64,000 nucleotides of DNA from Pseudomonadota bacterium (GCA_043767805.1 JAYUGC010000085.1:1-64000), one strand, 5' to 3'; counted from the stretch's first letter, positions 1-64,000 are shown. Notes: a model not told the origin generated them from the sequence alone. Made by a program: numbers and translations.

Positions 1-2
1 TG

Positions 3-28
3 GCTAAAAGTATCCACACACCTTTTGG
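3..28. repeat. REP-like palindrome arm (cut by window edge)
   Basis: gctaaaagtatccacacaccttttgg is identical to 42743-42768 and lies directly after the carbamoyltransferase stop. Confidence 0.85.
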
Positions 29-1861
29 CTAGTCGAGCTCGAAGGCGTTTTTGTAGTCCTGCTTGAGGGCCGGGTCCTGATCCTCTTTGTAGAGAATAAA
101 ATTCTCTACCGCGAGGACGTCCATCTCGGTGCCCATGAAGCAGCGGAAGGCGTCGGCCGGCGTGCAGACGATGGGCTCGCCCCGAACGTTGAAGCTCGTG
201 TTCACGAGGACCGGGCAACCGGTCTTCGCGTTGAACTCGGTCAGAAGCTGATGGAGCCGCTCGTGAGTTTCCTTGCGGACGGTTTGGATGCGCGCGCTAT
301 AGTCGACGTGAGTCACCGCGGGAATCTGCGAGCGCGGTACCTTCAGCTTTTCGATTCCGAAGAGCTGGTCTTGATCTTTCGGGGGCTGAATCTGACGGCT
401 CTCTTTTACCGGCGCGACGAGCAGCATGTAGGGACTATCGGTATCGAGATCGAACCAATCAGATACCGCTTCCCGGAGCACGATGGGAGCAAACGGCCGG
501 AACGATTCCCGGTACTTGATCTTCAAGTTGAGTGTGCTCTGCATATGGCGCGAGCGAGCATCCGCAATGATCGAGCGCGAGCCCAAAGCGCGCGGCCCAA
601 ACTCCATGCGCGACTGGAACCAGCCGAGAGCTTTTTCCTCGGAGAGCGCCTTCACGCAAGAGGCGACCATTTCGTCGTAGTTCATCTTGCGAAACTTGGC
701 GCCGGCTTTTCTGAGCTGGGACTCGATCTCCGCTTCCTTATAGCTGGGCCCGAGATAAGCCCCCTTCATGGAATCGCCCGCCTTCACTTTGCGCGGCTGC
801 TTGAGCTGGAGGTGGTATGCGGCGAGCGCCGCGCCGAGAGCTCCGCCCGCATCGCCCGCGGCCGGCTGAACCCAAATATTATCGAATATTTTTTCCCGAA
901 GGATCTTCCCGTTGGCGACGCAATTTAATGCCACGCCCCCGGCGAGGCACAGGTTCTTTACGCCCGTTTCCTTGCGAACGGAACGCGCGAGCCTCAAGAC
1001 CACCTCTTCCGTCACTTCTTGAAGCGAAGCGGCGATGTCCATGTGGTCCTGGGTGAGCGGATCTTCCGAGCGGCGCGCGGGCTTGCCGAAGAGCGCCGCG
1101 AACTTCTCGTTCGTCATGCGAAGCCCGGTGCAGAAATCGAAATGCTCGAGATGCAGCCGGAACGTGCCATCCGGTTTGACGTCGATGAGCTTTTCGAGAA
1201 TGAGCTTCGTATACTTGGGCACGCCGTAAGGCGCGAGCCCCATCACCTTGTACTCACCGGAGTTGACCTTGAAGCCGAGGTAATACGTGAAGGCCGAGTA
1301 GAGAAGCCCGATGGAATGAGGAAAGTGGATCTCTCTCTTCATTTCAAGCGACGAGCCGCGGCCCACGCAGAGGGAAGTCGTGGCCCATTCGCCCACCCCG
1401 TCCATGGTGAGCACCGCCGCCTCCTCGAAAGGAGACGGGAAAAACGCGCTCGCCGCGTGACTTAAGTGGTGCTCGGAAAAGAGAAGGCGCTTCTCCCAAT
1501 CCACTTCCGGAGCTAGCTCCTTAAGCTTCTTGATCAGAATGCCCTTCTGAAAGAGCTTTTCCTGGAACCAGACTGGAATCGCTTTCCGGAAGGAGTTAAA
1601 GCCCGAAGGCGCGTACGCTAGATAGGTCTCGATGAGCCGCTCGAACTTAATGAACGGCTTTTCGTAGAAGACGAACGCATCGACGTCTTTCATCGAGATG
1701 CCGCCCTCTTGCAGGCAATAGCGCATCGACTCCCGCGGAAAGCCCGGATCGTGCTTTTTGCGAGTGAAGCGCTCTTCCTGCGCGGCCGCCACGATCTCGC
1801 CGTCCTCGATGAGAGCGGCGGCGCTATCGTGGTAGAAAGCCGAAATACCGAGGACTCGCAT
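29..1861 (-). CDS. Carbamoyltransferase (NodU/CmcH/SxtI family)
   Basis: N-terminal GISAFYHDSAAAL, EHHLSHAASAF, EYKVMGLAPYG, GGVALNCVANG, EFGPRALG, NTSFNVRGEPIV motifs. Confidence 0.95.
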   Translation of the reverse strand: MRVLGISAFYHDSAAALIEDGEIVAAAQEERFTRKKHDPGFPRESMRYCLQEGGISMKDVDAFVFYEKPFIKFERLIETYLAYAPSGFNSFRKAIPVWFQEKLFQKGILIKKLKELAPEVDWEKRLLFSEHHLSHAASAFFPSPFEEAAVLTMDGVGEWATTSLCVGRGSSLEMKREIHFPHSIGLLYSAFTYYLGFKVNSGEYKVMGLAPYGVPKYTKLILEKLIDVKPDGTFRLHLEHFDFCTGLRMTNEKFAALFGKPARRSEDPLTQDHMDIAASLQEVTEEVVLRLARSVRKETGVKNLCLAGGVALNCVANGKILREKIFDNIWVQPAAGDAGGALGAALAAYHLQLKQPRKVKAGDSMKGAYLGPSYKEAEIESQLRKAGAKFRKMNYDEMVASCVKALSEEKALGWFQSRMEFGPRALGSRSIIADARSRHMQSTLNLKIKYRESFRPFAPIVLREAVSDWFDLDTDSPYMLLVAPVKESRQIQPPKDQDQLFGIEKLKVPRSQIPAVTHVDYSARIQTVRKETHERLHQLLTEFNAKTGCPVLVNTSFNVRGEPIVCTPADAFRCFMGTEMDVLAVENFILYKEDQDPALKQDYKNAFELD

Positions 1862-1870
1862 GCGACGCTC

Positions 1871-2020
1871 TTAGAACAAGGTGTAGATGAAAGGCGCCAC
1901 GGTGGCGTTGCTTCCGACGATGACCAGGATACCCAGCACCGCCATGACGACGAGCATCGGAACGAGCCAAAGCTTTTTTCTTACCTTCAAAAAAGCCCAA
2001 AGTTCTTTAATGAACGACAT
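1871..2020 (-). CDS. DUF5989/SxtK-like small membrane protein
   Basis: RKKLWLVP...APFIYTLF signature; GGAGG SD before ATG at 2020. Confidence 0.88.
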   Translation of the reverse strand: MSFIKELWAFLKVRKKLWLVPMLVVMAVLGILVIVGSNATVAPFIYTLF

Positions 2021-2031
2021 GAGTCCTCCCA

Positions 2032-2457
2032 CTAAAACTGATTTTGCATGGATTTTTGAGCGGCTTCGCCGCCAGAACGGTTCACCCAATAGCTGGGCGC
2101 TTGGGGGTCGAGCTTGCGCTTGAGCGAGTCCCGGCCGAGTAGCCGGAAGAAAAGCGCCACGGGCGTTACCACCAGATAAAACATGACTCCCAAAAGAACG
2201 AGATTCACCACCAACGAGACCTTATGAGTGATGAAAAGCCAGATCGTTTTCGGCCACTTGAGTAGCACCGGGCAAAGCACCGCGAGGGCCGCAAGCGTCG
2301 CCGCGAAGTAAAAGAGACGGGGCTTGAAGGGCTTGCCGAAAATCATGGGACCGGTGGAAACCACGGTTAAAACGGCGCCGACGAAAAGACCGAACACACG
2401 TTCGCTCATCGGTGACGGAGGTGCCCCCTGATCTATGCGGTGCTCGGCGGTGATCAT
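2032..2457 (-). CDS. SxtJ-family membrane protein
   Basis: ERVFG, FYLVVTPVALFFRLLGRDSL, SYW, terminal MQNQF; adjacent to DUF5989 and carbamoyltransferase genes. Confidence 0.88.
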   Translation of the reverse strand: MITAEHRIDQGAPPSPMSERVFGLFVGAVLTVVSTGPMIFGKPFKPRLFYFAATLAALAVLCPVLLKWPKTIWLFITHKVSLVVNLVLLGVMFYLVVTPVALFFRLLGRDSLKRKLDPQAPSYWVNRSGGEAAQKSMQNQF

Positions 2458-2528
2458 GTCCGAATATTATGGCTTGCACTGAAGATTGGAGCAATCACCC
2501 AATCGAAGGCTCGGCGACGAGCCAAAAT

Positions 2529-3635
2529 TTATCCCACCGCGTCGCGAGCTAGCTTGGCGACTTCCTTGCCGATAACGAGGCAAGCCGTAAGACCGGGCGA
2601 TTCTATTCCGAGGCAATGAATGAAACCCTGCCGCGCCTCGACAAGAAAATCGGGGTGAGAAATGTCGTCGATATAGAGCTTGGGGCGGATTCCCAGGAGC
2701 CCGGGGGAAAGATCCTCCGCCCTGAGATTCGGCAGGTAAGGAGAAGCCGCCTTGAAAAAGGGAGCCCGTAAGGATTCCCAATCACACTCGTAAGGCTTGC
2801 GCTCGTCGATGTCCCAGTCGACATCAGGTCCCAAGCGAGCCTGCCCCGCGAGATCCATCGTCACGTGAATCCCCAAGCCGTCCTTAGCTGGTAGTGGATA
2901 AACGAGAGCCTTGAAGCGGCCCCGCCATCGGGGGGAAAGCGCCAGATACCGGCCGCGGCAAAAGCGATGCTCGTAGTGAGTCGTCCCCAGCGCCCAGTTA
3001 CTGAGGCGCGCGGCCCCAAGCCCGGCCGCATTGATTACGATCCTGGCGTCGATTTCGATCGTAGAATTTCCGGCCGCGACCGTGGCCCTCCAGCCAGTCC
3101 CCGCTTTTGAGAGATCCGTTAAACGATGACCGTAGGCCGCCGTTCCCCCGGAGCTCACGAACTCTCCTTCGAGGCTCGCCATGAGCGCATGGGAATCGAC
3201 GATTCCCGATTCGGGAAAAAAAAGAGCTTCGAACCCTTCGACTTCCGGCTCGCGGGCCTTCACTTCGGCGCGGCTCCAAAGCTCGGCGGGAACTCCCAAT
3301 CGACGAGCGTGGGCCAGACACGCGGCCAGGGACTCTCTCTCCTCGGCGGAGACGGCCATCAAAAGCTTTCCCGTTTTTCGAAAAGCAATCCGATTCGTCT
3401 CGCAATAAGCGTAGAGCGCCTCTCTTCCGTCGAGACACCAGGCCGTCTTGTTCGAGGTTTCCGGATAGTAGATTCCGGAGTGAATGACTTCGCTATTTCT
3501 CGACGAAGTTTCCCGGCCGAAACTTTCCCAGGAGTCGATGAGCAATCGGCTCCAGGACGAAGGCAAGGACCGGGCGGCGGCAAGTCCCACGACGCCCGCT
3601 CCCACGACGAGAGCGTCGCAGCTAAGCCTTTCCAT
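2529..3635 (-). CDS. FAD-dependent oxidoreductase (LhgO/L-2-hydroxyglutarate dehydrogenase-like)
   Basis: VVGAGVVG, ETSSRNSEVIHSGIYY, GIESPGLT. Confidence 0.85.
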   Translation of the reverse strand: MERLSCDALVVGAGVVGLAAARSLPSSWSRLLIDSWESFGRETSSRNSEVIHSGIYYPETSNKTAWCLDGREALYAYCETNRIAFRKTGKLLMAVSAEERESLAACLAHARRLGVPAELWSRAEVKAREPEVEGFEALFFPESGIVDSHALMASLEGEFVSSGGTAAYGHRLTDLSKAGTGWRATVAAGNSTIEIDARIVINAAGLGAARLSNWALGTTHYEHRFCRGRYLALSPRWRGRFKALVYPLPAKDGLGIHVTMDLAGQARLGPDVDWDIDERKPYECDWESLRAPFFKAASPYLPNLRAEDLSPGLLGIRPKLYIDDISHPDFLVEARQGFIHCLGIESPGLTACLVIGKEVAKLARDAVG

Positions 3636-4518
3636 TTTTGCCGTCGACTAAAGCAAGAAACGCATCGAGCGATTCGGACCAGGGCCCAAGATCCTCTACT
3701 CCAAGAGCGGCGCAAAGCTTTCGGTTGGAGAGCACGCTAAAGAGCGGGCGAGCGGCGGGAAGGTTGAACTCCGCGGTCGCTTTAGGCTCGAGCTTCAGCG
3801 CCGTCAGATGAAGGCGCGTCTTCACCCGCTCGAACACTTGCGCCCAAGACGCGTAATCGTCGTGAGACAAATGAAACAAGCCCCGCTCGCCGCGAGATAG
3901 CAGTGCCAAGGACACGTCGACGATATCGCGCGTCCAGGTCGGCGCTCCGAACTGATCTTTGAAAGGTGTGAAGCGCTCTTTTTGGCGCAGCGGAGTAAAG
4001 CGATCCTTCTTTTCGCCGTACAGCCATTGCACCCGCAAGACGAGCGCCTCTTTCGACTGCAGCGCTCCGTGCTCCCCTTCGAGCTTCGAAGCGCCGTAGT
4101 GATTTAGGGGACGAGGCTTTTCCGTTTCAGTTCTAAGCGTCTGGCCCGAGCCATCGAACACTTGATCGGTGCTGTAGTGGACTAGCTTTGCGTGGACCGC
4201 GTCGCAGGCTTTCGCGATCAAACCGGGAGACACGCCATTGGAAAGCGTCGCGGCGTCTCGCTCGGACTCGGCTTTATCGACATTCGTGTAGGCCGCGCAA
4301 TGCACGACCACGGAAGGCTTGTGGCGGGTCAGGACTTCTCGCACTTGAGACTCATTCGTGACGTCGAGCTCCGCGCGGCCCAAAGGCACTGAAGGAATTT
4401 TCAAAGCGCGCAAGCGCTCCGTCCACTCCCAGCCAAGCATGCCCTTTGCCCCGGTGACGAGGATCGGCCCTTTTAGGGACTCAATCCACTTTGAAGGGAC
4501 TGTCGGGATCGTCTTCAT
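3622..4518 (-). CDS. rfbD: dTDP-4-dehydrorhamnose reductase
   Basis: TGAKGMLG, HCAAYTNVDKAE, STDQVFDG, YGASKLEGE, AARP; start approximate. Confidence 0.9.
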   Translation of the reverse strand: MKTIPTVPSKWIESLKGPILVTGAKGMLGWEWTERLRALKIPSVPLGRAELDVTNESQVREVLTRHKPSVVVHCAAYTNVDKAESERDAATLSNGVSPGLIAKACDAVHAKLVHYSTDQVFDGSGQTLRTETEKPRPLNHYGASKLEGEHGALQSKEALVLRVQWLYGEKKDRFTPLRQKERFTPFKDQFGAPTWTRDIVDVSLALLSRGERGLFHLSHDDYASWAQVFERVKTRLHLTALKLEPKATAEFNLPAARPLFSVLSNRKLCAALGVEDLGPWSESLDAFLALVDGKNGKA

Positions 4519-5041
4519 GTCTAATCTCGTCGATGGGCTCGCGCTTTTTCGGCCCGCGGTAGAGCTGATTGGGAAAATTGTGAACGAGAGCGGCCGTATC
4601 GCCGATGTTCTTGTAAGCGTGAACAACGCCCTTAGGCACCAGCACCTGAACTTGATTGCCCTCGCCCGCCTCGAAAGTGATCTGGTTCAGATAAGTCGCG
4701 GAATGCGGCCGGTTGTCCCAAAGGTACATGCGAAACGTGCCGGGGCCGAGAAAGACAAAGAGATCCGCCTGGTCGACGTGCTCGTGCGGCCCCCGGGAAA
4801 GCCCGGGATTGGTCAGCGAGGTGTAGCCCATGGTCGGAAAGTACTCGGCTTCCAAATCGTCGTGACGGAAGGTTTCCATCAGCCAGCCGCGGTGATCGTT
4901 GTACTTCGCAAGGCGCGTGATCTTCACGTCGTCGATGGGGCCCTCGTTGAACCTGAGGCCGCGGGCGGCGTGCACGCGAGCGTCAGGATTTTGAGAAGGC
5001 GACTTGGTTTGCGTATTGGAGGGATTCAAAGGTTCCTGCAT
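4481..5041 (-). CDS. rfbC: dTDP-4-dehydrorhamnose 3,5-epimerase family cupin
   Basis: DHRGWLMETFR, RGPHEH, LWDNRPHSATY, VPKGVVHAY; rfb context. Confidence 0.85.
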   Translation of the reverse strand: MQEPLNPSNTQTKSPSQNPDARVHAARGLRFNEGPIDDVKITRLAKYNDHRGWLMETFRHDDLEAEYFPTMGYTSLTNPGLSRGPHEHVDQADLFVFLGPGTFRMYLWDNRPHSATYLNQITFEAGEGNQVQVLVPKGVVHAYKNIGDTAALVHNFPNQLYRGPKKREPIDEIRHEDDPDSPFKVD

Positions 5042-5696
5042 CGGTCCACTCCCCTTTCAGAGTATCGTGAGTCATCGTGCCTTCACGCACGTAAGCGTTA
5101 TTGACGTCCGTGATCTCGAGCTCGCCGCGGCCGCTGGGTTTCAGCGTCCGGATGATCTCAAACACGTTGCCGTCGTAAAAATAGATGCCGGTCACGGCGA
5201 GATGGGTCTTCGGCTTCTTGGGCTTTTCCTCGATGCCGACGATTTTCGAGCCGTTGAGCTCCGCCACGCCGAAACGCTGCGGGTCCTTCACTTCCTTCAA
5301 AAGAATTTTCGCGCCGCGCGCCTGTTCCGAGAAAGCGTTCACGAAGGGGCTCAAGGAGTCGAAGAACATATTGTCGCCCAAGATGACGACGCTTTTTCCC
5401 CCATGACAAAACTGCTCGGCGAGGCCCAAGGCCTGCGCGATGCCGCCCGCCTGATCCTGCACGCGGTAGGTGAAGTGCGCGCCGAAGTCCTTGCCGGATC
5501 CGAGCAGCGTCACCACGTCTCCCATGTGCTCCACGCCGGTCACGACCAAAATTTCCTTCACGCCGGCTTCGACGAGCTTTTCGATGGGATGGAGGATCAT
5601 GGGCTTTCGGCCCACCGGCAGAAGGTGTTTATTGGTGACCTTGGTGAGGGGAAAAAGCCGCGAGCCCGTTCCGCCCGCCAAAATGATGCCTCTCAT
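4983..5696 (-). CDS. rfbA: Glucose-1-phosphate thymidylyltransferase (short type)
   Basis: GIILAGGTGSRLFPLTK, KPSGRGELEITD, WTDAGTFESL. Confidence 0.92.
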   Translation of the reverse strand: MRGIILAGGTGSRLFPLTKVTNKHLLPVGRKPMILHPIEKLVEAGVKEILVVTGVEHMGDVVTLLGSGKDFGAHFTYRVQDQAGGIAQALGLAEQFCHGGKSVVILGDNMFFDSLSPFVNAFSEQARGAKILLKEVKDPQRFGVAELNGSKIVGIEEKPKKPKTHLAVTGIYFYDGNVFEIIRTLKPSGRGELEITDVNNAYVREGTMTHDTLKGEWTDAGTFESLQYANQVAFSKS

Positions 5697-6739
5697 TGCA
5701 ATCCCGCCCCTTTCGGCTGCTTGAACTTCTCGTCGTAGTTCTTTTGATAATATTTGTAGTAGTCGGCGCCGCGGACCTTTTTCCACCAGGACTCGTTGTC
5801 CCGGTACCAGTTGACGGTTTCCGCGAGGGCTTCGTCGAAACTGTAGGACGGCCGCCAGCCGAGCTCGCGCTGGATCTTATCGGCGTTCAAGCCGTAACGG
5901 CGATCGTGGGCGGGCCGGTCGCCGACCGTCTTCATAAGCGAGGTGGGCTTGTCGACGAGCTTCAAAATGCGCGTGATGACATCCACGTTGTGCATCTCTT
6001 GGGACGCGCTGATGTTGTAGATCTCTCCCGGCTGGCCTTTGCGAAGGACGGCATCGACGCCGGAACAATGATCTTTGACGTAAATCCAGTCGCGCACCTG
6101 CTTGCCGTCGCCGTACACGGGAATGTCTTTGTCTTCGAGGGCGTTGGCGATGACCAGCGGCAAAAGCTTTTCCGGAAACTGGAACGGGCCAAAATTATTC
6201 GTGCAGCGAGTGATGAGCACCGGCTGACGGAAAGTGCGGTGGCTAGCGAGCGCCATGAGATCCGCCGAGGCCTTGGAGGCCGCGTAGGGCGAATTCGGAT
6301 GCAAGTGCGCGTCTTCCACGCAGGTCGGGGCGGAGGGCTCGAGCGACCCGTACACTTCATCGGTGGAGACGTGCACGAAACGAATATTGCCCGCGAGGCG
6401 GGCAAGATGCAGGAGGTTCTGGGTGCCAAGTACGTTCGCCCGCACGAAAGCGCCGGGATCCAAGATGCTGCGATCGACATGGCTTTCCGCCGCGAAGTTC
6501 ACGATGGCGTCGACCTTCTCGGATTTCAGCCAATGGGCAATCTCTTCTGAGTTAATGTCGAGACGGAGAAAACGATAGCGGCTCGGCGCGAGGTTCGCCA
6601 AATACTCCACGGTGTCCGGATGAGCGGCATAACTCAAAACGTCCACGTTCACGACGGAATCGTCGGGATAGTGGGACAGAGTATGCTCGATGAAGTGGGA
6701 CCCGATGAAACCGCAGCCCCCGGTGATTAAAATCTTCAT
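5693..6739 (-). CDS. rfbB: dTDP-glucose 4,6-dehydratase
   Basis: TGGCGFIGS, FAAESHVDRSI, STDEVYG, PYAASKA, DRPAHDRRY. Confidence 0.95.
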   Translation of the reverse strand: MKILITGGCGFIGSHFIEHTLSHYPDDSVVNVDVLSYAAHPDTVEYLANLAPSRYRFLRLDINSEEIAHWLKSEKVDAIVNFAAESHVDRSILDPGAFVRANVLGTQNLLHLARLAGNIRFVHVSTDEVYGSLEPSAPTCVEDAHLHPNSPYAASKASADLMALASHRTFRQPVLITRCTNNFGPFQFPEKLLPLVIANALEDKDIPVYGDGKQVRDWIYVKDHCSGVDAVLRKGQPGEIYNISASQEMHNVDVITRILKLVDKPTSLMKTVGDRPAHDRRYGLNADKIQRELGWRPSYSFDEALAETVNWYRDNESWWKKVRGADYYKYYQKNYDEKFKQPKGAGLQ

Positions 6740-6871
6740 GCTTTCCCCCGGATCGGCCATCAGAGGTACCACAACGGTTTCCGGCCCACCAAGTAAAAAC
6801 CCGAAAGAGGCGCGGCGCATTATCGATTCCCTTCCTTGGATTCCACAAACTGGGCAAGGTATAAGGAATCC

Positions 6872-7795
6872 GTGAAAACTCTCATCACCGGCGCCTCAGG
6901 GTTTCTGGGCAAGTACCTCATCGAACAACTCGTCAACGCGCATGGCGCGGCCAACGTGATGACCACCGGGCTCGAGCCGGTTCGCCCGGATCTCACCCAC
7001 TTCGCCTGTAATCTGGAGGATGCCTCCCGGACCCGCGAGGTGGTGACCGAGTCCAAGCCGGACGCCATTTATCACCTGGCGGGCGTGAGCCGGGTGTCCG
7101 CGGAAATTCCTTTCGAGGACTACTTTTCCCGCAACTATCTGACGACCGTCCACCTCGTCCGTTCCGCGGAGCCTTTGAAGCGCCCCGTTCGTTTCTTTTT
7201 CGCGAGCAGCGTCCACGTGTACGGCAACGCCGAGGGAATCGTCGACGAGAGCACGAAACCCGCGCCGGAGAGCGCCTACGGCTATTCCAAGTTCGTCGCC
7301 GAACAGTATCTGCGGGAAGCGACCCAGCGCATCCCGGGCTTCCGCGCCGTCATTGGAAGACTCTACTCCTGCATCGGTCCGGGCCAGGCGAGAGGCTTCG
7401 TCGCCTCCGACATGTGCGCGAAAATCGCGGTCGCCTTGAAAAGCCCGAACGCGCCCTTGAAGACGGGCCCCCTTTCGCCTTACCGCCGTTTTCTGGACGC
7501 GCGGGACGTGGTGGGCATTCTCATCCGGCTCATGGAAGCGTCGCCAACCAACTTCGAGATTTACAACGTGGCCTCCCCTCACGAGCTTCAAATCCGGGGG
7601 CTACTCGATATTTTGTTAAAGGAAGCCGGCATTTCTCCCCGCATCGAGTCGGAAGAAAATAGCGGGACCAACGTCTTCAAAGGCCTGCAGGTCGATACTT
7701 CTAAACTCAGCCGCCTCGTGCCGGCGTCAGCCTTTCGCCCCGTTGAAGATTCCCTGAGGGACATGCTCCGCTGGGAACTCTCTCACCAGGCTTGA
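6872..7795 (+). CDS. NAD-dependent epimerase/dehydratase (Rmd-like sugar-nucleotide reductase)
   Basis: TGASGFLG, YHLAG, YGYSK, GPGQARGFV, RRFLDARDVV; AAGGA SD before GTG. Confidence 0.75.
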   Translation: MKTLITGASGFLGKYLIEQLVNAHGAANVMTTGLEPVRPDLTHFACNLEDASRTREVVTESKPDAIYHLAGVSRVSAEIPFEDYFSRNYLTTVHLVRSAEPLKRPVRFFFASSVHVYGNAEGIVDESTKPAPESAYGYSKFVAEQYLREATQRIPGFRAVIGRLYSCIGPGQARGFVASDMCAKIAVALKSPNAPLKTGPLSPYRRFLDARDVVGILIRLMEASPTNFEIYNVASPHELQIRGLLDILLKEAGISPRIESEENSGTNVFKGLQVDTSKLSRLVPASAFRPVEDSLRDMLRWELSHQA

Positions 7796-7850
7796 AAAGG
7801 CGGCCTCTCCTCCCCTAAGATGGGGGGCTCATTTTAAAAAGGAGAATCAG

Positions 7851-8777
7851 ATGTCGGTGGAAAACGTAGTCATCATCGGGTCCGGTCCGGCGGGGTATAC
7901 GGCGGCGCTCTATACGTCGCGCGCCATGCTGAAGCCCTTATGCATCGAGGGCTACCAATCGGGCGGCCTGCTCATGCTGACCAGCGACGTCGAGAATTAC
8001 CCCGGCTTTCCCAAAGGCATCCAGGGACCCGAGCTAATGGCGAATTTTCGCGCCCAGGCCGAGCGCTTCGGCACCCGCTTCATTCAAAAAGACGCGACCA
8101 AGGTCGACTTCTCTTCGAAGCCTTACAAAGTTTACGTGGGCGATCAGGTCATCGAAGCCCAAACCGTGATCCTCTCGACCGGCGCCGCGACCAAATGGCT
8201 CGGCCTCGAGTCCGAGAAGAGGCTCCTAGGTAAAGGGGTTTCCAGCTGCGCGACCTGCGACGGCGCGTTTTTCCGGGAAGCGAAGCTCATCGTCATCGGC
8301 GGCGGCGACTCCGCCATGGAAGAAGCGACGTTCCTCACGCGATTTGCGTCTCACGTGACGATCATCCACCGGAGCGAGACCTTCCGCGCCTCGAAGATCA
8401 TGCTGGAGCGTGCTCAGAAGAATCCGAAGATTTCCTTCATCATGAACGCCGAGGTCGAAGAGATCGAGGGCGACAACGCGGTCACCGGCGCGCGCATCAA
8501 GGACAAGGCCACGGGCAAAGTCTCGGTGGTGCCTTGCGAAGGCTTCTTCGTCGCCATCGGCCACGAGCCGAACACGAAGTTTTTGAAGGGCCATGTGAAG
8601 CTCGACGAGAAGGGCTACATCGTTTTGGACAAGCGTCCGACGACCGCCACCAACATCGACGGCGTCTTCGCCTGTGGCGACGTACAGGACACCGTGTACC
8701 GCCAAGCCGTCACCGCGGCGGCTTCTGGCTGCTCGTCGGCCATCGACGCCGAAAGGTATCTGGAGAAACACCATTGA
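7851..8777 (+). CDS. trxB: Thioredoxin reductase
   Basis: IIGSGPAGYTAA, CATCDG, GGGDSAMEEA, YRQAVTAA. Confidence 0.97.
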   Translation: MSVENVVIIGSGPAGYTAALYTSRAMLKPLCIEGYQSGGLLMLTSDVENYPGFPKGIQGPELMANFRAQAERFGTRFIQKDATKVDFSSKPYKVYVGDQVIEAQTVILSTGAATKWLGLESEKRLLGKGVSSCATCDGAFFREAKLIVIGGGDSAMEEATFLTRFASHVTIIHRSETFRASKIMLERAQKNPKISFIMNAEVEEIEGDNAVTGARIKDKATGKVSVVPCEGFFVAIGHEPNTKFLKGHVKLDEKGYIVLDKRPTTATNIDGVFACGDVQDTVYRQAVTAAASGCSSAIDAERYLEKHH

Positions 8778-10819
8778 AAACGAGCCCTCGGTTCTCCGGG
8801 CCTTGGGTTTTTGGAATCTCGGCGCTGCTTTTCGCCGGGGGTTGTAGTCATCAAGAAAGAGTGGGCACCGTGATCACTTCCCTGCGCTTCAACCAGTCTC
8901 CGAAAGAGATCGACGCGCTTTGCGCTTCCCAGCAGGAAGCGCTGATAAAGAACATCGAGGCCATCGCCAAGACGCCGGAGTCGAGTGCCAACTTCGATAC
9001 CTCCATCGGCGCTTTGGAGCGGGTGACTGCGGAGTTCGGCGACGCCCTCAACCCGGTGCTTTTTCTAAAATACGTTTCCACCGACCCCGAAGTAAGGGCC
9101 GCCACCGACAAATGCGAGATGGCGGTGGAGAAGCTCTTCGTCGACATCTTCATGCGCGAAGATCTCTACCAGCTCGTCAAAGCCGCCCGCGGCAAAGACA
9201 AGCTCGAGCCCCGGGACGAGCGGCTCCTCGACGAGTACCTGACGGACTTCAAGCGCAACGGCCTCGAGCTCCCAGTGGATAAGCGCAAGATCTTCGGCGA
9301 CAAGAAGAAAGAGCTCGTCGCCCTGGAGAGCGAGTTCTCTAAAAACCTCGTCGAATGGAAAGACTTCCTGGAAGTCACGGCGGCCGAGCTCGAAGGGGTC
9401 GATAAATCCTACATCGAGAGCCTCGAGAAGACCGACAAGGGCACCTATAAGATTTCCATGTCCTATCCGAACTATTTCGGCTTCATGACGGAAGGAAAGA
9501 ACGCTTCCATCCGCCAGCAGCTGCAGAAGAAGTTCGATAACCGCGGCGGCGACAAGAACCGCGAGCTGTTAGAGAAAGCCATCAAGCTCCGCCACGAGAT
9601 GGCGCAGATGCTCGGCTACAAGACCCACGCGCACTTCGTTTTGGAAAAGCGCATGGCGAAAGACCCCGAGACGGTGAAGAAGTTTCTGGCGCGCTTGAAC
9701 AAGAAGCTCAAGCCCAAAGGCCAAGCGGATCTCAAGACGCTCCTCGAGCTCAAGCGCTCGGACCTGAAAGATCCGAAAGTGAAGGAAGTTTATTCCTACG
9801 ATTGGCGCTACTACGAGAACCTGCTCAAAAAGACCAAGTTCAACGTCGATCAGCAGAAGATCAAAGAGTACTTCCCCTTGGACGTCGTCCTAAAGGGCAT
9901 GCTGGAGATTTACGAGACGCTTCTCGGCGTGAAGTTCGAGATCGAGAACGGCACCACCTGGCACAAGTCGGTCTCCTGCTATCAGGTCAAACGGGACGGC
10001 AAGCTAATCTCGAAGTTCTACATGGATCTCTTTCCGCGCGACGGAAAGTACGGCCATGCGGCGGCGTTTACCCTCATCGGCGGGTATCAGCGCAAAGACG
10101 GGTCCTATCAGATTCCGCTCTCCTCTATCGTTGCGAACTTCAATGCGCCGACGGAGTCCAATCCTTCGCTCCTCACGCACGATCAGGTCGAGACGCTCTT
10201 TCACGAGTTCGGCCACATTATGCATCAGCAGCTGACGAGAGCGAAGTTCCCGACATTCTCAGGAACCCGGGTAAAGCGCGACTTCGTCGAAGCGCCTTCG
10301 CAGATGCTCGAGAATTGGGTTTGGGAAAAAGAGTCCCTGGCCCATCTCTCCGGCCATTACAAAGACAAGGCGAAGAAGCTTCCGGACGAGCTCATTCAAA
10401 AGCTCATCGCGGCAAAGCTCATGAACGTGGGCCTCAATTATTTGCGCCAGCTGACCTTCGCGACGCTCGATCTCGAGTACCATTCGGCTCCGGTGGTCGA
10501 TACAACCGCGGTCTATAAGCGGCTCACCAAAGACATCATGATGATTCCGATTCAGGACGGGACGATGCCGCAAGCGAGCTTCGGCCATCTCATGGGCGGG
10601 TACGACTCGGGCTACTACGGCTACCTCTGGTCGGAAGTGTACGCGCAAGACATGTTCACGCGCTTTGAGAAGGAAGGCCTTCTCAACACGAAGACCGGCG
10701 GCGACTACCGCAAATGGATCCTCGAGCCCGGCGGCGAAGTCGATCCGTTCGCCCTGGTGCGCTCTTTCTTGGGCCGCGAGCCCAATGAGACCGCCTTCTT
10801 AAAGAGCGTCGGGCTCTAG
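8774..10819 (+). CDS. M3 family metallo-oligopeptidase (thimet-like), probable lipoprotein
   Basis: FHEFGH, DFVEAPSQMLENW, GYYGYLWSEV; lipobox-like LFAGGC; TTG start overlaps the trxB stop. Confidence 0.92.
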   Translation: MKTSPRFSGPWVFGISALLFAGGCSHQERVGTVITSLRFNQSPKEIDALCASQQEALIKNIEAIAKTPESSANFDTSIGALERVTAEFGDALNPVLFLKYVSTDPEVRAATDKCEMAVEKLFVDIFMREDLYQLVKAARGKDKLEPRDERLLDEYLTDFKRNGLELPVDKRKIFGDKKKELVALESEFSKNLVEWKDFLEVTAAELEGVDKSYIESLEKTDKGTYKISMSYPNYFGFMTEGKNASIRQQLQKKFDNRGGDKNRELLEKAIKLRHEMAQMLGYKTHAHFVLEKRMAKDPETVKKFLARLNKKLKPKGQADLKTLLELKRSDLKDPKVKEVYSYDWRYYENLLKKTKFNVDQQKIKEYFPLDVVLKGMLEIYETLLGVKFEIENGTTWHKSVSCYQVKRDGKLISKFYMDLFPRDGKYGHAAAFTLIGGYQRKDGSYQIPLSSIVANFNAPTESNPSLLTHDQVETLFHEFGHIMHQQLTRAKFPTFSGTRVKRDFVEAPSQMLENWVWEKESLAHLSGHYKDKAKKLPDELIQKLIAAKLMNVGLNYLRQLTFATLDLEYHSAPVVDTTAVYKRLTKDIMMIPIQDGTMPQASFGHLMGGYDSGYYGYLWSEVYAQDMFTRFEKEGLLNTKTGGDYRKWILEPGGEVDPFALVRSFLGREPNETAFLKSVGL

Positions 10820-11090
10820 GCCTTAGAATCACGCCAAATTCATTACGTGGGTCGGGTAGGCGGTTCGGGCAGAATCAAAGTATAGGGAGGCCGAAGCAGG
10901 GGGACGTAGCAAAACCGCCCAGTCTAGCTACGCTAGCTTCGGCCCAGAGTGCGTAAAAATGCCCTCCCACTTTCGTGACACACACCCCGAAAGTGGGCGG
11001 GCTCATTTGCAGCAGTGAGCTGATTTATCTCCGCGGCACGCGTGCAAGACAAGGGTTGCCTCAACCGGCAGTCCTTCCTAGGAGGTAAAC

Positions 11091-11636
11091 GTGAACCGAA
11101 CTTTTCTCTTGGGCGGACTAGCTTCCGCCCTTTTCGTTCAATCTCTTGGTTTCGCGGCAGCCGACAGCTGTGACGACTATTTTCAGCGCCACTACACCGC
11201 GGACTTAGTCCCCCTCAGCGCCTACACCGAGCAAGTGCCCCGCTCTGGCGACATCACGGGATACGACACTTTAAACGTAAGGGTGAAGAACATGGGCAAT
11301 CAGCCTATTCAGTTCGCGGGCTCGGGCGGCTTTCCGGCGAACGCTTTCACTTTAGGCATGCGGCGCGCGGGCCATCGTCGGCCCCCTACGGCCAATCTCA
11401 CCCAGTTCTATCAAACTTCGCTCCCCGTTCCGATGGCGGCGGGGGCGACTCGCGTGATCTCGGTCACCATCCCGCAAGACTCCATCGCGAACTGCGCGAA
11501 GCTGCGGATTACCGTGGATGCGAGACGACAAGCGAACCAGCACGGCTGCAACGTGTTTGGAAATGACGGCGAGGACTTGGTGGTGCAGCGCAAAGGTAAG
11601 CTAAATTGCAGTGCAATCTTGCTGCCCCATCCTTGA
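11091..11636 (+). CDS. Hypothetical secreted Cys-containing protein (CARDB/Ig-like features)
   Basis: GGAGG SD, signal peptide, VRVKNMGN and ITVDA segments. Confidence 0.65.
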   Translation: MNRTFLLGGLASALFVQSLGFAAADSCDDYFQRHYTADLVPLSAYTEQVPRSGDITGYDTLNVRVKNMGNQPIQFAGSGGFPANAFTLGMRRAGHRRPPTANLTQFYQTSLPVPMAAGATRVISVTIPQDSIANCAKLRITVDARRQANQHGCNVFGNDGEDLVVQRKGKLNCSAILLPHP

Positions 11637-11738
11637 ACAAAAGAGCGGCTTCGGGGGCCGGAGGTTGGGGGTCCCTCACTCCCCTCGGTACTCTCGGAGC
11701 CGCTCTAACCTTCCTCGAGGAAGGCTCGTCCCGAGAAA

Positions 11739-11774
11739 TTAAAAAGGCCCGCCTCCTCGAAAGGAAGCGGGCCT
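11739..11774 (-). terminator. Intrinsic terminator of DUF2090 gene
   Basis: aggcccgc...gcgggcct stem followed by a T-run on the minus strand. Confidence 0.75.
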
Positions 11775-11789
11775 CAAACGAACTAGAAA

Positions 11790-12728
11790 CTACTTCTGGG
11801 CCCGCAGATCGAGCCAGAGACGGCAGAAGGCGCCGTAAGTCGCGGCAATCTGATCGGACGCCTGCTCGCGAGTGATCTTGCCTTCCTTGTGCGCTTTGAG
11901 CGGTTCCCAAAACACGGTACGGCCGACGGCAAAGCCGATGACTCCCGGAACTTTCGCTCCAGCTTTGAGCCATTCGCGGACTTTCGCGTCGTTTTCTCCG
12001 CGGCCCAGGACGATGGTGCCGACGTTGGCGCGGCCGCCCTGGTGGGTAGCGTCGACGACCTTCTTGTAATCCGCTTCGCGATCGAGGCCTTCGAGCTTCC
12101 AGACGTCTGGCTCGATGCCTTTCGAGTAGAGCTCGTTGATGGCCTTAATCATCAAAGTCGGGCGCATTTCGAGGTCATACGTCTTTTTGTCGCCGTTGCA
12201 TTGCGCGAGCTGGGCTTCCGTGTGAGGCACGAGGAGCTCGAACATGAACTTACGATTAACCGTGTCGAGGTGCCGGCTCAGTTCGGCAAGCTTCAGGGCT
12301 TGGCGATCGTTGGTGGTTTTATCCGCTTCGGGATTGTAGCGAACGAGAACCTTCACGAGATCCGGGGCGAACTTTTCGATGTGGGCGCCGTAGTCTTTGC
12401 CGTACTCGAAATCGAACTCGTCCTGGCCGCTTTTTTCGACGCAGAGGCTCGTACAAAAACCCTTCGCCTTGGCGCGCTGAAGGACTTCCTTGCCGAACTG
12501 CTCGTCCACGAGAACTCCCATCCATTCCTTGGGGAGACCGGCTTGGACGGCTTTTTCAAAACCTTCGTAAATAATCGTCTTAAAAGAGGAAATCGTCTCA
12601 GTTTCCTTCGGCGTCGGCACGCCGTGGATACCGAACATCTTGCTCTGGAACGAGCCGCGGTGGTCAAAAGGCAAAATCAGCAGCTGCTTGGTGTAACCCC
12701 GGGTCTTCTTGGTCGCGGTCGAACTCAT
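11790..12728 (-). CDS. Stand-alone DUF2090 (IolC C-terminal-like, aldolase TIM barrel) protein
   Basis: ILPFDHRGSF, VKVLVRYNP, GIEPDVWKLEG, VLGRG, GFAVGRTVF. Confidence 0.85.
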   Translation of the reverse strand: MSSTATKKTRGYTKQLLILPFDHRGSFQSKMFGIHGVPTPKETETISSFKTIIYEGFEKAVQAGLPKEWMGVLVDEQFGKEVLQRAKAKGFCTSLCVEKSGQDEFDFEYGKDYGAHIEKFAPDLVKVLVRYNPEADKTTNDRQALKLAELSRHLDTVNRKFMFELLVPHTEAQLAQCNGDKKTYDLEMRPTLMIKAINELYSKGIEPDVWKLEGLDREADYKKVVDATHQGGRANVGTIVLGRGENDAKVREWLKAGAKVPGVIGFAVGRTVFWEPLKAHKEGKITREQASDQIAATYGAFCRLWLDLRAQK

Positions 12729-12855
12729 GAGTCTTTGCTCCTTATAGGGCGTGGCGGATGAAAAGTAGGCTTCAGAGGTAATCGAAAAACGCTTAGGAAT
12801 CAACTCCCGGGGCGTGTGGGAAACCCGCGAGAAGTATGCTAATTTTTCCTTACCG

Positions 12856-13425
12856 ATGACAATTACGCCGCTGGACCGGTTTCTTCGATTTCTCGACGAG
12901 CAGGACCCAGCCGCTATTCGGCAAGGTTCCCTCGATCATTTCCTGGCGACCGAGCGTGTCGAGCCCGACGATTTGCTGTCTTTCGTGTTTTTCCGCGAAG
13001 ACACCTACGCGAGAAACCTCGTGTACCGCACTGAGCACATCGAGCTCCTGATGCTTTGCTGGCTTCCCGGCAACCGGACTCCCATTCACGATCACGGCGG
13101 CCAGCGCGCCTGGATTTCCATGCACACGGGCGAGCTCACCTTCAATACCTACGCGCCGATCATCGACGAGCGCAAGCTTCCGGTCCTCACCAACGATGCC
13201 GAGCCTCAGATTGCGGGCGAGCTCCTCTATATCGACGATAGCATCGGGATCCATTCCATCGTGAACGCCTCGCGAAAGCCCGCCATCTCGATGCACCTCT
13301 ATGCGGCGCCCATGAAGAAATGCCGGATGTGGGATGAACGGGCGAAGCAATTCGTTTGGAAAGAGCTTACTTACTTCACCCAGAATGGGCGCCAAGCTCG
13401 CACCCATGTTCTGGAGCTCGACTAG
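12856..13425 (+). CDS. Cysteine dioxygenase family cupin
   Basis: YARNLVY, CWLPGNRTPIHDH, GIHSIVN, AISMHLYA. Confidence 0.85.
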   Translation: MTITPLDRFLRFLDEQDPAAIRQGSLDHFLATERVEPDDLLSFVFFREDTYARNLVYRTEHIELLMLCWLPGNRTPIHDHGGQRAWISMHTGELTFNTYAPIIDERKLPVLTNDAEPQIAGELLYIDDSIGIHSIVNASRKPAISMHLYAAPMKKCRMWDERAKQFVWKELTYFTQNGRQARTHVLELD

Positions 13426-14320
13426 CTCCCGAGACTCTTCCCACATGCAGGAAAGCGCCCCCGGCCACGGTCTTGTAGTGAGCGAGGTATTTCTCCGCCA
13501 TCCCTCGGTAGTGAAAATGCGTCTCTGCCCTCAGCCGGCAGGCGGTTGGATCGAAGTGTGAGAGAGAAGCGACCGCCTGAACGAACTCGTCCTCGGAAGC
13601 GCAGATTTTCCCGACGTCCGAAGTCACTAGCTCCGGCAAAGATCCAAAGGGACTGGCAAGCACCGGCGTTCCGCTGGCGAGCGCTTCGATGACCGCGATG
13701 CCGAAAGGCTCGTGCCAAAGCACGGGAAAGAGAAGCCCCTTCGCGCCCGCGACGATACCGCGCTTTTTCTCGCCGCCCAACATCCCTTCCCAGCGCGCCG
13801 CGCCCCAAGGGTTCGCCCACCGCCTGCTTCCGCCGACGATGCGCAAAGTATGGCGGGACTTAGCGGCCATTCGGATCGCGCCCGAGACGTTTTTCACCTT
13901 CCAAGAGGCCTTTGCGAGAAAGACGAGGTAATTGTCTTTGCGCGCGCGAAACTGGGACTCTGTGGGGTCGATTCCGTTATGTACGAAGTGAGTCGCCCCG
14001 TGCCGCTCGGCGTGGTTTCGGCTTACAAAGATCGTATTGCGTAGAAACGTTTCACCCACCCTACCGTTTCCTCCGATGGTAACGACGTAGGGAAAAGTCG
14101 GCTCCGCGGCCGGCGTATTGAAGTAATGAACCGCTTCGAAAGTTTCCGGGCGAGCGTTTTGCACGGCGCGCGCGAAAGGAAACCGGCTGCCCTCTCGGCA
14201 TTCCACCGCTACGTCGTGGCCTAGCTCGGCGAGCCCTTTAGCGAGCCACCAAACCACCCGTTCGGTACCGCCGTAAGCGACCACGGGAAAAAGCGCATGG
14301 TGTACGAGAAGAATCTTCAA
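13376..14320 (-). CDS. Glycosyltransferase family 4
   Basis: YGGTERVV, EPFGIAVIEALASGTPVL, GSLPE. Confidence 0.9.
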   Translation of the reverse strand: MKILLVHHALFPVVAYGGTERVVWWLAKGLAELGHDVAVECREGSRFPFARAVQNARPETFEAVHYFNTPAAEPTFPYVVTIGGNGRVGETFLRNTIFVSRNHAERHGATHFVHNGIDPTESQFRARKDNYLVFLAKASWKVKNVSGAIRMAAKSRHTLRIVGGSRRWANPWGAARWEGMLGGEKKRGIVAGAKGLLFPVLWHEPFGIAVIEALASGTPVLASPFGSLPELVTSDVGKICASEDEFVQAVASLSHFDPTACRLRAETHFHYRGMAEKYLAHYKTVAGGAFLHVGRVSGASRAPEHGCELGAHSG

Positions 14321-14336
14321 AGCCGAGCCAGTATAA

Positions 14337-14368
14337 CTTGTCTTAAAAGGTACTAACTACTTTTAAGA
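14337..14368. repeat. REP-like palindrome, full short copy
   Basis: tcttaaaag-gtactaacta-cttttaaga; 14337-14354 is identical to the reverse complement of 63388-63405. Confidence 0.75.
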
Positions 14369-14462
14369 AAATGAACCGATCGTCGACATCACGCCGGAGC
14401 CGGATCTGCCGGAAGTAATCGATCCGATGCTGATCGAATCGCCCGCACCGGACCTTCCTTAA
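14367..14462 (+). pseudogene. Start-less C-terminal gene remnant
   Basis: Protein-like frame ENEPIVDITPEPDLPEVIDPMLIESPAPDLP* starts right after a TAA inside the palindrome and ends before a terminator hairpin. Confidence 0.4.
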
Positions 14463-14468
14463 GATACG

Positions 14469-14512
14469 AAAATAAAGAGCCCCGGTTGCCTTGCGGCGAC
14501 CAGGGCTCTTTA
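14469..14512 (-). terminator. Intrinsic terminator (possibly bidirectional)
   Basis: taaagagccc..ggttgcc/ggcgacc..gggctcttta stem with TTTATTTT on the minus strand. Confidence 0.8.
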
Positions 14513-14584
14513 CGTGTTGTGTGTTGTTGGCTGTGGAAACCAGTCCATGTTCAAGCTTCGCTTGAACGTGGACTGGTGGTGGCC

Positions 14585-15184
14585 TTATTCGGCCTTAGCT
14601 AAACTTTGGTTGCGGGCGGCGAGGCGCAGGGCGTAGCCGCGGAAGAGATGCTCGTCCGCTTCCCGGTACCAATCCTTGATGTAGCGCTTTACCCAGTTGC
14701 GTACCGCCGGCGAGTCCGACGTCATGCGCTTGGAAGAGCCGCCCGTGAGCTGGAGATGCTGATCCATCTCGAACTTAAGTCCTTTGAGAAAGCGGGCCGC
14801 GCCCTGCTTATCGCGCTTACGAAGCTCAGTCCATTTACCGGCGAGAGCTTTCGCCGTACGCGAGTCGACGCCATTTCCCACCGTCAGCACGAACTGAAGA
14901 TAGGGCTCGTACTCTTTCACCTGATCGTCGGCGTCGCTAGTGGACCCGACATTGGGAAAAGGTCGGGATGCGGGATCGCGCCAGCCCAAGGAGGCCGCGC
15001 TAAGCCAGTCGTTACCTTCACTGTTGCCGAAGACGGACAGTAAGGCCAAGAGAGCCGCTACCGCGAAGACGGAAGTGGAGAAAAGGCTCGATGCCCTAAT
15101 CCGTAATGAGAGCAATCGCTCTCTGCCTCGCCCGGTTCCCTTGGTGGAATTGTCCGTTACCTTGTTTTGATTGATGTGTTTCAT
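14585..15184 (-). CDS. Hypothetical membrane-anchored protein
   Basis: GGAGG SD before ATG 15184; one hydrophobic segment, then a helical domain. Confidence 0.65.
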   Translation of the reverse strand: MKHINQNKVTDNSTKGTGRGRERLLSLRIRASSLFSTSVFAVAALLALLSVFGNSEGNDWLSAASLGWRDPASRPFPNVGSTSDADDQVKEYEPYLQFVLTVGNGVDSRTAKALAGKWTELRKRDKQGAARFLKGLKFEMDQHLQLTGGSSKRMTSDSPAVRNWVKRYIKDWYREADEHLFRGYALRLAARNQSLAKAE

Positions 15185-15218
15185 TTCCCGCCTCCCTACC
15201 TTCCCGACGGGCGACAAA

Positions 15219-15234
15219 TGCGATTTCCGTGCCG
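15219..15234 (-). promoter_or_regulatory. Putative sigma54 -24/-12 promoter
   Basis: CGGCACGGAAATCGCA (GG-N10-GC) about 35 nt upstream of ATG 15184. Confidence 0.55.
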
Positions 15235-15355
15235 CCCCGTATCCCGCAGGAATGCGGCTAACGGATGTACGTGAAGTGACCTTTTGCGTCCGCCGTGCCG
15301 CCCTAAAGCGTCACTTCAGACTGTTTCGCCGACACCCCTCAGGCACGAGGCGCCG

Positions 15356-15371
15356 TGGAACGCGAATTGCT
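15356..15371 (+). promoter_or_regulatory. Putative sigma54 -24/-12 promoter
   Basis: TGGAACGCGAATTGCT (GG-N10-GC) upstream of 15461. Confidence 0.65.
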
Positions 15372-15460
15372 TTGGGGCAATCGCGGGTTCGCGAAATTAG
15401 CTTTTCGCGAATTCAGACGCTCACCGTTCAACGAACGCTGACTGTCATTAGGGGGATTTC

Positions 15461-16279
15461 TTGGGGCGGAACACTTTCAATCTATTCATGGGCGTGCTCG
15501 TGGCGTCCGGACTCGGTCTCGCGGGTTGTGGCGGTAGCGCGGCTCCCGCGGCTCCTGTACTACCGCCGGTGCCCGGTGGCCCTGCCGTCGGGCAGATGGG
15601 AGCCGGACTGGAAAGCCCGAGCCCTGGCACGCCCCTCAGCCAAAACGGACAGCAGCAAGCGCTTCAAGCGCTCGCTCAAAATCTTTCGGGTTATGGCTCG
15701 GCTACCGTGCGCGTTCAAACCAACAACGACTACGTCGTGCAACAGGCCCAGTATCAGAACCAGCAATATCAAAATCAGCAGTATCAAGGTCAGTTCCAGC
15801 AACCGCAAGCCGTCTGGACTCACCTGGGCAATGCGACTCAAGAGCCCATTCAAATCCCGACGTATCAAGTGACGGGGTACGCCCAAGGTTACTCGATCTC
15901 CTTGCAGATGAGCTCTCGTTACGAGCGCGGGCGCAATTACGTTTTTACTTCTCAGGTGAATTTGGCGGGGCTGATCCTTTATAGCACCGATCAAGTGGCG
16001 CTTTTCGAAGGCACGTCGCCCACCGGTGGTTACGCCCTTATCAAGGTCGCCTATCGCACCCAGAATCCTCAATTGCAGGAATATTTCATCGACGAGATTT
16101 CGTCCGGTTACGGCGGGTATAACCAGCAGAATCTGGGCCGCCGCTACCACGTGGTTCAAAGAATCATCGACACCGCTTTCGCCTATCCGCCGCAGCAACA
16201 ACAGTACCAGCAACAACCGCAATATCAGCAGCCGGCGGGCGGACAGACGAATGACTACGACAACAACCCTTATTTCTGA
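15461..16279 (+). CDS. Hypothetical Gln/Tyr-rich lipoprotein
   Basis: Lipobox LAGC; QQYQN repeats; Q-rich tail. Confidence 0.75.
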   Translation: MGRNTFNLFMGVLVASGLGLAGCGGSAAPAAPVLPPVPGGPAVGQMGAGLESPSPGTPLSQNGQQQALQALAQNLSGYGSATVRVQTNNDYVVQQAQYQNQQYQNQQYQGQFQQPQAVWTHLGNATQEPIQIPTYQVTGYAQGYSISLQMSSRYERGRNYVFTSQVNLAGLILYSTDQVALFEGTSPTGGYALIKVAYRTQNPQLQEYFIDEISSGYGGYNQQNLGRRYHVVQRIIDTAFAYPPQQQQYQQQPQYQQPAGGQTNDYDNNPYF

Positions 16280-16297
16280 ACGTTTGCAGGAGGCTAA

Positions 16298-16909
16298 ATG
16301 CAGCACTTGAAGATGATCTTGGCTCTATTCTTAACGCTCGCGATTTTCGGAACGCCCGTTTTCGCGGAAGAAGGCGCAGAGGCCGTGGCGCAAAGCCCGG
16401 TGCTCGCGCAAAACACCGCGGCTCAACCGGCGCTCGCTCGTCCTATCGTGAACGCGCCTTATAGAACTTTTCTTACGATCCAGCGCTATACCTTGGAGAC
16501 CAATGGTGACCCTGGCACCAACATCTCCAACGCGCGGCTCGAACTCAAATTCCCGAACGACGTAGTCATCAAGCTCCCTGGCGGAGACCAGTACTGGCCT
16601 ATCGGGAATGGCCAGGTCCAAGAAGTGAATCAGACGTTTGAGATTCCCTGGGCCAACATCAAGGGCGACAGCTTCGGCTTCGTCCTGCAGATCGTCCGCA
16701 AAGGCGCGCAAATCCTGCCGTGCCAGTTCGACGTCAAGGAGCTCTCTCAGTTCAACCGCACGTACCATTGTCAGACCGACGTGGGTTGGCAGACGACCAA
16801 CAATGTACCCGCAGAACGCATCATTCGTGAAGGCGTACAGATCCGAGTCTTCACGGACCGCAACACGCCGTCCAAGGAAGTCCCCAAGGACGCCGTTGCG
16901 TTGAAATAG
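16298..16909 (+). CDS. Hypothetical secreted protein
   Basis: GGAGG SD, signal peptide ending VFA, beta-rich domain with two Cys. Confidence 0.75.
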   Translation: MQHLKMILALFLTLAIFGTPVFAEEGAEAVAQSPVLAQNTAAQPALARPIVNAPYRTFLTIQRYTLETNGDPGTNISNARLELKFPNDVVIKLPGGDQYWPIGNGQVQEVNQTFEIPWANIKGDSFGFVLQIVRKGAQILPCQFDVKELSQFNRTYHCQTDVGWQTTNNVPAERIIREGVQIRVFTDRNTPSKEVPKDAVALK

Positions 16910-17035
16910 CACAAGTCGAAGTAGAAACCCGGACGACCAGATCAGGGGTAAAGCCGGGGTAAGGTAAAGGACCGTGGGCCGGTAGTGGTAAGCTGAAACG
17001 CTGCCACTAGGCCCTGCAGGTGAGGGTGAGTGCAC

Positions 17036-17734
17036 TCACTTGAACTCGGCGCGGGAAACGTTCTTTCCCAACACCTGGCCATCGCTGGCTCGCAGCAATA
17101 CCTGAATCGGCCTTCTCGAACCCGAGGGCTCTCTGGCCGAGACCACATAAGCCAATTCCGCCCGATTCGTACCCGGCACGGGGTACAGCACTCTCGCGGG
17201 CTCATCGCCCACACTCGGGTCGGGCAGGTAATTCGATACCCGCATCAGCTCTTGCACCTGGCCGTTATCGAGGCCGCCGTGCGCACTCAAGTCCACTCTC
17301 TCCAGCGGCACATACCGGTTATCCAAATCCATCACATCGTGGTTTCTTCCGATCTGCAGCCGAATCTCCGAGCCGACCACCGGCACCCCGTCTTGAAAAA
17401 CCTGATAGGTCACGCGCGCGCCGAGCGGCGTCTGAAAAATCGAAGGGCGCATCTCGTGGTACGACTTGAGCCCGAGCTCATCAAAGTGATCCTGCAAATA
17501 TTTTTGCCCGATTTCTTCGGGCGACTCCACCGCCGCGACGACAGCAGCGGCTTCGATCGGAGCGCCCGGCGTCTCTCGGCCCGCCACGTTCCAGCCGCCC
17601 ATGCCGGAATGCCGGCGCACTTCAAAGCCACGCGGCCGAACCTTCTTCTCCGCAGCTTCCTTCTGATCCTTGAAATCGAGCACGGCTAAAATCGCGAGTG
17701 CGACCACGGCGCCAAAAACCAAATACTTCTTCAT
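17036..17734 (-). CDS. Stand-alone FTP/PepSY protease propeptide-like protein with N-terminal anchor
   Basis: GARVTYQVFQDGVPVVGSEIRLQI (FTP-like); VLYP..ELAYVV..IQVLLRASDGQVL (PepSY-like); no catalytic motif. Confidence 0.75.
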   Translation of the reverse strand: MKKYLVFGAVVALAILAVLDFKDQKEAAEKKVRPRGFEVRRHSGMGGWNVAGRETPGAPIEAAAVVAAVESPEEIGQKYLQDHFDELGLKSYHEMRPSIFQTPLGARVTYQVFQDGVPVVGSEIRLQIGRNHDVMDLDNRYVPLERVDLSAHGGLDNGQVQELMRVSNYLPDPSVGDEPARVLYPVPGTNRAELAYVVSAREPSGSRRPIQVLLRASDGQVLGKNVSRAEFK

Positions 17735-19311
17735 AGGACGAGCTCCCGGCTCAGGACCGATTCGGGTCCGTTCTCGGGAACTACTTTGAGCCGGTAACGA
17801 AGCTTCTGGCCGGTGCCGACAGTGCGATCGATCTCGAACTTGACCGAGCGATCGTAGAGCATCCCGCCGCCTTGTCCGATTCCGATGCTTTGGCCAGCAG
17901 GCAGATCGCCGAAGGCTTGCATGTAAAGGATGGGAACGATGCCCTTATCGAGAGGCTCCAGCACCAAACGCACGTTGCGCGCGGTGACGCCGGACGAGTT
18001 CTGAATGCGAACGTCGAAAACCACCGTGGTGCCCGGCGCGGGAGTGACGACTTGAGCCGTGCCGTTCGCGTCCGAGATGCCTACAGGCCGCGCATCGAAA
18101 GTCAGAGGCGCGCTTAACGTTTGAGCTTCGGCATCGAAACCGCGCGCCGTGAACGCCCGCTTAATGTCGTCTTCGTGACCGCCGCAGTGGAGCGTGTCAT
18201 CGACTTTTACCAAAGCGTCGTGGAACTGGCGGATGCTGGTGTCTCGTTTCAGGAGTCCCACCGCGCTCCATACCATGCGCTCGAATTTCATCGCGCCCGC
18301 CTGCGCATCTTCCGCGACGAACTTAGCGCGCACGTCCCAAAGGACTCGCGAGCACCATTCCGCCACCACGTAACGAGCGGGGTTATTGCCCCGACCATCG
18401 GTGGTGATGACGTTCTTGAAAGTCATGGCCTTCGACTGCGCCGTATCCACGGCGGAGCGAAGCGGCTGTCCGGCCGCGACTTCGTTGAAGTTGCGCGCAA
18501 TCCAGCGCCCGATATAGGGCTTTCCGGATACCGACATCTCCAGCATGTCCGCGAGACATTCATGCAGCGACGAGCCTTCCGTATAGACCGCGCCGGCATC
18601 GGCCGCGTAATCCATGCCCACTTCGTGACTTGAGCTCTCGTTGAAGAGATGACCGAACTCATGCCAGTAGATGTCGCGATCCGCGCCGAGGGGATACTTC
18701 GTTTCTCCGAAGACCCGGATGATGCGGGGACTCGAGGGATTCAAATAGTTATGATCGTAGAACGCGTTCACTTCGTTCGGGTCATCGCCCTGGGCGCGAA
18801 CGAGAACGTAGAGGGGGCGGCTTTTCACGACCGAAAAGCCCAGCTTCTGCACGTACTGAATCATGGCCTGAACGCTGTAGTAAGCCATCGTCTCCGAATA
18901 ATGCGGATCCAAAATCGGGAAGGAGTAAGCGCCCTGCGCGTTCGGCGCCGCCAAAGTATTCACGGCGTCCTGCAACGTCTTGATGCGCACTTTCAGAAAA
19001 TCATTTTCGAGGCGTTGTACGCCGGTGAGATCGGGAAGGCCCAGCGACGCGGCGACGCTGGAGAGCCGGGAATCCGTCGCGAGCACGCTTCCGGAATTGG
19101 TCGCATCAATCGGATTGGGCAGAACGAGCACTCCCTTAGGAGCATTCGCGCCGGCCTGCACTTGGCGTTTCAAGCCTTCGAGCTGAGCGATGGGCAACTC
19201 CGGCCCTTCGCAACCCGCTCCGCCCCGGCCGCAGCCGTGGAGCAAAACGAGCAAGAGCATGGTCAACGCTCCTACTAGAGTCGCCGCGTATTTTGAAACA
19301 CTCGGATGCAT
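17731..19311 (-). CDS. M4/M36-type zinc metalloprotease lipoprotein with C-terminal Ig-like domain
   Basis: Lipobox LHGC; VNAFY; DIYWHEFGH; third-ligand GSSLHECLAD; NVRLVL..FGDLPAGQS tail. Confidence 0.8.
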   Translation of the reverse strand: MHPSVSKYAATLVGALTMLLLVLLHGCGRGGAGCEGPELPIAQLEGLKRQVQAGANAPKGVLVLPNPIDATNSGSVLATDSRLSSVAASLGLPDLTGVQRLENDFLKVRIKTLQDAVNTLAAPNAQGAYSFPILDPHYSETMAYYSVQAMIQYVQKLGFSVVKSRPLYVLVRAQGDDPNEVNAFYDHNYLNPSSPRIIRVFGETKYPLGADRDIYWHEFGHLFNESSSHEVGMDYAADAGAVYTEGSSLHECLADMLEMSVSGKPYIGRWIARNFNEVAAGQPLRSAVDTAQSKAMTFKNVITTDGRGNNPARYVVAEWCSRVLWDVRAKFVAEDAQAGAMKFERMVWSAVGLLKRDTSIRQFHDALVKVDDTLHCGGHEDDIKRAFTARGFDAEAQTLSAPLTFDARPVGISDANGTAQVVTPAPGTTVVFDVRIQNSSGVTARNVRLVLEPLDKGIVPILYMQAFGDLPAGQSIGIGQGGGMLYDRSVKFEIDRTVGTGQKLRYRLKVVPENGPESVLSRELVL

Positions 19312-19352
19312 AGGCTTCGCTCAGACGTTTGACAGTATTCGAGAGGTTAGAA

Positions 19353-19369
19353 TTGCAAGTCCGGTGCCC
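19353..19369 (-). promoter_or_regulatory. Putative sigma54 -24/-12 promoter
   Basis: GGGCACCGGACTTGCAA about 42 nt upstream of the protease ATG. Confidence 0.7.
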
Positions 19370-19544
19370 GGGCGAAGGCGAAAACCACTAGGAATTCAAA
19401 GGGGTGAAGCAGAGGGCTGAAGAGGGTTTGGGCGGCTCTCAGGCTCGGACTGTATACAAAAGAGAGGGCGGGAGCGCGCCATCCAAGGAGAATCGCTTGA
19501 AATCCAGCCTTTTGGGAGAGTGTGCTCTGAACACTCCGAGCGAC

Positions 19545-19592
19545 AAAAAAATAGGCGGATAACCGGGAGGGGTTTCCTCCCGATTATCCGCC
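19545..19592 (-). terminator. Intrinsic terminator
   Basis: ggcggataa-cgggagg/cctcccg-ttatccgcc stem with a T7 run on the minus strand. Confidence 0.85.
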
Positions 19593-19620
19593 CTGTCAGA
19601 ATCTGGACACTAGGTCGGAG

Positions 19621-20868
19621 CTAGTTGTAGCTGTAGTCCTGCGAAGGAACTACGTCGCCGTTCTGAGTCGCGGGGCCGCCCTGCTGTCCCTGAACGGGAT
19701 AACCAGGTTGCGTTCCGGGCTGCTGAGCGACGGGCGGCTGTTGTTGCTGAACTCCACCTTGCTGCTGACCGAGAGGATCTTGCTGACCCTGGCCTTGCTG
19801 CACGGGTTGTTGTCCGCCACCTTGCTGAGGAATCTGTCCACCGAATTGCTGCCCGACTTGCTGCGGATACTGTTGTTGTCCGCCCTGCTGGGGATACTGC
19901 TGGCCACCACCCTGTACGGGGAGCTGACCGGGCTGTCCGCCGACTTGCGGACCGCCGCCTTGGATTTGCCCCTGGCCTCCACCCTGAACCGGCGTGTACG
20001 GATGCTGGTTGTAGTCGGCGGGAAGGTTCGGCTGATATCCGTTGATGTAGCTATTCTGCATGTAGTTGAAACGTTGGTTCCAGTAACCGGCGTCATACGA
20101 AGTCTGCACCGGCTGATTCGCACGGATAGGCTGCACGGCTTCGACGTTCCAGACGCGGTTGTCATGATAGAACGGGAAAGGCACGAAGTTCTGAGCGACA
20201 TCCACGGCCACGTTCACGCGGTACGGACGGTACGTGCACTCGAGACAAGCGCGGCGAAGCGGCAACTGAAAGGTCGTCGCGTAACGCACGCTCAGCATCA
20301 GCTCACGAACTTCCCAAGCGAGACGCTCGAGCACCGTTAACCGGCGGAGAAGCAGCTGCTGATTCCAGCACTGTCCCGTGGCGCCACGGATGATGTAGCT
20401 GCGACGAAGCGCTTCGATGTAGAAGTACGTCGCCGCCATCGCGTTCGTATAAGCATAGTCCGTCACTTGAAACTGGGCAGCGAACGCGGGGCTCGGGCCA
20501 CGCGCGCGGTACCAGTGATCGTAGAGCAGAATCGTTTGCATGCGGAAGTCGTTCACGATCTTGCCGATGAAATACTCGGGGATGTGCGGCTTAGCGCCGG
20601 GCTCGACTACCATGGTGGGATCGACCATCAGGCGCCCATAAAAACCACCAGCCCATCCTCCCTGCTCGCGGATGTTCGCGACGACGGGATCGAGGATGAG
20701 AAATTGGTTTGCACGGGTCAAGTTGGTTTCGGTAAGGAGCTCGTCCGAATGGCGGACAAGATGTTCGAGCAAGTTGGCGGCATTCGGAGTGTTGATGTAC
20801 GGATCGGCGGAAGCAGAAAGGCCAAACGCCATCAGCGTGAGGCAGAAAATTTTACGGAATTGGTTCAT
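19621..20868 (-). CDS. Hypothetical secreted protein with Q/G-rich low-complexity C-terminus
   Basis: AAGGAG SD, signal peptide ending ASA, GGQQYPQQ-like repeats. Confidence 0.8.
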   Translation of the reverse strand: MNQFRKIFCLTLMAFGLSASADPYINTPNAANLLEHLVRHSDELLTETNLTRANQFLILDPVVANIREQGGWAGGFYGRLMVDPTMVVEPGAKPHIPEYFIGKIVNDFRMQTILLYDHWYRARGPSPAFAAQFQVTDYAYTNAMAATYFYIEALRRSYIIRGATGQCWNQQLLLRRLTVLERLAWEVRELMLSVRYATTFQLPLRRACLECTYRPYRVNVAVDVAQNFVPFPFYHDNRVWNVEAVQPIRANQPVQTSYDAGYWNQRFNYMQNSYINGYQPNLPADYNQHPYTPVQGGGQGQIQGGGPQVGGQPGQLPVQGGGQQYPQQGGQQQYPQQVGQQFGGQIPQQGGGQQPVQQGQGQQDPLGQQQGGVQQQQPPVAQQPGTQPGYPVQGQQGGPATQNGDVVPSQDYSYN

Positions 20869-20948
20869 TCGTTCTTCTCCTTTTAAAGACTTCTAAAAAG
20901 TAGAAACCCCTACTCGGACCCGGATGCGGCAAATCTTTCAGAGGGCCA

Positions 20949-20978
20949 GTTATAAGTTTTTAGGCTGTGCCGTGTCAA
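20949..20978 (-). promoter_or_regulatory. Putative sigma70 promoter
   Basis: TTGACA-N18-TATAAC upstream of 20868; IHF-like TATCAATGACTTA at 21003-21015 (minus strand). Confidence 0.55.
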
Positions 20979-21141
20979 CGCTAAGTATTAATTACACGAT
21001 AATAAGTCATTGATATCAGGTGACAATTTTCGTCACCGGGCAGGTAAGGCTTGGAAAAACAAGGAGGATGGAGCGGGTTTCGTTAACGGGATACGCCGAA
21101 GATAAAGGCAACGAACCTCGTGTTATTCTTGTTCTCACCCT

Positions 21142-22374
21142 ATGAAAACAGGCCCCCGCCAGTCCCCCGTGCCGAGCTTCGACGAGTTCCTCGAAGGCTT
21201 CCGGCAGAAGGGGGAAAGGGTCATCGTTCAGACGGTTATCGGCCGGTCGGGCTCCTTCTTCCTGCAGTCCCTCTTCGATGACCATCCCGAAATGCTGATG
21301 TTTCCGGGCGCGCTTTCTTTTCAGGAAAGCATTGCCCCGGCCTTAGAAAACAATCCGGAATCATGGCCCGCTCAGATAGAAAGTTTATGCAACGCCTGGC
21401 ATAAGGCCGTGCACCAGAACATGGCGGCGAAGCTCGGAAAGAACCGGGACGAGAAGACCGAGCTCTCCGGGACCGAGCTGGTGAGCGTGATGCGAAACGC
21501 CCTCGGCGCGAGAGTCGTCACCCGAAAGCTGCTTTTTCTAGCTCTTCATTACGGAGTCGGGGTTTGCCTCAAACGCGACTTGCGCCGCATCAGCGTGATC
21601 TATTCTCACGAGCACGTTCCCGAGCTGCGCGACGATCATATCCTTCCGATGAGGCAGGATTTTCCCAGCGCCCTTTTCCTTTGCACGGTTCGCGACCCGC
21701 GCTCCAACTACCTCTCCGCGCTAAGAATGAAGGAAGGGCTCGCGCAATTTCCGCAGTGGGCGGAGTGGCGCTATGAATATTCCGTGTCCTACACGGCATG
21801 GAGCTGGTACCGGTTCGGCCTGTCCCAGGTAAACGCGCGCGCGGAATCTTTCTTGCTGATTCGCCTCGAAGACCTTCAAGGGAAAGGAATCCCTTACGTG
21901 AAGGCGCTGTGCGAAAGGCTTGGGCTTGCCTTCACCGAAAGCCTTCTCGAGACTACTTTCGCCGGCAAGGCATGGTGGGGAGATGCCTTCTCGCCCCCTT
22001 CGACTGGGTTCCGTCCGACCGCGAACGCGGCGAGCTGGAAAAAGAAACTGCCGCGCTTCAAGGCGGCAGTGCTCGAGATTCTCCTCGCGCGTGAGATGAA
22101 AGCCCTTGGCTACGAGCGGTGGATAAAACCGCTTACCCCGGCGTGGTGGATGGCTTGGCTCACCTTTCCCCTATGGGCTTGGGACGACAATAAGCAGCTA
22201 CTCACCAGGGAGTACCACGTCTATCTCAGACGAACGGGCGTCTCGGTATGGCGAAGTCTTTTCGCCAGTGTCTTGAAAGCGATGCGCTTCAGCGTGAGCC
22301 TGCTGAATCAAACCTACTTCGTGCGGCGGGACTATTCGAAAGTGCCGGGCACGATTTTCAAGACAGGCAATTAG
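21142..22374 (+). CDS. Sulfotransferase-fold protein (candidate phosphoramidate transferase)
   Basis: 5'-PSB loop GRSGSFFLQSLFDDHP, 3'-PB motif VRDPRSNYLS, IRLEDL, TFAGKAWWGD. Confidence 0.8.
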   Translation: MKTGPRQSPVPSFDEFLEGFRQKGERVIVQTVIGRSGSFFLQSLFDDHPEMLMFPGALSFQESIAPALENNPESWPAQIESLCNAWHKAVHQNMAAKLGKNRDEKTELSGTELVSVMRNALGARVVTRKLLFLALHYGVGVCLKRDLRRISVIYSHEHVPELRDDHILPMRQDFPSALFLCTVRDPRSNYLSALRMKEGLAQFPQWAEWRYEYSVSYTAWSWYRFGLSQVNARAESFLLIRLEDLQGKGIPYVKALCERLGLAFTESLLETTFAGKAWWGDAFSPPSTGFRPTANAASWKKKLPRFKAAVLEILLAREMKALGYERWIKPLTPAWWMAWLTFPLWAWDDNKQLLTREYHVYLRRTGVSVWRSLFASVLKAMRFSVSLLNQTYFVRRDYSKVPGTIFKTGN

Positions 22375-23147
22375 GCCGCTTTCTTTCCCGCCGCCTTCGC
22401 TTTGGCTTGGGCCACCCAAATGCGAGTGGTATAGGGGACCTGAACGGTCTCGAGTTTCATCTCCACGAGGATCTTGCGGATGCCATGGATGATGGCGGGG
22501 AAGCGGGCGCCGGCCTGACGCTGCAGAGTCGCATGGGATTCCCACGCTCTCACGCAATCGTCCTGACTTTGCGTGTGGGTCACATTTCCTTCAAGCCGCT
22601 TCACCTCGTGGAAAAGCGCGCTCGAGTTGATGACCTCGACTTGATCTTCGCGGCGGGTGCCGTACCCATACTCGGGAATCTCGCTCTTGATGAAAGCTTC
22701 GAGCCGCGCCTGAACCGGATCTTTGAGATCACGGTGGTTCCACATGCCCGCGAACCAACCCGACGGCTTTAAGATGCGAACCGTTTCTTGGAGCGCCTTC
22801 GCTCGGTCGGTAACGTTGAAGGAAGAGCCAAAGGTGACGAGATCGAACGCGCTTTCCTTACGGCCGGTACTCTCTCCCGTTCCTTCGAACCAGGTGACGT
22901 TTTTGAAATCCTTGGTCCGTTCGCGGCCACCCTCGCGCATGGCATCGTTGGGCTCCACAGCGGACACCTGGTACTGGCCCCGGGCGAGATGCAGCGTCAA
23001 GTGCGCCACTCCAGCTCCAACGTCACAAACCGCCGCTCCTGGCTTAAGGCCGACGGCGGAAAACATCTGACTAAGCGCTTTCGCGGAATAATCAGGCCGT
23101 TTCAAGTAAGCCTTGGCGAGATCGGTGTAGTTCCATTGAGTTTTCAT
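22371..23147 (-). CDS. Class I SAM methyltransferase, Cj1419/Cj1420-like (MeOPN methyltransferase type)
   Basis: WNYT..AKAY..RPDY, DVGAGVA, VEPNDAMR, VTFGSSFNV, MWNHRDL, RREDQ, YTTRIW. Confidence 0.82.
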   Translation of the reverse strand: MKTQWNYTDLAKAYLKRPDYSAKALSQMFSAVGLKPGAAVCDVGAGVAHLTLHLARGQYQVSAVEPNDAMREGGRERTKDFKNVTWFEGTGESTGRKESAFDLVTFGSSFNVTDRAKALQETVRILKPSGWFAGMWNHRDLKDPVQARLEAFIKSEIPEYGYGTRREDQVEVINSSALFHEVKRLEGNVTHTQSQDDCVRAWESHATLQRQAGARFPAIIHGIRKILVEMKLETVQVPYTTRIWVAQAKAKAAGKKAA

Positions 23148-23683
23148 CGGGCAGCGGCCTTTCGTACGAGAGGGAAAAAGTGATTCCAGATCTCATCCAC
23201 CAGATCGTGCGGAGTACGGCTGCCGTCGTTCTGGAGATGAAGCTCCGGGTTCTTGGGATTCTGTACTTCAAAGTGAATGCCGGCGACGTCGCCCACGGTT
23301 CCGCTAGCCGCCTGCGCGTAAATCTTTTTTGGGTCTCTTCCCTTGAGGACTTCGATCGGCGCCTCGATGAAGATTTCGCGATAGGAAGCGATATTCGCCC
23401 GGTTCCACTGCTGACACGAATGAAAGAGGGAAATGGTCGCACAGACGACGTCCACGCCTTGATCGGAGAGGAGCTTGCACAGACGGGCGTTGCGCATGGC
23501 GCTCTTCAAACGGCTTTCGTTGGTATGACCCAGATCGTTGCCGAACACCTCACGGAGAATATCCCCGTCCAAGTAAACGGCATTGCCGCCTTGAGCTTTC
23601 AGGCGCGCGCAAAAGAGCGACGCAAGCGTGGATTTCCCGACGCCGGACATTCCGGTGAACCAATATACCGATCCAGTTTTCAT
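23144..23683 (-). CDS. APS-kinase-family kinase, Cj1415-like cytidine diphosphoramidate 3'-kinase
   Basis: WFTGMSGVGKST P-loop, LDGDILR, ATISLF, RDPKKIY; MeOPN gene context. Confidence 0.8.
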   Translation of the reverse strand: MKTGSVYWFTGMSGVGKSTLASLFCARLKAQGGNAVYLDGDILREVFGNDLGHTNESRLKSAMRNARLCKLLSDQGVDVVCATISLFHSCQQWNRANIASYREIFIEAPIEVLKGRDPKKIYAQAASGTVGDVAGIHFEVQNPKNPELHLQNDGSRTPHDLVDEIWNHFFPLVRKAAAR

Positions 23684-23687
23684 GTGA

Positions 23688-23697
23688 GGGGGGGGGG
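23688..23697. repeat. G10 homopolymer tract
   Basis: Ten consecutive G (C10 on minus strand), 4 nt upstream of the kinase ATG. Confidence 0.9.
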
Positions 23698-23890
23698 TGA
23701 CCTAGAAAGGAAACGAGAAAGTACTTTTCATTTTAGCGGAAATTTTCAAAACGAGGGGAGAATTTACCTATCGCGCCGTGGCTTTGCGGTCGGGAGGATT
23801 TACCGCACAATGTAAATTGGTCTCTTTAGAGCCCTCAAGTCCTCTCGGCCCACTCCCCTTCTCCCTACTTTCCCGAACCAATAAGTGCCC

Positions 23891-26257
23891 ATGAGAAACC
23901 AACGCTCCCTTGCCTTCGTGCGGGTTGATTCACTCGATTTCGGCACCAAAGCCGAGACGCTCGGCGCCCTTTCCGGCGTCCTCAAGTCCGCAACGATCCT
24001 GCCGCAACTCCATTTCACTTTGGAAAGGTGGAAAACGGAACAGGCGGAAGTCGTCAAAGAAGTGGAAGCGTCCGGCTGGCTCGCCGCCCCCGGCGCCGCC
24101 GTGCGAAGCAGCGCCCGGGCCGAAGACGGCAAAACAAGCTCCCTCGCCGGACATTTCCTATCTCTCCTCAATGTCAGCGATCGTACCGCTGTCATCCGCG
24201 CGATCGATCAGGTATTTGCTTCCTACGGAAAGCCCACCGACGCCGAACAGGTGTTAATCCAGCCCATGGTGAAGCAGGTGGCGGCTTCCGGCGTTGCTTT
24301 CGGCGTCGAGCCGAGTAGCGGCAGCTCCTACTTCGTCGTGAACTACGACGACCATTCAGGCTCCACGTCCTCGGTGACTAGCGGCGGCTCGTCCCACTTA
24401 AAAACCTTTTATTGTTACGAGGACGCCGGAGTCGAATTACCTCCGTTGATGAACGGAGTGGTAACGCTACTGAAAGAGCTAAGAGAGCTGTTTGGAACCA
24501 ACCATCTGGATATCGAGTTCGCCACCGACCGCGCGGGGAAAGTGTTCTTGCTCCAGTGCCGGCCTCTGACCGCCGCGAAAGCCGCGGAAGACAAGGGCGT
24601 CAATGAAGCGCTGACCCGCATTGAAGCAAAGTTCGTAAGCTTGAGCAGCCGCCACCCTTACCTCCTCGGTAACCGCACCGTCTTCGGGGTGATGCCCGAT
24701 TGGAATCCCGCGGAAATTGTCGGCATTCGCCCGAGGCCTCTCGCCCTTTCGCTCTACCGCGAGCTCGTCACCGACAGCATCTGGGCTTATCAAAGAGACA
24801 ACTACGGCTATAGGAACTTACGCAGCTTTCCTCTGCTCGTGGACTTTTGCGGGCTACCCTATATCGATGTGAGAGTCAGCTTTAACTCCTTCGTTCCCGA
24901 GGACCTCGAAGAGGCTTTGGGAGAAAAGCTGGTCAACTACTACATCGACAAGCTCATTCAATTTCCCACGCATCACGACAAAGTCGAGTTCGAGATCGTC
25001 TACACCTGCTACACGTTCGATCTCCCGAAACGACTGGAGTCTTTGGATAAGGCCGGGTTCAGCGAGAAGGAACGCAACCGGCTCAAGGATTGCCTGATCA
25101 AGCTGACCAATCGGATCATCGACAAGGACAAAGGGCTTTGGAAAAAAGACATCGAGAAGATCGGCATTCTCGATAAACGCCTGGCTCAAATCCGGGAAAG
25201 CCAGCTCGACACGACCTCTAAAATCTACTGGCTCCTCGAAGATTGCAAACGCTACGGCACGCTTCCTTTCGCGGGACTCGCTCGCGCGGGTTTCATCGCG
25301 GTGCAGATGCTGCGCTCTTTGGTGGCCGTGGGAGTGCTTTCGCGTACCGAGTACGATCGCTTCCTTTCCTCTCTCGAAACGGTCAGCTCCCGTCTGAGCC
25401 GGGACTTCAGCGCTTGTTCGCAAAACGAGTTTCTCGCGCGCTACGGGCATTTGCGGCCGGGCACTTACGACGTCCTCTCTCCCCGCTACGACGAAGCTCC
25501 CAACAAATATTTTGACTGGTCCAAGCGGACTCATTGCGCCACGAAGGAATCAGAGCCGTTCGTCCTGAGCCTCGATCAGTTGCGCAAGATCGAAACTCTC
25601 CTGAAAGATCATCACCTCGAACACGACATCTTGGGCTTCTTCGACTTCATCCGTTCCGCCATCGAGGGACGGGAGTTCGCCAAATTCGTTTTCACGAAGA
25701 GCTTGAGCGAAGGCCTGTCGCTTTTAAAAACTCTCGCTTCCGAGCACGGGCTTTCGACCGAAGACTGCTCCTTCCTCGACATCTCGGCCGTTCGCCATCT
25801 CTATGCCTCGAGCGAAAGCCCGCGGGAAACGTTGGAGCGAAGTGCGAAAGAGGGACGTGAGGCCTACGAGCTCACCAAACAGATCACGTTACCCCCGCTC
25901 ATGGTGCGCCCCGAGGACGTCTGGGCCTTTGAGGTCCCCGCGAACGATCCCAACTTCATCACTCAGCGCCGCGTGTCCGCGCCCGTAGTCGAAGCTTCTC
26001 AAGACAAAGCTCTTTTCAAGAACGCGATACTTTTCATTCCGAGTGCCGACCCCGGATACGACTGGATTTTTTCCCACGGCATCGCGGGCCTCGTCACCAT
26101 GTTCGGCGGGACTAACTCCCACATGGCGATCCGCGCGGGAGAGCTCGACATTCCGGCCGTCATCGGCGCGGGAGAGCAGCTCTACCATCTCTGGTCGAAA
26201 GCGGCGGAGATCGAGGTCGACTGCTTGAATCGCCAAGTCAGGATTGTCCGGGGATGA
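23891..26257 (+). CDS. PEP-utilizer/PPDK-like L-glutamine kinase, Cj1418-like
   Basis: FGTKAETL, VRSSARAED..SLAG, LLQCRPL, VMPDWNPAEIVG, YGHLRPGTYD, ADPGYDW, phospho-His motif GGTNSHMAIRA. Confidence 0.88.
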   Translation: MRNQRSLAFVRVDSLDFGTKAETLGALSGVLKSATILPQLHFTLERWKTEQAEVVKEVEASGWLAAPGAAVRSSARAEDGKTSSLAGHFLSLLNVSDRTAVIRAIDQVFASYGKPTDAEQVLIQPMVKQVAASGVAFGVEPSSGSSYFVVNYDDHSGSTSSVTSGGSSHLKTFYCYEDAGVELPPLMNGVVTLLKELRELFGTNHLDIEFATDRAGKVFLLQCRPLTAAKAAEDKGVNEALTRIEAKFVSLSSRHPYLLGNRTVFGVMPDWNPAEIVGIRPRPLALSLYRELVTDSIWAYQRDNYGYRNLRSFPLLVDFCGLPYIDVRVSFNSFVPEDLEEALGEKLVNYYIDKLIQFPTHHDKVEFEIVYTCYTFDLPKRLESLDKAGFSEKERNRLKDCLIKLTNRIIDKDKGLWKKDIEKIGILDKRLAQIRESQLDTTSKIYWLLEDCKRYGTLPFAGLARAGFIAVQMLRSLVAVGVLSRTEYDRFLSSLETVSSRLSRDFSACSQNEFLARYGHLRPGTYDVLSPRYDEAPNKYFDWSKRTHCATKESEPFVLSLDQLRKIETLLKDHHLEHDILGFFDFIRSAIEGREFAKFVFTKSLSEGLSLLKTLASEHGLSTEDCSFLDISAVRHLYASSESPRETLERSAKEGREAYELTKQITLPPLMVRPEDVWAFEVPANDPNFITQRRVSAPVVEASQDKALFKNAILFIPSADPGYDWIFSHGIAGLVTMFGGTNSHMAIRAGELDIPAVIGAGEQLYHLWSKAAEIEVDCLNRQVRIVRG

Positions 26258-26862
26258 AGCTCATCGCCGTAACCCAAAGGGTGGCGCAAGTCGGCGAGCC
26301 CCCCGAGCGACGAGACACCCTCGACCAACGCTGGCTGGCCTTTCTTTCTCATTGCGGCTTCGTGCCCTTACTCGTCCCGAACCATGCCGCCAGTGCGGCT
26401 CAGCTCCTCTCCCAAGCAAAGCCCTCCGGCATCTTGCTTACGGGTGGTGACGATCTCGTGGCCTATGGAGGAACCGCGCCAGAGCGAGATGAAGTCGAAC
26501 GGCTATTCATCGAAAAAGCCATCAGCGCGAAATTGCCTTTGCTTGGTGTCTGCCGCGGAATGCAGGCCCTGCAGCACTTTCATGGCGTGAAGTTAGGCCC
26601 AGTGCCGGGGCATGTAACCCCTTCTCACGGCATCGTGCTTCAAGGGCGTCCGGAGAAAGTGAACAGCTATCACCGGCTCGGCACTAAGCTTGCTGGAGGA
26701 GGGCTGGAGATTTGGGGAACCGCGGAAGACGGCGTCGTGGAAGCGGTCCGCCATTTCACTAGCCCACTCGCGGGAATCATGTGGCACCCCGAACGGGTCT
26801 CGCCCTGCTCGGATAGAGACGTCGCGCTTTTTCGCACGCACTTCGGAGATCCCTCGAAATGA
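26254..26862 (+). CDS. Peptidase C26/GATase, Cj1417-like gamma-glutamyl-CDP-amidate hydrolase
   Basis: IAVTQR, ERRD.LDQRW, LTGGDD, GVCRGMQ, VNSYH, MWHPER. Confidence 0.87.
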   Translation: MKLIAVTQRVAQVGEPPERRDTLDQRWLAFLSHCGFVPLLVPNHAASAAQLLSQAKPSGILLTGGDDLVAYGGTAPERDEVERLFIEKAISAKLPLLGVCRGMQALQHFHGVKLGPVPGHVTPSHGIVLQGRPEKVNSYHRLGTKLAGGGLEIWGTAEDGVVEAVRHFTSPLAGIMWHPERVSPCSDRDVALFRTHFGDPSK

Positions 26863-27629
26863 AAGCCATCGTACTCGCCGCGGGACTCGGCACCAGGCTC
26901 ATGCCCCTCACCGCGGATCGCCCCAAGTGCTTGGTCGCTCTGAGAGGCAAGAAGCTATTTGATTACCAGCGCGAGACGTTTCGCAAGAATGGCATCGACC
27001 AGCTCATCGTGGTCACCGGCTATTTCGCGGAAGCCTTTCGGCCTTATCAGGTATCGACCTGCTTCAATCCGGAGTTCGCGACCACCAACATGGTTCGCTC
27101 TCTCTTTTGCGCGGAAGCGGAGCTTACCGGGGACATCGTCATTTCCTATGGCGACATCATCTACGAGGAGCGAGTGCTGAAGACTCTCCTGGATACTCCG
27201 GGCGACGTGGTCGTCGGGGTCGACAAAAACTGGATGAACCTGTGGCAGGTCCGCATGGAAGACGTTCTGGCGGATGCCGAGACCATGAAGGTCAATGCGA
27301 AGGACCAGATTTTAGAGCTCGGAAAAAAGCCAAAGTCCTTGGACGAGATTCAAGGCCAGTACATGGGCCTCATCAAATTTTCCGCAAAGATAATGCCGGA
27401 AATTCGTAAGCTCTATCACTCGCTCGATCCGTCCGCTCTCTATGACGGTAAGCCACCCGCCAAGATGTTCATGACGTCTTTTTTGCAGCTGGTGATCGAT
27501 ACCTTGTGCCCGGTCCAAGCGGCGTTCATTCAAGGCGGATGGCTCGAAGTGGACACGGGACAAGACCTGGCGCTGTACGAAGCGCTCGAGCCGAAAAGCG
27601 CGCTCTTCGACTTCTCTTCGTTTCGTTAA
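26859..27629 (+). CDS. LicC-like nucleotidyltransferase, Cj1416-like CTP:phosphoglutamine cytidylyltransferase
   Basis: LAAGLGTRLMPLT.DRPKC, TNMV, ISYGDI, DAET, ELGKK, QYMGL, MTSFLQ, WLEVD. Confidence 0.87.
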   Translation: MKAIVLAAGLGTRLMPLTADRPKCLVALRGKKLFDYQRETFRKNGIDQLIVVTGYFAEAFRPYQVSTCFNPEFATTNMVRSLFCAEAELTGDIVISYGDIIYEERVLKTLLDTPGDVVVGVDKNWMNLWQVRMEDVLADAETMKVNAKDQILELGKKPKSLDEIQGQYMGLIKFSAKIMPEIRKLYHSLDPSALYDGKPPAKMFMTSFLQLVIDTLCPVQAAFIQGGWLEVDTGQDLALYEALEPKSALFDFSSFR

Positions 27630-28234
27630 GGCGCCCAGGCGAGGGAGAACTGCGGGAGAAAAATGCCGCGGTTTCTGAAGACGCCGATCTTCGCTTCGAG
27701 ACCCATGTGCACGGTCGGGGCGAGTGACGCCTTGATACCCGGTCTAAAGTAAGCCGCGAGGCCGAGCAGCGTTTCGTGGGCGCGGTAAACGTTGGGGCCC
27801 ATCCGGTTGTCTCCGCTAGCCAGATACGCCGCGGGTCCCACGGAAAGCCCGAGATAGGGAACGATGCCCGTCCAACCCATGACTGGGAAATCCCAGAGGA
27901 AGGTGGGCAAGGCCTGAACCAGCAGGGCGGAGCTTGCCGCGGGCGTGAAAGGGAAAGGCTTTAGGGGGTCGACGCCAGCCGCGTAGTCCCACTGATAGAC
28001 CCCCACGTCGAGACCCATCCAAAAGGGAGTCGGAATGCCGCCCCCTCGGGCGAAAGCCACCTCGGCACCCCAGCCCACCTGGCCATCGAAAAGTCCCAGG
28101 CCGCTTCCCAGGGACAGCTCCCAGCGGGTACCCGCGTCGGGCCGGATGAGCGAGCTTTGGGATTCAAAGGCCGGTAAGGAGAGGGTCCAAAGAGCGAGGG
28201 CCAAAGCCCCTTTCCAAAGATACGCGCGGTTCAT
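27626..28234 (-). CDS. Outer-membrane beta-barrel protein
   Basis: Signal peptide; amphipathic strands; PYLGLSVG; aromatic C-terminus. Confidence 0.6.
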   Translation of the reverse strand: MNRAYLWKGALALALWTLSLPAFESQSSLIRPDAGTRWELSLGSGLGLFDGQVGWGAEVAFARGGGIPTPFWMGLDVGVYQWDYAAGVDPLKPFPFTPAASSALLVQALPTFLWDFPVMGWTGIVPYLGLSVGPAAYLASGDNRMGPNVYRAHETLLGLAAYFRPGIKASLAPTVHMGLEAKIGVFRNRGIFLPQFSLAWAP

Positions 28235-28324
28235 ATGGGAGGGATGGTACCACCCGAGATCTCTAGTGAAAAGTCGTTACGCCGCCTCTCGCCACAACGC
28301 GAAATTTCAGCTAACCTCCTTCAA

Positions 28325-29586
28325 ATGGAAATCAAAGCGGTGCGCGGCATGCACGACTTGGTGGGCGACGAGCTACACCGCTGGACCGTGGTCGAAGATC
28401 GCGTAAAAACAGTCCTCGCCTCGTTCGGCTACCAAGAAATCCGCACGCCCGTTTTGGAAAGCGTCGAAGTCTTCACGAAGTCGGTGGGCGATCAAACGGA
28501 CATCGTGGAAAAGCAGATGTACCTGGTCGAAAAAGAAGAAGGCGCGTTGGCTTTGCGACCAGAAGGTACGTCCGGATTCATCCGCGCCTTAGTGGAGCAT
28601 GGCCTCGCCCGCGCGGGTCAGGTACAGCGCTATTACTATTACCTGCCGATGTTCCGTCACGAGCGTCCGCAGAAGGGACGCCAACGGCAGTTCCATCAAT
28701 TTGGCGCCGAGCTGATAAACGATCCGTCTCCGGAAGCCGACGCGGAGCTCATCATCCTGCTCGATTGCATTTACAAGAGCTTCGGTCTGTCGAACTACCA
28801 GATCGAGTTGAATAGCCTCGGCACTCCCGATAGCCGCCAAGCGCACCGCGAAGCGCTCCAAAGCTTTTTCCGCCCTCGCCTCTCCGAGCTTTGCCCGCAA
28901 TGTCAGGCTCGGTTCGAGCGAGCGCCGATACGCATCTTGGATTGCAAGAACGAGACGTGCCAGGCGATAGCCCTTGGCGCGCCGATGATGCTCGACTTCT
29001 TGTCCGCGGAAGATGCGGCCCATTTTCAAGCGGTCCAGAAGCATTTGACCGCCTGCAAAGTTACGTTCGTCGTGAACCCGCGCATTGTGCGTGGTCTCGA
29101 CTACTACTGCAAGACGGCGTTCGAATTTCAAAGCTCCGCTCTCGGCGCGCAAAGCGCGCTCGGCGGCGGTGGCCGTTACGACGGTCTCTCGACCCGCTTC
29201 GGCGCGCCCGCGTTTCCCGCGGTCGGCTGGGGCATCGGCATGGAGCGTCTTCTCATTGCTCTGGAGGCTTCGGGTTTTGATTTCGGAACCCCGCCCAAAC
29301 CCATGGTCTACCTCGCCCCGCTGGGCGACGGCGCCTTCGATCACCTCTACACGGTGGCGATTGCCCTCAAGCGCGCCGGGCTTCGCGCGGAGATGAACTA
29401 CGCCCACGGTAAGAAACTCAATTTCTACTTAAAAGACGCGGACCGCTCCGGCGCTCGCTTCCTAGTGATGGTCGGCGACAACGAGCTGGCCGCGGGAAAA
29501 GCCGTCCTCAAGGACCTGACGGCGAGAACCCAGGTGGACATTCCGCTTGACCAAATCGAATCTGAATTAGTCAGGAGACATAAATC

Positions 29587-29590
<4 letters not shown>
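28325..29590 (+). CDS. hisS: Histidine--tRNA ligase
   Basis: [43 protein letters not shown]. Confidence 0.97.
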
Positions 29591-31397
<1,807 letters not shown>

Positions 31398-31401
<4 letters not shown>

Positions 31402-31904
31402 AAAGTAGAGGGCGTCGACGCGACGCCGTCCCCGGGCTGAGGCAGCTGGCAGATATTTAAGAACTTCGAGGTCGACTCGAGCGGATTTTTCAGTCCCGGC
31501 TGATAGACGGAAATCACGAGGCTCGAATATTGAGCGAGCTCGTCGACGGTGAGCGCACCGAGCTTCATCGTTTTGCCCAGGTAGAGCCGCGTTTGCTGGA
31601 CCACCTCACGGTACACGCCGTCGGAACCGGAAGCCGTAATGTTGATTAAATCGCTAAGGCGCGTGAGCGCGATGGGCGTGAGGTACAAGAAATAGATCCG
31701 TACGTCGGTCGTCGATTGCACAAGCTGTAAGTCGAAGTTGCCGAGGTTTCTCTGGCTCGAGCCTGCAGTGTAATCGCACGCGAGCTGCCCGTAGGTAGCC
31801 TTGGGCAAAGTCGAGTTACGGGAATTGGCCTTGCCGCAGCCGCAAAGCACGGCGAGCACGGACCAAAGCGTGAAGAGCGCTAGTTTTCCAGGTCGATGCC
31901 GCAC
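31398..31904 (-). CDS. Hypothetical lipoprotein (paralog A)
   Basis: Lipobox LCGC; aligns by eye with 32117-32566. Confidence 0.75.
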
Positions 31905-31933
31905 AAGTTGATTCCCCTTACTTGAAGAAAGAA

Positions 31934-31949
31934 TGCAACCCGCCTGCCA
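31934..31949 (-). promoter_or_regulatory. Putative sigma54 -24/-12 promoter
   Basis: TGGCAGGCGGGTTGCA about 30 nt upstream of start. Confidence 0.7.
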
Positions 31950-32116
31950 GAACGCCGGGAAGCGCCTAAACCGCCGAATTCAGGAATGGTTTGAGAGAAA
32001 GCGCGGTATCAGGGAAACGCTAAAAAGTAGCGATCTCCCTTTCCGCGTGATCAGACCCTATACAGTCAGTCTACGCTGGCCCCTTAGGGGCCTAGGCTTC
32101 GACTGACAAGCCAGTC

Positions 32117-32566
32117 TTAGTTTGCCTTTCCCATTTCGCCAGGGAGGGGCAACCGGCAAACCGCGTCCTTTTCAGGGGTAGCTTCCAAAAAGGTCACTCC
32201 CGGCTGATAAGGCGTGATCGCCAGAATGTCGTAGGACTCGAGCTCTTTGTCCGTCAGGGTACCGGCCAGGATTTCCATGTCCTGGTTCACGACCACCTGG
32301 GTCTGGAGCTCTCTATATTGAAGGCTCTGATTTGCCACCGTGATGCTCACGATGTCGCCCGGTGCATCCAGAGAAACTGGAATGACCGAGACTTGATAGA
32401 TTCCGGAGGTCGACGTCGGGTAGACGTAAACATCGAAGGAACCTAAGGTACCGTCACAATATCCCAAGCCATAACCGGATTGAGGAATCAAACTTTTCCG
32501 GGAACAACTAGTGAGGGATAAGGCGAGGGTAAAAACCAACGCTACAATCCACCAACGCTTCATCAT
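32117..32566 (-). CDS. Hypothetical lipoprotein (paralog B)
   Basis: Lipobox LTSC; GGAG SD; shares YG..CD, LG.FD, YRE, YQPG, C.LP.PG with paralog A. Confidence 0.78.
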   Translation of the reverse strand: MMKRWWIVALVFTLALSLTSCSRKSLIPQSGYGLGYCDGTLGSFDVYVYPTSTSGIYQVSVIPVSLDAPGDIVSITVANQSLQYRELQTQVVVNQDMEILAGTLTDKELESYDILAITPYQPGVTFLEATPEKDAVCRLPLPGEMGKAN

Positions 32567-32641
32567 GAGCAAAGCACTCCCAAGCATAAGCAACGCCCAA
32601 CTTTCCGCTTCCACAAGTAAACCAACTCAGCGGGCTAATAG

Positions 32642-32657
32642 TGCAAAGAGAGCGCCA
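32642..32657 (-). promoter_or_regulatory. Putative sigma54 -24/-12 promoter
   Basis: TGGCGCTCTCTTTGCA (GG-N10-GC). Confidence 0.65.
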
Positions 32658-32879
32658 AGGGACGCGCAAGAGGGGAAGTAGCTGACGACACAACTGTGTT
32701 CGGAGGGAGTTCGGGGAAAACCGAAAACACGCGGTTAGCAAAACAGTTTCGACGGGCACTGACAGTGCTCTGACACCCCCCGCGAAAAGCAGCGTATTTT
32801 CGGCACTCTAAGAAAAGCGACTAGCTTTGAGCGGGTGTCGGCTTTCTATACGATCAGTGTCACGCTACGGCCGGCTGCT

Positions 32880-34079
32880 TCAGGTGCGGGATCCGAGTCG
32901 CAGAACTTGCCCGGCCTGGATTCTGTTTTTGTGGAGGCGGTTGAGCTTCTTCAGCCCCGAGATGCTCATTCCGAATCGCTCGGCGATTCCCGTCAGGGTA
33001 TCTCCCGACCTAACCCGGTAGCGCCCGGATCTAGCCTTGCCGACCGAGCTTGGGCTTCGGAACGAGTGGCCCCCACTTCCTGCGACACGCAGAAGAGGAA
33101 GGGTCGCCATCGCATTCACCAAGTGGGGGGCGTTCGCCGACGGCAGCCAGATCTTGTACGACTTGTCGCCAGGAGGCGTGTGATCCCTCAGCAGACTAGG
33201 ATTGAACTCCTTTAACTCGGGAACGGAAACCCGGGCCGCCTTCGCGAGGTTCGAAAGTTTCACGGGCGAGGGAACCATCACGCCGGTAACCTCAGGGTAC
33301 GGATCCGCTTCGGGCGTCTTGAACCCGTACTTCTCGGGATCGTTACCAATGAGGGTGGCTGCGAGAAAGATCGGAACGTAATCATTCGTCTCTTTGGGGA
33401 GTACTTTCTTCTCGACCAGCGTCCAGAAGTCGCGGCTCTTGCCCTTCATGATGGCCCGCATGATCCTCCCTTCGCCCGCGTTGTAAGCGCAGAGCGCGAG
33501 ATGCCAGGAGCCGAAAATATTATGCAGATCGATCAGATACAAAGCAGCGGCCCGGGTGGCGCGAGCCGGATCTCTCCTCTCGTCCACGAAGGGCGTCGAC
33601 TTGAGTCCGTATCTTTCGCTCGTTCCCCGGACGAATTGCCAGATGCCGACGGCCTTTTGGTTTGAGGTCGCGTGGGTTACGTACCCGCTCTCAATCATGG
33701 CCAGATAGTAGAACTCCTCGGGGACGCCGTGCTCTTTTAGAATCTGCTGAACCATCGTCTTGTAACGAGAGCCGCGAGCGAGGAAGCGGGTGAAGGTCTC
33801 ACGCGCCTTACCGGAAAAATGGGCGATCCATTTCTCGACGCTCTTATTCACCTCCATCAGCACTTCCGGGTGCGAGGTGACTTCCGTCGGGTCTTCGGGG
33901 GTTAGGGCTTCCGCGGTTCGGCCGAACTTCGCATCCGCGCGGACCAACTCTTCCGTGAGGGGGTCCGAGGACGCTCTTTCCGAATCGGGCGCGAGTGGAG
34001 GAGAGCTCACCAGCCCCCGCTTCACGGCGCAGCCGGATAGGAGCAAGGCCAGCAGGAGGGTCTGGGAGATGCGTCGCAT
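32880..34079 (-). CDS. mltD: MltD-type lytic transglycosylase with LysM, lipoprotein
   Basis: LLSGC lipobox, AMIESG, AVGIWQF, DERRDP, AYNAGEG, LPKETNDYVP, LysM VRSGDTL. Confidence 0.88.
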   Translation of the reverse strand: MRRISQTLLLALLLSGCAVKRGLVSSPPLAPDSERASSDPLTEELVRADAKFGRTAEALTPEDPTEVTSHPEVLMEVNKSVEKWIAHFSGKARETFTRFLARGSRYKTMVQQILKEHGVPEEFYYLAMIESGYVTHATSNQKAVGIWQFVRGTSERYGLKSTPFVDERRDPARATRAAALYLIDLHNIFGSWHLALCAYNAGEGRIMRAIMKGKSRDFWTLVEKKVLPKETNDYVPIFLAATLIGNDPEKYGFKTPEADPYPEVTGVMVPSPVKLSNLAKAARVSVPELKEFNPSLLRDHTPPGDKSYKIWLPSANAPHLVNAMATLPLLRVAGSGGHSFRSPSSVGKARSGRYRVRSGDTLTGIAERFGMSISGLKKLNRLHKNRIQAGQVLRLGSRT

Positions 34080-34165
34080 TGGGTCGATTCCTGGTTTTAA
34101 GTTAAGGAAAGAGACTGCCCCAGGCAATAGACGTAAGACCCGGCGATCTCGTCACACGGCCAGGG

Positions 34166-34705
34166 TCACGCCACGGCCGGGTTCATCTCGCGCGCGAAGG
34201 GATCCGGCGTGGGCTCGAAGATGGTGCAGATGCGGTTCACCTTATATCTAAGGTGGAGCAAATCGTAGCCCGCAAGATAAGGGAGCTTTCTCAAACCGCG
34301 CGCAAGATCAGCGGCATCCGGGATCGATTCCGCAAGAACCCGCTTGAGCTCGAGGTAAGCGGACTGCTCGTTCAGAATCTGAAGATTGAGCAGCGACTTC
34401 TGCGACTCGTTCAAATCCTGAAACTGAAAGCCCATGCCGCACTCAATCTCGCAGCGCTGTCTATCGAAGACGATGTGCACGACTTTGGCTTTTACCGCCA
34501 GGCACGTCGGCTGGCCGGGCAAAAAGAAAGCCACGAAGCCATCGGTGTCGATGGGGTAAGGCTCAAGGCTGGTCACGAACACGCCGCCGCGGCTCAAGTT
34601 GGTCGCATACGCCGTCATGGACTTCTTGCCGTCCGTGAAGATGATCTTCTCGTTGAACGGCAGGCGGTACTCTTTGCGGCGCTCGATGAAGTTTGCGTCC
34701 TTCAT
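34166..34705 (-). CDS. PilZ-domain protein
   Basis: ERRKEYR and NLSRGG c-di-GMP motifs; GMGFQF. Confidence 0.88.
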   Translation of the reverse strand: MKDANFIERRKEYRLPFNEKIIFTDGKKSMTAYATNLSRGGVFVTSLEPYPIDTDGFVAFFLPGQPTCLAVKAKVVHIVFDRQRCEIECGMGFQFQDLNESQKSLLNLQILNEQSAYLELKRVLAESIPDAADLARGLRKLPYLAGYDLLHLRYKVNRICTIFEPTPDPFAREMNPAVA

Positions 34706-35040
34706 TACAGTTCCTTCTCCAATAAAGTCTTCAAACGGGCCTGATCTCTGGCCTCGATGTCATCGATGACGGGACGAGGCCGGGTGCCGCGCTTGGGAGG
34801 AGGCGCGCGGTGAGGCCGCTCGGTGGAGATGCCGAGACTGGCCATCCATTTTCTCAGGTACTCGGACTCGATGTGCGCGGAGCTCTGGCGGATCCAAGGC
34901 TCGGGACCCGATTTCCACGCACTCGCCACCTTAGTAGTGAGAAGCTCTGCCAGGGGCGTGCCCCCGACTTTGATTTGCCCCACGGCTAGGATCACCGCGA
35001 CAAAGAAAACGAATTTTATGACTCTGAGCAGGATTCCCAT
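34705..35040 (-). CDS. Hypothetical membrane-anchored protein
   Basis: N-terminal TM then GQIKVGG; abuts the PilZ gene. Confidence 0.65.
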   Translation of the reverse strand: MGILLRVIKFVFFVAVILAVGQIKVGGTPLAELLTTKVASAWKSGPEPWIRQSSAHIESEYLRKWMASLGISTERPHRAPPPKRGTRPRPVIDDIEARDQARLKTLLEKEL

Positions 35041-35173
35041 AGGTGGAAGAAAAAAGAAGAGGAGAAGTCGACTCCTTTATTCTACCACACTGGTCTTACG
35101 AGACGGATCGGTTATACTTAAAGAGACAGCTCGCTTTCCTCCTCTGAAAATAACCAAAAAATCGGAGTCCTTC

Positions 35174-35653
35174 ATGTCCCAGCACGTTTCAGAAACGTGC
35201 AATGAGGGTAATGGAACGTGGCTTCCCTTGATCGAGTATTCCGTAAAGAGTGGCATCAGTCTCAGCACCATCCGGCGAAAAATCAAAAGCAACAGCATCC
35301 CGTTCCGCCTCGAAAACGGCCGATACCTCATCTTGTTCCAAGAGCAGGGTATGTCGAACTTGCGTTCGAACCAGCCATCCAGCTCGGCTAATTTCAGTAG
35401 AACCCAGGAAAAAGTAGCGACCCGCACCACTGTCGCCCACGTCGAAAGACGCTTGGCGATATTGCCCTCGGCCCCCGGCATGGACGGCGAGGACTCGGTG
35501 CACATGCTAGTTGATGCTTTTGAGCACGCTCTGAAGGAAAAGGACGAAAGAATCCAGCTTCTCGAGAAGCTGGTCGGTGACCTCGACGAACGTATCAACG
35601 AGTTGAGATTGCTAGTCCGGGTACTCGAAGAGAAGTACGAAGTCCGTTACTAA
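35174..35653 (+). CDS. HTH plus coiled-coil hypothetical protein
   Basis: WLPLIEYS..GISLSTIRRKIK winged-HTH-like start; coiled-coil C-terminus; GGAG SD. Confidence 0.7.
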   Translation: MSQHVSETCNEGNGTWLPLIEYSVKSGISLSTIRRKIKSNSIPFRLENGRYLILFQEQGMSNLRSNQPSSSANFSRTQEKVATRTTVAHVERRLAILPSAPGMDGEDSVHMLVDAFEHALKEKDERIQLLEKLVGDLDERINELRLLVRVLEEKYEVRY

Positions 35654-35669
35654 AGTTGCACAGCCTCCC

Positions 35670-36479
35670 ATGAAAAATAAATACGTCCTTCAGATGACGG
35701 CCGTGGCCGTCCTGGCGGCGATTACCCTCGGGCTCGCTATCGGGTTCGATCGCACCCGTGCGCCTTTTCTCACCGGAGACGCCCAGGCCGATTGGACCGC
35801 GGCAGCGAGCGCGTTGGAAAAGGGCGATCCCGCGTCAGCCAAAACGGCGCTCACCCGGTGGATAACCGCGGCGGAGGCTCAAGGCATTCGCTCGCCCGAA
35901 GCGAACTTCAACCTAGCGAGCGCGCTCTGGAATTTGAAAGAGCCCGGGCCCGCGGCGGCCGAGCTCTTGAAAAGCCTGCTGACCGCTCAGTCCTTGAGCC
36001 ACATCGCTCGCGCGCAATCGGTGCTGGCCAGCATGCAGCGAGAGCTCGGAGTCAGCGACTCGGTCGCGCGCGAGAATCGTTTTCTGTCTCGCGTATGGAT
36101 AACCGACAACGGCTTAACTTTCCTCTTCGCGCTCGGCTTCTGGTCCCTGGTGGGAATGGCGCTGACTCTCAAGCGACGGCAAGATTCCGTCCGCCTCCCC
36201 GCCGTCCTCGGCTGGATGGTCCTGCCGGTTCTCACCTTTTGCCTGGCCAGCGGAGCCCTGAGCCTTCGCGACATCAAAGGCGGCTACGCCGTCTTGGATA
36301 CCGCGGAAGGCGCGATCGGCTTATTCCCGAGCCCTCGCTTGGATACCCAAGAGAAGCTGCTCGATCTCCCGGCGGGAACCCTCGTGCACTCCACGGGCGA
36401 AACGCAAAACGGCTTTCTGCGCATCGATAGCCCGGTCATCGCCTGGGTCCAAACCCCACAAATCCGCCTCCCCGACTAG
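35670..36479 (+). CDS. BatE-like TPR/TM/SH3 membrane protein
   Basis: ANFNLASA TPR-like segment, two TM segments, SH3b-like LPAGT..IAWV end. Confidence 0.6.
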   Translation: MKNKYVLQMTAVAVLAAITLGLAIGFDRTRAPFLTGDAQADWTAAASALEKGDPASAKTALTRWITAAEAQGIRSPEANFNLASALWNLKEPGPAAAELLKSLLTAQSLSHIARAQSVLASMQRELGVSDSVARENRFLSRVWITDNGLTFLFALGFWSLVGMALTLKRRQDSVRLPAVLGWMVLPVLTFCLASGALSLRDIKGGYAVLDTAEGAIGLFPSPRLDTQEKLLDLPAGTLVHSTGETQNGFLRIDSPVIAWVQTPQIRLPD

Positions 36480-36481
36480 TC

Positions 36482-36505
36482 ATCTTAAAAGGTACGTTTT
36501 AAGAT
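36482..36505. repeat. REP-like palindrome, internally shortened copy
   Basis: atcttaaaa-ggtacg-ttttaagat between convergent genes; shares tcttaaaaggtac with 14341 and 63402. Confidence 0.7.
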
Positions 36506-37045
36506 TTAGTGCTGAGCGCTGAGGCGCTCTTGCAGGAACTCGGTGAGCTGCGCGCCGAGCGGAGAACTTTCCGGATTTTCGGATTTGAGTAGCTCGTAGT
36601 GGCTGTCGAGCGAGCTACGAAGCGCGGTGAGGAAACTGTGCTTTTGCCGCTGCGTCTCTTCGAGACGCTGGAGGACTTCCTCGAGCCAGCCTTCGGTGTT
36701 CTGGCGAATCTTTGAAGCTCTCTCGTCCACGTCTTGGAGCATGCGGGCCGCTTCTTTCGAAGCTTGCGCGCGAATCTCATCGGCGTCCGCCACGGCTTTC
36801 TCGCGGATCTGAGCGAGCTCCGTTTCGCGGCCCTTCCATTTGCCCAGCTCCTCGGTGAGAGTCGCTAGCTTCTTCTGCAAAATCTTTTCTTCGCGCGCCG
36901 TCTTCTCGACGGACTTGGCGATGAGGTCCAGGAACTCCGCCACTTCATTCGGGTCGAAGCCGCGGAACGCTTTCGTGAACTCTTTGCTCTTGATGTCGGC
37001 CGGGCTGAACTTACGAGCGGAAAGGTCGGTCTCTTTGTTTTCCAT
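36506..37045 (-). CDS. divIVA: DivIVA-domain protein
   Basis: SPADIKSKEF.KAFRGFDPNEVAEFLD plus coiled coil; follows yggS. Confidence 0.9.
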   Translation of the reverse strand: MENKETDLSARKFSPADIKSKEFTKAFRGFDPNEVAEFLDLIAKSVEKTAREEKILQKKLATLTEELGKWKGRETELAQIREKAVADADEIRAQASKEAARMLQDVDERASKIRQNTEGWLEEVLQRLEETQRQKHSFLTALRSSLDSHYELLKSENPESSPLGAQLTEFLQERLSAQH

Positions 37046-37127
37046 CGCCACTCCTTGGATTGATCCGGATCGGGGGGAATTTAACACGACGGTTTTTCCG
37101 TTGGAAAGGGCACCTCGTCAAAGGACG

Positions 37128-37796
37128 CTAGCCAATTTTCGGAGGGCGGGCGCCGAAGAGAATGGTGCCGAGCCGGACCAAGTTGGCGCCCTCGGAGACG
37201 GCTTCGCGGTAATCCTCGGAAGTGCCGACCGACAGCCATCTCAGGCCATGGGATTTCTCGAACCGATCGAAGAGCTGGCGCATCGCCTTGAAATGAGGAC
37301 GGCGGGCCCCCACCGGATCGAGCGGGGGCGGCAAGGCCATGAGGCCGTCGACCTTAAGATGAGGCAGCGCGAGAAGGGAATCTAGGAACGGTTCCAAAGC
37401 AGTGGGCAGTACCCCCGACTTCGAGGCTTCTTCGCCAATGTTTACCTCGGCGAAAACCCGGATTTTCCGCCCGGCATTGCCGGCCCGGTGACTCAGCTCT
37501 TCGGCGACGGAGCCTCGGTCGAGGCTTTCCACGCAATCATAAGACACCAGGTCCCGCGCTTTTCGGCTCTGGATATGCCCGATGAAATGCCAGTCCCCTT
37601 TGAAATCCGGGAGGCCCGCCCTCAACGAAGCCCCTTCCTGAACGTAGTTGCAGCCTAAAACGGTGAGTCCCGCCTTTACGCCCTCAATCACCTTATCCAC
37701 GGTCTGACCTTTGATCACGCCTTCCACCCGCACGTCCTTGCCGCCGGCTTTCCGAATGGCCTCCTGAATCGAAGCTAAATTCTCGGCGATGCTCAC
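37128..37796 (-). CDS. yggS: PLP homeostasis protein YggS
   Basis: NYVQE, WHFIGHIQSRK, EVNIGEEASKSG, GANLVRLGT.LFG. Confidence 0.92.
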   Translation of the reverse strand: MSIAENLASIQEAIRKAGGKDVRVEGVIKGQTVDKVIEGVKAGLTVLGCNYVQEGASLRAGLPDFKGDWHFIGHIQSRKARDLVSYDCVESLDRGSVAEELSHRAGNAGRKIRVFAEVNIGEEASKSGVLPTALEPFLDSLLALPHLKVDGLMALPPPLDPVGARRPHFKAMRQLFDRFEKSHGLRWLSVGTSEDYREAVSEGANLVRLGTILFGARPPKIG

Positions 37797-38395
37797 GGAG
37801 CTACCCACTGCCAGGGCGGAATTCCGGTCAAAGCCTCAAGGTCCTTTAAGAGCTGCTCGATGGGAAGGCCCATCACATTGGTATAGGACCCATCGATTCT
37901 GGAAATGAAGAGGGACGCGAGGCCCTGAATGCCGTAGGAACCGGCCTTGTCGAAGGGCTCGCGGGACAGCAGATAGTTGTCGATTTCCGGCACGGTAAGG
38001 GTGCGAAAGCGGATTTCGGTACGCACGCAGGAGCGCCTCTCCCCATGCTGCGTCGAGACAAGCGCCATACCGGTCACAACCGAGTGCGACCGGCCCGAAA
38101 GGGCCCGAAGCATGCGGCGGGCATCTTCCTCGTCCACGGGCTTACCCAAGACCTCGTCGTCCAAAACGACCACGGTGTCGGCACCTATAATTAGGGAGTT
38201 CGCGGGCGCCTTGGCCACCACTTCTTGGGCCTTACTAAAGGCATTGTTCATCACGATCCCGGCTACTTCCCGGGAGGTTCCGGTCTTTTCCTCGGCCGAG
38301 GACGGCATGACCTCGCAGGTCAAACCTAGGGCTTCGAGAATCTGCCTACGGCGCGGAGACTGAGAAGCGAGGATTAAGCGAGGCTGGTTTTTCAT
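37793..38395 (-). CDS. maf: Maf-family NTP pyrophosphatase
   Basis: LILASQSPRR, GADTVV, DKAGSYGIQG, NVMGLP. Confidence 0.95.
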   Translation of the reverse strand: MKNQPRLILASQSPRRRQILEALGLTCEVMPSSAEEKTGTSREVAGIVMNNAFSKAQEVVAKAPANSLIIGADTVVVLDDEVLGKPVDEEDARRMLRALSGRSHSVVTGMALVSTQHGERRSCVRTEIRFRTLTVPEIDNYLLSREPFDKAGSYGIQGLASLFISRIDGSYTNVMGLPIEQLLKDLEALTGIPPWQWVAP

Positions 38396-38660
38396 TCAGA
38401 TTACTTCTGCCTCGACAGAGGGGCTCATGACAAGGTCGCGACGAGTCAAAATTTCAAAAAGTCACGGATACTAGGAAACTCGATCTCAGCGGTCAAGCAG
38501 GTTTCTCACTATGAAGCAATCACCTATAAATTATTGGATTTACACAAAAAACTCTAGGGCGTGTGACATACCACGAATCAGAAACGTCTTAGGTAATGCA
38601 ATGGAGGAACGCGTGTGCTATACACAGGGCTCAAATTTTTCTAGCAGGGGTGGCGGAGAA

Positions 38661-39158
38661 ATGCACCAATTCAAAGTTGGCGAGAACGCGGTTCATCTTT
38701 CACATGGCGTAGGCGTGGTGAGAGGTATTGAAGAACGTGAATTCAGCGGCGGGCTGAAGCAGAGATTCTATATCATCGAAATCCAGGACAATGGTGCGCC
38801 TAAAAAGGTGTTCGTGCCCCTCGAAAGCTCCGACAAGCGCCTTCGTCCCATCATCAAACAGCGGGAAGTGGACGAGGTCTACAAGATCCTTCGTAAGAAG
38901 GATATCTCTCCCATCGATCACCAGACGTGGAACCGCCGTTACCGGGAATATATGGAGAAGATCCATACCGGTCAGGTCCAGGAAATCGCGGAAGTGCTTC
39001 GCGCCCTGTTCCTCTTGAAGCATGACAAGGACCTCTCGTTCGGCGAAAGAAAGCTCCTCGATCAGGCGAAAACCCTGCTCGTGAAGGAGCTCTCGCTGGC
39101 TCAGAACATCCTCGAAGAAGAGGTTGAAAAAGAGCTGGCCGCCATTTTCGGAACGTGA
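38661..39158 (+). CDS. carD: CarD/CdnL family transcription factor
   Basis: FKVGE..HGVG, TWNRRYREY, LSFGERKLLD; upstream of ispDF. Confidence 0.92.
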   Translation: MHQFKVGENAVHLSHGVGVVRGIEEREFSGGLKQRFYIIEIQDNGAPKKVFVPLESSDKRLRPIIKQREVDEVYKILRKKDISPIDHQTWNRRYREYMEKIHTGQVQEIAEVLRALFLLKHDKDLSFGERKLLDQAKTLLVKELSLAQNILEEEVEKELAAIFGT

Positions 39159-39943
39159 CCCCAAACTCGATGTTAACCATTGACGGTATAGTACTGGGTG
39201 GCGGGGCTGGAACCCGGTTCTCGGCTCATTTGCCCTCTCGTCTCCCCAAGCAGTTTCAAATGCTCGGGGCGGCGCCGGTTCTCGTCCACGCGGTACGAAG
39301 TCTCTTCTACCTGGAAGTGATCCGGAACGTGGTGGTGACGGCTCCCCTCGCGCTTTTGGAAGAGACCGAGTCTCTTCTCGCTTCGTACCTGCCGGAACAT
39401 AAAGAGCGGATCAACGTCGTCGGCGGCGGCGATCGCCGTCAGGACTCTTCCCGCCTCGCCATCGAGGCCATGGAGTCCGACGCCCCTACCCGCGTGCTCA
39501 TTCACGACGGCTGCCGACCCTTTCTCTCGACGGCTTTTCTGAAACGCATTCAAGAGCGCCTTTTGGACCGCTCTTATGGAGCGTGGATCCCGGTGGTTCC
39601 CATCACGGAAACCTTAAAGCGCGTCGAGAACCACCAGGTGGCCGAGACCATCGACCGCAGTCAGATCGTGCGGGTTCAGACTCCCCAAATTTTCGAGTAC
39701 ACCGTCATTCGCTCCTTGGTCGAGCAGGCGAAAGCTTTGGACGGGGCGCTTTTTACCGACGATGCCTCTCTTTGCGAGTACTACGGCATTCCCGTGGGTA
39801 CGTTCGTCGGCGACGATCGGAACCTCAAGCTCACTTACCAATTTGAACTTGAAACGCTGCGCGCCTTCCTCAAAGATGGCCCCGGAATCAGGGAGACGTC
39901 ATCCGCATGCGAACCGGAATCGGCTACGACATTCACCGCCTAG
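39155..39943 (+). CDS. ispD: MEP cytidylyltransferase
   Basis: GGGAGTRF..PKQF, GGDRRQDS, IHDGCRP, VQTPQ, TDDAS. Confidence 0.93.
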   Translation: MTPNSMLTIDGIVLGGGAGTRFSAHLPSRLPKQFQMLGAAPVLVHAVRSLFYLEVIRNVVVTAPLALLEETESLLASYLPEHKERINVVGGGDRRQDSSRLAIEAMESDAPTRVLIHDGCRPFLSTAFLKRIQERLLDRSYGAWIPVVPITETLKRVENHQVAETIDRSQIVRVQTPQIFEYTVIRSLVEQAKALDGALFTDDASLCEYYGIPVGTFVGDDRNLKLTYQFELETLRAFLKDGPGIRETSSACEPESATTFTA

Positions 39944-40395
39944 TCCCGCTCACCGAGCGTGGGAGCATCGCTCTCGGCGGCGTGACCATCCCCTGCCACT
40001 TTCAGCTGAGCGCCCACTCGGACGGCGACGTTCTGATTCACGCGGTCGTGGACGCGATGCTAGGCGCGCTGGCGCTAGGAGACATCGGACAATGGTTTCC
40101 CGACAGTCATCCGGATAACCGCGGCCGCTCCAGCTCCGAGTTTCTAGATTACGTCCACAAACACGTTCAAGGCATGGGTTACCGGGTCACTCAGATGGAC
40201 TCGGTCATCCTTCTCCAGGAACCGAAACTTGCGCCGCACATGCCGGCCATTCGCGAAAATCTCGCGCGTCTTTTGAACCTCGAGCTCTCTTCGGTCAGTG
40301 TGAAAGCAAAGACCATGGAATTGCTCGGCCCCATCGGCGAAGGCAAAGCCATCGCTTGCCATGCCGTGGTTAACGTAGAATCGAAGCACGGATGA
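39907..40395 (+). CDS. ispF: MECDP synthase
   Basis: GIGYDIH, AHSDGDVLIHA, GDIGQWFP, VKAKT. Confidence 0.96.
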   Translation: MRTGIGYDIHRLVPLTERGSIALGGVTIPCHFQLSAHSDGDVLIHAVVDAMLGALALGDIGQWFPDSHPDNRGRSSSEFLDYVHKHVQGMGYRVTQMDSVILLQEPKLAPHMPAIRENLARLLNLELSSVSVKAKTMELLGPIGEGKAIACHAVVNVESKHG

Positions 40396-41876
40396 TCCAG
40401 CTCACTAATACTCTCACGCGGAAAAAAGAGCCTTTCGTTCCCATGAATGAAGGCCAAGTGAAAATGTACGTCTGCGGCCCCACCGTGTACGGACTCACTC
40501 ATGTAGGCAATGCCCGTCCCGCGGTATTTTTCGACGTCGTCCGCCGTTACCTCGAGTACCGCGGCTTCAAAGTGACCTTCGTCTCGAACTATACGGACGT
40601 GGACGACAAGATCATCAATAAGGCACGCGAAGCGGGCAAAACGTCTTTGGAAATTTCCGAACATTTCGGCGAAGAGTACCGGGTCGACATGAATAACCTG
40701 GGCATCCGCCCGCCCGATCACGCGCCCAAAGTGACCGAGCACATTCCCCAGATCATCGCGTTCATAGAAGGGCTTATCAAGAACGGCTACGCCTACTCCG
40801 TCGCGGACGGTGAAGTGTTCTATGCGGTTCGCAAGTTCGAAGGCTACGGCAAGCTTTCCGGCAAAAAGATCGACGACCTTCTCACCGGCGTGCGCATCCA
40901 GCCGGGAGAGTTAAAGCGCGATCCTCTCGATTTCAGTCTCTGGAAGCCTCGCAAGAAAGAAGACGAGCCCGCGTGGGAAAGCCCGTGGGGACTGGGTCGC
41001 CCGGGCTGGCACATCGAGTGCTCCGCCATGGCAAAGCAATATCTCGGCGAGACGTTCGACATCCACGGCGGCGGCATCGATTTGGTGCATCCGCACCACG
41101 AGAACGAAGTCGCGCAGTCGGAAGGCTTCACGGGTAAACCATTCGCCAAGGTTTGGCTCCATAATCTTCTGCTGAACATCAATAACGAGAAAATGTCGAA
41201 GTCCCTAGGCAACATCTTCACGAACCGTGATTTCGTGAAGCGCTACGGCGCCGAGACCTTGAAGTTCATGCTCCTCTCGGGCCACTACCGCTCGAGCATC
41301 GATTTTTCCGATCGCCAGATCCAAGACGCCCAAGCGACGCTCCACCGTTTTTATTCCGCGGTGAAAAAGTGCGAGCCGCTCGCCTCGATGACGGACGCGC
41401 CCGCGAGCTACCGCTCTTCCACCGAAGAGAACGGCCTGCAGGAGTTCGGTAAAGGCTTCTTGAAGACGTTCGTGGAATCCATGGACGACGACTTGAACAC
41501 CGCGAAAGTCATCGGCAGCGTCTTTGAGTACGTGCGGATGCTGAACGGGTACCTCGATAAAAAAGGCTTCAAGCCGAATCAGTACTCGGTCGAGATTGCA
41601 AAGCAGCTTCTCTACAACAAAGGCGAGATGGGCAAGGTCCTAAACCTCTTCAACGAGGAAGCGCAAACGGTTCTCGATCTTTTGCGCAAAGGCGTGCTCG
41701 AAGAGCGCGGGCTTGCCGCCGCCGACATCGAGCAGGCCATCAAGGACCGCGTCCAAGCGCGCGTCGACAAAGACTTCGCCAAAGCCGACGCCATCCGAGA
41801 CGACCTCTTGAAAAAGGGAATCCAGCTCATGGACTCTCCGCAGGGAACCGTTTGGGACGTCTGTTTTACGAAATAA
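40392..41876 (+). CDS. cysS: Cysteine--tRNA ligase
   Basis: YVCGPTVY, HVGN, GRPGWHIECS, KMSKS. Confidence 0.97.
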   Translation: MIQLTNTLTRKKEPFVPMNEGQVKMYVCGPTVYGLTHVGNARPAVFFDVVRRYLEYRGFKVTFVSNYTDVDDKIINKAREAGKTSLEISEHFGEEYRVDMNNLGIRPPDHAPKVTEHIPQIIAFIEGLIKNGYAYSVADGEVFYAVRKFEGYGKLSGKKIDDLLTGVRIQPGELKRDPLDFSLWKPRKKEDEPAWESPWGLGRPGWHIECSAMAKQYLGETFDIHGGGIDLVHPHHENEVAQSEGFTGKPFAKVWLHNLLLNINNEKMSKSLGNIFTNRDFVKRYGAETLKFMLLSGHYRSSIDFSDRQIQDAQATLHRFYSAVKKCEPLASMTDAPASYRSSTEENGLQEFGKGFLKTFVESMDDDLNTAKVIGSVFEYVRMLNGYLDKKGFKPNQYSVEIAKQLLYNKGEMGKVLNLFNEEAQTVLDLLRKGVLEERGLAAADIEQAIKDRVQARVDKDFAKADAIRDDLLKKGIQLMDSPQGTVWDVCFTK

Positions 41877-42012
41877 AATCAATCGCTTAGTTAGCAACAC
41901 TTTCGCAAGGGTTGCGACGTACTCTCTAAGCATCCCGCCCTTTCATTTCGGTACGTGGGCTGACTGAACGTTTCAGTCGCCCGGCTGACGAAGGGTTTCG
42001 CTTAGGTGATGT

Positions 42013-42705
42013 ATGAACCCCCCCCTCTACTACCTTTCCCTCGCCGGAATGGTTTTGCTGTCATTGGCCTGTGGAAAAAATCCCGCGGGCGCGCAAGCTC
42101 CCATGGCCGCGGCGGAAACTACCTTGAGCTCCGAAATCGAGGCTTATGCGCAATCGAGTGGCGGACGCAGCGCCATCGGCGCTAGTGCCGGCGCCGATTA
42201 CGGTGGCGGCGTCAAAGGTACCGCCCTCCGGATCCTCGATGCCATCTATGGACCCAATCCGCTCGTCACTCGGGTCGCGGTAGGCGCGGCTGGACTCCAA
42301 ATGGGCCAGCCCAATTCGAGTGGCAACTTTCCGGCGGCGGCCAAAGGCGCGATCTTCGACAAAGACGCGAGCGGAAAGTTCCAGCTGAGCTCGGGCGATC
42401 CGACGCAAATTGGATCGATTCCCTACAATGCGCTCTACCTGTTTCTCGCGAGCGGCATCATTCCGGTCGCGGCGGGTGGCTCTGGTTTTTGCGCGGGAAT
42501 TCCGGGAAAAGCGGCGCAATCCGGCGTCTTCGCGCTTGGTCTCGGCTTCAGCTCCTCGTCCGGAGCCGTGGTCGGTTTCGCGGGTATGGCGGTTCGCACC
42601 GGCAATCAGTACCGGGCTTGCAGTCTCGCGGGTTGCACGAACGTGGCAACGGTCCCCTACCAGCTCGCCAATCCGTTCCCGCTTTGCGACCGACTCCTAA
42701 AGTAA
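42013..42705 (+). CDS. Hypothetical Gly/Ala-rich lipoprotein
   Basis: Lipobox SLAC; several Cys. Confidence 0.7.
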   Translation: MNPPLYYLSLAGMVLLSLACGKNPAGAQAPMAAAETTLSSEIEAYAQSSGGRSAIGASAGADYGGGVKGTALRILDAIYGPNPLVTRVAVGAAGLQMGQPNSSGNFPAAAKGAIFDKDASGKFQLSSGDPTQIGSIPYNALYLFLASGIIPVAAGGSGFCAGIPGKAAQSGVFALGLGFSSSSGAVVGFAGMAVRTGNQYRACSLAGCTNVATVPYQLANPFPLCDRLLK

Positions 42706-42715
42706 CCCTGTCGAT

Positions 42716-42767
42716 CAAAAGGTGTGTGGATACTTTTAGCGAGCTAAAAGTATCCACACACCTTTTG
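42716..42767. repeat. Perfect 25-bp inverted repeat (REP doublet)
   Basis: caaaaggtgtgtggatacttttagc-ga-gctaaaagtatccacacaccttttg between convergent genes. Confidence 0.92.
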
Positions 42768-42772
42768 GCGTT

Positions 42773-43435
42773 TTAGGGGATGGGGGTGCCGGCGCGGCCG
42801 GGGCGGAGAGAGCCCTTCGGGTCGACGGAGAGCCAGATGTAACTCACGCGGCCTTTGAGGGCGGTTAGCGGAACTGGCCCCCAGCTCCTGCCGTCGAGAC
42901 TTTCGGGACGGTTATCCCCAAGCGCGAAGAACGTGCCCTTCGGAATGTCGATGGGGCCGTACTCCCCTTTCGGATCAGGGCGGATCAAATGCTCTTCGCC
43001 CTCGCCCAAGCTTTCCCAAACTTGAGTCAACGGCGGGCTCGCTACCTGACGAAGGGCCGCCGGCACTTCGGTCTTCCGGTATTTCACGAAGGCATTGTTT
43101 AAAAAAATCTCGCCCTTCTTGATCTGTAGCCGGTCACCCTCTACCGCCACCACTCGTTTCACGTAGGTGTCCGAGCCCCGGCCCGGCAAATTGAAGGCAA
43201 TCACCTCGCCTCGCCGAGGCGAGCGGAACCGAAAGAGTTCATACGCCGAGAAAGGGAGTTTCAGATTGAACGCGCTCTTCGAGACGAAAACCAGATCGCC
43301 CGTCATTAAATTTGGCGCCATGGAGACTGAGGTGATGCGATAGTCTTCGAGCAGAAAAACCCGCACTCCGAGAGCGACCACCAGGGCCACCATGAAGACG
43401 CCGAACAACGATCGCATGCGGTCGAAAAAAGCCAT
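42773..43435 (-). CDS. lepB: Signal peptidase I
   Basis: SVSMAPNL, YVKRVVAVEGD, LGDNRPESLDGRSWG. Confidence 0.93.
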   Translation of the reverse strand: MAFFDRMRSLFGVFMVALVVALGVRVFLLEDYRITSVSMAPNLMTGDLVFVSKSAFNLKLPFSAYELFRFRSPRRGEVIAFNLPGRGSDTYVKRVVAVEGDRLQIKKGEIFLNNAFVKYRKTEVPAALRQVASPPLTQVWESLGEGEEHLIRPDPKGEYGPIDIPKGTFFALGDNRPESLDGRSWGPVPLTALKGRVSYIWLSVDPKGSLRPGRAGTPIP

Positions 43436-43441
43436 TTTCTC

Positions 43442-45241
43442 CTAATCGAGAGAAAGGGCGGCAAGGAAGGCTTCTTGGGGAATATCGACTTTTCCCACGC
43501 TCTTCATCCGCTTCTTACCCTCTTTTTGTTTCTCGAGGAGCTTACGCTTACGGGTGATGTCACCGCCGTAGCACTTCGCCAAAACGTTCTTTCTCATCGC
43601 CGGGATGCGCTCGCGCGACACGATCTTCGTGCCGATGGCTGCCTGGATGATGACCTCGTACATCTGCCGCTCGATGAGCTCTTTCATCTTAACGACTAAA
43701 TCGCGGCCGCGGTAATAGGACTTGTCCTTGTGCACGATCCAGCTGAGCGCGTCCACCGGATCGCCGTTAATGAGCAGATCGAGCTTCACGAGATTACTCG
43801 GCTCGAAGCGCACGATCTCGTAATCCATGCTCGCGTAGCCCTTGCTCACGCTTTTCAAGCGATCGTAAAAGTTCATCACCACTTCGTTGAAGGGGATGTC
43901 GTACTGCAGAAGAATGCGGCTCGGCGAATGGTAGTGCAGATTGGTCTGCTTCCCGCGCCGCTCTTCACAAAGCTTGATCAAGTTGCCGAGGTAAGTCTCC
44001 GGCGTATGAATGGTGAGCCGTACGATGGGCTCGTCGATATGATCGATGTTTTGCGTCGCCGGCATCTCCGACGGCTTATGAATCGTAATCATCTCGCCGG
44101 CGGTCGTATAGACGTTGTAAGCAACGGTGGGCGCCGTGGTAACCAAAGCCTGATCGAACTCGCGCTCCAGGCGCTCCTGCACGATCTCCATATGGAGAAG
44201 ACCCAGGAAGCCGCACCGGAAACCGAAACCTAGGGCATCGGAAGTCTCCGGCTCGAATACGATGGCGCTGTCGTTCAGCGAAAGCTTTTCGAGCGCGACC
44301 TTGAGGTTCGGGTACTCCGCGCCGTCCGTCGGGAAAATACCGGCGAACACCATGGGCTTCACTTCTTTGAAGCCCGAAAGCGGGGCCGTAGCCGGATTGT
44401 TCGCGAGCGTAATCGTATCGCCGATCTTAACGTCCTTAAGATCTTTCATGCCCGCGACCATGAAGCCCACTTCGCCGGCGGAAAGGCTATCCACGGGAAG
44501 TGTGTGCGGCGTAAAAACGCCGAGCTTCAGGCATTCGTAATCTTTTCCGGTGTGCATCATGCGTAACATATAAGACGGTTTGAGAGTCCCGTTCATGACA
44601 CGCAAAAGAATGACCACGCCCTGATAGGAATCGAACCAGGCGTCGTACACGAGCGCTTGAAGAGGCGCGTCGGAATCGCCCTTGGGACATGGAAGATGTT
44701 TCACCACCGCTTCGAGCACCAAGTCGATGTTGATGCCTTCCTTGGCGCTGATGGGAACCGTGAACTCCGTCGAGATGCCGATGATCTCTTCGATCTCTTT
44801 TTGCGTCTTTTCGACGTCGGCGCCGGGCAAGTCGATCTTATTCAAGACAGGTATGAGGGCCAGATTGTTTTCCGCCGCGAGGTACACGTTGGCGAGGGTC
44901 TGAGCTTCCACGCCTTGAGACGCATCCACCACCAAGATGGCGCCCTCACACGCAGCCAAGCTACGCGAGACTTCGTAAGTGAAGTCCACATGCCCCGGCG
45001 TATCGATGAGGTTCAGCGTGTAGGTATTGCCGTCTTCGGATTTGAATTTCAGACGGGCGGTTTGCGCCTTGATGGTAATGCCGCGCTCGCGCTCGATCTC
45101 GAGCTTATCGAGAAATTGCGACTTCATCTCACGTTTCGTGAGCGCGCCGGTGTACTCCATCAAGCGATCGGCGAGTGTCGATTTACCGTGATCGATGTGG
45201 GCGATGATGCTGAAATTTCGGATCTTACTGAGGTCGGTCAA
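43442..45241 (-). CDS. lepA: Elongation factor 4
   Basis: [38 protein letters not shown]. Confidence 0.98.
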
Positions 45242-45468
45242 ACGTCTTTTTGACTGTTATGGGGCGAGTGCCGGTTGCCTTCCGTGGGCTCTTCCTGCAA
45301 AAGCATCATCTGCCCAGGCAGATTGTGCCGATACCGCTCCAAAACCAGGTCAATCCCTTCTCGAATGTACTCCGCGATTGGAACTTTGGTTTTCTGGTTC
45401 AATTGCTTCAGGAGGTTGTTTTGTTCCCGAGTAATGTAGACCGTGGTCGAAACCTTCTTCCCGTCCAT
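45238..45468 (-). CDS. Ribbon-helix-helix DNA-binding protein
   Basis: [14 protein letters not shown]...[17 protein letters not shown]. Confidence 0.85.
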
Positions 45469-45653
45469 GTTTCGTCCCCAAAATAAAAAAAGCTCACCCA
45501 AAAAAGCGGCGGCCTTTTAGAGAGTGTTCCTTATCAACCCGATAATCTACGATATATAACCATATATATATGTCAACGGTGGGTGCGGCGAGCCTCAGGC
45601 GGATTGGGTATTCGAAATAAAAGCGCAAGCCCCTCGCGCTTTTTACTCGTGCC

Positions 45654-46745
45654 TCAGTGACATTCCGGGCCAGCGAGAAGGTCGTCATCGCATTTAAACA
45701 CGCGCACCATCACCGTCTCGGGCCAGGTGTAGCGGGGGGTCGCGTTTTCATATCGTGCCTGGGACGGATAGTCGGAGTACATGAACTGCAAGTGGACCTG
45801 CACGGCCCCAGCCCGCTTCGGTAACTCTCCCTGGCATTCGACATTGAGCCACGCGTGGAGCGTCAGTTGCCGGATGTTGTCGACATAGTTGTTCGGAACA
45901 GACTCGTAGCTCCTTAACCGGAATTTCGGGCGGCTCCGGTGCCAGTGCAAATTGGAGAGAGAAAAAGCAGGTGGACGGCCAAGGCCACGGCGGCAACTGA
46001 GCTGAGCTTTGATTTTCTCGGTGAGATCGCGGCTCTCCATCGCATTCGAGATGAGCACCGTGGACGACGCGCCCGGGAGCTCGAGGTTGAGCACGATCAC
46101 GGTGAGCGGCACAGTGGCCGAGTCGGAAGTCACCGCTTGTGTCTGGGCCGAGAGAAGGACCCGCAGCCGGGCACAGAGCAAATCGAGGCGGGCGTGCTCG
46201 GAGGGAATCTTGAACGCGGGCTCCACGTGATGAGCGACTTCGTCCAGAAGGAGAGCGGCCGCAGTCGGAACGTCGATGGGCTCGGTGGTTCCCTTGAGCG
46301 TGCGTTTGTAGAGATGGCTTAAGTTAATCCAAATGAAGCTGTCCGAATCGTCTCCCGTTCGCGCCGAGCGAGGCGTACCGTGCGCAAGACCGTCCGGCTG
46401 AAAGGCGTTGGGCGCTTCTTTTTCGGAAAGAAACACGATGCGCTTCTCGTTCACGGGGTGCTTCTTCAACTCGACGTCGATCTTGTACAAAAGGTCCCGC
46501 TCGCGGGCATCGGTCGCGCAGGACGGGTTGGCCTGGCAAGCCCGAACGTAGCCAGGCAAGCGAAGGTACGCGAAGAGCAGATTCTTTTCCCCGGTACCGC
46601 CGCCGTTTCCGGCGCGATCTACCGGCAGGACGGGCTCGTCTTTTCGGCCGTTTCCGGCGCGATCGGCGGAAGGAATGTCGGGCTCCATCGCGGGGGCCAG
46701 GACTGAAACACAGAGAGCGATAGTGAGCAGCCAGATCTTACTCAT
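45654..46745 (-). CDS. Hypothetical secreted protein (GNGG-motif type, degenerate HExxH)
   Basis: Signal peptide; duplicated DRAGNG; LLLDEVAHH. Confidence 0.7.
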   Translation of the reverse strand: MSKIWLLTIALCVSVLAPAMEPDIPSADRAGNGRKDEPVLPVDRAGNGGGTGEKNLLFAYLRLPGYVRACQANPSCATDARERDLLYKIDVELKKHPVNEKRIVFLSEKEAPNAFQPDGLAHGTPRSARTGDDSDSFIWINLSHLYKRTLKGTTEPIDVPTAAALLLDEVAHHVEPAFKIPSEHARLDLLCARLRVLLSAQTQAVTSDSATVPLTVIVLNLELPGASSTVLISNAMESRDLTEKIKAQLSCRRGLGRPPAFSLSNLHWHRSRPKFRLRSYESVPNNYVDNIRQLTLHAWLNVECQGELPKRAGAVQVHLQFMYSDYPSQARYENATPRYTWPETVMVRVFKCDDDLLAGPECH

Positions 46746-47523
46746 GGGTGGTCCCCTTCTCATCCGTCGGAAAGAGTTGCAGGCACAAGGTATAAACTTC
46801 GGTGGCTTCGCCGGTCTCCAGGTACTGAGTCAGGCGATCTTCGAACTCGCGGATCATTCGCTTGGCTTGGGGCAAACGGCGAGGATCCGCTAAAAACGTC
46901 AGGGAGCCGAACTCCCGTTTCGCCGGAGCCACGCTTTCCAAAGCGCTCTCGGCTCTTTGAAAGTTTTGGATATGATGCTTGCGCAACGCCCCCGACGGAA
47001 TGTCGTCGTTCGTGTTCAGGCGAGCCACGGTACGTTTCAATTTTCCGTCTTCGATTTGGATCATCTGAAGGCGCTCGAGACGGAGTAAAGCCGTGCGCGT
47101 TTCCAGCGGCGAGATGCCGAGCTTACGCGCGATCCAGTCCGGCCGCGCTTGATTCTGCTTGAGGCGAGCGAGACTCAAAATGCCGTAGTGACACCAATCG
47201 GAGATGAGATGAAAGGTGTCATCGGGAAGGACCTGAGTCACTTCTCCGGTAGTCAGCGATTGCCGGGTTTTCACCTGCGCGAGCACCACGGCGGTTTCGC
47301 TGGGAGAGAGGCCGACGTTTTCGGCGACCTTCAGAAGATTCTTTTTCGAAAGGTTTCGTTTGAAAGCCAGCGCATCGGAGAGCGCCGTTTTACTGATGCC
47401 GAGGCTTCGCGCGAAGGCGCGCAGGGAATAAGCCGGGTTCCTTTTCTTGCGCTCGGCAAAGGTGTTTAGCAGCACTCGCTGGTAGCTCGAGGCATCTTGA
47501 TTAGAAGGAGCAACGAAAGACAC
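46738..47523 (-). CDS. TIGR02147/DUF4423 family HTH protein
   Basis: RKKRNPAYSLRAFARSLG, F..ISDW.HY.IL, WIARKLG, LRKHH, VY.LCLQLFP; AAGGAG SD before GTG 47523. Confidence 0.88.
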   Translation of the reverse strand: MSFVAPSNQDASSYQRVLLNTFAERKKRNPAYSLRAFARSLGISKTALSDALAFKRNLSKKNLLKVAENVGLSPSETAVVLAQVKTRQSLTTGEVTQVLPDDTFHLISDWCHYGILSLARLKQNQARPDWIARKLGISPLETRTALLRLERLQMIQIEDGKLKRTVARLNTNDDIPSGALRKHHIQNFQRAESALESVAPAKREFGSLTFLADPRRLPQAKRMIREFEDRLTQYLETGEATEVYTLCLQLFPTDEKGTTHE

Positions 47524-47583
47524 AAGGTCTCCTTTTTTAAGGGAGGCCTCTTTTAGCAATCCTGAACGCGACGAGTCAATTAC

Positions 47584-47627
47584 AAACGGGACAGGAGGTC
47601 CGACTGGCGACGGGAAAACGGGACAGG
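47584..47627. repeat. 12-bp direct repeat (aaacgggacagg x2)
   Basis: Copies at 47584-47595 and 47616-47627, upstream of the TIGR02147 gene. Confidence 0.7.
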
Positions 47628-47687
47628 GGTTCTAAGTAGGCGCTACTACTGTTCTTTCAAGCGCGGTTGAGCGCGCCTTGACAGTTA

Positions 47688-49016
47688 CTACAGCAAGTTC
47701 GTCGCGAGCTCCGAAAGCACCGAGCGTTCTCCTTTGGAGAGCGTGCAATGTGCCGAGACCTTCTCCTGCTTGAACCGCTCGACCACGTACGTGAGACCGT
47801 TGTTGGACGAGTCGATGTACGGGTTATCGATTTGGTAGCAGTCACCTGTGAGGACCACCTTCGTGCCTTCGCCGGCGCGAGTGATGATCGTCTTCATCTC
47901 ATGGGGAGTTAAGTTCTGGGCTTCGTCGACGATGAGAAACTGGTACGCCAAGCTTCGGCCGCGAATGTAAGTGAGCGGCTCGATGTGGAGCATGCCTTGG
48001 TTGATGAGCTCTTTCCACGCGCGGCGAGAGCCGCGTTTCGCGGGCTTGTCGACGCCGGCAAAAGACACGATGTAGTCGATGTTGTCGAAGATCGGCTGCA
48101 TCCAGGGATTCAACTTCTCTTCGATCTCGCCAGGTAAATAACCAATGTCTTTGCCCAGGGGGAAAATGGGACGCGAGACGAGGAGCTTCTGATAGCGGCC
48201 TTCGTCGATGGTCTTCTGCAAGCCGCAGGCGAGCGCCATCAAGGTTTTACCGGTACCGGCTTTACCGACGATGCTCACCAAAGAAATCTCGTCGTCGAGA
48301 AGAGCATCCATGATGAACTCTTGCTCGAAGTTACGCGGCTTGATACCCCAAACGCCCTGAGGCGGCACACGCAGAGGCACGAGCTGATGCTCTTGAGCCA
48401 CGTAACGGCCCAAAGCCATGTGCTCGGGATTTTTCTGATCGCGTAAGATGGTGTACGTGTTCGGCTGGAGCGTGCGATCGTCCATCGGCAAACGCTTTTG
48501 CGCGAGGAACTTATCGACGACGTCGCCAGGGACGTCATAGTGCAGGATACCCGTATAAAGATCGTCGAGAGTGACCCGGCTCGGCTCGAAGTCCACCGAG
48601 ACTAACCCAAGCGCATCCGCTTTCACGCGCAGGTTCACGTCTTTGGTGACGAAGTTGACCTGCATCTTCGGGTATTTTTCCCGTAGCTTCAGCGCGCCCG
48701 CGAGGATCTTGTGATCCATCTTCGAAGCTTGGAAATCTTCGGGCAGATATTTTTCGGCGTCGGGGATGAGCTCCACCATGAGCTTCCCGCCCTTACCCGT
48801 GTCCACCCCGGTGGTAAGGGAGCCCTTCTTTCGGACCTCGTCGAGGTAGCGCGAAAATTGCCGGGCGTTTCGCCCGATTTCCGACAGCTCTTTTTTGAAG
48901 TGATCGACCTCTTCGAGTACCGCGATGGGAATCACCACCCAGTTATCGTCGAAGCGGAAGAGGCACTGGGGATCGTAGAGAATGACGCTCGTGTCTAGAA
49001 CGAATATTTTGTTCAA
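47688..49016 (-). CDS. PIN-PhoH family protein (PhoH2/YlaK type)
   Basis: FVLDTSV PIN domain, GKAGTGKT, GYLPG, YIRGRS, DEAQN. Confidence 0.92.
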   Translation of the reverse strand: MNKIFVLDTSVILYDPQCLFRFDDNWVVIPIAVLEEVDHFKKELSEIGRNARQFSRYLDEVRKKGSLTTGVDTGKGGKLMVELIPDAEKYLPEDFQASKMDHKILAGALKLREKYPKMQVNFVTKDVNLRVKADALGLVSVDFEPSRVTLDDLYTGILHYDVPGDVVDKFLAQKRLPMDDRTLQPNTYTILRDQKNPEHMALGRYVAQEHQLVPLRVPPQGVWGIKPRNFEQEFIMDALLDDEISLVSIVGKAGTGKTLMALACGLQKTIDEGRYQKLLVSRPIFPLGKDIGYLPGEIEEKLNPWMQPIFDNIDYIVSFAGVDKPAKRGSRRAWKELINQGMLHIEPLTYIRGRSLAYQFLIVDEAQNLTPHEMKTIITRAGEGTKVVLTGDCYQIDNPYIDSSNNGLTYVVERFKQEKVSAHCTLSKGERSVLSELATNLL

Positions 49017-50686
49017 TGCATCACAATCCTGGAGATGTCGTTAAATAAGGTCAACCCTACCAACATAAGTATAAAAACCATGCCGATCTGGTTGGCAATC
49101 TCCATGGTCCGAATGGAGACCGGCTTTCCTTTCACCGCTTCGATTAAGAAGAAGAGCAAATGCCCTCCGTCAAGAATCGGAACGGGGAAAAGATTCAGCA
49201 AGAAGAGATTGATGCTGATGAGCGCCATCATCTGCAGGAAGGGGATGATGCCCGCGTCGAGGCTTTTTCCGGCGACGGAAGCAATAAGCACCGGGCCGCC
49301 GAGGTTCTTCACGGAGATTTGCCCGATCATCAATTTGAAGAGACTCACCACCATGCGCTGAGCCATGAGATTCACTTCACCCACGGCTTTTTTCACCAGG
49401 GCGACCGGCTCGCGAATTTGAACCTTCACGATGTCCGCCTCGTGGTAAGCCGCGCGCGGGGCAAAGCCCAGCATGAACTTACGAACGGGCTGGCGCGTGA
49501 TGGGATCTTCTCTAGTGGTCTCCGTGGGCTTCACCGAGACGGTGACCGGCTTGCCCGAGCGCTCGAGCTGAACCGCGACGGCTTGATCTTTCGCGCCGGT
49601 GGCTTGCACGGCATCGACGATGGTGTCGAAGTTGTAGATCGCGGTCTCGCCGATTTTCACGATGCGATCGCCCGCCACCATGCCCGACTGTTCCGCGGGG
49701 CTACCCGTGGTGACCTGATAGACGAAGAGCTCGGAGGGATACAGGCCGAGACTTTCCGAAAGACCGAGCACCGAAATCTGATCGGCCGCGGGACGTTTCG
49801 GAAAAGTGAGCGTGAACGACTCTTCCTTGCCGGGACCGTTCAAGTCGCCTTCGTTGGGGCGCTTCACGGTGAGCGCGACGGGCTTACCCTCTTCCCAAGC
49901 CTTATCCAGAATATCGTTCAAATCGTCGTAAAAGGTGACCGGCTTCGCGCCGATTTTGAGAATGGTATCGCCGCTGCGCACGCCCGCGAGGTAGGCGGCC
50001 GACTCCGGACTCGAGACACCGACCATGGGATCGAGGGGGTTCGGAGAAATGCCCTTGATGCCTCCAACCTCTTCGTCCTCGCCGTAGACGTTTTTCAGCC
50101 GAACCCGGCTCACGGTCACCGGCAGATTCATCGACTTGCCCGCGCGTTCGATTTGGACTTCGATCTGTCTGCCTTCCATTGGCTTCAAGAGATCTTCGAG
50201 ATCGAGCCAGGTCTTCACCGGGGTTCCCCCGGCCGTCAAAATGCGATCTTGGTTACGAAGGCCGGCGTCCCACGCGGGGCTCGCCACGATGACGGAACCA
50301 ATCTTCGTTCCCGCCACGGGCTTACCCGCCCAGAAGACGAACGTGAAGAGCACGTAGGCGAGTAGCAGGTTCGCAATGGGACCCGCCGCCACGATCAAAA
50401 AGCGCTTATAAAGTTTCTGAGTGCAAAACGCGCGAGCCGCTTGATCGGCGGGAACGCCCTTGTAAGGGTCGTCTCCCATGAGCTTCACGTAACCGCCCAA
50501 GGGAAAGAGGGAGAGCGCGTACTCAGTCTCGCCGATGGTGCGGCGGAAAAGCTTCTTGCCGAATCCGAGAGAGAAAACCTCGACCTTTACGCCGAAGAGC
50601 TTAGCGACCAAATAATGGCCGGACTCGTGAAAGAAAATGAGCCCGCCTAAGAGGACTACGACGCCTACGACTGAGGTCAGTAACAC
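49013..50686 (-). CDS. rseP: RIP metalloprotease RseP with PDZ domains
   Basis: FHESGHY, AGPIAN, NLFPVPILDGGH. Confidence 0.95.
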   Translation of the reverse strand: MLLTSVVGVVVLLGGLIFFHESGHYLVAKLFGVKVEVFSLGFGKKLFRRTIGETEYALSLFPLGGYVKLMGDDPYKGVPADQAARAFCTQKLYKRFLIVAAGPIANLLLAYVLFTFVFWAGKPVAGTKIGSVIVASPAWDAGLRNQDRILTAGGTPVKTWLDLEDLLKPMEGRQIEVQIERAGKSMNLPVTVSRVRLKNVYGEDEEVGGIKGISPNPLDPMVGVSSPESAAYLAGVRSGDTILKIGAKPVTFYDDLNDILDKAWEEGKPVALTVKRPNEGDLNGPGKEESFTLTFPKRPAADQISVLGLSESLGLYPSELFVYQVTTGSPAEQSGMVAGDRIVKIGETAIYNFDTIVDAVQATGAKDQAVAVQLERSGKPVTVSVKPTETTREDPITRQPVRKFMLGFAPRAAYHEADIVKVQIREPVALVKKAVGEVNLMAQRMVVSLFKLMIGQISVKNLGGPVLIASVAGKSLDAGIIPFLQMMALISINLFLLNLFPVPILDGGHLLFFLIEAVKGKPVSIRTMEIANQIGMVFILMLVGLTLFNDISRIVMH

Positions 50687-50810
50687 TGGAAGCCTCCCGA
50701 AGTTAAATCCTCGCTGATTCTAAACCATGGTCCTCCCAAGGGAAACCTAGTAATTCCCACGTTTTCGCAAAGGCAGCCTGTCCGACGTCGCCGGAGGCGG
50801 AGACGGAGCG

Positions 50811-51656
50811 TTAATTTCCAGAGAACTCAAAAATGGCGAGCTCCGGCCGGCAGTTGAGACGCATGTCGACGAGGGTCGTGCCGATCCCGCGGCTTATGTA
50901 CATGCGCGTCGTTCCCAGCTCGTACCAGCCTTTCAGAAAGCGGCCGGACCCCGGCGGAAGATAAAGGGGTCCCACGCCCGGGAACCGAATCTGCCCGCCA
51001 TGGGTGTGACCCGCGAGGGCCAGATCGACCTGTCCCTCCAGCAGATCGAAAAGCACCGGCGAGTGAAAAGCGCCCAGCCGAAAGGCGCCGGCGGGGATCT
51101 GACCGACAGCAAGTTTGATGTCGGGACTTCCCTTGAAGGGATCGTCGAAGCCCGCGATCCAAAGTTCGGGCGTGATAGGGGCGGCTTCATTGACGAGCAG
51201 ACGCACTCCGGCCTCGTTATAGAAGGCCTTTTCGTCGGTCACGGCGGGCTTTGCTTCTTTTTCGAGACGATTGGTGTCTTCCCAGTTTCCGCGCACGACC
51301 CAGACGCCCAAGGGCGCTTTGAATCGTTTCAGAACGTCTCTCACCCGGTACCAATCGGAGCGAACGGTGATGTAATCGCCGGTAATCACGATGGCGTCCG
51401 GCTTTTCGGCGTCCAAGAGCTCGAGTAGCCGTCGCTCCCTTCCTGAGTACCCGCGGGTGTGGAGATCCGACACCTGGGCGATTTTCAGGGGACGCTTTAG
51501 CTTCGCGGGGATTTGGTGTCGAGTGACTTCGATCCAATACGGCTCGATCCAAAAACCGTAGAAAGCAATGACCGCCAGGCAGACGTAGCCCACGAGGACG
51601 AACTTGCCTCCGGTTCGCAACTTGCGCTCGGTGTTAGCATCGAAAAAACTAGGCAC
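50811..51656 (-). CDS. Metallophosphoesterase (YkuE/YaeI-like)
   Basis: SDLH, TGD, GNWE, AGHTHGGQI, SRGIG. Confidence 0.9.
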   Translation of the reverse strand: MPSFFDANTERKLRTGGKFVLVGYVCLAVIAFYGFWIEPYWIEVTRHQIPAKLKRPLKIAQVSDLHTRGYSGRERRLLELLDAEKPDAIVITGDYITVRSDWYRVRDVLKRFKAPLGVWVVRGNWEDTNRLEKEAKPAVTDEKAFYNEAGVRLLVNEAAPITPELWIAGFDDPFKGSPDIKLAVGQIPAGAFRLGAFHSPVLFDLLEGQVDLALAGHTHGGQIRFPGVGPLYLPPGSGRFLKGWYELGTTRMYISRGIGTTLVDMRLNCRPELAIFEFSGN

Positions 51657-52803
51657 TTAAAGATCGTACCAATTCGGAGGCCACCCGACGAGCTTTCGCG
51701 TCTTCTTCGTAAATTTGCTCGAGCGAGCTAATGGCGCCCGTCGCGGTCGCCGCGAGGGACTCTCCCACGACGGTGGGAATTTGGGAAAAGAGCAGCTGGC
51801 GGTTCAAGAAAGCTTCCACCGCGATTTCGTTGGCGGCGTTGATGGCGACGAGATGCGTGCCTCCCGACCGCAGCGCTTCGCGAGCGAGCTTTAAGGAAGG
51901 AAACCGCACGAGGTCCGGCTCGAAAAACTCGAGCTTCGCCATCTCGGACAACTTCAGCTTCTCCACCGCCTGAGGCAAACGCTCCGGATGCGCGAGCGCA
52001 TGGGCGATGGAGGCTTTCATGTCGGGTTTGGAGAGCTGCGCGAGACAGGTGTTGTCCTTCAGCCAAAGGGCGCCGTGAAGAATGCTTTGCGGGTGCACCC
52101 AAATCTCGATCTTGGGCTCTGGCACGTCGAAAAGAAAATGCGCTTCGATGAGCTCGAGACCCTTGTTCATGAGCGTCGCGGAATCGACGGAAATCTTAGG
52201 GCCCATCTTCCAGTTCGGATGAGCGACAGCGATTTCGGGCGTCACCTGATCGAGGGGAAGCTCGGGGCGACGCAGAAGCGGGCCTCCGCTTGCGGTCAGG
52301 ACCATGGTCTCGACATCTTGGCGAGGCCGTCCTTCGAGGAGCTGATAAAGTGCGTTGTGCTCGCTATCGACGGGAATGACGACGGCTCGACTGCGCTCGC
52401 ACTCGCGGCGAAGCAGAGCGCCGGCCACCACCAAAACTTCCTTGTTCGCCAGCGCCACGCGGCGATTCGCGCGAATCGCCGCGAGCGTCGGCGCCATGGC
52501 GGCAAAACCGACGATACCCATGACCACGGTGCCGACTTCCGAGTGCTCGACACAAGCTTTGAGCCCTTCGTCGCCACAAACCACTTCGAGTCCGGGAAAT
52601 TCCTGGGCGAGAGCTTTCGCCCCGGAGGCCTCGAGCACCGACACGAGCTTCGGCCGGTATTTGCGAATCTGCTCACGCATTTTATCGAGGCTTTTCGCCG
52701 CGGCGAGAGTGACGACGCGGTACTTATCCGGGAAGCGATCGACCAGCGCGAGAGTGTTCGCGCCAATGGTGCCCGTGGAACCTAGAACGGCTAAACCCGT
52801 CAT
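51649..52803 (-). CDS. dxr: DXP reductoisomerase
   Basis: LGSTGTIG, LANKE, PVDSEH, HPNWKMGPKISVDSATLMNKGLE. Confidence 0.97.
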   Translation of the reverse strand: MTGLAVLGSTGTIGANTLALVDRFPDKYRVVTLAAAKSLDKMREQIRKYRPKLVSVLEASGAKALAQEFPGLEVVCGDEGLKACVEHSEVGTVVMGIVGFAAMAPTLAAIRANRRVALANKEVLVVAGALLRRECERSRAVVIPVDSEHNALYQLLEGRPRQDVETMVLTASGGPLLRRPELPLDQVTPEIAVAHPNWKMGPKISVDSATLMNKGLELIEAHFLFDVPEPKIEIWVHPQSILHGALWLKDNTCLAQLSKPDMKASIAHALAHPERLPQAVEKLKLSEMAKLEFFEPDLVRFPSLKLAREALRSGGTHLVAINAANEIAVEAFLNRQLLFSQIPTVVGESLAATATGAISSLEQIYEEDAKARRVASELVRSLSA

Positions 52804-53623
52804 AAAAGCCTCCCGAGAATGAATTTCACAAAGAGGAAAAACGCCGGGGCAGCCAAGGCAAGCCCATCGGTACGATCGAGAATACCCCCATGCCCGGGGA
52901 GCAGGCCACCGGAATCCTTGACCGCGCAGCTACGCTTCAAGAGCGACTCGAAGAGGTCTCCGAACTGGGCCAAAATGCTGCCCATGAACGCAAAGCCGAG
53001 AACGGCCCAGCACAGCTCGGGCGTCGGCTGTCCTTTATAGACGAAGTGAAGCCACCAGGCGGCGATAGCCACCGAGCCCAACGTGCCTCCGACGGCGCCC
53101 TCCACCGTTTTCTTGGGACTAATCTTCGAGGCAAGCGGGTGCTTACCGAAAAGCATGCCCGCGAAATAAGCGACGGTGTCTCCCATGGAGACGATAAGAA
53201 ACAAAAGCAAAAGCAGATGGCGCCCGTGCACGGGCGTCTTCAAAATGGGAAGCAAGAAACCAAAGAGCGCGACCGAATAAAGATAGCCGAAGAACTCCGC
53301 GCGAAACTGAGAGACGCTTTCTCCCAAGTTCGGGGAGAGATTGGCGCGAGTCACATGCCACGCACAATGCACCATGAAGACGATCCAGACGGAGACGGCC
53401 CACGCTTCCAGAGAATGAGCCAACGCGAAAATGGAAGCCGCGATGAGAACGCCGACCCGCGCGAGCCGCAGCCAATCGAACGCATCGAAGAACAGGCGAT
53501 CGTACTCGTAGTAGGCGAGTAAGCCGAAGAGCACGACTACAAAGCCCACGAGCGGCTCGGGGCCCTTGTAAATGAGGGCGACCAAGAGAAGGGCCGCGAT
53601 GACCCCCGTCACGAGTCTAGCTT

Positions 53624-53627
<4 letters not shown>
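52800..53627 (-). CDS. cdsA: Phosphatidate cytidylyltransferase
   Basis: ISPKKTVEG, GDLFESLLKR..VKDSG..LPGHGGILDR. Confidence 0.95.
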
Positions 53628-54382
<755 letters not shown>

Positions 54383-54391
54383 AGGGCGAGA

Positions 54392-54934
54392 TTAGAGCGA
54401 CGAAATCTCGGTGGACTTCGCGTCTACGATTTTGTCGGTTTCTTTTACGAAGTTGTCGGTGAGCGCCTGAATTTCTTTTTCGAAGCGCTTCATCTCGTCT
54501 TCGGGAAGCTTATCGGCCTTGGCTCCGTCCAGGGCTTCCTTACGGAAGTTGCGGATGGCGACTTTCGTGTCTTCGCCCGTCTTCTTGATCTGCTTCACGT
54601 ACTCTTTGCGGCGATCCTCGGTGAGGGGTGGCAAGGTGATGCGGATCATTTTGCCGTCGTTCATCGGAGTCACTCCGAGGTTCGCGGCGAGAATGCCTTT
54701 TTCGACTTCCCCGATGACGCTTCGGTCCCAGGGAGTAATCGTGATGGAGCGCGCATCCGGAATGTTGATGGCGGCCACTTCCTTGATGGTCATGGGGCTG
54801 CCGTACACATCGAGGCGGACGCCTTCCACCATAGCGGTGGTAGCGCGGCCGACCCGGAGCTTCGAAAATTCGGTTTTCAGATGCTGGATGGTTTTATCCA
54901 TCCGTCCTTTGCTTTCGTTGAGCTTGTCGTTCAC
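54392..54934 (-). CDS. frr: Ribosome recycling factor
   Basis: [24 protein letters not shown] start overlaps the pyrH stop. Confidence 0.96.
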
Positions 54935-55668
54935 TTGTCTCTCCTCACGAAAGTGCCGATGTCTTCTCCCATGATGACCCGTTTCAAGTTGCCGGACTTG
55001 GTCAGATTGAAGACCAGAATCGGCAGCCCGTTGTCCATACAAAGGGAAATGGCCGTCGAGTCCATCACCTTCAGATTGTTTTTGAGCACATCGAGATAAT
55101 CGAGGCGCTTGTAGAATATCGCGTTGGGATTCTTTTCCGGGTCATCACTGTAAACGCCGTCCACGCGGGTCGCTTTCATGATGACGTCGGCGCCGATTTC
55201 CATCGCTCGCAAAGAAGCGGCGGTATCGGTGGTGAAATAGGGATTACCCGTTCCGGCCGCGAAGATGACGACGCGGCTTTTTTCGAGATGGCGCACGGCG
55301 CGCCGGCGGATGTAGGGCTCCGCGAGCTGGTGCATCTCGATGGCGGACATCACGCGAGTGTAGACGCCGCATTTTTCGAGCACGTCCTGCAGCGCGAGGC
55401 TATTGATGACCGTAGCCAACATGCCCATGTGATCGCTGGACGTGCGATCCATGCCGAGAGCCGTGCCGGCGACACCGCGGAAGATGTTTCCTCCGCCGAT
55501 AACCAAGGCAATCTCCACGCCGAGGTCGTGAATGACTTTCACTTCCTTGGCGATGGCCGTCAAAGTGGCGGTGCAAATCCCGAAGTCGTTCTCGCCGGCC
55601 AGCGCCTCGCCGCTGAGCTTCAGCAGAATACGTTTGTACCGAACTTTGCCTTCGCCTTCCGAGCTCAT
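54931..55668 (-). CDS. pyrH: UMP kinase
   Basis: [27 protein letters not shown]. Confidence 0.97.
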
Positions 55669-55683
55669 TTTACCCCGTTGTGA

Positions 55684-56286
55684 TTAAGCCTGGGTCGCGA
55701 CGCCTTCACCGAGTTGAAAACGCGCGAAGCGGCGGATCGCAATATTCTCGCCCAGCTTCATAATCATGGCTTTGGTCAATTCTTCGATCGTCTTATCCGG
55801 ATCCTTCACGAAGCGCTGCTGAATGAGGCAAACTTCTTCGTAGAACTTGCCCATCTTGCCTTCGACGATTTTCTCGATGACGGGACCCTTCTTGCCCGAG
55901 GCTTCCGCCTGGGCCACGAAGACGGCCTTTTCGCGATCAAGATCGACCTGGGTCACTTGCTCTTTGTTCAAGAAGCGGGGATTGGCGGCCGCAATGTGCA
56001 TGGCGACGTCGCTGACGAATGCCTTGTACTCGTCGGTATTGGCGACGAAGTCGGTTTCGCAGTTAATCTCGACCAAGACGCCGATCTTGCCGCCGGCGTG
56101 AATGTAAGAGTGAACGAGACCCTGATTGGCGACTCGTCCCGCTTTTTTCACGGCAGCCGCGAGGCCCTTCTGACGAAGGAACTCGATGGCCTTATCGATA
56201 TTGTTTTCGTTCTCGGCCAAGGCCTTTTTGCAGTCCAAAAAGCCCGCGCCAGTACGTTCGCGCAATTCCTTGATTGAATCCATCAT
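55684..56286 (-). CDS. tsf: Elongation factor Ts (short form)
   Basis: IKELRERTGAG, NCETDFVA, GENIAIRRF. Confidence 0.96.
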   Translation of the reverse strand: MMDSIKELRERTGAGFLDCKKALAENENNIDKAIEFLRQKGLAAAVKKAGRVANQGLVHSYIHAGGKIGVLVEINCETDFVANTDEYKAFVSDVAMHIAAANPRFLNKEQVTQVDLDREKAVFVAQAEASGKKGPVIEKIVEGKMGKFYEEVCLIQQRFVKDPDKTIEELTKAMIMKLGENIAIRRFARFQLGEGVATQA

Positions 56287-56300
56287 ATGGTCGGTTCCTT

Positions 56301-57203
56301 CTACTTCTCGGGCTCGGTGTCGGTCGCGGGGGTCGCGGCCGGCGTGCCTTCGTCTTCTTCGATTTCCGTCTCAGCGCGGTAGTCGACATCCGTGGGGATG
56401 TTCTTTAGCTGGCGGCGAACCACCAACGGGCCACTCGGCTTGGCAGCTTCCTTGGTCGCGCCTTCCGGCTTAACTTCCTGGAGCTGTTCCTTCGGCTGAT
56501 TCTGGCGAGCCCGCTGCTCGTAGGCGTTGGCGCCTTCGAGGCACGCATCGGCGACGAGGTTGACGAACAAGTTGACCGATTTGAAAGCGTCGTCGTTACC
56601 GGGGATCACGTAATCGACGGGATCCGGGTTGCAGTTCGTATCGACGAGAGCGACCACCGGGATTCCCAGGCGATTGGCTTCGGCGACCGCAATGCGCTCG
56701 GTCTCGGGATCGACCACGAAGAGGGCCTGGGGAAGCGCGCGCATGTTGCGGACGCCGCCGAGGCTCGCGTCGAGCTTCTTGCGCTTACGTTCCCACATGA
56801 CGGTTTCCTTCTTGGGGAGCACGTCGTACGTCCCGTCGGTGCGCCAGCGGTCGATTTTATCGAGGCGCTCGCAACCCTGACGGATGGTAGCAAAATTGGT
56901 GAGCATGCCACCGAGCCAGCGCTCGGAAACGAAGGGCATTCCAGCCCGTTCCGCGGCTTCACGGCCGGGGATCTTGGCTTGCTTCTTGGTCGCCACGAAG
57001 AGGACTTTGCCGCCTTCGCCGACGATGTTCTTCACGAACTTGCACGCTTCCCGCGCGTACACGACCGTTTTCTCGAGGTCGATGATGTAGATGCCGTTGC
57101 GCGGGCCGTGGATGAACGGCTTCATCTTCGGGTTCCAACGGTGAGTCTGATGTCCAAAATGGACACCGGCCTCGAGCATGGTTTTCATGGAAATATCAGG
57201 CAT
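56301..57203 (-). CDS. rpsB: 30S ribosomal protein S2
   Basis: LEAGVHFGHQT..WNPKM, RWLGGMLTN, DTNCNPD, PGNDD. Confidence 0.98.
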   Translation of the reverse strand: MPDISMKTMLEAGVHFGHQTHRWNPKMKPFIHGPRNGIYIIDLEKTVVYAREACKFVKNIVGEGGKVLFVATKKQAKIPGREAAERAGMPFVSERWLGGMLTNFATIRQGCERLDKIDRWRTDGTYDVLPKKETVMWERKRKKLDASLGGVRNMRALPQALFVVDPETERIAVAEANRLGIPVVALVDTNCNPDPVDYVIPGNDDAFKSVNLFVNLVADACLEGANAYEQRARQNQPKEQLQEVKPEGATKEAAKPSGPLVVRRQLKNIPTDVDYRAETEIEEDEGTPAATPATDTEPEK

Positions 57204-57306
57204 GGGCTTCTCCGGTTTCATCTTCCGCCTCAAACCCCCTTCGATGAACCTTCACCAAGGAGACCAGAAAAATCACTGAGGCGTGCTTAATCGTCGCAAT
57301 GGGTTA

Positions 57307-57870
57307 TCACGGGGTTATGGGAGTGTCTAGGCCAAACACCTGCAGAATCCGGTAGCGATAGGGGCCCACGGGGACGCTCTCATACAGCCCGACGGCGCTC
57401 ACCGCGTAATTGAATTGGACCGCGGGAAGCCCTCCCAAAGGAACCGCTCCCCTGAACCGGGCGATAGTCACATGAGGCACGTAAGGACGGGACTCGACCT
57501 CGAGCCCCGCCTCCTTTAGACGGACGGCCAAGGCTACCCAAAGGTCCTGAAGAAGGGATACGGCTTCGGTCGCACCCACCGCCTCGACCCTGGGACGCTC
57601 GGAAGTGGGAAAATGGAAGAACCGATCCATGGGCTGCTCGCAGCGGATGCCCAAACCGCCCTGCCCTAACGCCGCCCAGAGGATCCCCTCGGCTTCGGGC
57701 TCGACCGCGCCCAGAAAATGGAGGGTCAGATGGAGGTCTTCAGGTTTGAGCCAGGAAACCCCAGGCGACCTGAGCGTCTGCTTCCTTCCTTGTTGAAGGG
57801 CAGTCATCTCCTTTAGACTCGCTGGATTGGGAGGCACTCCCAGGAACAGCCTTCGGGCGGTGGTCGGCAT
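57307..57870 (-). CDS. thpR: RNA 2',3'-cyclic phosphodiesterase (2H family)
   Basis: HLTL and PHVTIAR 2H motifs. Confidence 0.88.
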   Translation of the reverse strand: MPTTARRLFLGVPPNPASLKEMTALQQGRKQTLRSPGVSWLKPEDLHLTLHFLGAVEPEAEGILWAALGQGGLGIRCEQPMDRFFHFPTSERPRVEAVGATEAVSLLQDLWVALAVRLKEAGLEVESRPYVPHVTIARFRGAVPLGGLPAVQFNYAVSAVGLYESVPVGPYRYRILQVFGLDTPITP

Positions 57871-57878
57871 TACTCTAT

Positions 57879-59768
57879 ATGAACAGAGCCGAGGTTATCC
57901 CTTCAAATGATTTTCTGGAGCGTATCCAGAACTGGCCGATGCAGCCCGGCGTTTACGTCATGCGGGACGTCGCGAACCGCATCCTTTATGTCGGTAAGGC
58001 CAAAAACCTCAAAAACCGGATTCGGTCCTATTTCCAGGATCCGGCGAAGCTGACTCCCAAGACCAGGGTCCTCGTTAAGAAGATCGCCGAGCTCGAGTTC
58101 ACCGTGACCAATACGGAGCTCGAGGCGCTGCTCCTCGAGTGCAGTCTCATCAAGAAGCACCGGCCGCGGTACAACATCCGGTTGAAGGACGATAAGAACT
58201 TTCCTTACGTCGTTTTGGATTTCACGCATCCCTTTCCGCAGCTGCGCATCACGCGGCGGGTGGTCTTCTCGCCAGACCTGAAATACTTCGGTCCGTATAG
58301 TGGCAGCATCCGGGACATCACCCGCTTCATCTTGAAGACCTTTCAGATCCGGGACTGCACGGACTCGAAGTTCAAGGGACGCACGCGGCCGTGTTTGAAT
58401 TACGAGATCGGCACCTGCACGGGCCCTTGCGTGAATCTGGTGACGGAAGACGCCTACTCGGCGCAAATCCGGGCGGCGATCCTTTTTCTCCAGGGGAAAA
58501 AGATTCAGCTTCTCTCGGGACTCAAAGCGGAAATGGCCCGCGCGTCCGACGCCCAGGAATATGAAAAAGCGATGATCGCTCGCGACAAGATCGCCTCTTT
58601 AAATCGACTAAGTGAAAAACAAGACGCGGTACTGACCGGTAACAACAAGGACATCGACATCGTCGGTAAATACGAGACGGGCGACGATATTCAGTGGGCC
58701 GTGCTCTTTGTGCGCGCAAGCCTTCTCATCGGCCGGCGCACCGACAAGACTTCCATTCCGGCGGGCGCCGAGGAAAACCCGCTGCGCAGCTTTCTCGAGC
58801 AATTCTACGCCGTATCGCTTCTTCCCGACGAAATCTGGATCATGGACGACTTCGAAGGCCGCGAGGACTTGGAGGCGATGTTCTCCGAGCGAGCCGGAAA
58901 GAAGGTGGCGGTACAGGTCAAGCGCAGCGAAAAACCTTTACGCCTACTCGGCATGGCACAGGAAAACGCGAAACTCATTTATCAAGATGCCAAGCGCCTG
59001 AAGACCGATTCCGCAACCGAACAACTTCAGGAAGCGTTGGGAATGGCCGATCCACCGCACACCATCGAGGGTATCGACGTCTCGAACTTGCAAGGGCAGA
59101 ACCCGGCGGTTGCTCTCGTTCATTTTGCCGATGAGAGACCATTGAAGAGCCGGTACCGCCTCTACTATCCGAAGACCATTGAAGGGCAAAACGACTTCGG
59201 CATGATTCAGGAAGTGGTGCATCGCCGCTTCAGCAAGCTCGGAGAGAATCCGCCGCCGGATTTGCTCCTTATCGACGGCGGCAAAGGGCAATTGAACGCG
59301 GCACTAAAAGCACTTTCCGATCTGGGCCAGGACATTCCGATTCTCGCGCTTGCGAAATCCAGAACGAACCGCGCCTTCACGCGAAAGGAAGTCGAGCGCT
59401 CGGAAGAGCGCATCTTTTTGCCGGGCCGAAAAAATCCTCTCATCTTGCGAGAAGGCCACCCGGCGCTTCGTATCTTGCAGCAAGTGAGGGATGAAGCGCA
59501 TCGCTTCTCGGTGAAGAGCCATCGGAGGCGCCGCGAAAAAGCGGAGATGACGTCGCCGCTGGACGAGGTCGAAGGCATCGGGCCGAAGCTCAAAGAGAAA
59601 CTTCTGAAAACTTTCGGCGATCTCGAAACGATCCGCGCGACTTCGGCGGAAGATCTCGCCGCGGCGGGTGTCCCGAAAGCCACGGCGGAGCGGCTGCTCG
59701 TGGAGCTCAACCGGGAGGACGATCCCTTGTCATCCGTTGAGGGCGATGAGACAGTTGGCGGCTCATGA
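57879..59768 (+). CDS. uvrC: Excinuclease ABC subunit C
   Basis: PGVY, YVGKAKNL, PRYNIRLKDDK, IDGGKGQ, RDEAHRF. Confidence 0.97.
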   Translation: MNRAEVIPSNDFLERIQNWPMQPGVYVMRDVANRILYVGKAKNLKNRIRSYFQDPAKLTPKTRVLVKKIAELEFTVTNTELEALLLECSLIKKHRPRYNIRLKDDKNFPYVVLDFTHPFPQLRITRRVVFSPDLKYFGPYSGSIRDITRFILKTFQIRDCTDSKFKGRTRPCLNYEIGTCTGPCVNLVTEDAYSAQIRAAILFLQGKKIQLLSGLKAEMARASDAQEYEKAMIARDKIASLNRLSEKQDAVLTGNNKDIDIVGKYETGDDIQWAVLFVRASLLIGRRTDKTSIPAGAEENPLRSFLEQFYAVSLLPDEIWIMDDFEGREDLEAMFSERAGKKVAVQVKRSEKPLRLLGMAQENAKLIYQDAKRLKTDSATEQLQEALGMADPPHTIEGIDVSNLQGQNPAVALVHFADERPLKSRYRLYYPKTIEGQNDFGMIQEVVHRRFSKLGENPPPDLLLIDGGKGQLNAALKALSDLGQDIPILALAKSRTNRAFTRKEVERSEERIFLPGRKNPLILREGHPALRILQQVRDEAHRFSVKSHRRRREKAEMTSPLDEVEGIGPKLKEKLLKTFGDLETIRATSAEDLAAAGVPKATAERLLVELNREDDPLSSVEGDETVGGS

Positions 59769-61522
59769 GCCCCGCCGCCCAGAGACTACCGCAGTACCTA
59801 AAGAAATTCGCCGCGGTCCAGGACTACGAGAAATATACGGCCGAAGATCATGCGGCTTGGCGCTACATCATGCGGCAAAATCGCGCGTTCTTTAGTAAGC
59901 ACGCGGTCCCGATTTACGTCGAGGGCTTGAAGCACACCGGCATTCCGCTCGATCGCATCCCGCGCATCAACGAGATGGATGAGTGCCTTTCGAAGTTCGG
60001 CTGGGGCGCGGTTCCGGTGGTGGGCTTCATTCCGCCCGCGGCTTTTTTGGAGTTTCAGGCACTCGGCATTCTTCCCATCGCGTGCGACATGCGCACCATC
60101 AATCATGTCGCCTACACTCCGGCGCCCGACATCGTGCACGAAGCCGCGGGACACGCGCCGATTATCGCCGACAAGAATTACGCCGCTTACCTGCACCTCT
60201 ACGCCCACATGGCGCAGAAGGCGATTCAATCCATCGAGGACATCCGGGTGTACGAAGCCATCCGTTATCTTTCCGACATTAAGGAAAACCCGGATACGAA
60301 ACCGGGCGAAGTGGAGCGCGCCGAAGCGAGGCTGAAAGCGGTGACCGCCGCAGTGACTTACGTTTCGGAAGGCACCAAAGTCGCGCGCATGGCCTGGTGG
60401 ACCGTGGAGTACGGTCTAGTCGGCGATTTGGAAAACCCGCAGATTTACGGCGCGGGGCTCTTGTCTTCCATTGGAGAGAGCCAGCTTTGCCTTTCCCCGA
60501 AGGTGAAAAAGATTCCGCTCACGGTGAAGTGCGTGGAAACTTCCTACGACATCACCGAGCCTCAGCCGCAGCTTTTCGTGGCGCCCGATCTCGACCACCT
60601 CGTCGAGGTTCTCCACGACTTGGAAAAAACTTTGTCCTTTAAGCTGGGTGGTCTCGAAGGCCTGCGCCGCGCGAAGCAGGCGGAGACGATGAACACCGTG
60701 GTACTCGACTCCGGCCTCGAAGTGAGTGGCGTGGTGGACGAGATTATCGACGATAACGGGACACCGGTTTTCTTCAAGCTCAGAGGCCCGGTGCACCTCG
60801 CTGTCGACGGGGAACAACTTTCCGGTCAAGGCCCGAGTCGCCATCCCTCGGGATTTAGCTCCCCCGTGGGCCGCTGGGAAGGCGCTCCCGATCCCACCCG
60901 TCTCGACGACTCCGCTCTTTCACGCTTGGGTCTCAAAGCCGGGCAACCGGGTGAGATTCGTTTTGCTTCCGGGTTTCAGCTTCGTGGCACTCTGGTGAAG
61001 ACCTATCGAAAGAAAGAGCGTCTCGTTTGCCTGACCTTTGCGAACGCCACGATCACCCGGGGCGGAACCACTTATTTTAAGCCCGATTGGGGTGAGCTCG
61101 ATCTCGCGGTCGGCACTTCGATCCCATCGGTGTACGGTGGCCCCGCCGATCGCGCGGTCTACGAAGATCTCGACATCGGCGCCGCCACCACCAACCCGGG
61201 CCGCGCGACGCCTTTCACGCCGGAAGAAAAGAAAACGCACGCCGTTTACGAAAGCATCAGAAAATTGCGGGAAAGCGCTTCCTCCGAGTTGGAACCCACT
61301 TTATCGGTGCTCGGCCAGGACGTCGCCGATCACCACGGCAAGGAATGGCTCGTCGGCATCGAGATCTTGGAAATGGTCCGCCAGCGCCTCGGCAAGCCCA
61401 TTGCTTCGCTTCCCTGGGCGAAACGCCTCGAGGAGAGTCTCATGACCCGCGCCAAATCGGGCGAGAGGCCGACTTCCGAGCTCATCGAAAAAGGTCTGAC
61501 CCTGCTCTCCACTCCCGACTAG
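59765..61522 (+). CDS. phhA: Aromatic amino acid hydroxylase (long-form phenylalanine 4-monooxygenase)
   Basis: YTPAPDIVHEAAGH, WWTVEYG, IYGAGLLSSIGES, YDITEPQPQLFV. Confidence 0.88.
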   Translation: MSPAAQRLPQYLKKFAAVQDYEKYTAEDHAAWRYIMRQNRAFFSKHAVPIYVEGLKHTGIPLDRIPRINEMDECLSKFGWGAVPVVGFIPPAAFLEFQALGILPIACDMRTINHVAYTPAPDIVHEAAGHAPIIADKNYAAYLHLYAHMAQKAIQSIEDIRVYEAIRYLSDIKENPDTKPGEVERAEARLKAVTAAVTYVSEGTKVARMAWWTVEYGLVGDLENPQIYGAGLLSSIGESQLCLSPKVKKIPLTVKCVETSYDITEPQPQLFVAPDLDHLVEVLHDLEKTLSFKLGGLEGLRRAKQAETMNTVVLDSGLEVSGVVDEIIDDNGTPVFFKLRGPVHLAVDGEQLSGQGPSRHPSGFSSPVGRWEGAPDPTRLDDSALSRLGLKAGQPGEIRFASGFQLRGTLVKTYRKKERLVCLTFANATITRGGTTYFKPDWGELDLAVGTSIPSVYGGPADRAVYEDLDIGAATTNPGRATPFTPEEKKTHAVYESIRKLRESASSELEPTLSVLGQDVADHHGKEWLVGIEILEMVRQRLGKPIASLPWAKRLEESLMTRAKSGERPTSELIEKGLTLLSTPD

Positions 61523-61531
61523 AATAGATCG

Positions 61532-62236
61532 ATGGCTCGTGGCGCGGTTCTAATCTGGGCTCTTCTCGCCAGCTCGCTAGTCCGAGCCGACACCACGACT
61601 CCGGCGTGCCCCTATAAAGAGGTTACTCCGAATTTTCTGTCATGGGTCGATCCCGTCGCTACGGCCGCCCGGCTAAAATCGGAGGAGGGTAAGCGCTTCT
61701 ACCAGTCGACCCCCCACACCTATGCCACCGCCGATGGCGGGCAAATGGAAGTGACCCTAGGCAAGGGAACGACCAGCGAGAAGAACTATCTCACCGTGAA
61801 AAGAAACGGCGTTGAGGTCAACGCTCTCGTCTATGTCTTGAATGCCGAAAAGCCCGACTACGTCTTCGTGGAAGAGACCAGGACCCCTGAGAAATTCCGA
61901 CGGCAAAAAGCCTCGGAGTCGCTTTTCAAAGTGCTCTTCGAATTGCACCCCGAGATGAAGCGCGCCGAAGGCAGGTTCTCCTGGTTCAACTTTCAAAGAG
62001 TCGCCGAAATTCTTGCCGGCAAGGAAGTCCTGTCCGTCGCCGAACAAGAGAAACTCGTCGCGGCCGCCATTGCCGCTCCCGACAAGTCCGCGCTCCTTCA
62101 CGCCGTTGAAAAGGCACCTACCGGTCGAGTGATGGGGCGCCTCGGTTTCAAAGCAGATCCTGCCTCGCTTCAATTCATTGCGGGTGCCGACACCTCGAAC
62201 GGGGATCCTCTGCTCAATGTCGTCTGGACCCGTTGA
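61532..62236 (+). CDS. Hypothetical secreted protein (possible GNAT-like segment)
   Basis: Signal peptide; PEKFRRQKASESLF resembles an acetyl-CoA binding motif. Confidence 0.55.
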   Translation: MARGAVLIWALLASSLVRADTTTPACPYKEVTPNFLSWVDPVATAARLKSEEGKRFYQSTPHTYATADGGQMEVTLGKGTTSEKNYLTVKRNGVEVNALVYVLNAEKPDYVFVEETRTPEKFRRQKASESLFKVLFELHPEMKRAEGRFSWFNFQRVAEILAGKEVLSVAEQEKLVAAAIAAPDKSALLHAVEKAPTGRVMGRLGFKADPASLQFIAGADTSNGDPLLNVVWTR

Positions 62237-62351
62237 TCCTTGCCGCAACAAAAGTTCACGCCCCGAATTGACTCGGTGCATATACGTTCTGTAGATTCTT
62301 GCCTTCTCGGCCAAACCGACTAATCAAAATATTGATTTTTAAGGAGTTTCC

Positions 62352-62855
62352 ATGCGCAGCCTTATCGCAACCGCCCTCACTTTGTTAGTTTCCACGGCGG
62401 CCTTCGCCGTAACCAATCTTCCCCCTTCCCTGGGACTGTTGGTGACGCACCCTCAGTTCATGGCCCTCGTGACGAAAGCCACGGAAGAAGTAAAAGCGGC
62501 GGAGCGAAACGACACTTATTTTCTGGATGCCGTGCATGCCGAGAAGCAAAAGGCGCACATTCATCTCCTCGCCAACTTGAAGGGCGAGCTCACGGAAGAG
62601 CTCAACGCGGAATTCGAAGTCCAGGCGCAAGCGCTTGGGAAATTGCGGGCCGAGAAAAATTTCAACTTCAACCGCGTGTCTCTGGGCTCGTTCGAGTATT
62701 CCAACAACGATAAATCCGTCACCGTGGTTTTAAATCGCGAGGACGTGCACCATTACCCGCCGCATTTCACGGCGTTCAAGACGATTCAGGCCGACCTCGA
62801 AGGCGGGTACGGCGACTATACGGTGGAGATCTCGAACATCCGCTTCGCGAAGTAA
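62352..62855 (+). CDS. Hypothetical secreted protein
   Basis: AAGGAG SD; signal peptide ending AFA; host-like codon usage. Confidence 0.75.
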   Translation: MRSLIATALTLLVSTAAFAVTNLPPSLGLLVTHPQFMALVTKATEEVKAAERNDTYFLDAVHAEKQKAHIHLLANLKGELTEELNAEFEVQAQALGKLRAEKNFNFNRVSLGSFEYSNNDKSVTVVLNREDVHHYPPHFTAFKTIQADLEGGYGDYTVEISNIRFAK

Positions 62856-62963
62856 CTCAATATTGCGTGAACGCAATGTGAGCCTCCTTTATAAGGTAAC
62901 TGTGTGTGGGAGAGCGCTAGACAGCTTCACAGTTCGAATTCGCAAGCCGCGAAGCCGACTTAC

Positions 62964-63380
62964 TTAAGGAGCCAGTTCGATGGCATGCACCAAGTGCATT
63001 AAGGTGGCATTTCCGCTCTCCCTGGCTTGGGTCAGCAGCAGCGAGGGGTCACCTAGGCGCTTTTTGAGAGCGGGAAGCAGATCTTTTCTGCCGTTGGATT
63101 TCGCAAATCTGGCCACGCCCATCACTTGGTCCGGGCTCGCTTCCGCTATAAATTGGGATAAAGCGCCTGTCGCACCGAGGCCCATCTCCTTCAGAGCTGA
63201 TTCATAGGTCACCTGACTAGAGGTATTGATATCCAGGGCGGCCTTCATGAACTCGGCAGCAAATCCACTTCCCATGGGGCCGAGTAAGCCAATTTCATAC
63301 GCCGCCCCTCTTCGATAATAATCCTCGGGGCTCGGCTGCTTGCGGATTTGGCTTCGACGGGAAGGCCGGAGCTGAAAGAT
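62964..63380 (-). pseudogene. Probable 5'-truncated HEAT-repeat-like remnant (or short ORF from ATG 63275)
   Basis: Frame stays open 35 codons upstream of ATG 63275 (..EDYYRRGAAYEIGLLGPMG..) without an ATG/GTG/TTG start, up to the REP half-site. Confidence 0.45.
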
Positions 63381-63384
63381 CTAC

Positions 63385-64000
63385 CTAAGTACCTTTTAAG
63401 ACAAGCCAGGCGGCGGAGAACTCGATGTGGGAGATCGTGTCGCGGTTGTAGCTGTAGGTTAAATGGAAATTCCCGTCGGTGGACGGGAATAAACACGGGT
63501 AACCGAAGCTTCCCTTTCCGGTTTCGAAGTCCCAGATCTTTTTGAAAAAGACGCCATCCTCGGAGACGGCAAGACTGAGGGGCGAACGACCGGTTAGGCT
63601 GTCGTTGTAAGCGAGATAGATTTTATCTCCCACCTTGAGGGCGTCCACCGCCGCATCGGAATTCGGAAGATTCGTCGGCACTAGGGTAGACCATTGTCGC
63701 GTCGTTAGATCGAGAACCGAGTACAAAACGTTCCCGCCGTTTTTCTTTCGGAGATAGGCCCCCACGGTATTCGGCGAAACTCGCACGAGAGTCGGCTGGA
63801 GATGTCCCTCGCCCGGAATGCGGTACGTCGCCTGACTCTGAATCTTTCCTTGGCGAAGCACGAGGTCGAAAACGTAACCGTAGTGATTCAAGAACTCGCG
63901 GTAGACCGGCAGGAGAAAACGATTCGCGGAAATTTTTAGCGCGCGGTTGCGAGGCAGATGGCCGAAATTGCCAAACGATCCTACCAGGCGCCTGGGAGCG
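63385..64000 (-). CDS. BNR-repeat/sialidase-family protein (5' part outside window)
   Basis: RN..LLPVYRE, LQPT, TNLPNSDA, RSPLSLAVSEDG, FGYP, LTYSYNR.I.H; frame open to window edge. Confidence 0.85.
   Translation of the reverse strand, partial: APRRLVGSFGNFGHLPRNRALKISANRFLLPVYREFLNHYGYVFDLVLRQGKIQSQATYRIPGEGHLQPTLVRVSPNTVGAYLRKKNGGNVLYSVLDLTTRQWSTLVPTNLPNSDAAVDALKVGDKIYLAYNDSLTGRSPLSLAVSEDGVFFKKIWDFETGKGSFGYPCLFPSTDGNFHLTYSYNRDTISHIEFSAAWLVLKGT
63388..63405. repeat. REP-like half element
   Basis: Reverse complement cttgtcttaaaaggtact is identical to 14337-14354; encodes the last codons of the BNR gene. Confidence 0.7.

Follow-up and report, generated by a model that had tools for sequence, protein, structure and literature searches.

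Gene content and boundaries of the locus

The window analyzed here, a 64,000-nucleotide stretch of a Pseudomonadota bacterium genome (GCA_043767805.1, JAYUGC010000085.1:1-64000), carries six genes within 21142-27629 (Table 1). The original prediction for this DNA described five of them, all of which are present where it placed them, but its text left out the sixth, a Sulfotransfer_3-like gene inside the same range. Adjacent genes overlap by 4 bases within each arm, and the Sulfotransfer_3-like gene converges on the leftward arm formed by the methyltransferase and small kinase genes. The nearest relatives of this sixth gene lie in MAGs titled Pseudobdellovibrionaceae, in agreement with the earlier description of the host as Bdellovibrionota-like.

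Table 1. Genes and sequence features of the locus; positions are counted from the first base of the window.
Feature	Position	Strand	Length	Family match or remark
Palindrome GGTGACAATTTTCGTCACC	21019-21037	+		Left edge of insert
Accessory cassette	21038-27624		6.6 kb	Presence/absence polymorphism relative to same-genus genome G001
Sulfotransfer_3-like gene	21142-22374	+	410 aa	PF13469, 39 bits (cut-off 27)
SAM methyltransferase	22371-23147	-	258 aa	PF08241 and related families
APS-kinase-like gene, cytidine diphosphoramidate 3'-kinase type	23144-23683	-	179 aa	APS_kinase; NF004041
G10 homopolymer	23688-23697			4 bases upstream of small kinase start codon (C10 on small kinase strand)
L-glutamine-kinase-type enzyme	23885-26257	+	790 aa from GTG; 788 aa if ATG 23891	PPDK_N and PEP-utilizers domains
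C26/GATase-type hydrolase, gamma-glutamyl-CDP-amidate hydrolase type	26254-26862	+	202 aa	Peptidase_C26/GATase
Cytidylyltransferase, phosphoglutamine cytidylyltransferase type	26859-27629	+	256 aa	NTP_transf_3, PF12804

The limits of the insert emerged from a blastn comparison with contig C61 of G001, where homology runs up to 21037 and resumes from 27625. G001 has ~28 bases in place of the insert, and the flanking genes are syntenic and keep their order. The palindrome at the left edge is single-copy in the window, and the empty site in G001 carries a copy with one base changed. In a search of the G001 genome, the kinase was not found, and the sulfotransferase-like gene had no relative there. 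Because G001 has the same flanks minus exactly these six genes, their grouping is not due to chance.

Enzymes of a probable phosphoramidate donor pathway

In Campylobacter jejuni, the donor for O-methyl phosphoramidate (MeOPN) is made by the L-glutamine kinase Cj1418, the cytidylyltransferase Cj1416, the gamma-glutamyl-CDP-amidate hydrolase Cj1417, and the cytidine diphosphoramidate kinase Cj1415, according to the available text of PMC11800397. The window encodes the same four families, with kinase, hydrolase, and cytidylyltransferase in the same order and a related methyltransferase alongside, and its donor enzymes share 29-44% full-length identity with Campylobacterales cluster proteins. They also retain the phospho-histidine motif and the Cys-His-Glu triad. 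In contrast to C. jejuni, the small kinase and methyltransferase are divergently transcribed, the hydrolase scores under its curated cut-off, and the host, a sediment bacterium, resembles Pseudobdellovibrionaceae.

The best curated model for the 790-aa kinase is NF004508, which it matches with 974 bits (cut-off 501) over model positions 7-788 of 789; Campylobacterales MeOPN-cluster kinases score 841-1106 bits on this model, and true PEP synthase models reach at most 69 bits on the window protein. Identity to the Campylobacterales kinases is 42-44% over ~780 aa, and relatives at 55-59% identity are named "glutamine kinase" by JGI. The PF00391 domain (residues 712-780) contains GGTNSHMAIRA, with His 746, by analogy with PEP-utilising enzymes, presumably being the phosphorylated histidine; the SHMAIRA motif that had been noted in a PPDK-like kinase is indeed present, at residues 745-751. 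Assignment to the L-glutamine-kinase type (Cj1418) is supported, and the enzyme is predicted to carry out ATP-dependent N-phosphorylation of L-glutamine. An APS-kinase domain is fused to 34 of the best 120 kinase relatives, which ties this domain to the pathway.

The small APS-kinase-like enzyme exceeds the cut-off of NF004041 (165 bits against 127) but stays below that of the CysC model TIGR00455 (118 bits against 138.7). Its counterparts in the Campylobacterales clusters, to which it is 35-36% identical, have the same pattern (236-275 and 116-133 bits, respectively), whereas the genome's own CysNC reverses it (103 and 220 bits). In a quickly built tree in which several branches were flagged as long, the small kinase falls inside a 16-row group with moderate support (SH-aLRT 87-90), every row of which is kinase-linked.

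The hydrolase gene directly follows the kinase, overlapping its stop by 4 bases, a position kept in six other loci (L009, L011, and L073-L076). Among NCBIfam models its best match is NF045546 (gamma-glutamyl-CDP-amidate hydrolase) at 101 bits, below the 250-bit cut-off, with PuuD next at 45; hydrolases of the Campylobacterales comparison clusters, 29% identical to it, exceed the cut-off with 325 and 315 bits. An alignment of 7 sequences shows no variation at Cys100, His178, and Glu180. The cytidylyltransferase is 41-42% identical over ~250 aa to proteins of two Campylobacterales loci (L073 and L076), and its identity to the relatives' enzymes is 45-46%. An NCBIfam search returned generic models only, and no specific curated model, for both the window and Campylobacterales cluster cytidylyltransferases, and among solved structures LicC (1jyk) is the closest relative.

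We consider it highly improbable that these are generic metabolism genes (PEP synthase, CysC, PuuD, LicC) that merely happen to be co-located. Searches of solved structures do give only PEP synthase, PuuD, LicC, and APS kinases, but the PDB matches are weak or partial (35 bits for PEP synthase; residues 1-107 only for LicC), while agreement with the curated models and with Campylobacterales cluster proteins is much stronger and extends over the full length, and the genes move as one insert with their order kept across phyla. The same comparison bears on the original prediction of a MeOPN precursor pathway, which true PPDK, CysC, LicC, or PuuD as best matches would have contradicted: NF004508 and NF004041 were passed, the CysC model was failed, and NF045546 outscored PuuD. 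Models and identities alike match Campylobacterales MeOPN-cluster proteins, in support of that reading.

Judged by family membership, the cassette very probably makes the activated P-N donor known from the Campylobacter capsule. The cytidylyltransferase would join the kinase product to CMP from CTP, the C26 hydrolase would take glutamate off to yield CDP-amidate, and the APS-kinase-like enzyme would phosphorylate the 3'-OH to give 3'-phospho-cytidine 5'-diphosphoramidate, which structurally resembles the sulfate donor PAPS.

The methyltransferase is 40% and 33% identical to two methyltransferases of the Campylobacterales locus L073, and homologues occur in 13/16 kinase-containing genome-contig loci as well as in L074 and L075. 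It may O-methylate the transferred group to give methyl phosphoramidate. Campylobacterales clusters differ in having two methyltransferases upstream of the kinase, both resembling the single one in the window. Knockouts of Cj1419 and Cj1420 left the capsule unchanged, as stated in the accessible part of PMC11800397, so the role of the methyltransferase is not established even in C. jejuni.

The sulfotransferase-fold protein as candidate transferase

The AlphaFold model of the 410-aa protein (pLDDT 80.8) resembles sulfotransferases: the top 13 PDB matches from Foldseek at E <= 0.001 all belong to this class, the best of them (E 2.7e-5 and weaker) being PAPS sulfotransferases. The motifs GRSGS (residues 34-38) and RDPRSNYLS (184-192) are conserved, and the donor 5'-phosphate and 3'-phosphate motifs are retained. 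Fold, gene linkage, and phylogeny together suggest that this protein is the likely phosphoramidate transferase. It would bind 3'-phospho-CDP-amidate as sulfotransferases bind PAPS and pass the phosphoramidyl group to an acceptor hydroxyl, releasing 3'-phospho-CMP, and would thereby stand in for the MeOPN transferases of DUF2972 type that Campylobacter has and this genome lacks.

A competing explanation accepts the donor pathway and regards the 410-aa protein as an ordinary PAPS sulfotransferase travelling along with it, for example sulfating the same glycan, with another, unrecognised protein acting as the transferase. The Sulfotransfer_3 match and the fold itself fit this explanation. The genome is able to make PAPS, encoding CysD and CysNC on contig C123, and kinase-linked clades have GRSG(S/T) and R(D/E)P...S motifs in common with relatives beside ATP sulfurylase, so the sixth gene could be such an enzyme. 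The fold and the 3'-phospho-nucleotide motifs are also common to Sulfotransfer_3-type PAPS sulfotransferases such as CurM, the olefin-synthase ST domains (4gbm/4gox), and the tyrosylprotein sulfotransferases; the 410-aa gene differs from these in being linked to phosphoramidate-donor genes rather than to sulfate activation and in belonging to a clade apart from sulfurylase-linked relatives.

Gene linkage, clades, and co-occurrence argue against PAPS as the donor. Of 53 genome-contig loci encoding relatives of the sulfotransferase-like gene, 16 have the kinase within 10 kb, and these come from MAGs and isolates titled as at least six phyla, and sulfate-activation genes were found neither in the cassette nor near any of these 16 loci. 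At one locus (L012), the sulfotransferase-like gene comes immediately after the small kinase gene and is read in the same direction. The family tree was likewise quickly built and has several branches flagged as long; in it, the 13 relatives whose context is different (ATP sulfurylase, a pyruvate-kinase barrel, an unassigned 600-aa gene, or APS kinase alone) all fall into a single clade (SH-aLRT 97) with zero kinase-linked members. The kinase label requires 6 changes on this tree against a shuffled mean of 13.9, and none of 500 shuffles gave a value as low. The sulfurylase-linked clade has the motif STW..W(H/Y)GDR, and kinase-linked relatives mostly have STF..WW. At the genome level, co-occurrence tracks the kinase, which is encoded elsewhere in 4/5 genomes whose relative falls in or beside the kinase-linked clades with no kinase nearby, and in 0/5 genomes sampled from the other-context clade; it was not found in G197, a genome of a kinase-linked clade. 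The 6.6-kb insert holds no other transferase candidate, and a second, better-scoring Sulfotransfer_3 gene elsewhere in the genome is available for PAPS-dependent work. On this balance, we regard an ordinary sulfotransferase as unlikely.

The known MeOPN transferases, Cj1421 and Cj1422 (NF058596; DUF2972, PF11186), have no counterpart by sequence in this organism. Neither the window protein nor its relatives match NF058596 or PF11186, and NF058596 found no match in the whole genome, for which markers indicate 100% completeness; the control genomes of the same search likewise had none. In the Campylobacterales comparison loci, the large proteins encoded nearby score 750 and 680 bits on NF058596, "O-methyl phosphoramidate transferase" (cut-off 600), and since the hydrolases there also pass NF045546, these loci are genuine MeOPN clusters. 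Of four Campylobacterales kinase loci fetched, two have a sulfotransferase-like gene beside methyltransferase genes and the other two have NF058596 genes there. The sulfotransferase-like partner is not universal, since a search with a positive control found it in none of five other kinase-bearing genomes (G003, G020, G079, G165, and G077), two of which have NF058596 instead.

The two kinds of protein may nonetheless be alike in structure as well as in proposed job and, in two Campylobacterales genomes, gene neighbourhood. For the model of one Campylobacter NF058596 protein (pLDDT 85.3), the 50 entries listed by VIA-align were sulfotransferases only; the best listed match, NDST1, aligned 230 residues within model residues 228-596 at rmsd 4.3 and Z 9.6, a Z of ~9 being only middling on VIA-align's own notes. 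A sulfotransferase-like core is predicted for both, and each carries a Gly-rich loop as well as an R-D-P motif. The 410-aa protein differs in lacking a helical N-terminal part of ~230 residues and in matching Sulfotransfer_3, which DUF2972 proteins do not, and hhalign gave a probability of 2.7% between the two families, which is not significant. We tentatively propose, at somewhat less than even odds, that the sulfotransferase fold serves generally to transfer phosphoramidate from the PAPS-like donor 3'-phospho-CDP-amidate, with ~400-aa soluble enzymes in many phyla and DUF2972 transferases as a divergent form.

With the candidate transferase included, we put at roughly 60% the probability that the six genes of the insert form a self-contained accessory cassette for decoration with phosphoramidate (P-N) groups.

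Acceptor, possible switching, and distribution

No kps genes (kpsMTED/CS) were found in the window, as previously noted, and the lack of a capsule locus around the cassette is a further point in which the host departs from C. jejuni; elsewhere in the genome, Capsule_synth has a single weak match (contig C187, 29 bits). We therefore also considered that the cassette might yield a phosphoramidate-bearing small molecule, or a lipid or protein modification, rather than a decorated surface polysaccharide. Such an outcome would fit an insert without glycosyltransferase, flippase, or exporter, whose neighbours are secreted proteins and lipoproteins of no known family and the housekeeping tRNA ligases hisS/aspS. 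The nearest sugar-nucleotide and glycosyltransferase genes, at 29-14320, end ~7 kb away and are present in cassette-free G001 too. In relatives, however, these genes occur in the company of glycosyltransferases, sugar-modifying enzymes, and an ABC exporter (L010), or beside GT4 genes, and the only characterised system of this kind decorates a capsule (PMC11800397 and PMC9561416). A non-polysaccharide product thus seems improbable to us, and a surface glycan is our default guess for the acceptor; a methylated product on a glycan we rate as an even chance.

Across 4.5 Mb there are 3 homopolymers of G or C with 10 or more bases, the G10 tract before the 3'-kinase gene among them. Contigs of two other runs have G9 instead and are otherwise identical over 1289 bases. 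The G10/G9 tract may act as a switch of P-N decoration.

Homologues of Cj1416-1418 outside Campylobacter have been described in archaeal Borg elements, whose MeOPN-like gene set was inferred from predicted structures (bioRxiv 10.1101/2024.11.05.622173). That set belongs to hosts in another domain of life, and the accessible portion of the preprint does not mention a 3'-kinase, a methyltransferase, or a sulfotransferase-fold partner. The original prediction called the modification rare, but the pathway is not rare outside Campylobacter; it is widespread. If the sulfotransferase fold does serve generally to transfer the phosphoramidate group, environmental bacteria would commonly carry P-N decoration on their cell-surface molecules, which would then be no Campylobacter speciality.

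The cassette and its boundaries

We identified six open reading frames between positions 21142 and 27629 of the window (see the table below). Successive genes of the plus-strand trio overlap by 4 bases, as do the small-kinase and methyltransferase genes on the minus strand. Open reading frames and domain matches confirmed the five genes of the original prediction, together with the SHMAIRA motif at residues 745-751 of the large kinase, but that description had passed over a sixth gene inside the same interval, which encodes the 410-aa Sulfotransfer_3 protein. The hydrolase retains Cys100, His178, and Glu180.

Features of the window, its genome, and related loci
Feature	Location	Strand	Basis
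Sulfotransfer_3 protein, 410 aa; converges on methyltransferase	21142-22374	+	domain search
SAM methyltransferase, 258 aa	22371-23147	-	domain search
Small kinase, APS_kinase, 179 aa	23144-23683	-	domain search
Large kinase, PPDK_N/PEP-utilizers, 790 aa	23885-26257	+	domain search
Hydrolase, Peptidase_C26/GATase, 202 aa	26254-26862	+	domain search
Cytidylyltransferase, NTP_transf_3, 256 aa	26859-27629	+	domain search
Palindrome, 19 bases	21019-21037		
Similar strings at insert edges	21019-21037, 27625-27660		
G10 run	23688-23697		
Sugar-tailoring genes: carbamoyltransferase (NodU/CmcH type), SxtJ-like protein, DAO oxidoreductase, RmlD-like reductase, two NDP-sugar dehydratase/epimerase genes, GT4	29-7795, 13376-14320		
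Second Sulfotransfer_3 domain, own genome	C157:36318-37001		
Cassette of ~600-aa protein without Pfam family, APS-kinase-like, Methyltransf_25, sulfotransferase-like, GT4	L022, L024, L025, L027, L029 (about 6.7-12.4 kb in each)		
Pyruvate-kinase barrel + PUA_2 + ATP sulfurylase fusions, 723-737 aa	L015:7268-9439, L016:11127-13340, L017:7196-9400, also L021		
Glutamine-kinase-type proteins, 1017-1021 aa	L010:9803-12856 (G003), L011:3817-6882 (G020), G079 (open frame 1017 aa)		
Inositol-monophosphatase/CysQ-family gene, apparently two ORFs, 174 + 97 aa	L009:8175-9001 (G019)		

The limits of the cassette emerged from comparison with G001, a genome of the same genus in which the genes flanking the cassette are found in conserved order at 47-87% protein identity. 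The large kinase was not found in G001, which is 93% complete, and a profile search there returned no relative of the sulfotransferase-like gene. DNA homology between the two genomes stops at position 21037 and picks up again at 27625, points that lie about 28 bases apart in G001; the insert thus starts directly past the palindrome, which is also present at the empty site of G001, and ends at the cytidylyltransferase stop. It contains all six genes and nothing more, and the six form one unit. No integrase was seen, the insert has no recombinase gene, its base composition is not deviant, and the secreted proteins that flank it do not recur beside the cassette at other loci. The insert edges carry short similar strings, GGTAAGGC on the left and GTTAAGGC on the right.

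The G10 run (C10 on the strand of the small-kinase gene) precedes the start codon of that gene by 4 bases, in the expected position of the ribosome-binding site. The 4.5-Mb genome has three G/C runs of at least 10 bases and six of at least 9. Two other runs of the same study yielded contigs with G9 that are otherwise identical over 1289 bases, at a depth of about 5-6; these two records do not differ in length and possibly represent a single data set. By analogy with Campylobacter O-methyl phosphoramidate (MeOPN) genes, the tract is possibly a phase-variable switch, while the difference between G10 and G9 could also be an assembly error.

Probable donor enzymes of the Campylobacter type

A search of solved structures gave no close relative for the four donor enzymes, matching them only to generic PEP synthase, PuuD, LicC, and APS kinases, so we compared them through curated models and a set of 151 Campylobacterales genomes, an order chosen as holding a Sulfurospirillum MAG. 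The large-kinase model NF004508 was passed in eight of these genomes (841-1106 bits). At two of the kinase loci, L073 and L076, the C26 proteins score 325 and 315 bits on NF045546, "gamma-glutamyl-CDP-amidate hydrolase" (cut-off 250), and large neighboring proteins, one carrying the source name Campylobacter volucris DUF2972 protein, reach 750 and 680 bits on NF058596, "O-methyl phosphoramidate transferase" (cut-off 600). Judged by these named models, both are genuine MeOPN clusters. The window's large kinase is 42-44% identical to its counterparts there, the cytidylyltransferase 41-42%, the small kinase 35-36%, and the hydrolase 29%, and the methyltransferase is 40% and 33% identical to the two methyltransferases of the Campylobacterales clusters, in every case over essentially the full length. 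We take the gene order in C. jejuni to be Cj1415-Cj1422.

The model scores support reading the window genes as a Campylobacter-type pathway. As had been predicted for a donor pathway of the Cj1415-Cj1418 type, the large kinase passes NF004508 with 974 bits (cut-off 501), and no PEP synthase model gives it more than 69 bits. For the small kinase, the score on NF004041 is above threshold (165 bits; cut-off 127) and that on the CysC equivalog below it (118 against 138.7 bits), a pattern shared by the small kinases of the Campylobacterales clusters and reversed in the organism's own CysNC, which adjoins CysD on contig C123 (CysC equivalog 220 bits, NF004041 103 bits). In a quickly built small-kinase tree with long branches flagged and moderate support (SH-aLRT 87-94), the window protein falls in a 16-row group made up exclusively of kinase-linked genes, Campylobacterales included, and the CysNC domain groups with kinases adjoining ATP sulfurylase. 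The assignment of the hydrolase to the Cj1417 type held in part: no model fits it better than NF045546, yet its score of 101 bits is far under the cut-off of 250.

In one study, Cj1415-Cj1418 are described as jointly making CDP-phosphoramidate 3'-phosphate, MeOPN as being lost in Cj1421/Cj1422 mutants, and the capsule of C. jejuni as unchanged in Cj1419/Cj1420 knockouts (PMC11800397). From family membership, the first four steps in the window's organism very probably yield, in turn, glutamine phosphate, CDP-glutamine, CDP-amidate, and 3'-phospho-CDP-amidate. O-methylation, suggested by the conserved methyltransferase, would come before or after transfer. The sugar-tailoring region of the window is a possible source of a glycan for the cassette to decorate; its GT4 gene, the sole gene of the region compared, is also in the cassette-free G001.

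A sulfotransferase-fold candidate for the transfer step

The sixth protein has few close relatives, four at 34-38% identity in a word-indexed search; an exhaustive search returned 1070 representatives at E <= 0.001, of which 17 reach E <= 1e-30. Its model (pLDDT 80.8) matches PAPS-dependent sulfotransferases (E 2.7e-5 to 7e-4; TM 0.33-0.61 on target), including the ST domains of CurM and olefin synthase and tyrosylprotein sulfotransferases. The GRSGS loop (34-38) and RDPRSNYLS (184-192) are conserved family-wide and presumably bind the donor at its 5'- and 3'-phosphates, as in sulfotransferases.

To this fold is added a pattern of linkage. Among 53 loci encoding sulfotransferase-like relatives, scanned with one genome per species, 16 have a large-kinase homologue within 10 kb, usually accompanied by the hydrolase, cytidylyltransferase, small kinase, and methyltransferase, and 27 have an APS-kinase homologue. 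The phyla and families named in their titles are Pseudobdellovibrionaceae, Elusimicrobiota, Melainabacteria, Spirochaetota, Bacillota, Pseudomonadota, and Campylobacterota. Neither CysD nor CysN was found near the 53 loci by tblastn, and the only ATP sulfurylase near them is part of fusion proteins at some of the loci. We built a quick tree, with long branches flagged, of 43 proteins, namely those of the 40 loci with an extractable ORF, the window, and two Campylobacterales loci, L074 and L075. All 13 proteins from other contexts form one clade (SH-aLRT 97) with no kinase-linked member, and the window protein sits with two Pseudobdellovibrionaceae proteins (SH-aLRT 100). Where a protein in or beside the kinase-linked clades has no kinase nearby, the kinase is encoded elsewhere in four of five genomes; the count for genomes of the other-context clade is zero of five.

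Of four Campylobacterales loci examined, L074 and L075 have a sulfotransferase-like gene adjoining the methyltransferase genes, and in the other two NF058596 genes occupy that place; in L074, a 366-aa DUF2972 gene also adjoins the sulfotransferase-like gene. The pairing is frequent but not universal, since a profile search run with a positive control found no sulfotransferase-like partner in five other kinase-bearing genomes (G003, G020, G079, G165, and G077), two of which have NF058596 and three a kinase with an N-terminal cytidylyltransferase-like extension. Profile comparison found no similarity to the sulfotransferase-like family in a 373-aa unannotated protein of locus L009 or a 754-aa protein of L011.

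An alignment of 19 sequences gave a model of a Campylobacter NF058596 protein with pLDDT 85.3. Foldseek alone gave no matches at E <= 0.001, its weak top rows being mostly sulfotransferases. The 50 entries listed by VIA-align were all sulfotransferases, the best being NDST1 (Z 9.6, a value near 9 being middling by VIA-align's own grading; rmsd 4.3; 230 aligned residues; model residues 228-596). A profile comparison of the sulfotransferase-like family with DUF2972 proteins was not significant (probability 2.7%). A common fold is therefore likely, and common ancestry possible.

It is possible that the 410-aa protein is an ordinary PAPS-dependent sulfotransferase, because the genome encodes PAPS synthesis and the donor-binding motifs are the same across kinase-linked and other clades and so fail to separate them. 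The reading that we favor is that this protein transfers the phosphoramidyl group and releases 3'-phospho-CMP. Such a transfer is suggested by the sulfotransferase fold, by the resemblance between the donor and PAPS, and by the linkage data, as well as by a whole-genome model search that found no NF058596 gene in the organism's own genome. That genome also encodes a second, better-scoring Sulfotransfer_3 domain (65 bits) within an 811-aa open frame on contig C157, presumably a genuine PAPS-dependent enzyme that draws on CysD/CysNC of contig C123.

Variant clusters and wider significance

Related loci hold several variants. A recurring cassette around a ~600-aa protein is found in Pseudomonadota and Myxococcota MAGs; its methyltransferase differs from the window type, and its APS-kinase-like genes group in the tree with phosphoramidate-type kinases rather than CysC. 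No glutamine kinase was found in G204, which holds L024 and was the one such genome searched, and this cassette possibly provides a different way of making a methylated donor that resembles PAPS. The ATP-sulfurylase fusions of Chloroflexota and Omnitrophota MAGs adjoin an APS kinase and a sulfotransferase-like gene, and these loci are plausibly true PAPS systems. The first ~230 residues of the 1017-1021-aa kinases resemble the pathway cytidylyltransferase (26-31% identity), which is encoded separately as well; in L011, a Glyphos_transf gene lies directly 3' of it. The CysQ-family gene of L009 stands between the hydrolase and cytidylyltransferase genes and, by analogy with the removal of PAP by CysQ, could encode an enzyme that removes the by-product 3'-phospho-CMP. 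The same genome, G019, has its sulfotransferase-like gene and methyltransferase elsewhere, at L013.

The kinase family is large, with at least 6820 relatives at E <= 0.001 among 8000 scored candidates. Full-length identity is 54-60% for the best 120, of which 14 have the JGI name "glutamine kinase" and 34 carry a fused APS-kinase domain. NF004508 was passed in 4 of 41 relatives of the window genome. A 2019 review places MeOPN sugars so far only in Campylobacter (PMC6429109), one from 2022 treats the glutamine kinase as specific to C. jejuni (PMC9561416), and genes resembling Cj1416-1418 are described from archaeal Borg elements in a preprint (10.1101/2024.11.05.622173). In 2025, the donor-pathway laboratory listed the decoration steps and transfer as future work (PMC12409886). 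Among the papers covered by our literature search, none was found to join a sulfotransferase-type enzyme to phosphoramidate transfer, and the search returned nothing combining O-methyl phosphoramidate with Bdellovibrio.

To this the window adds an insertion/deletion with clean limits that takes in the sulfotransferase-like gene, a shared site beside methyltransferase genes within Campylobacterales, tests of clade membership and co-occurrence, and the G tract. The six-gene cassette would be a simple setting in which to reconstitute the missing transfer step, with a small, probably soluble sulfotransferase-fold partner and a cassette-free sister genome for comparison, and the same system would suit the ordering of transfer and methylation. 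If the proposed transfer is true, a PAPS-binding fold would have been reused for phosphoryl-type transfer. MeOPN in Campylobacter is described in the 2022 review as a phage receptor and a phase-variable surface mark (PMC9561416), and a similar role in a lineage of predatory bacteria would therefore be of ecological interest.
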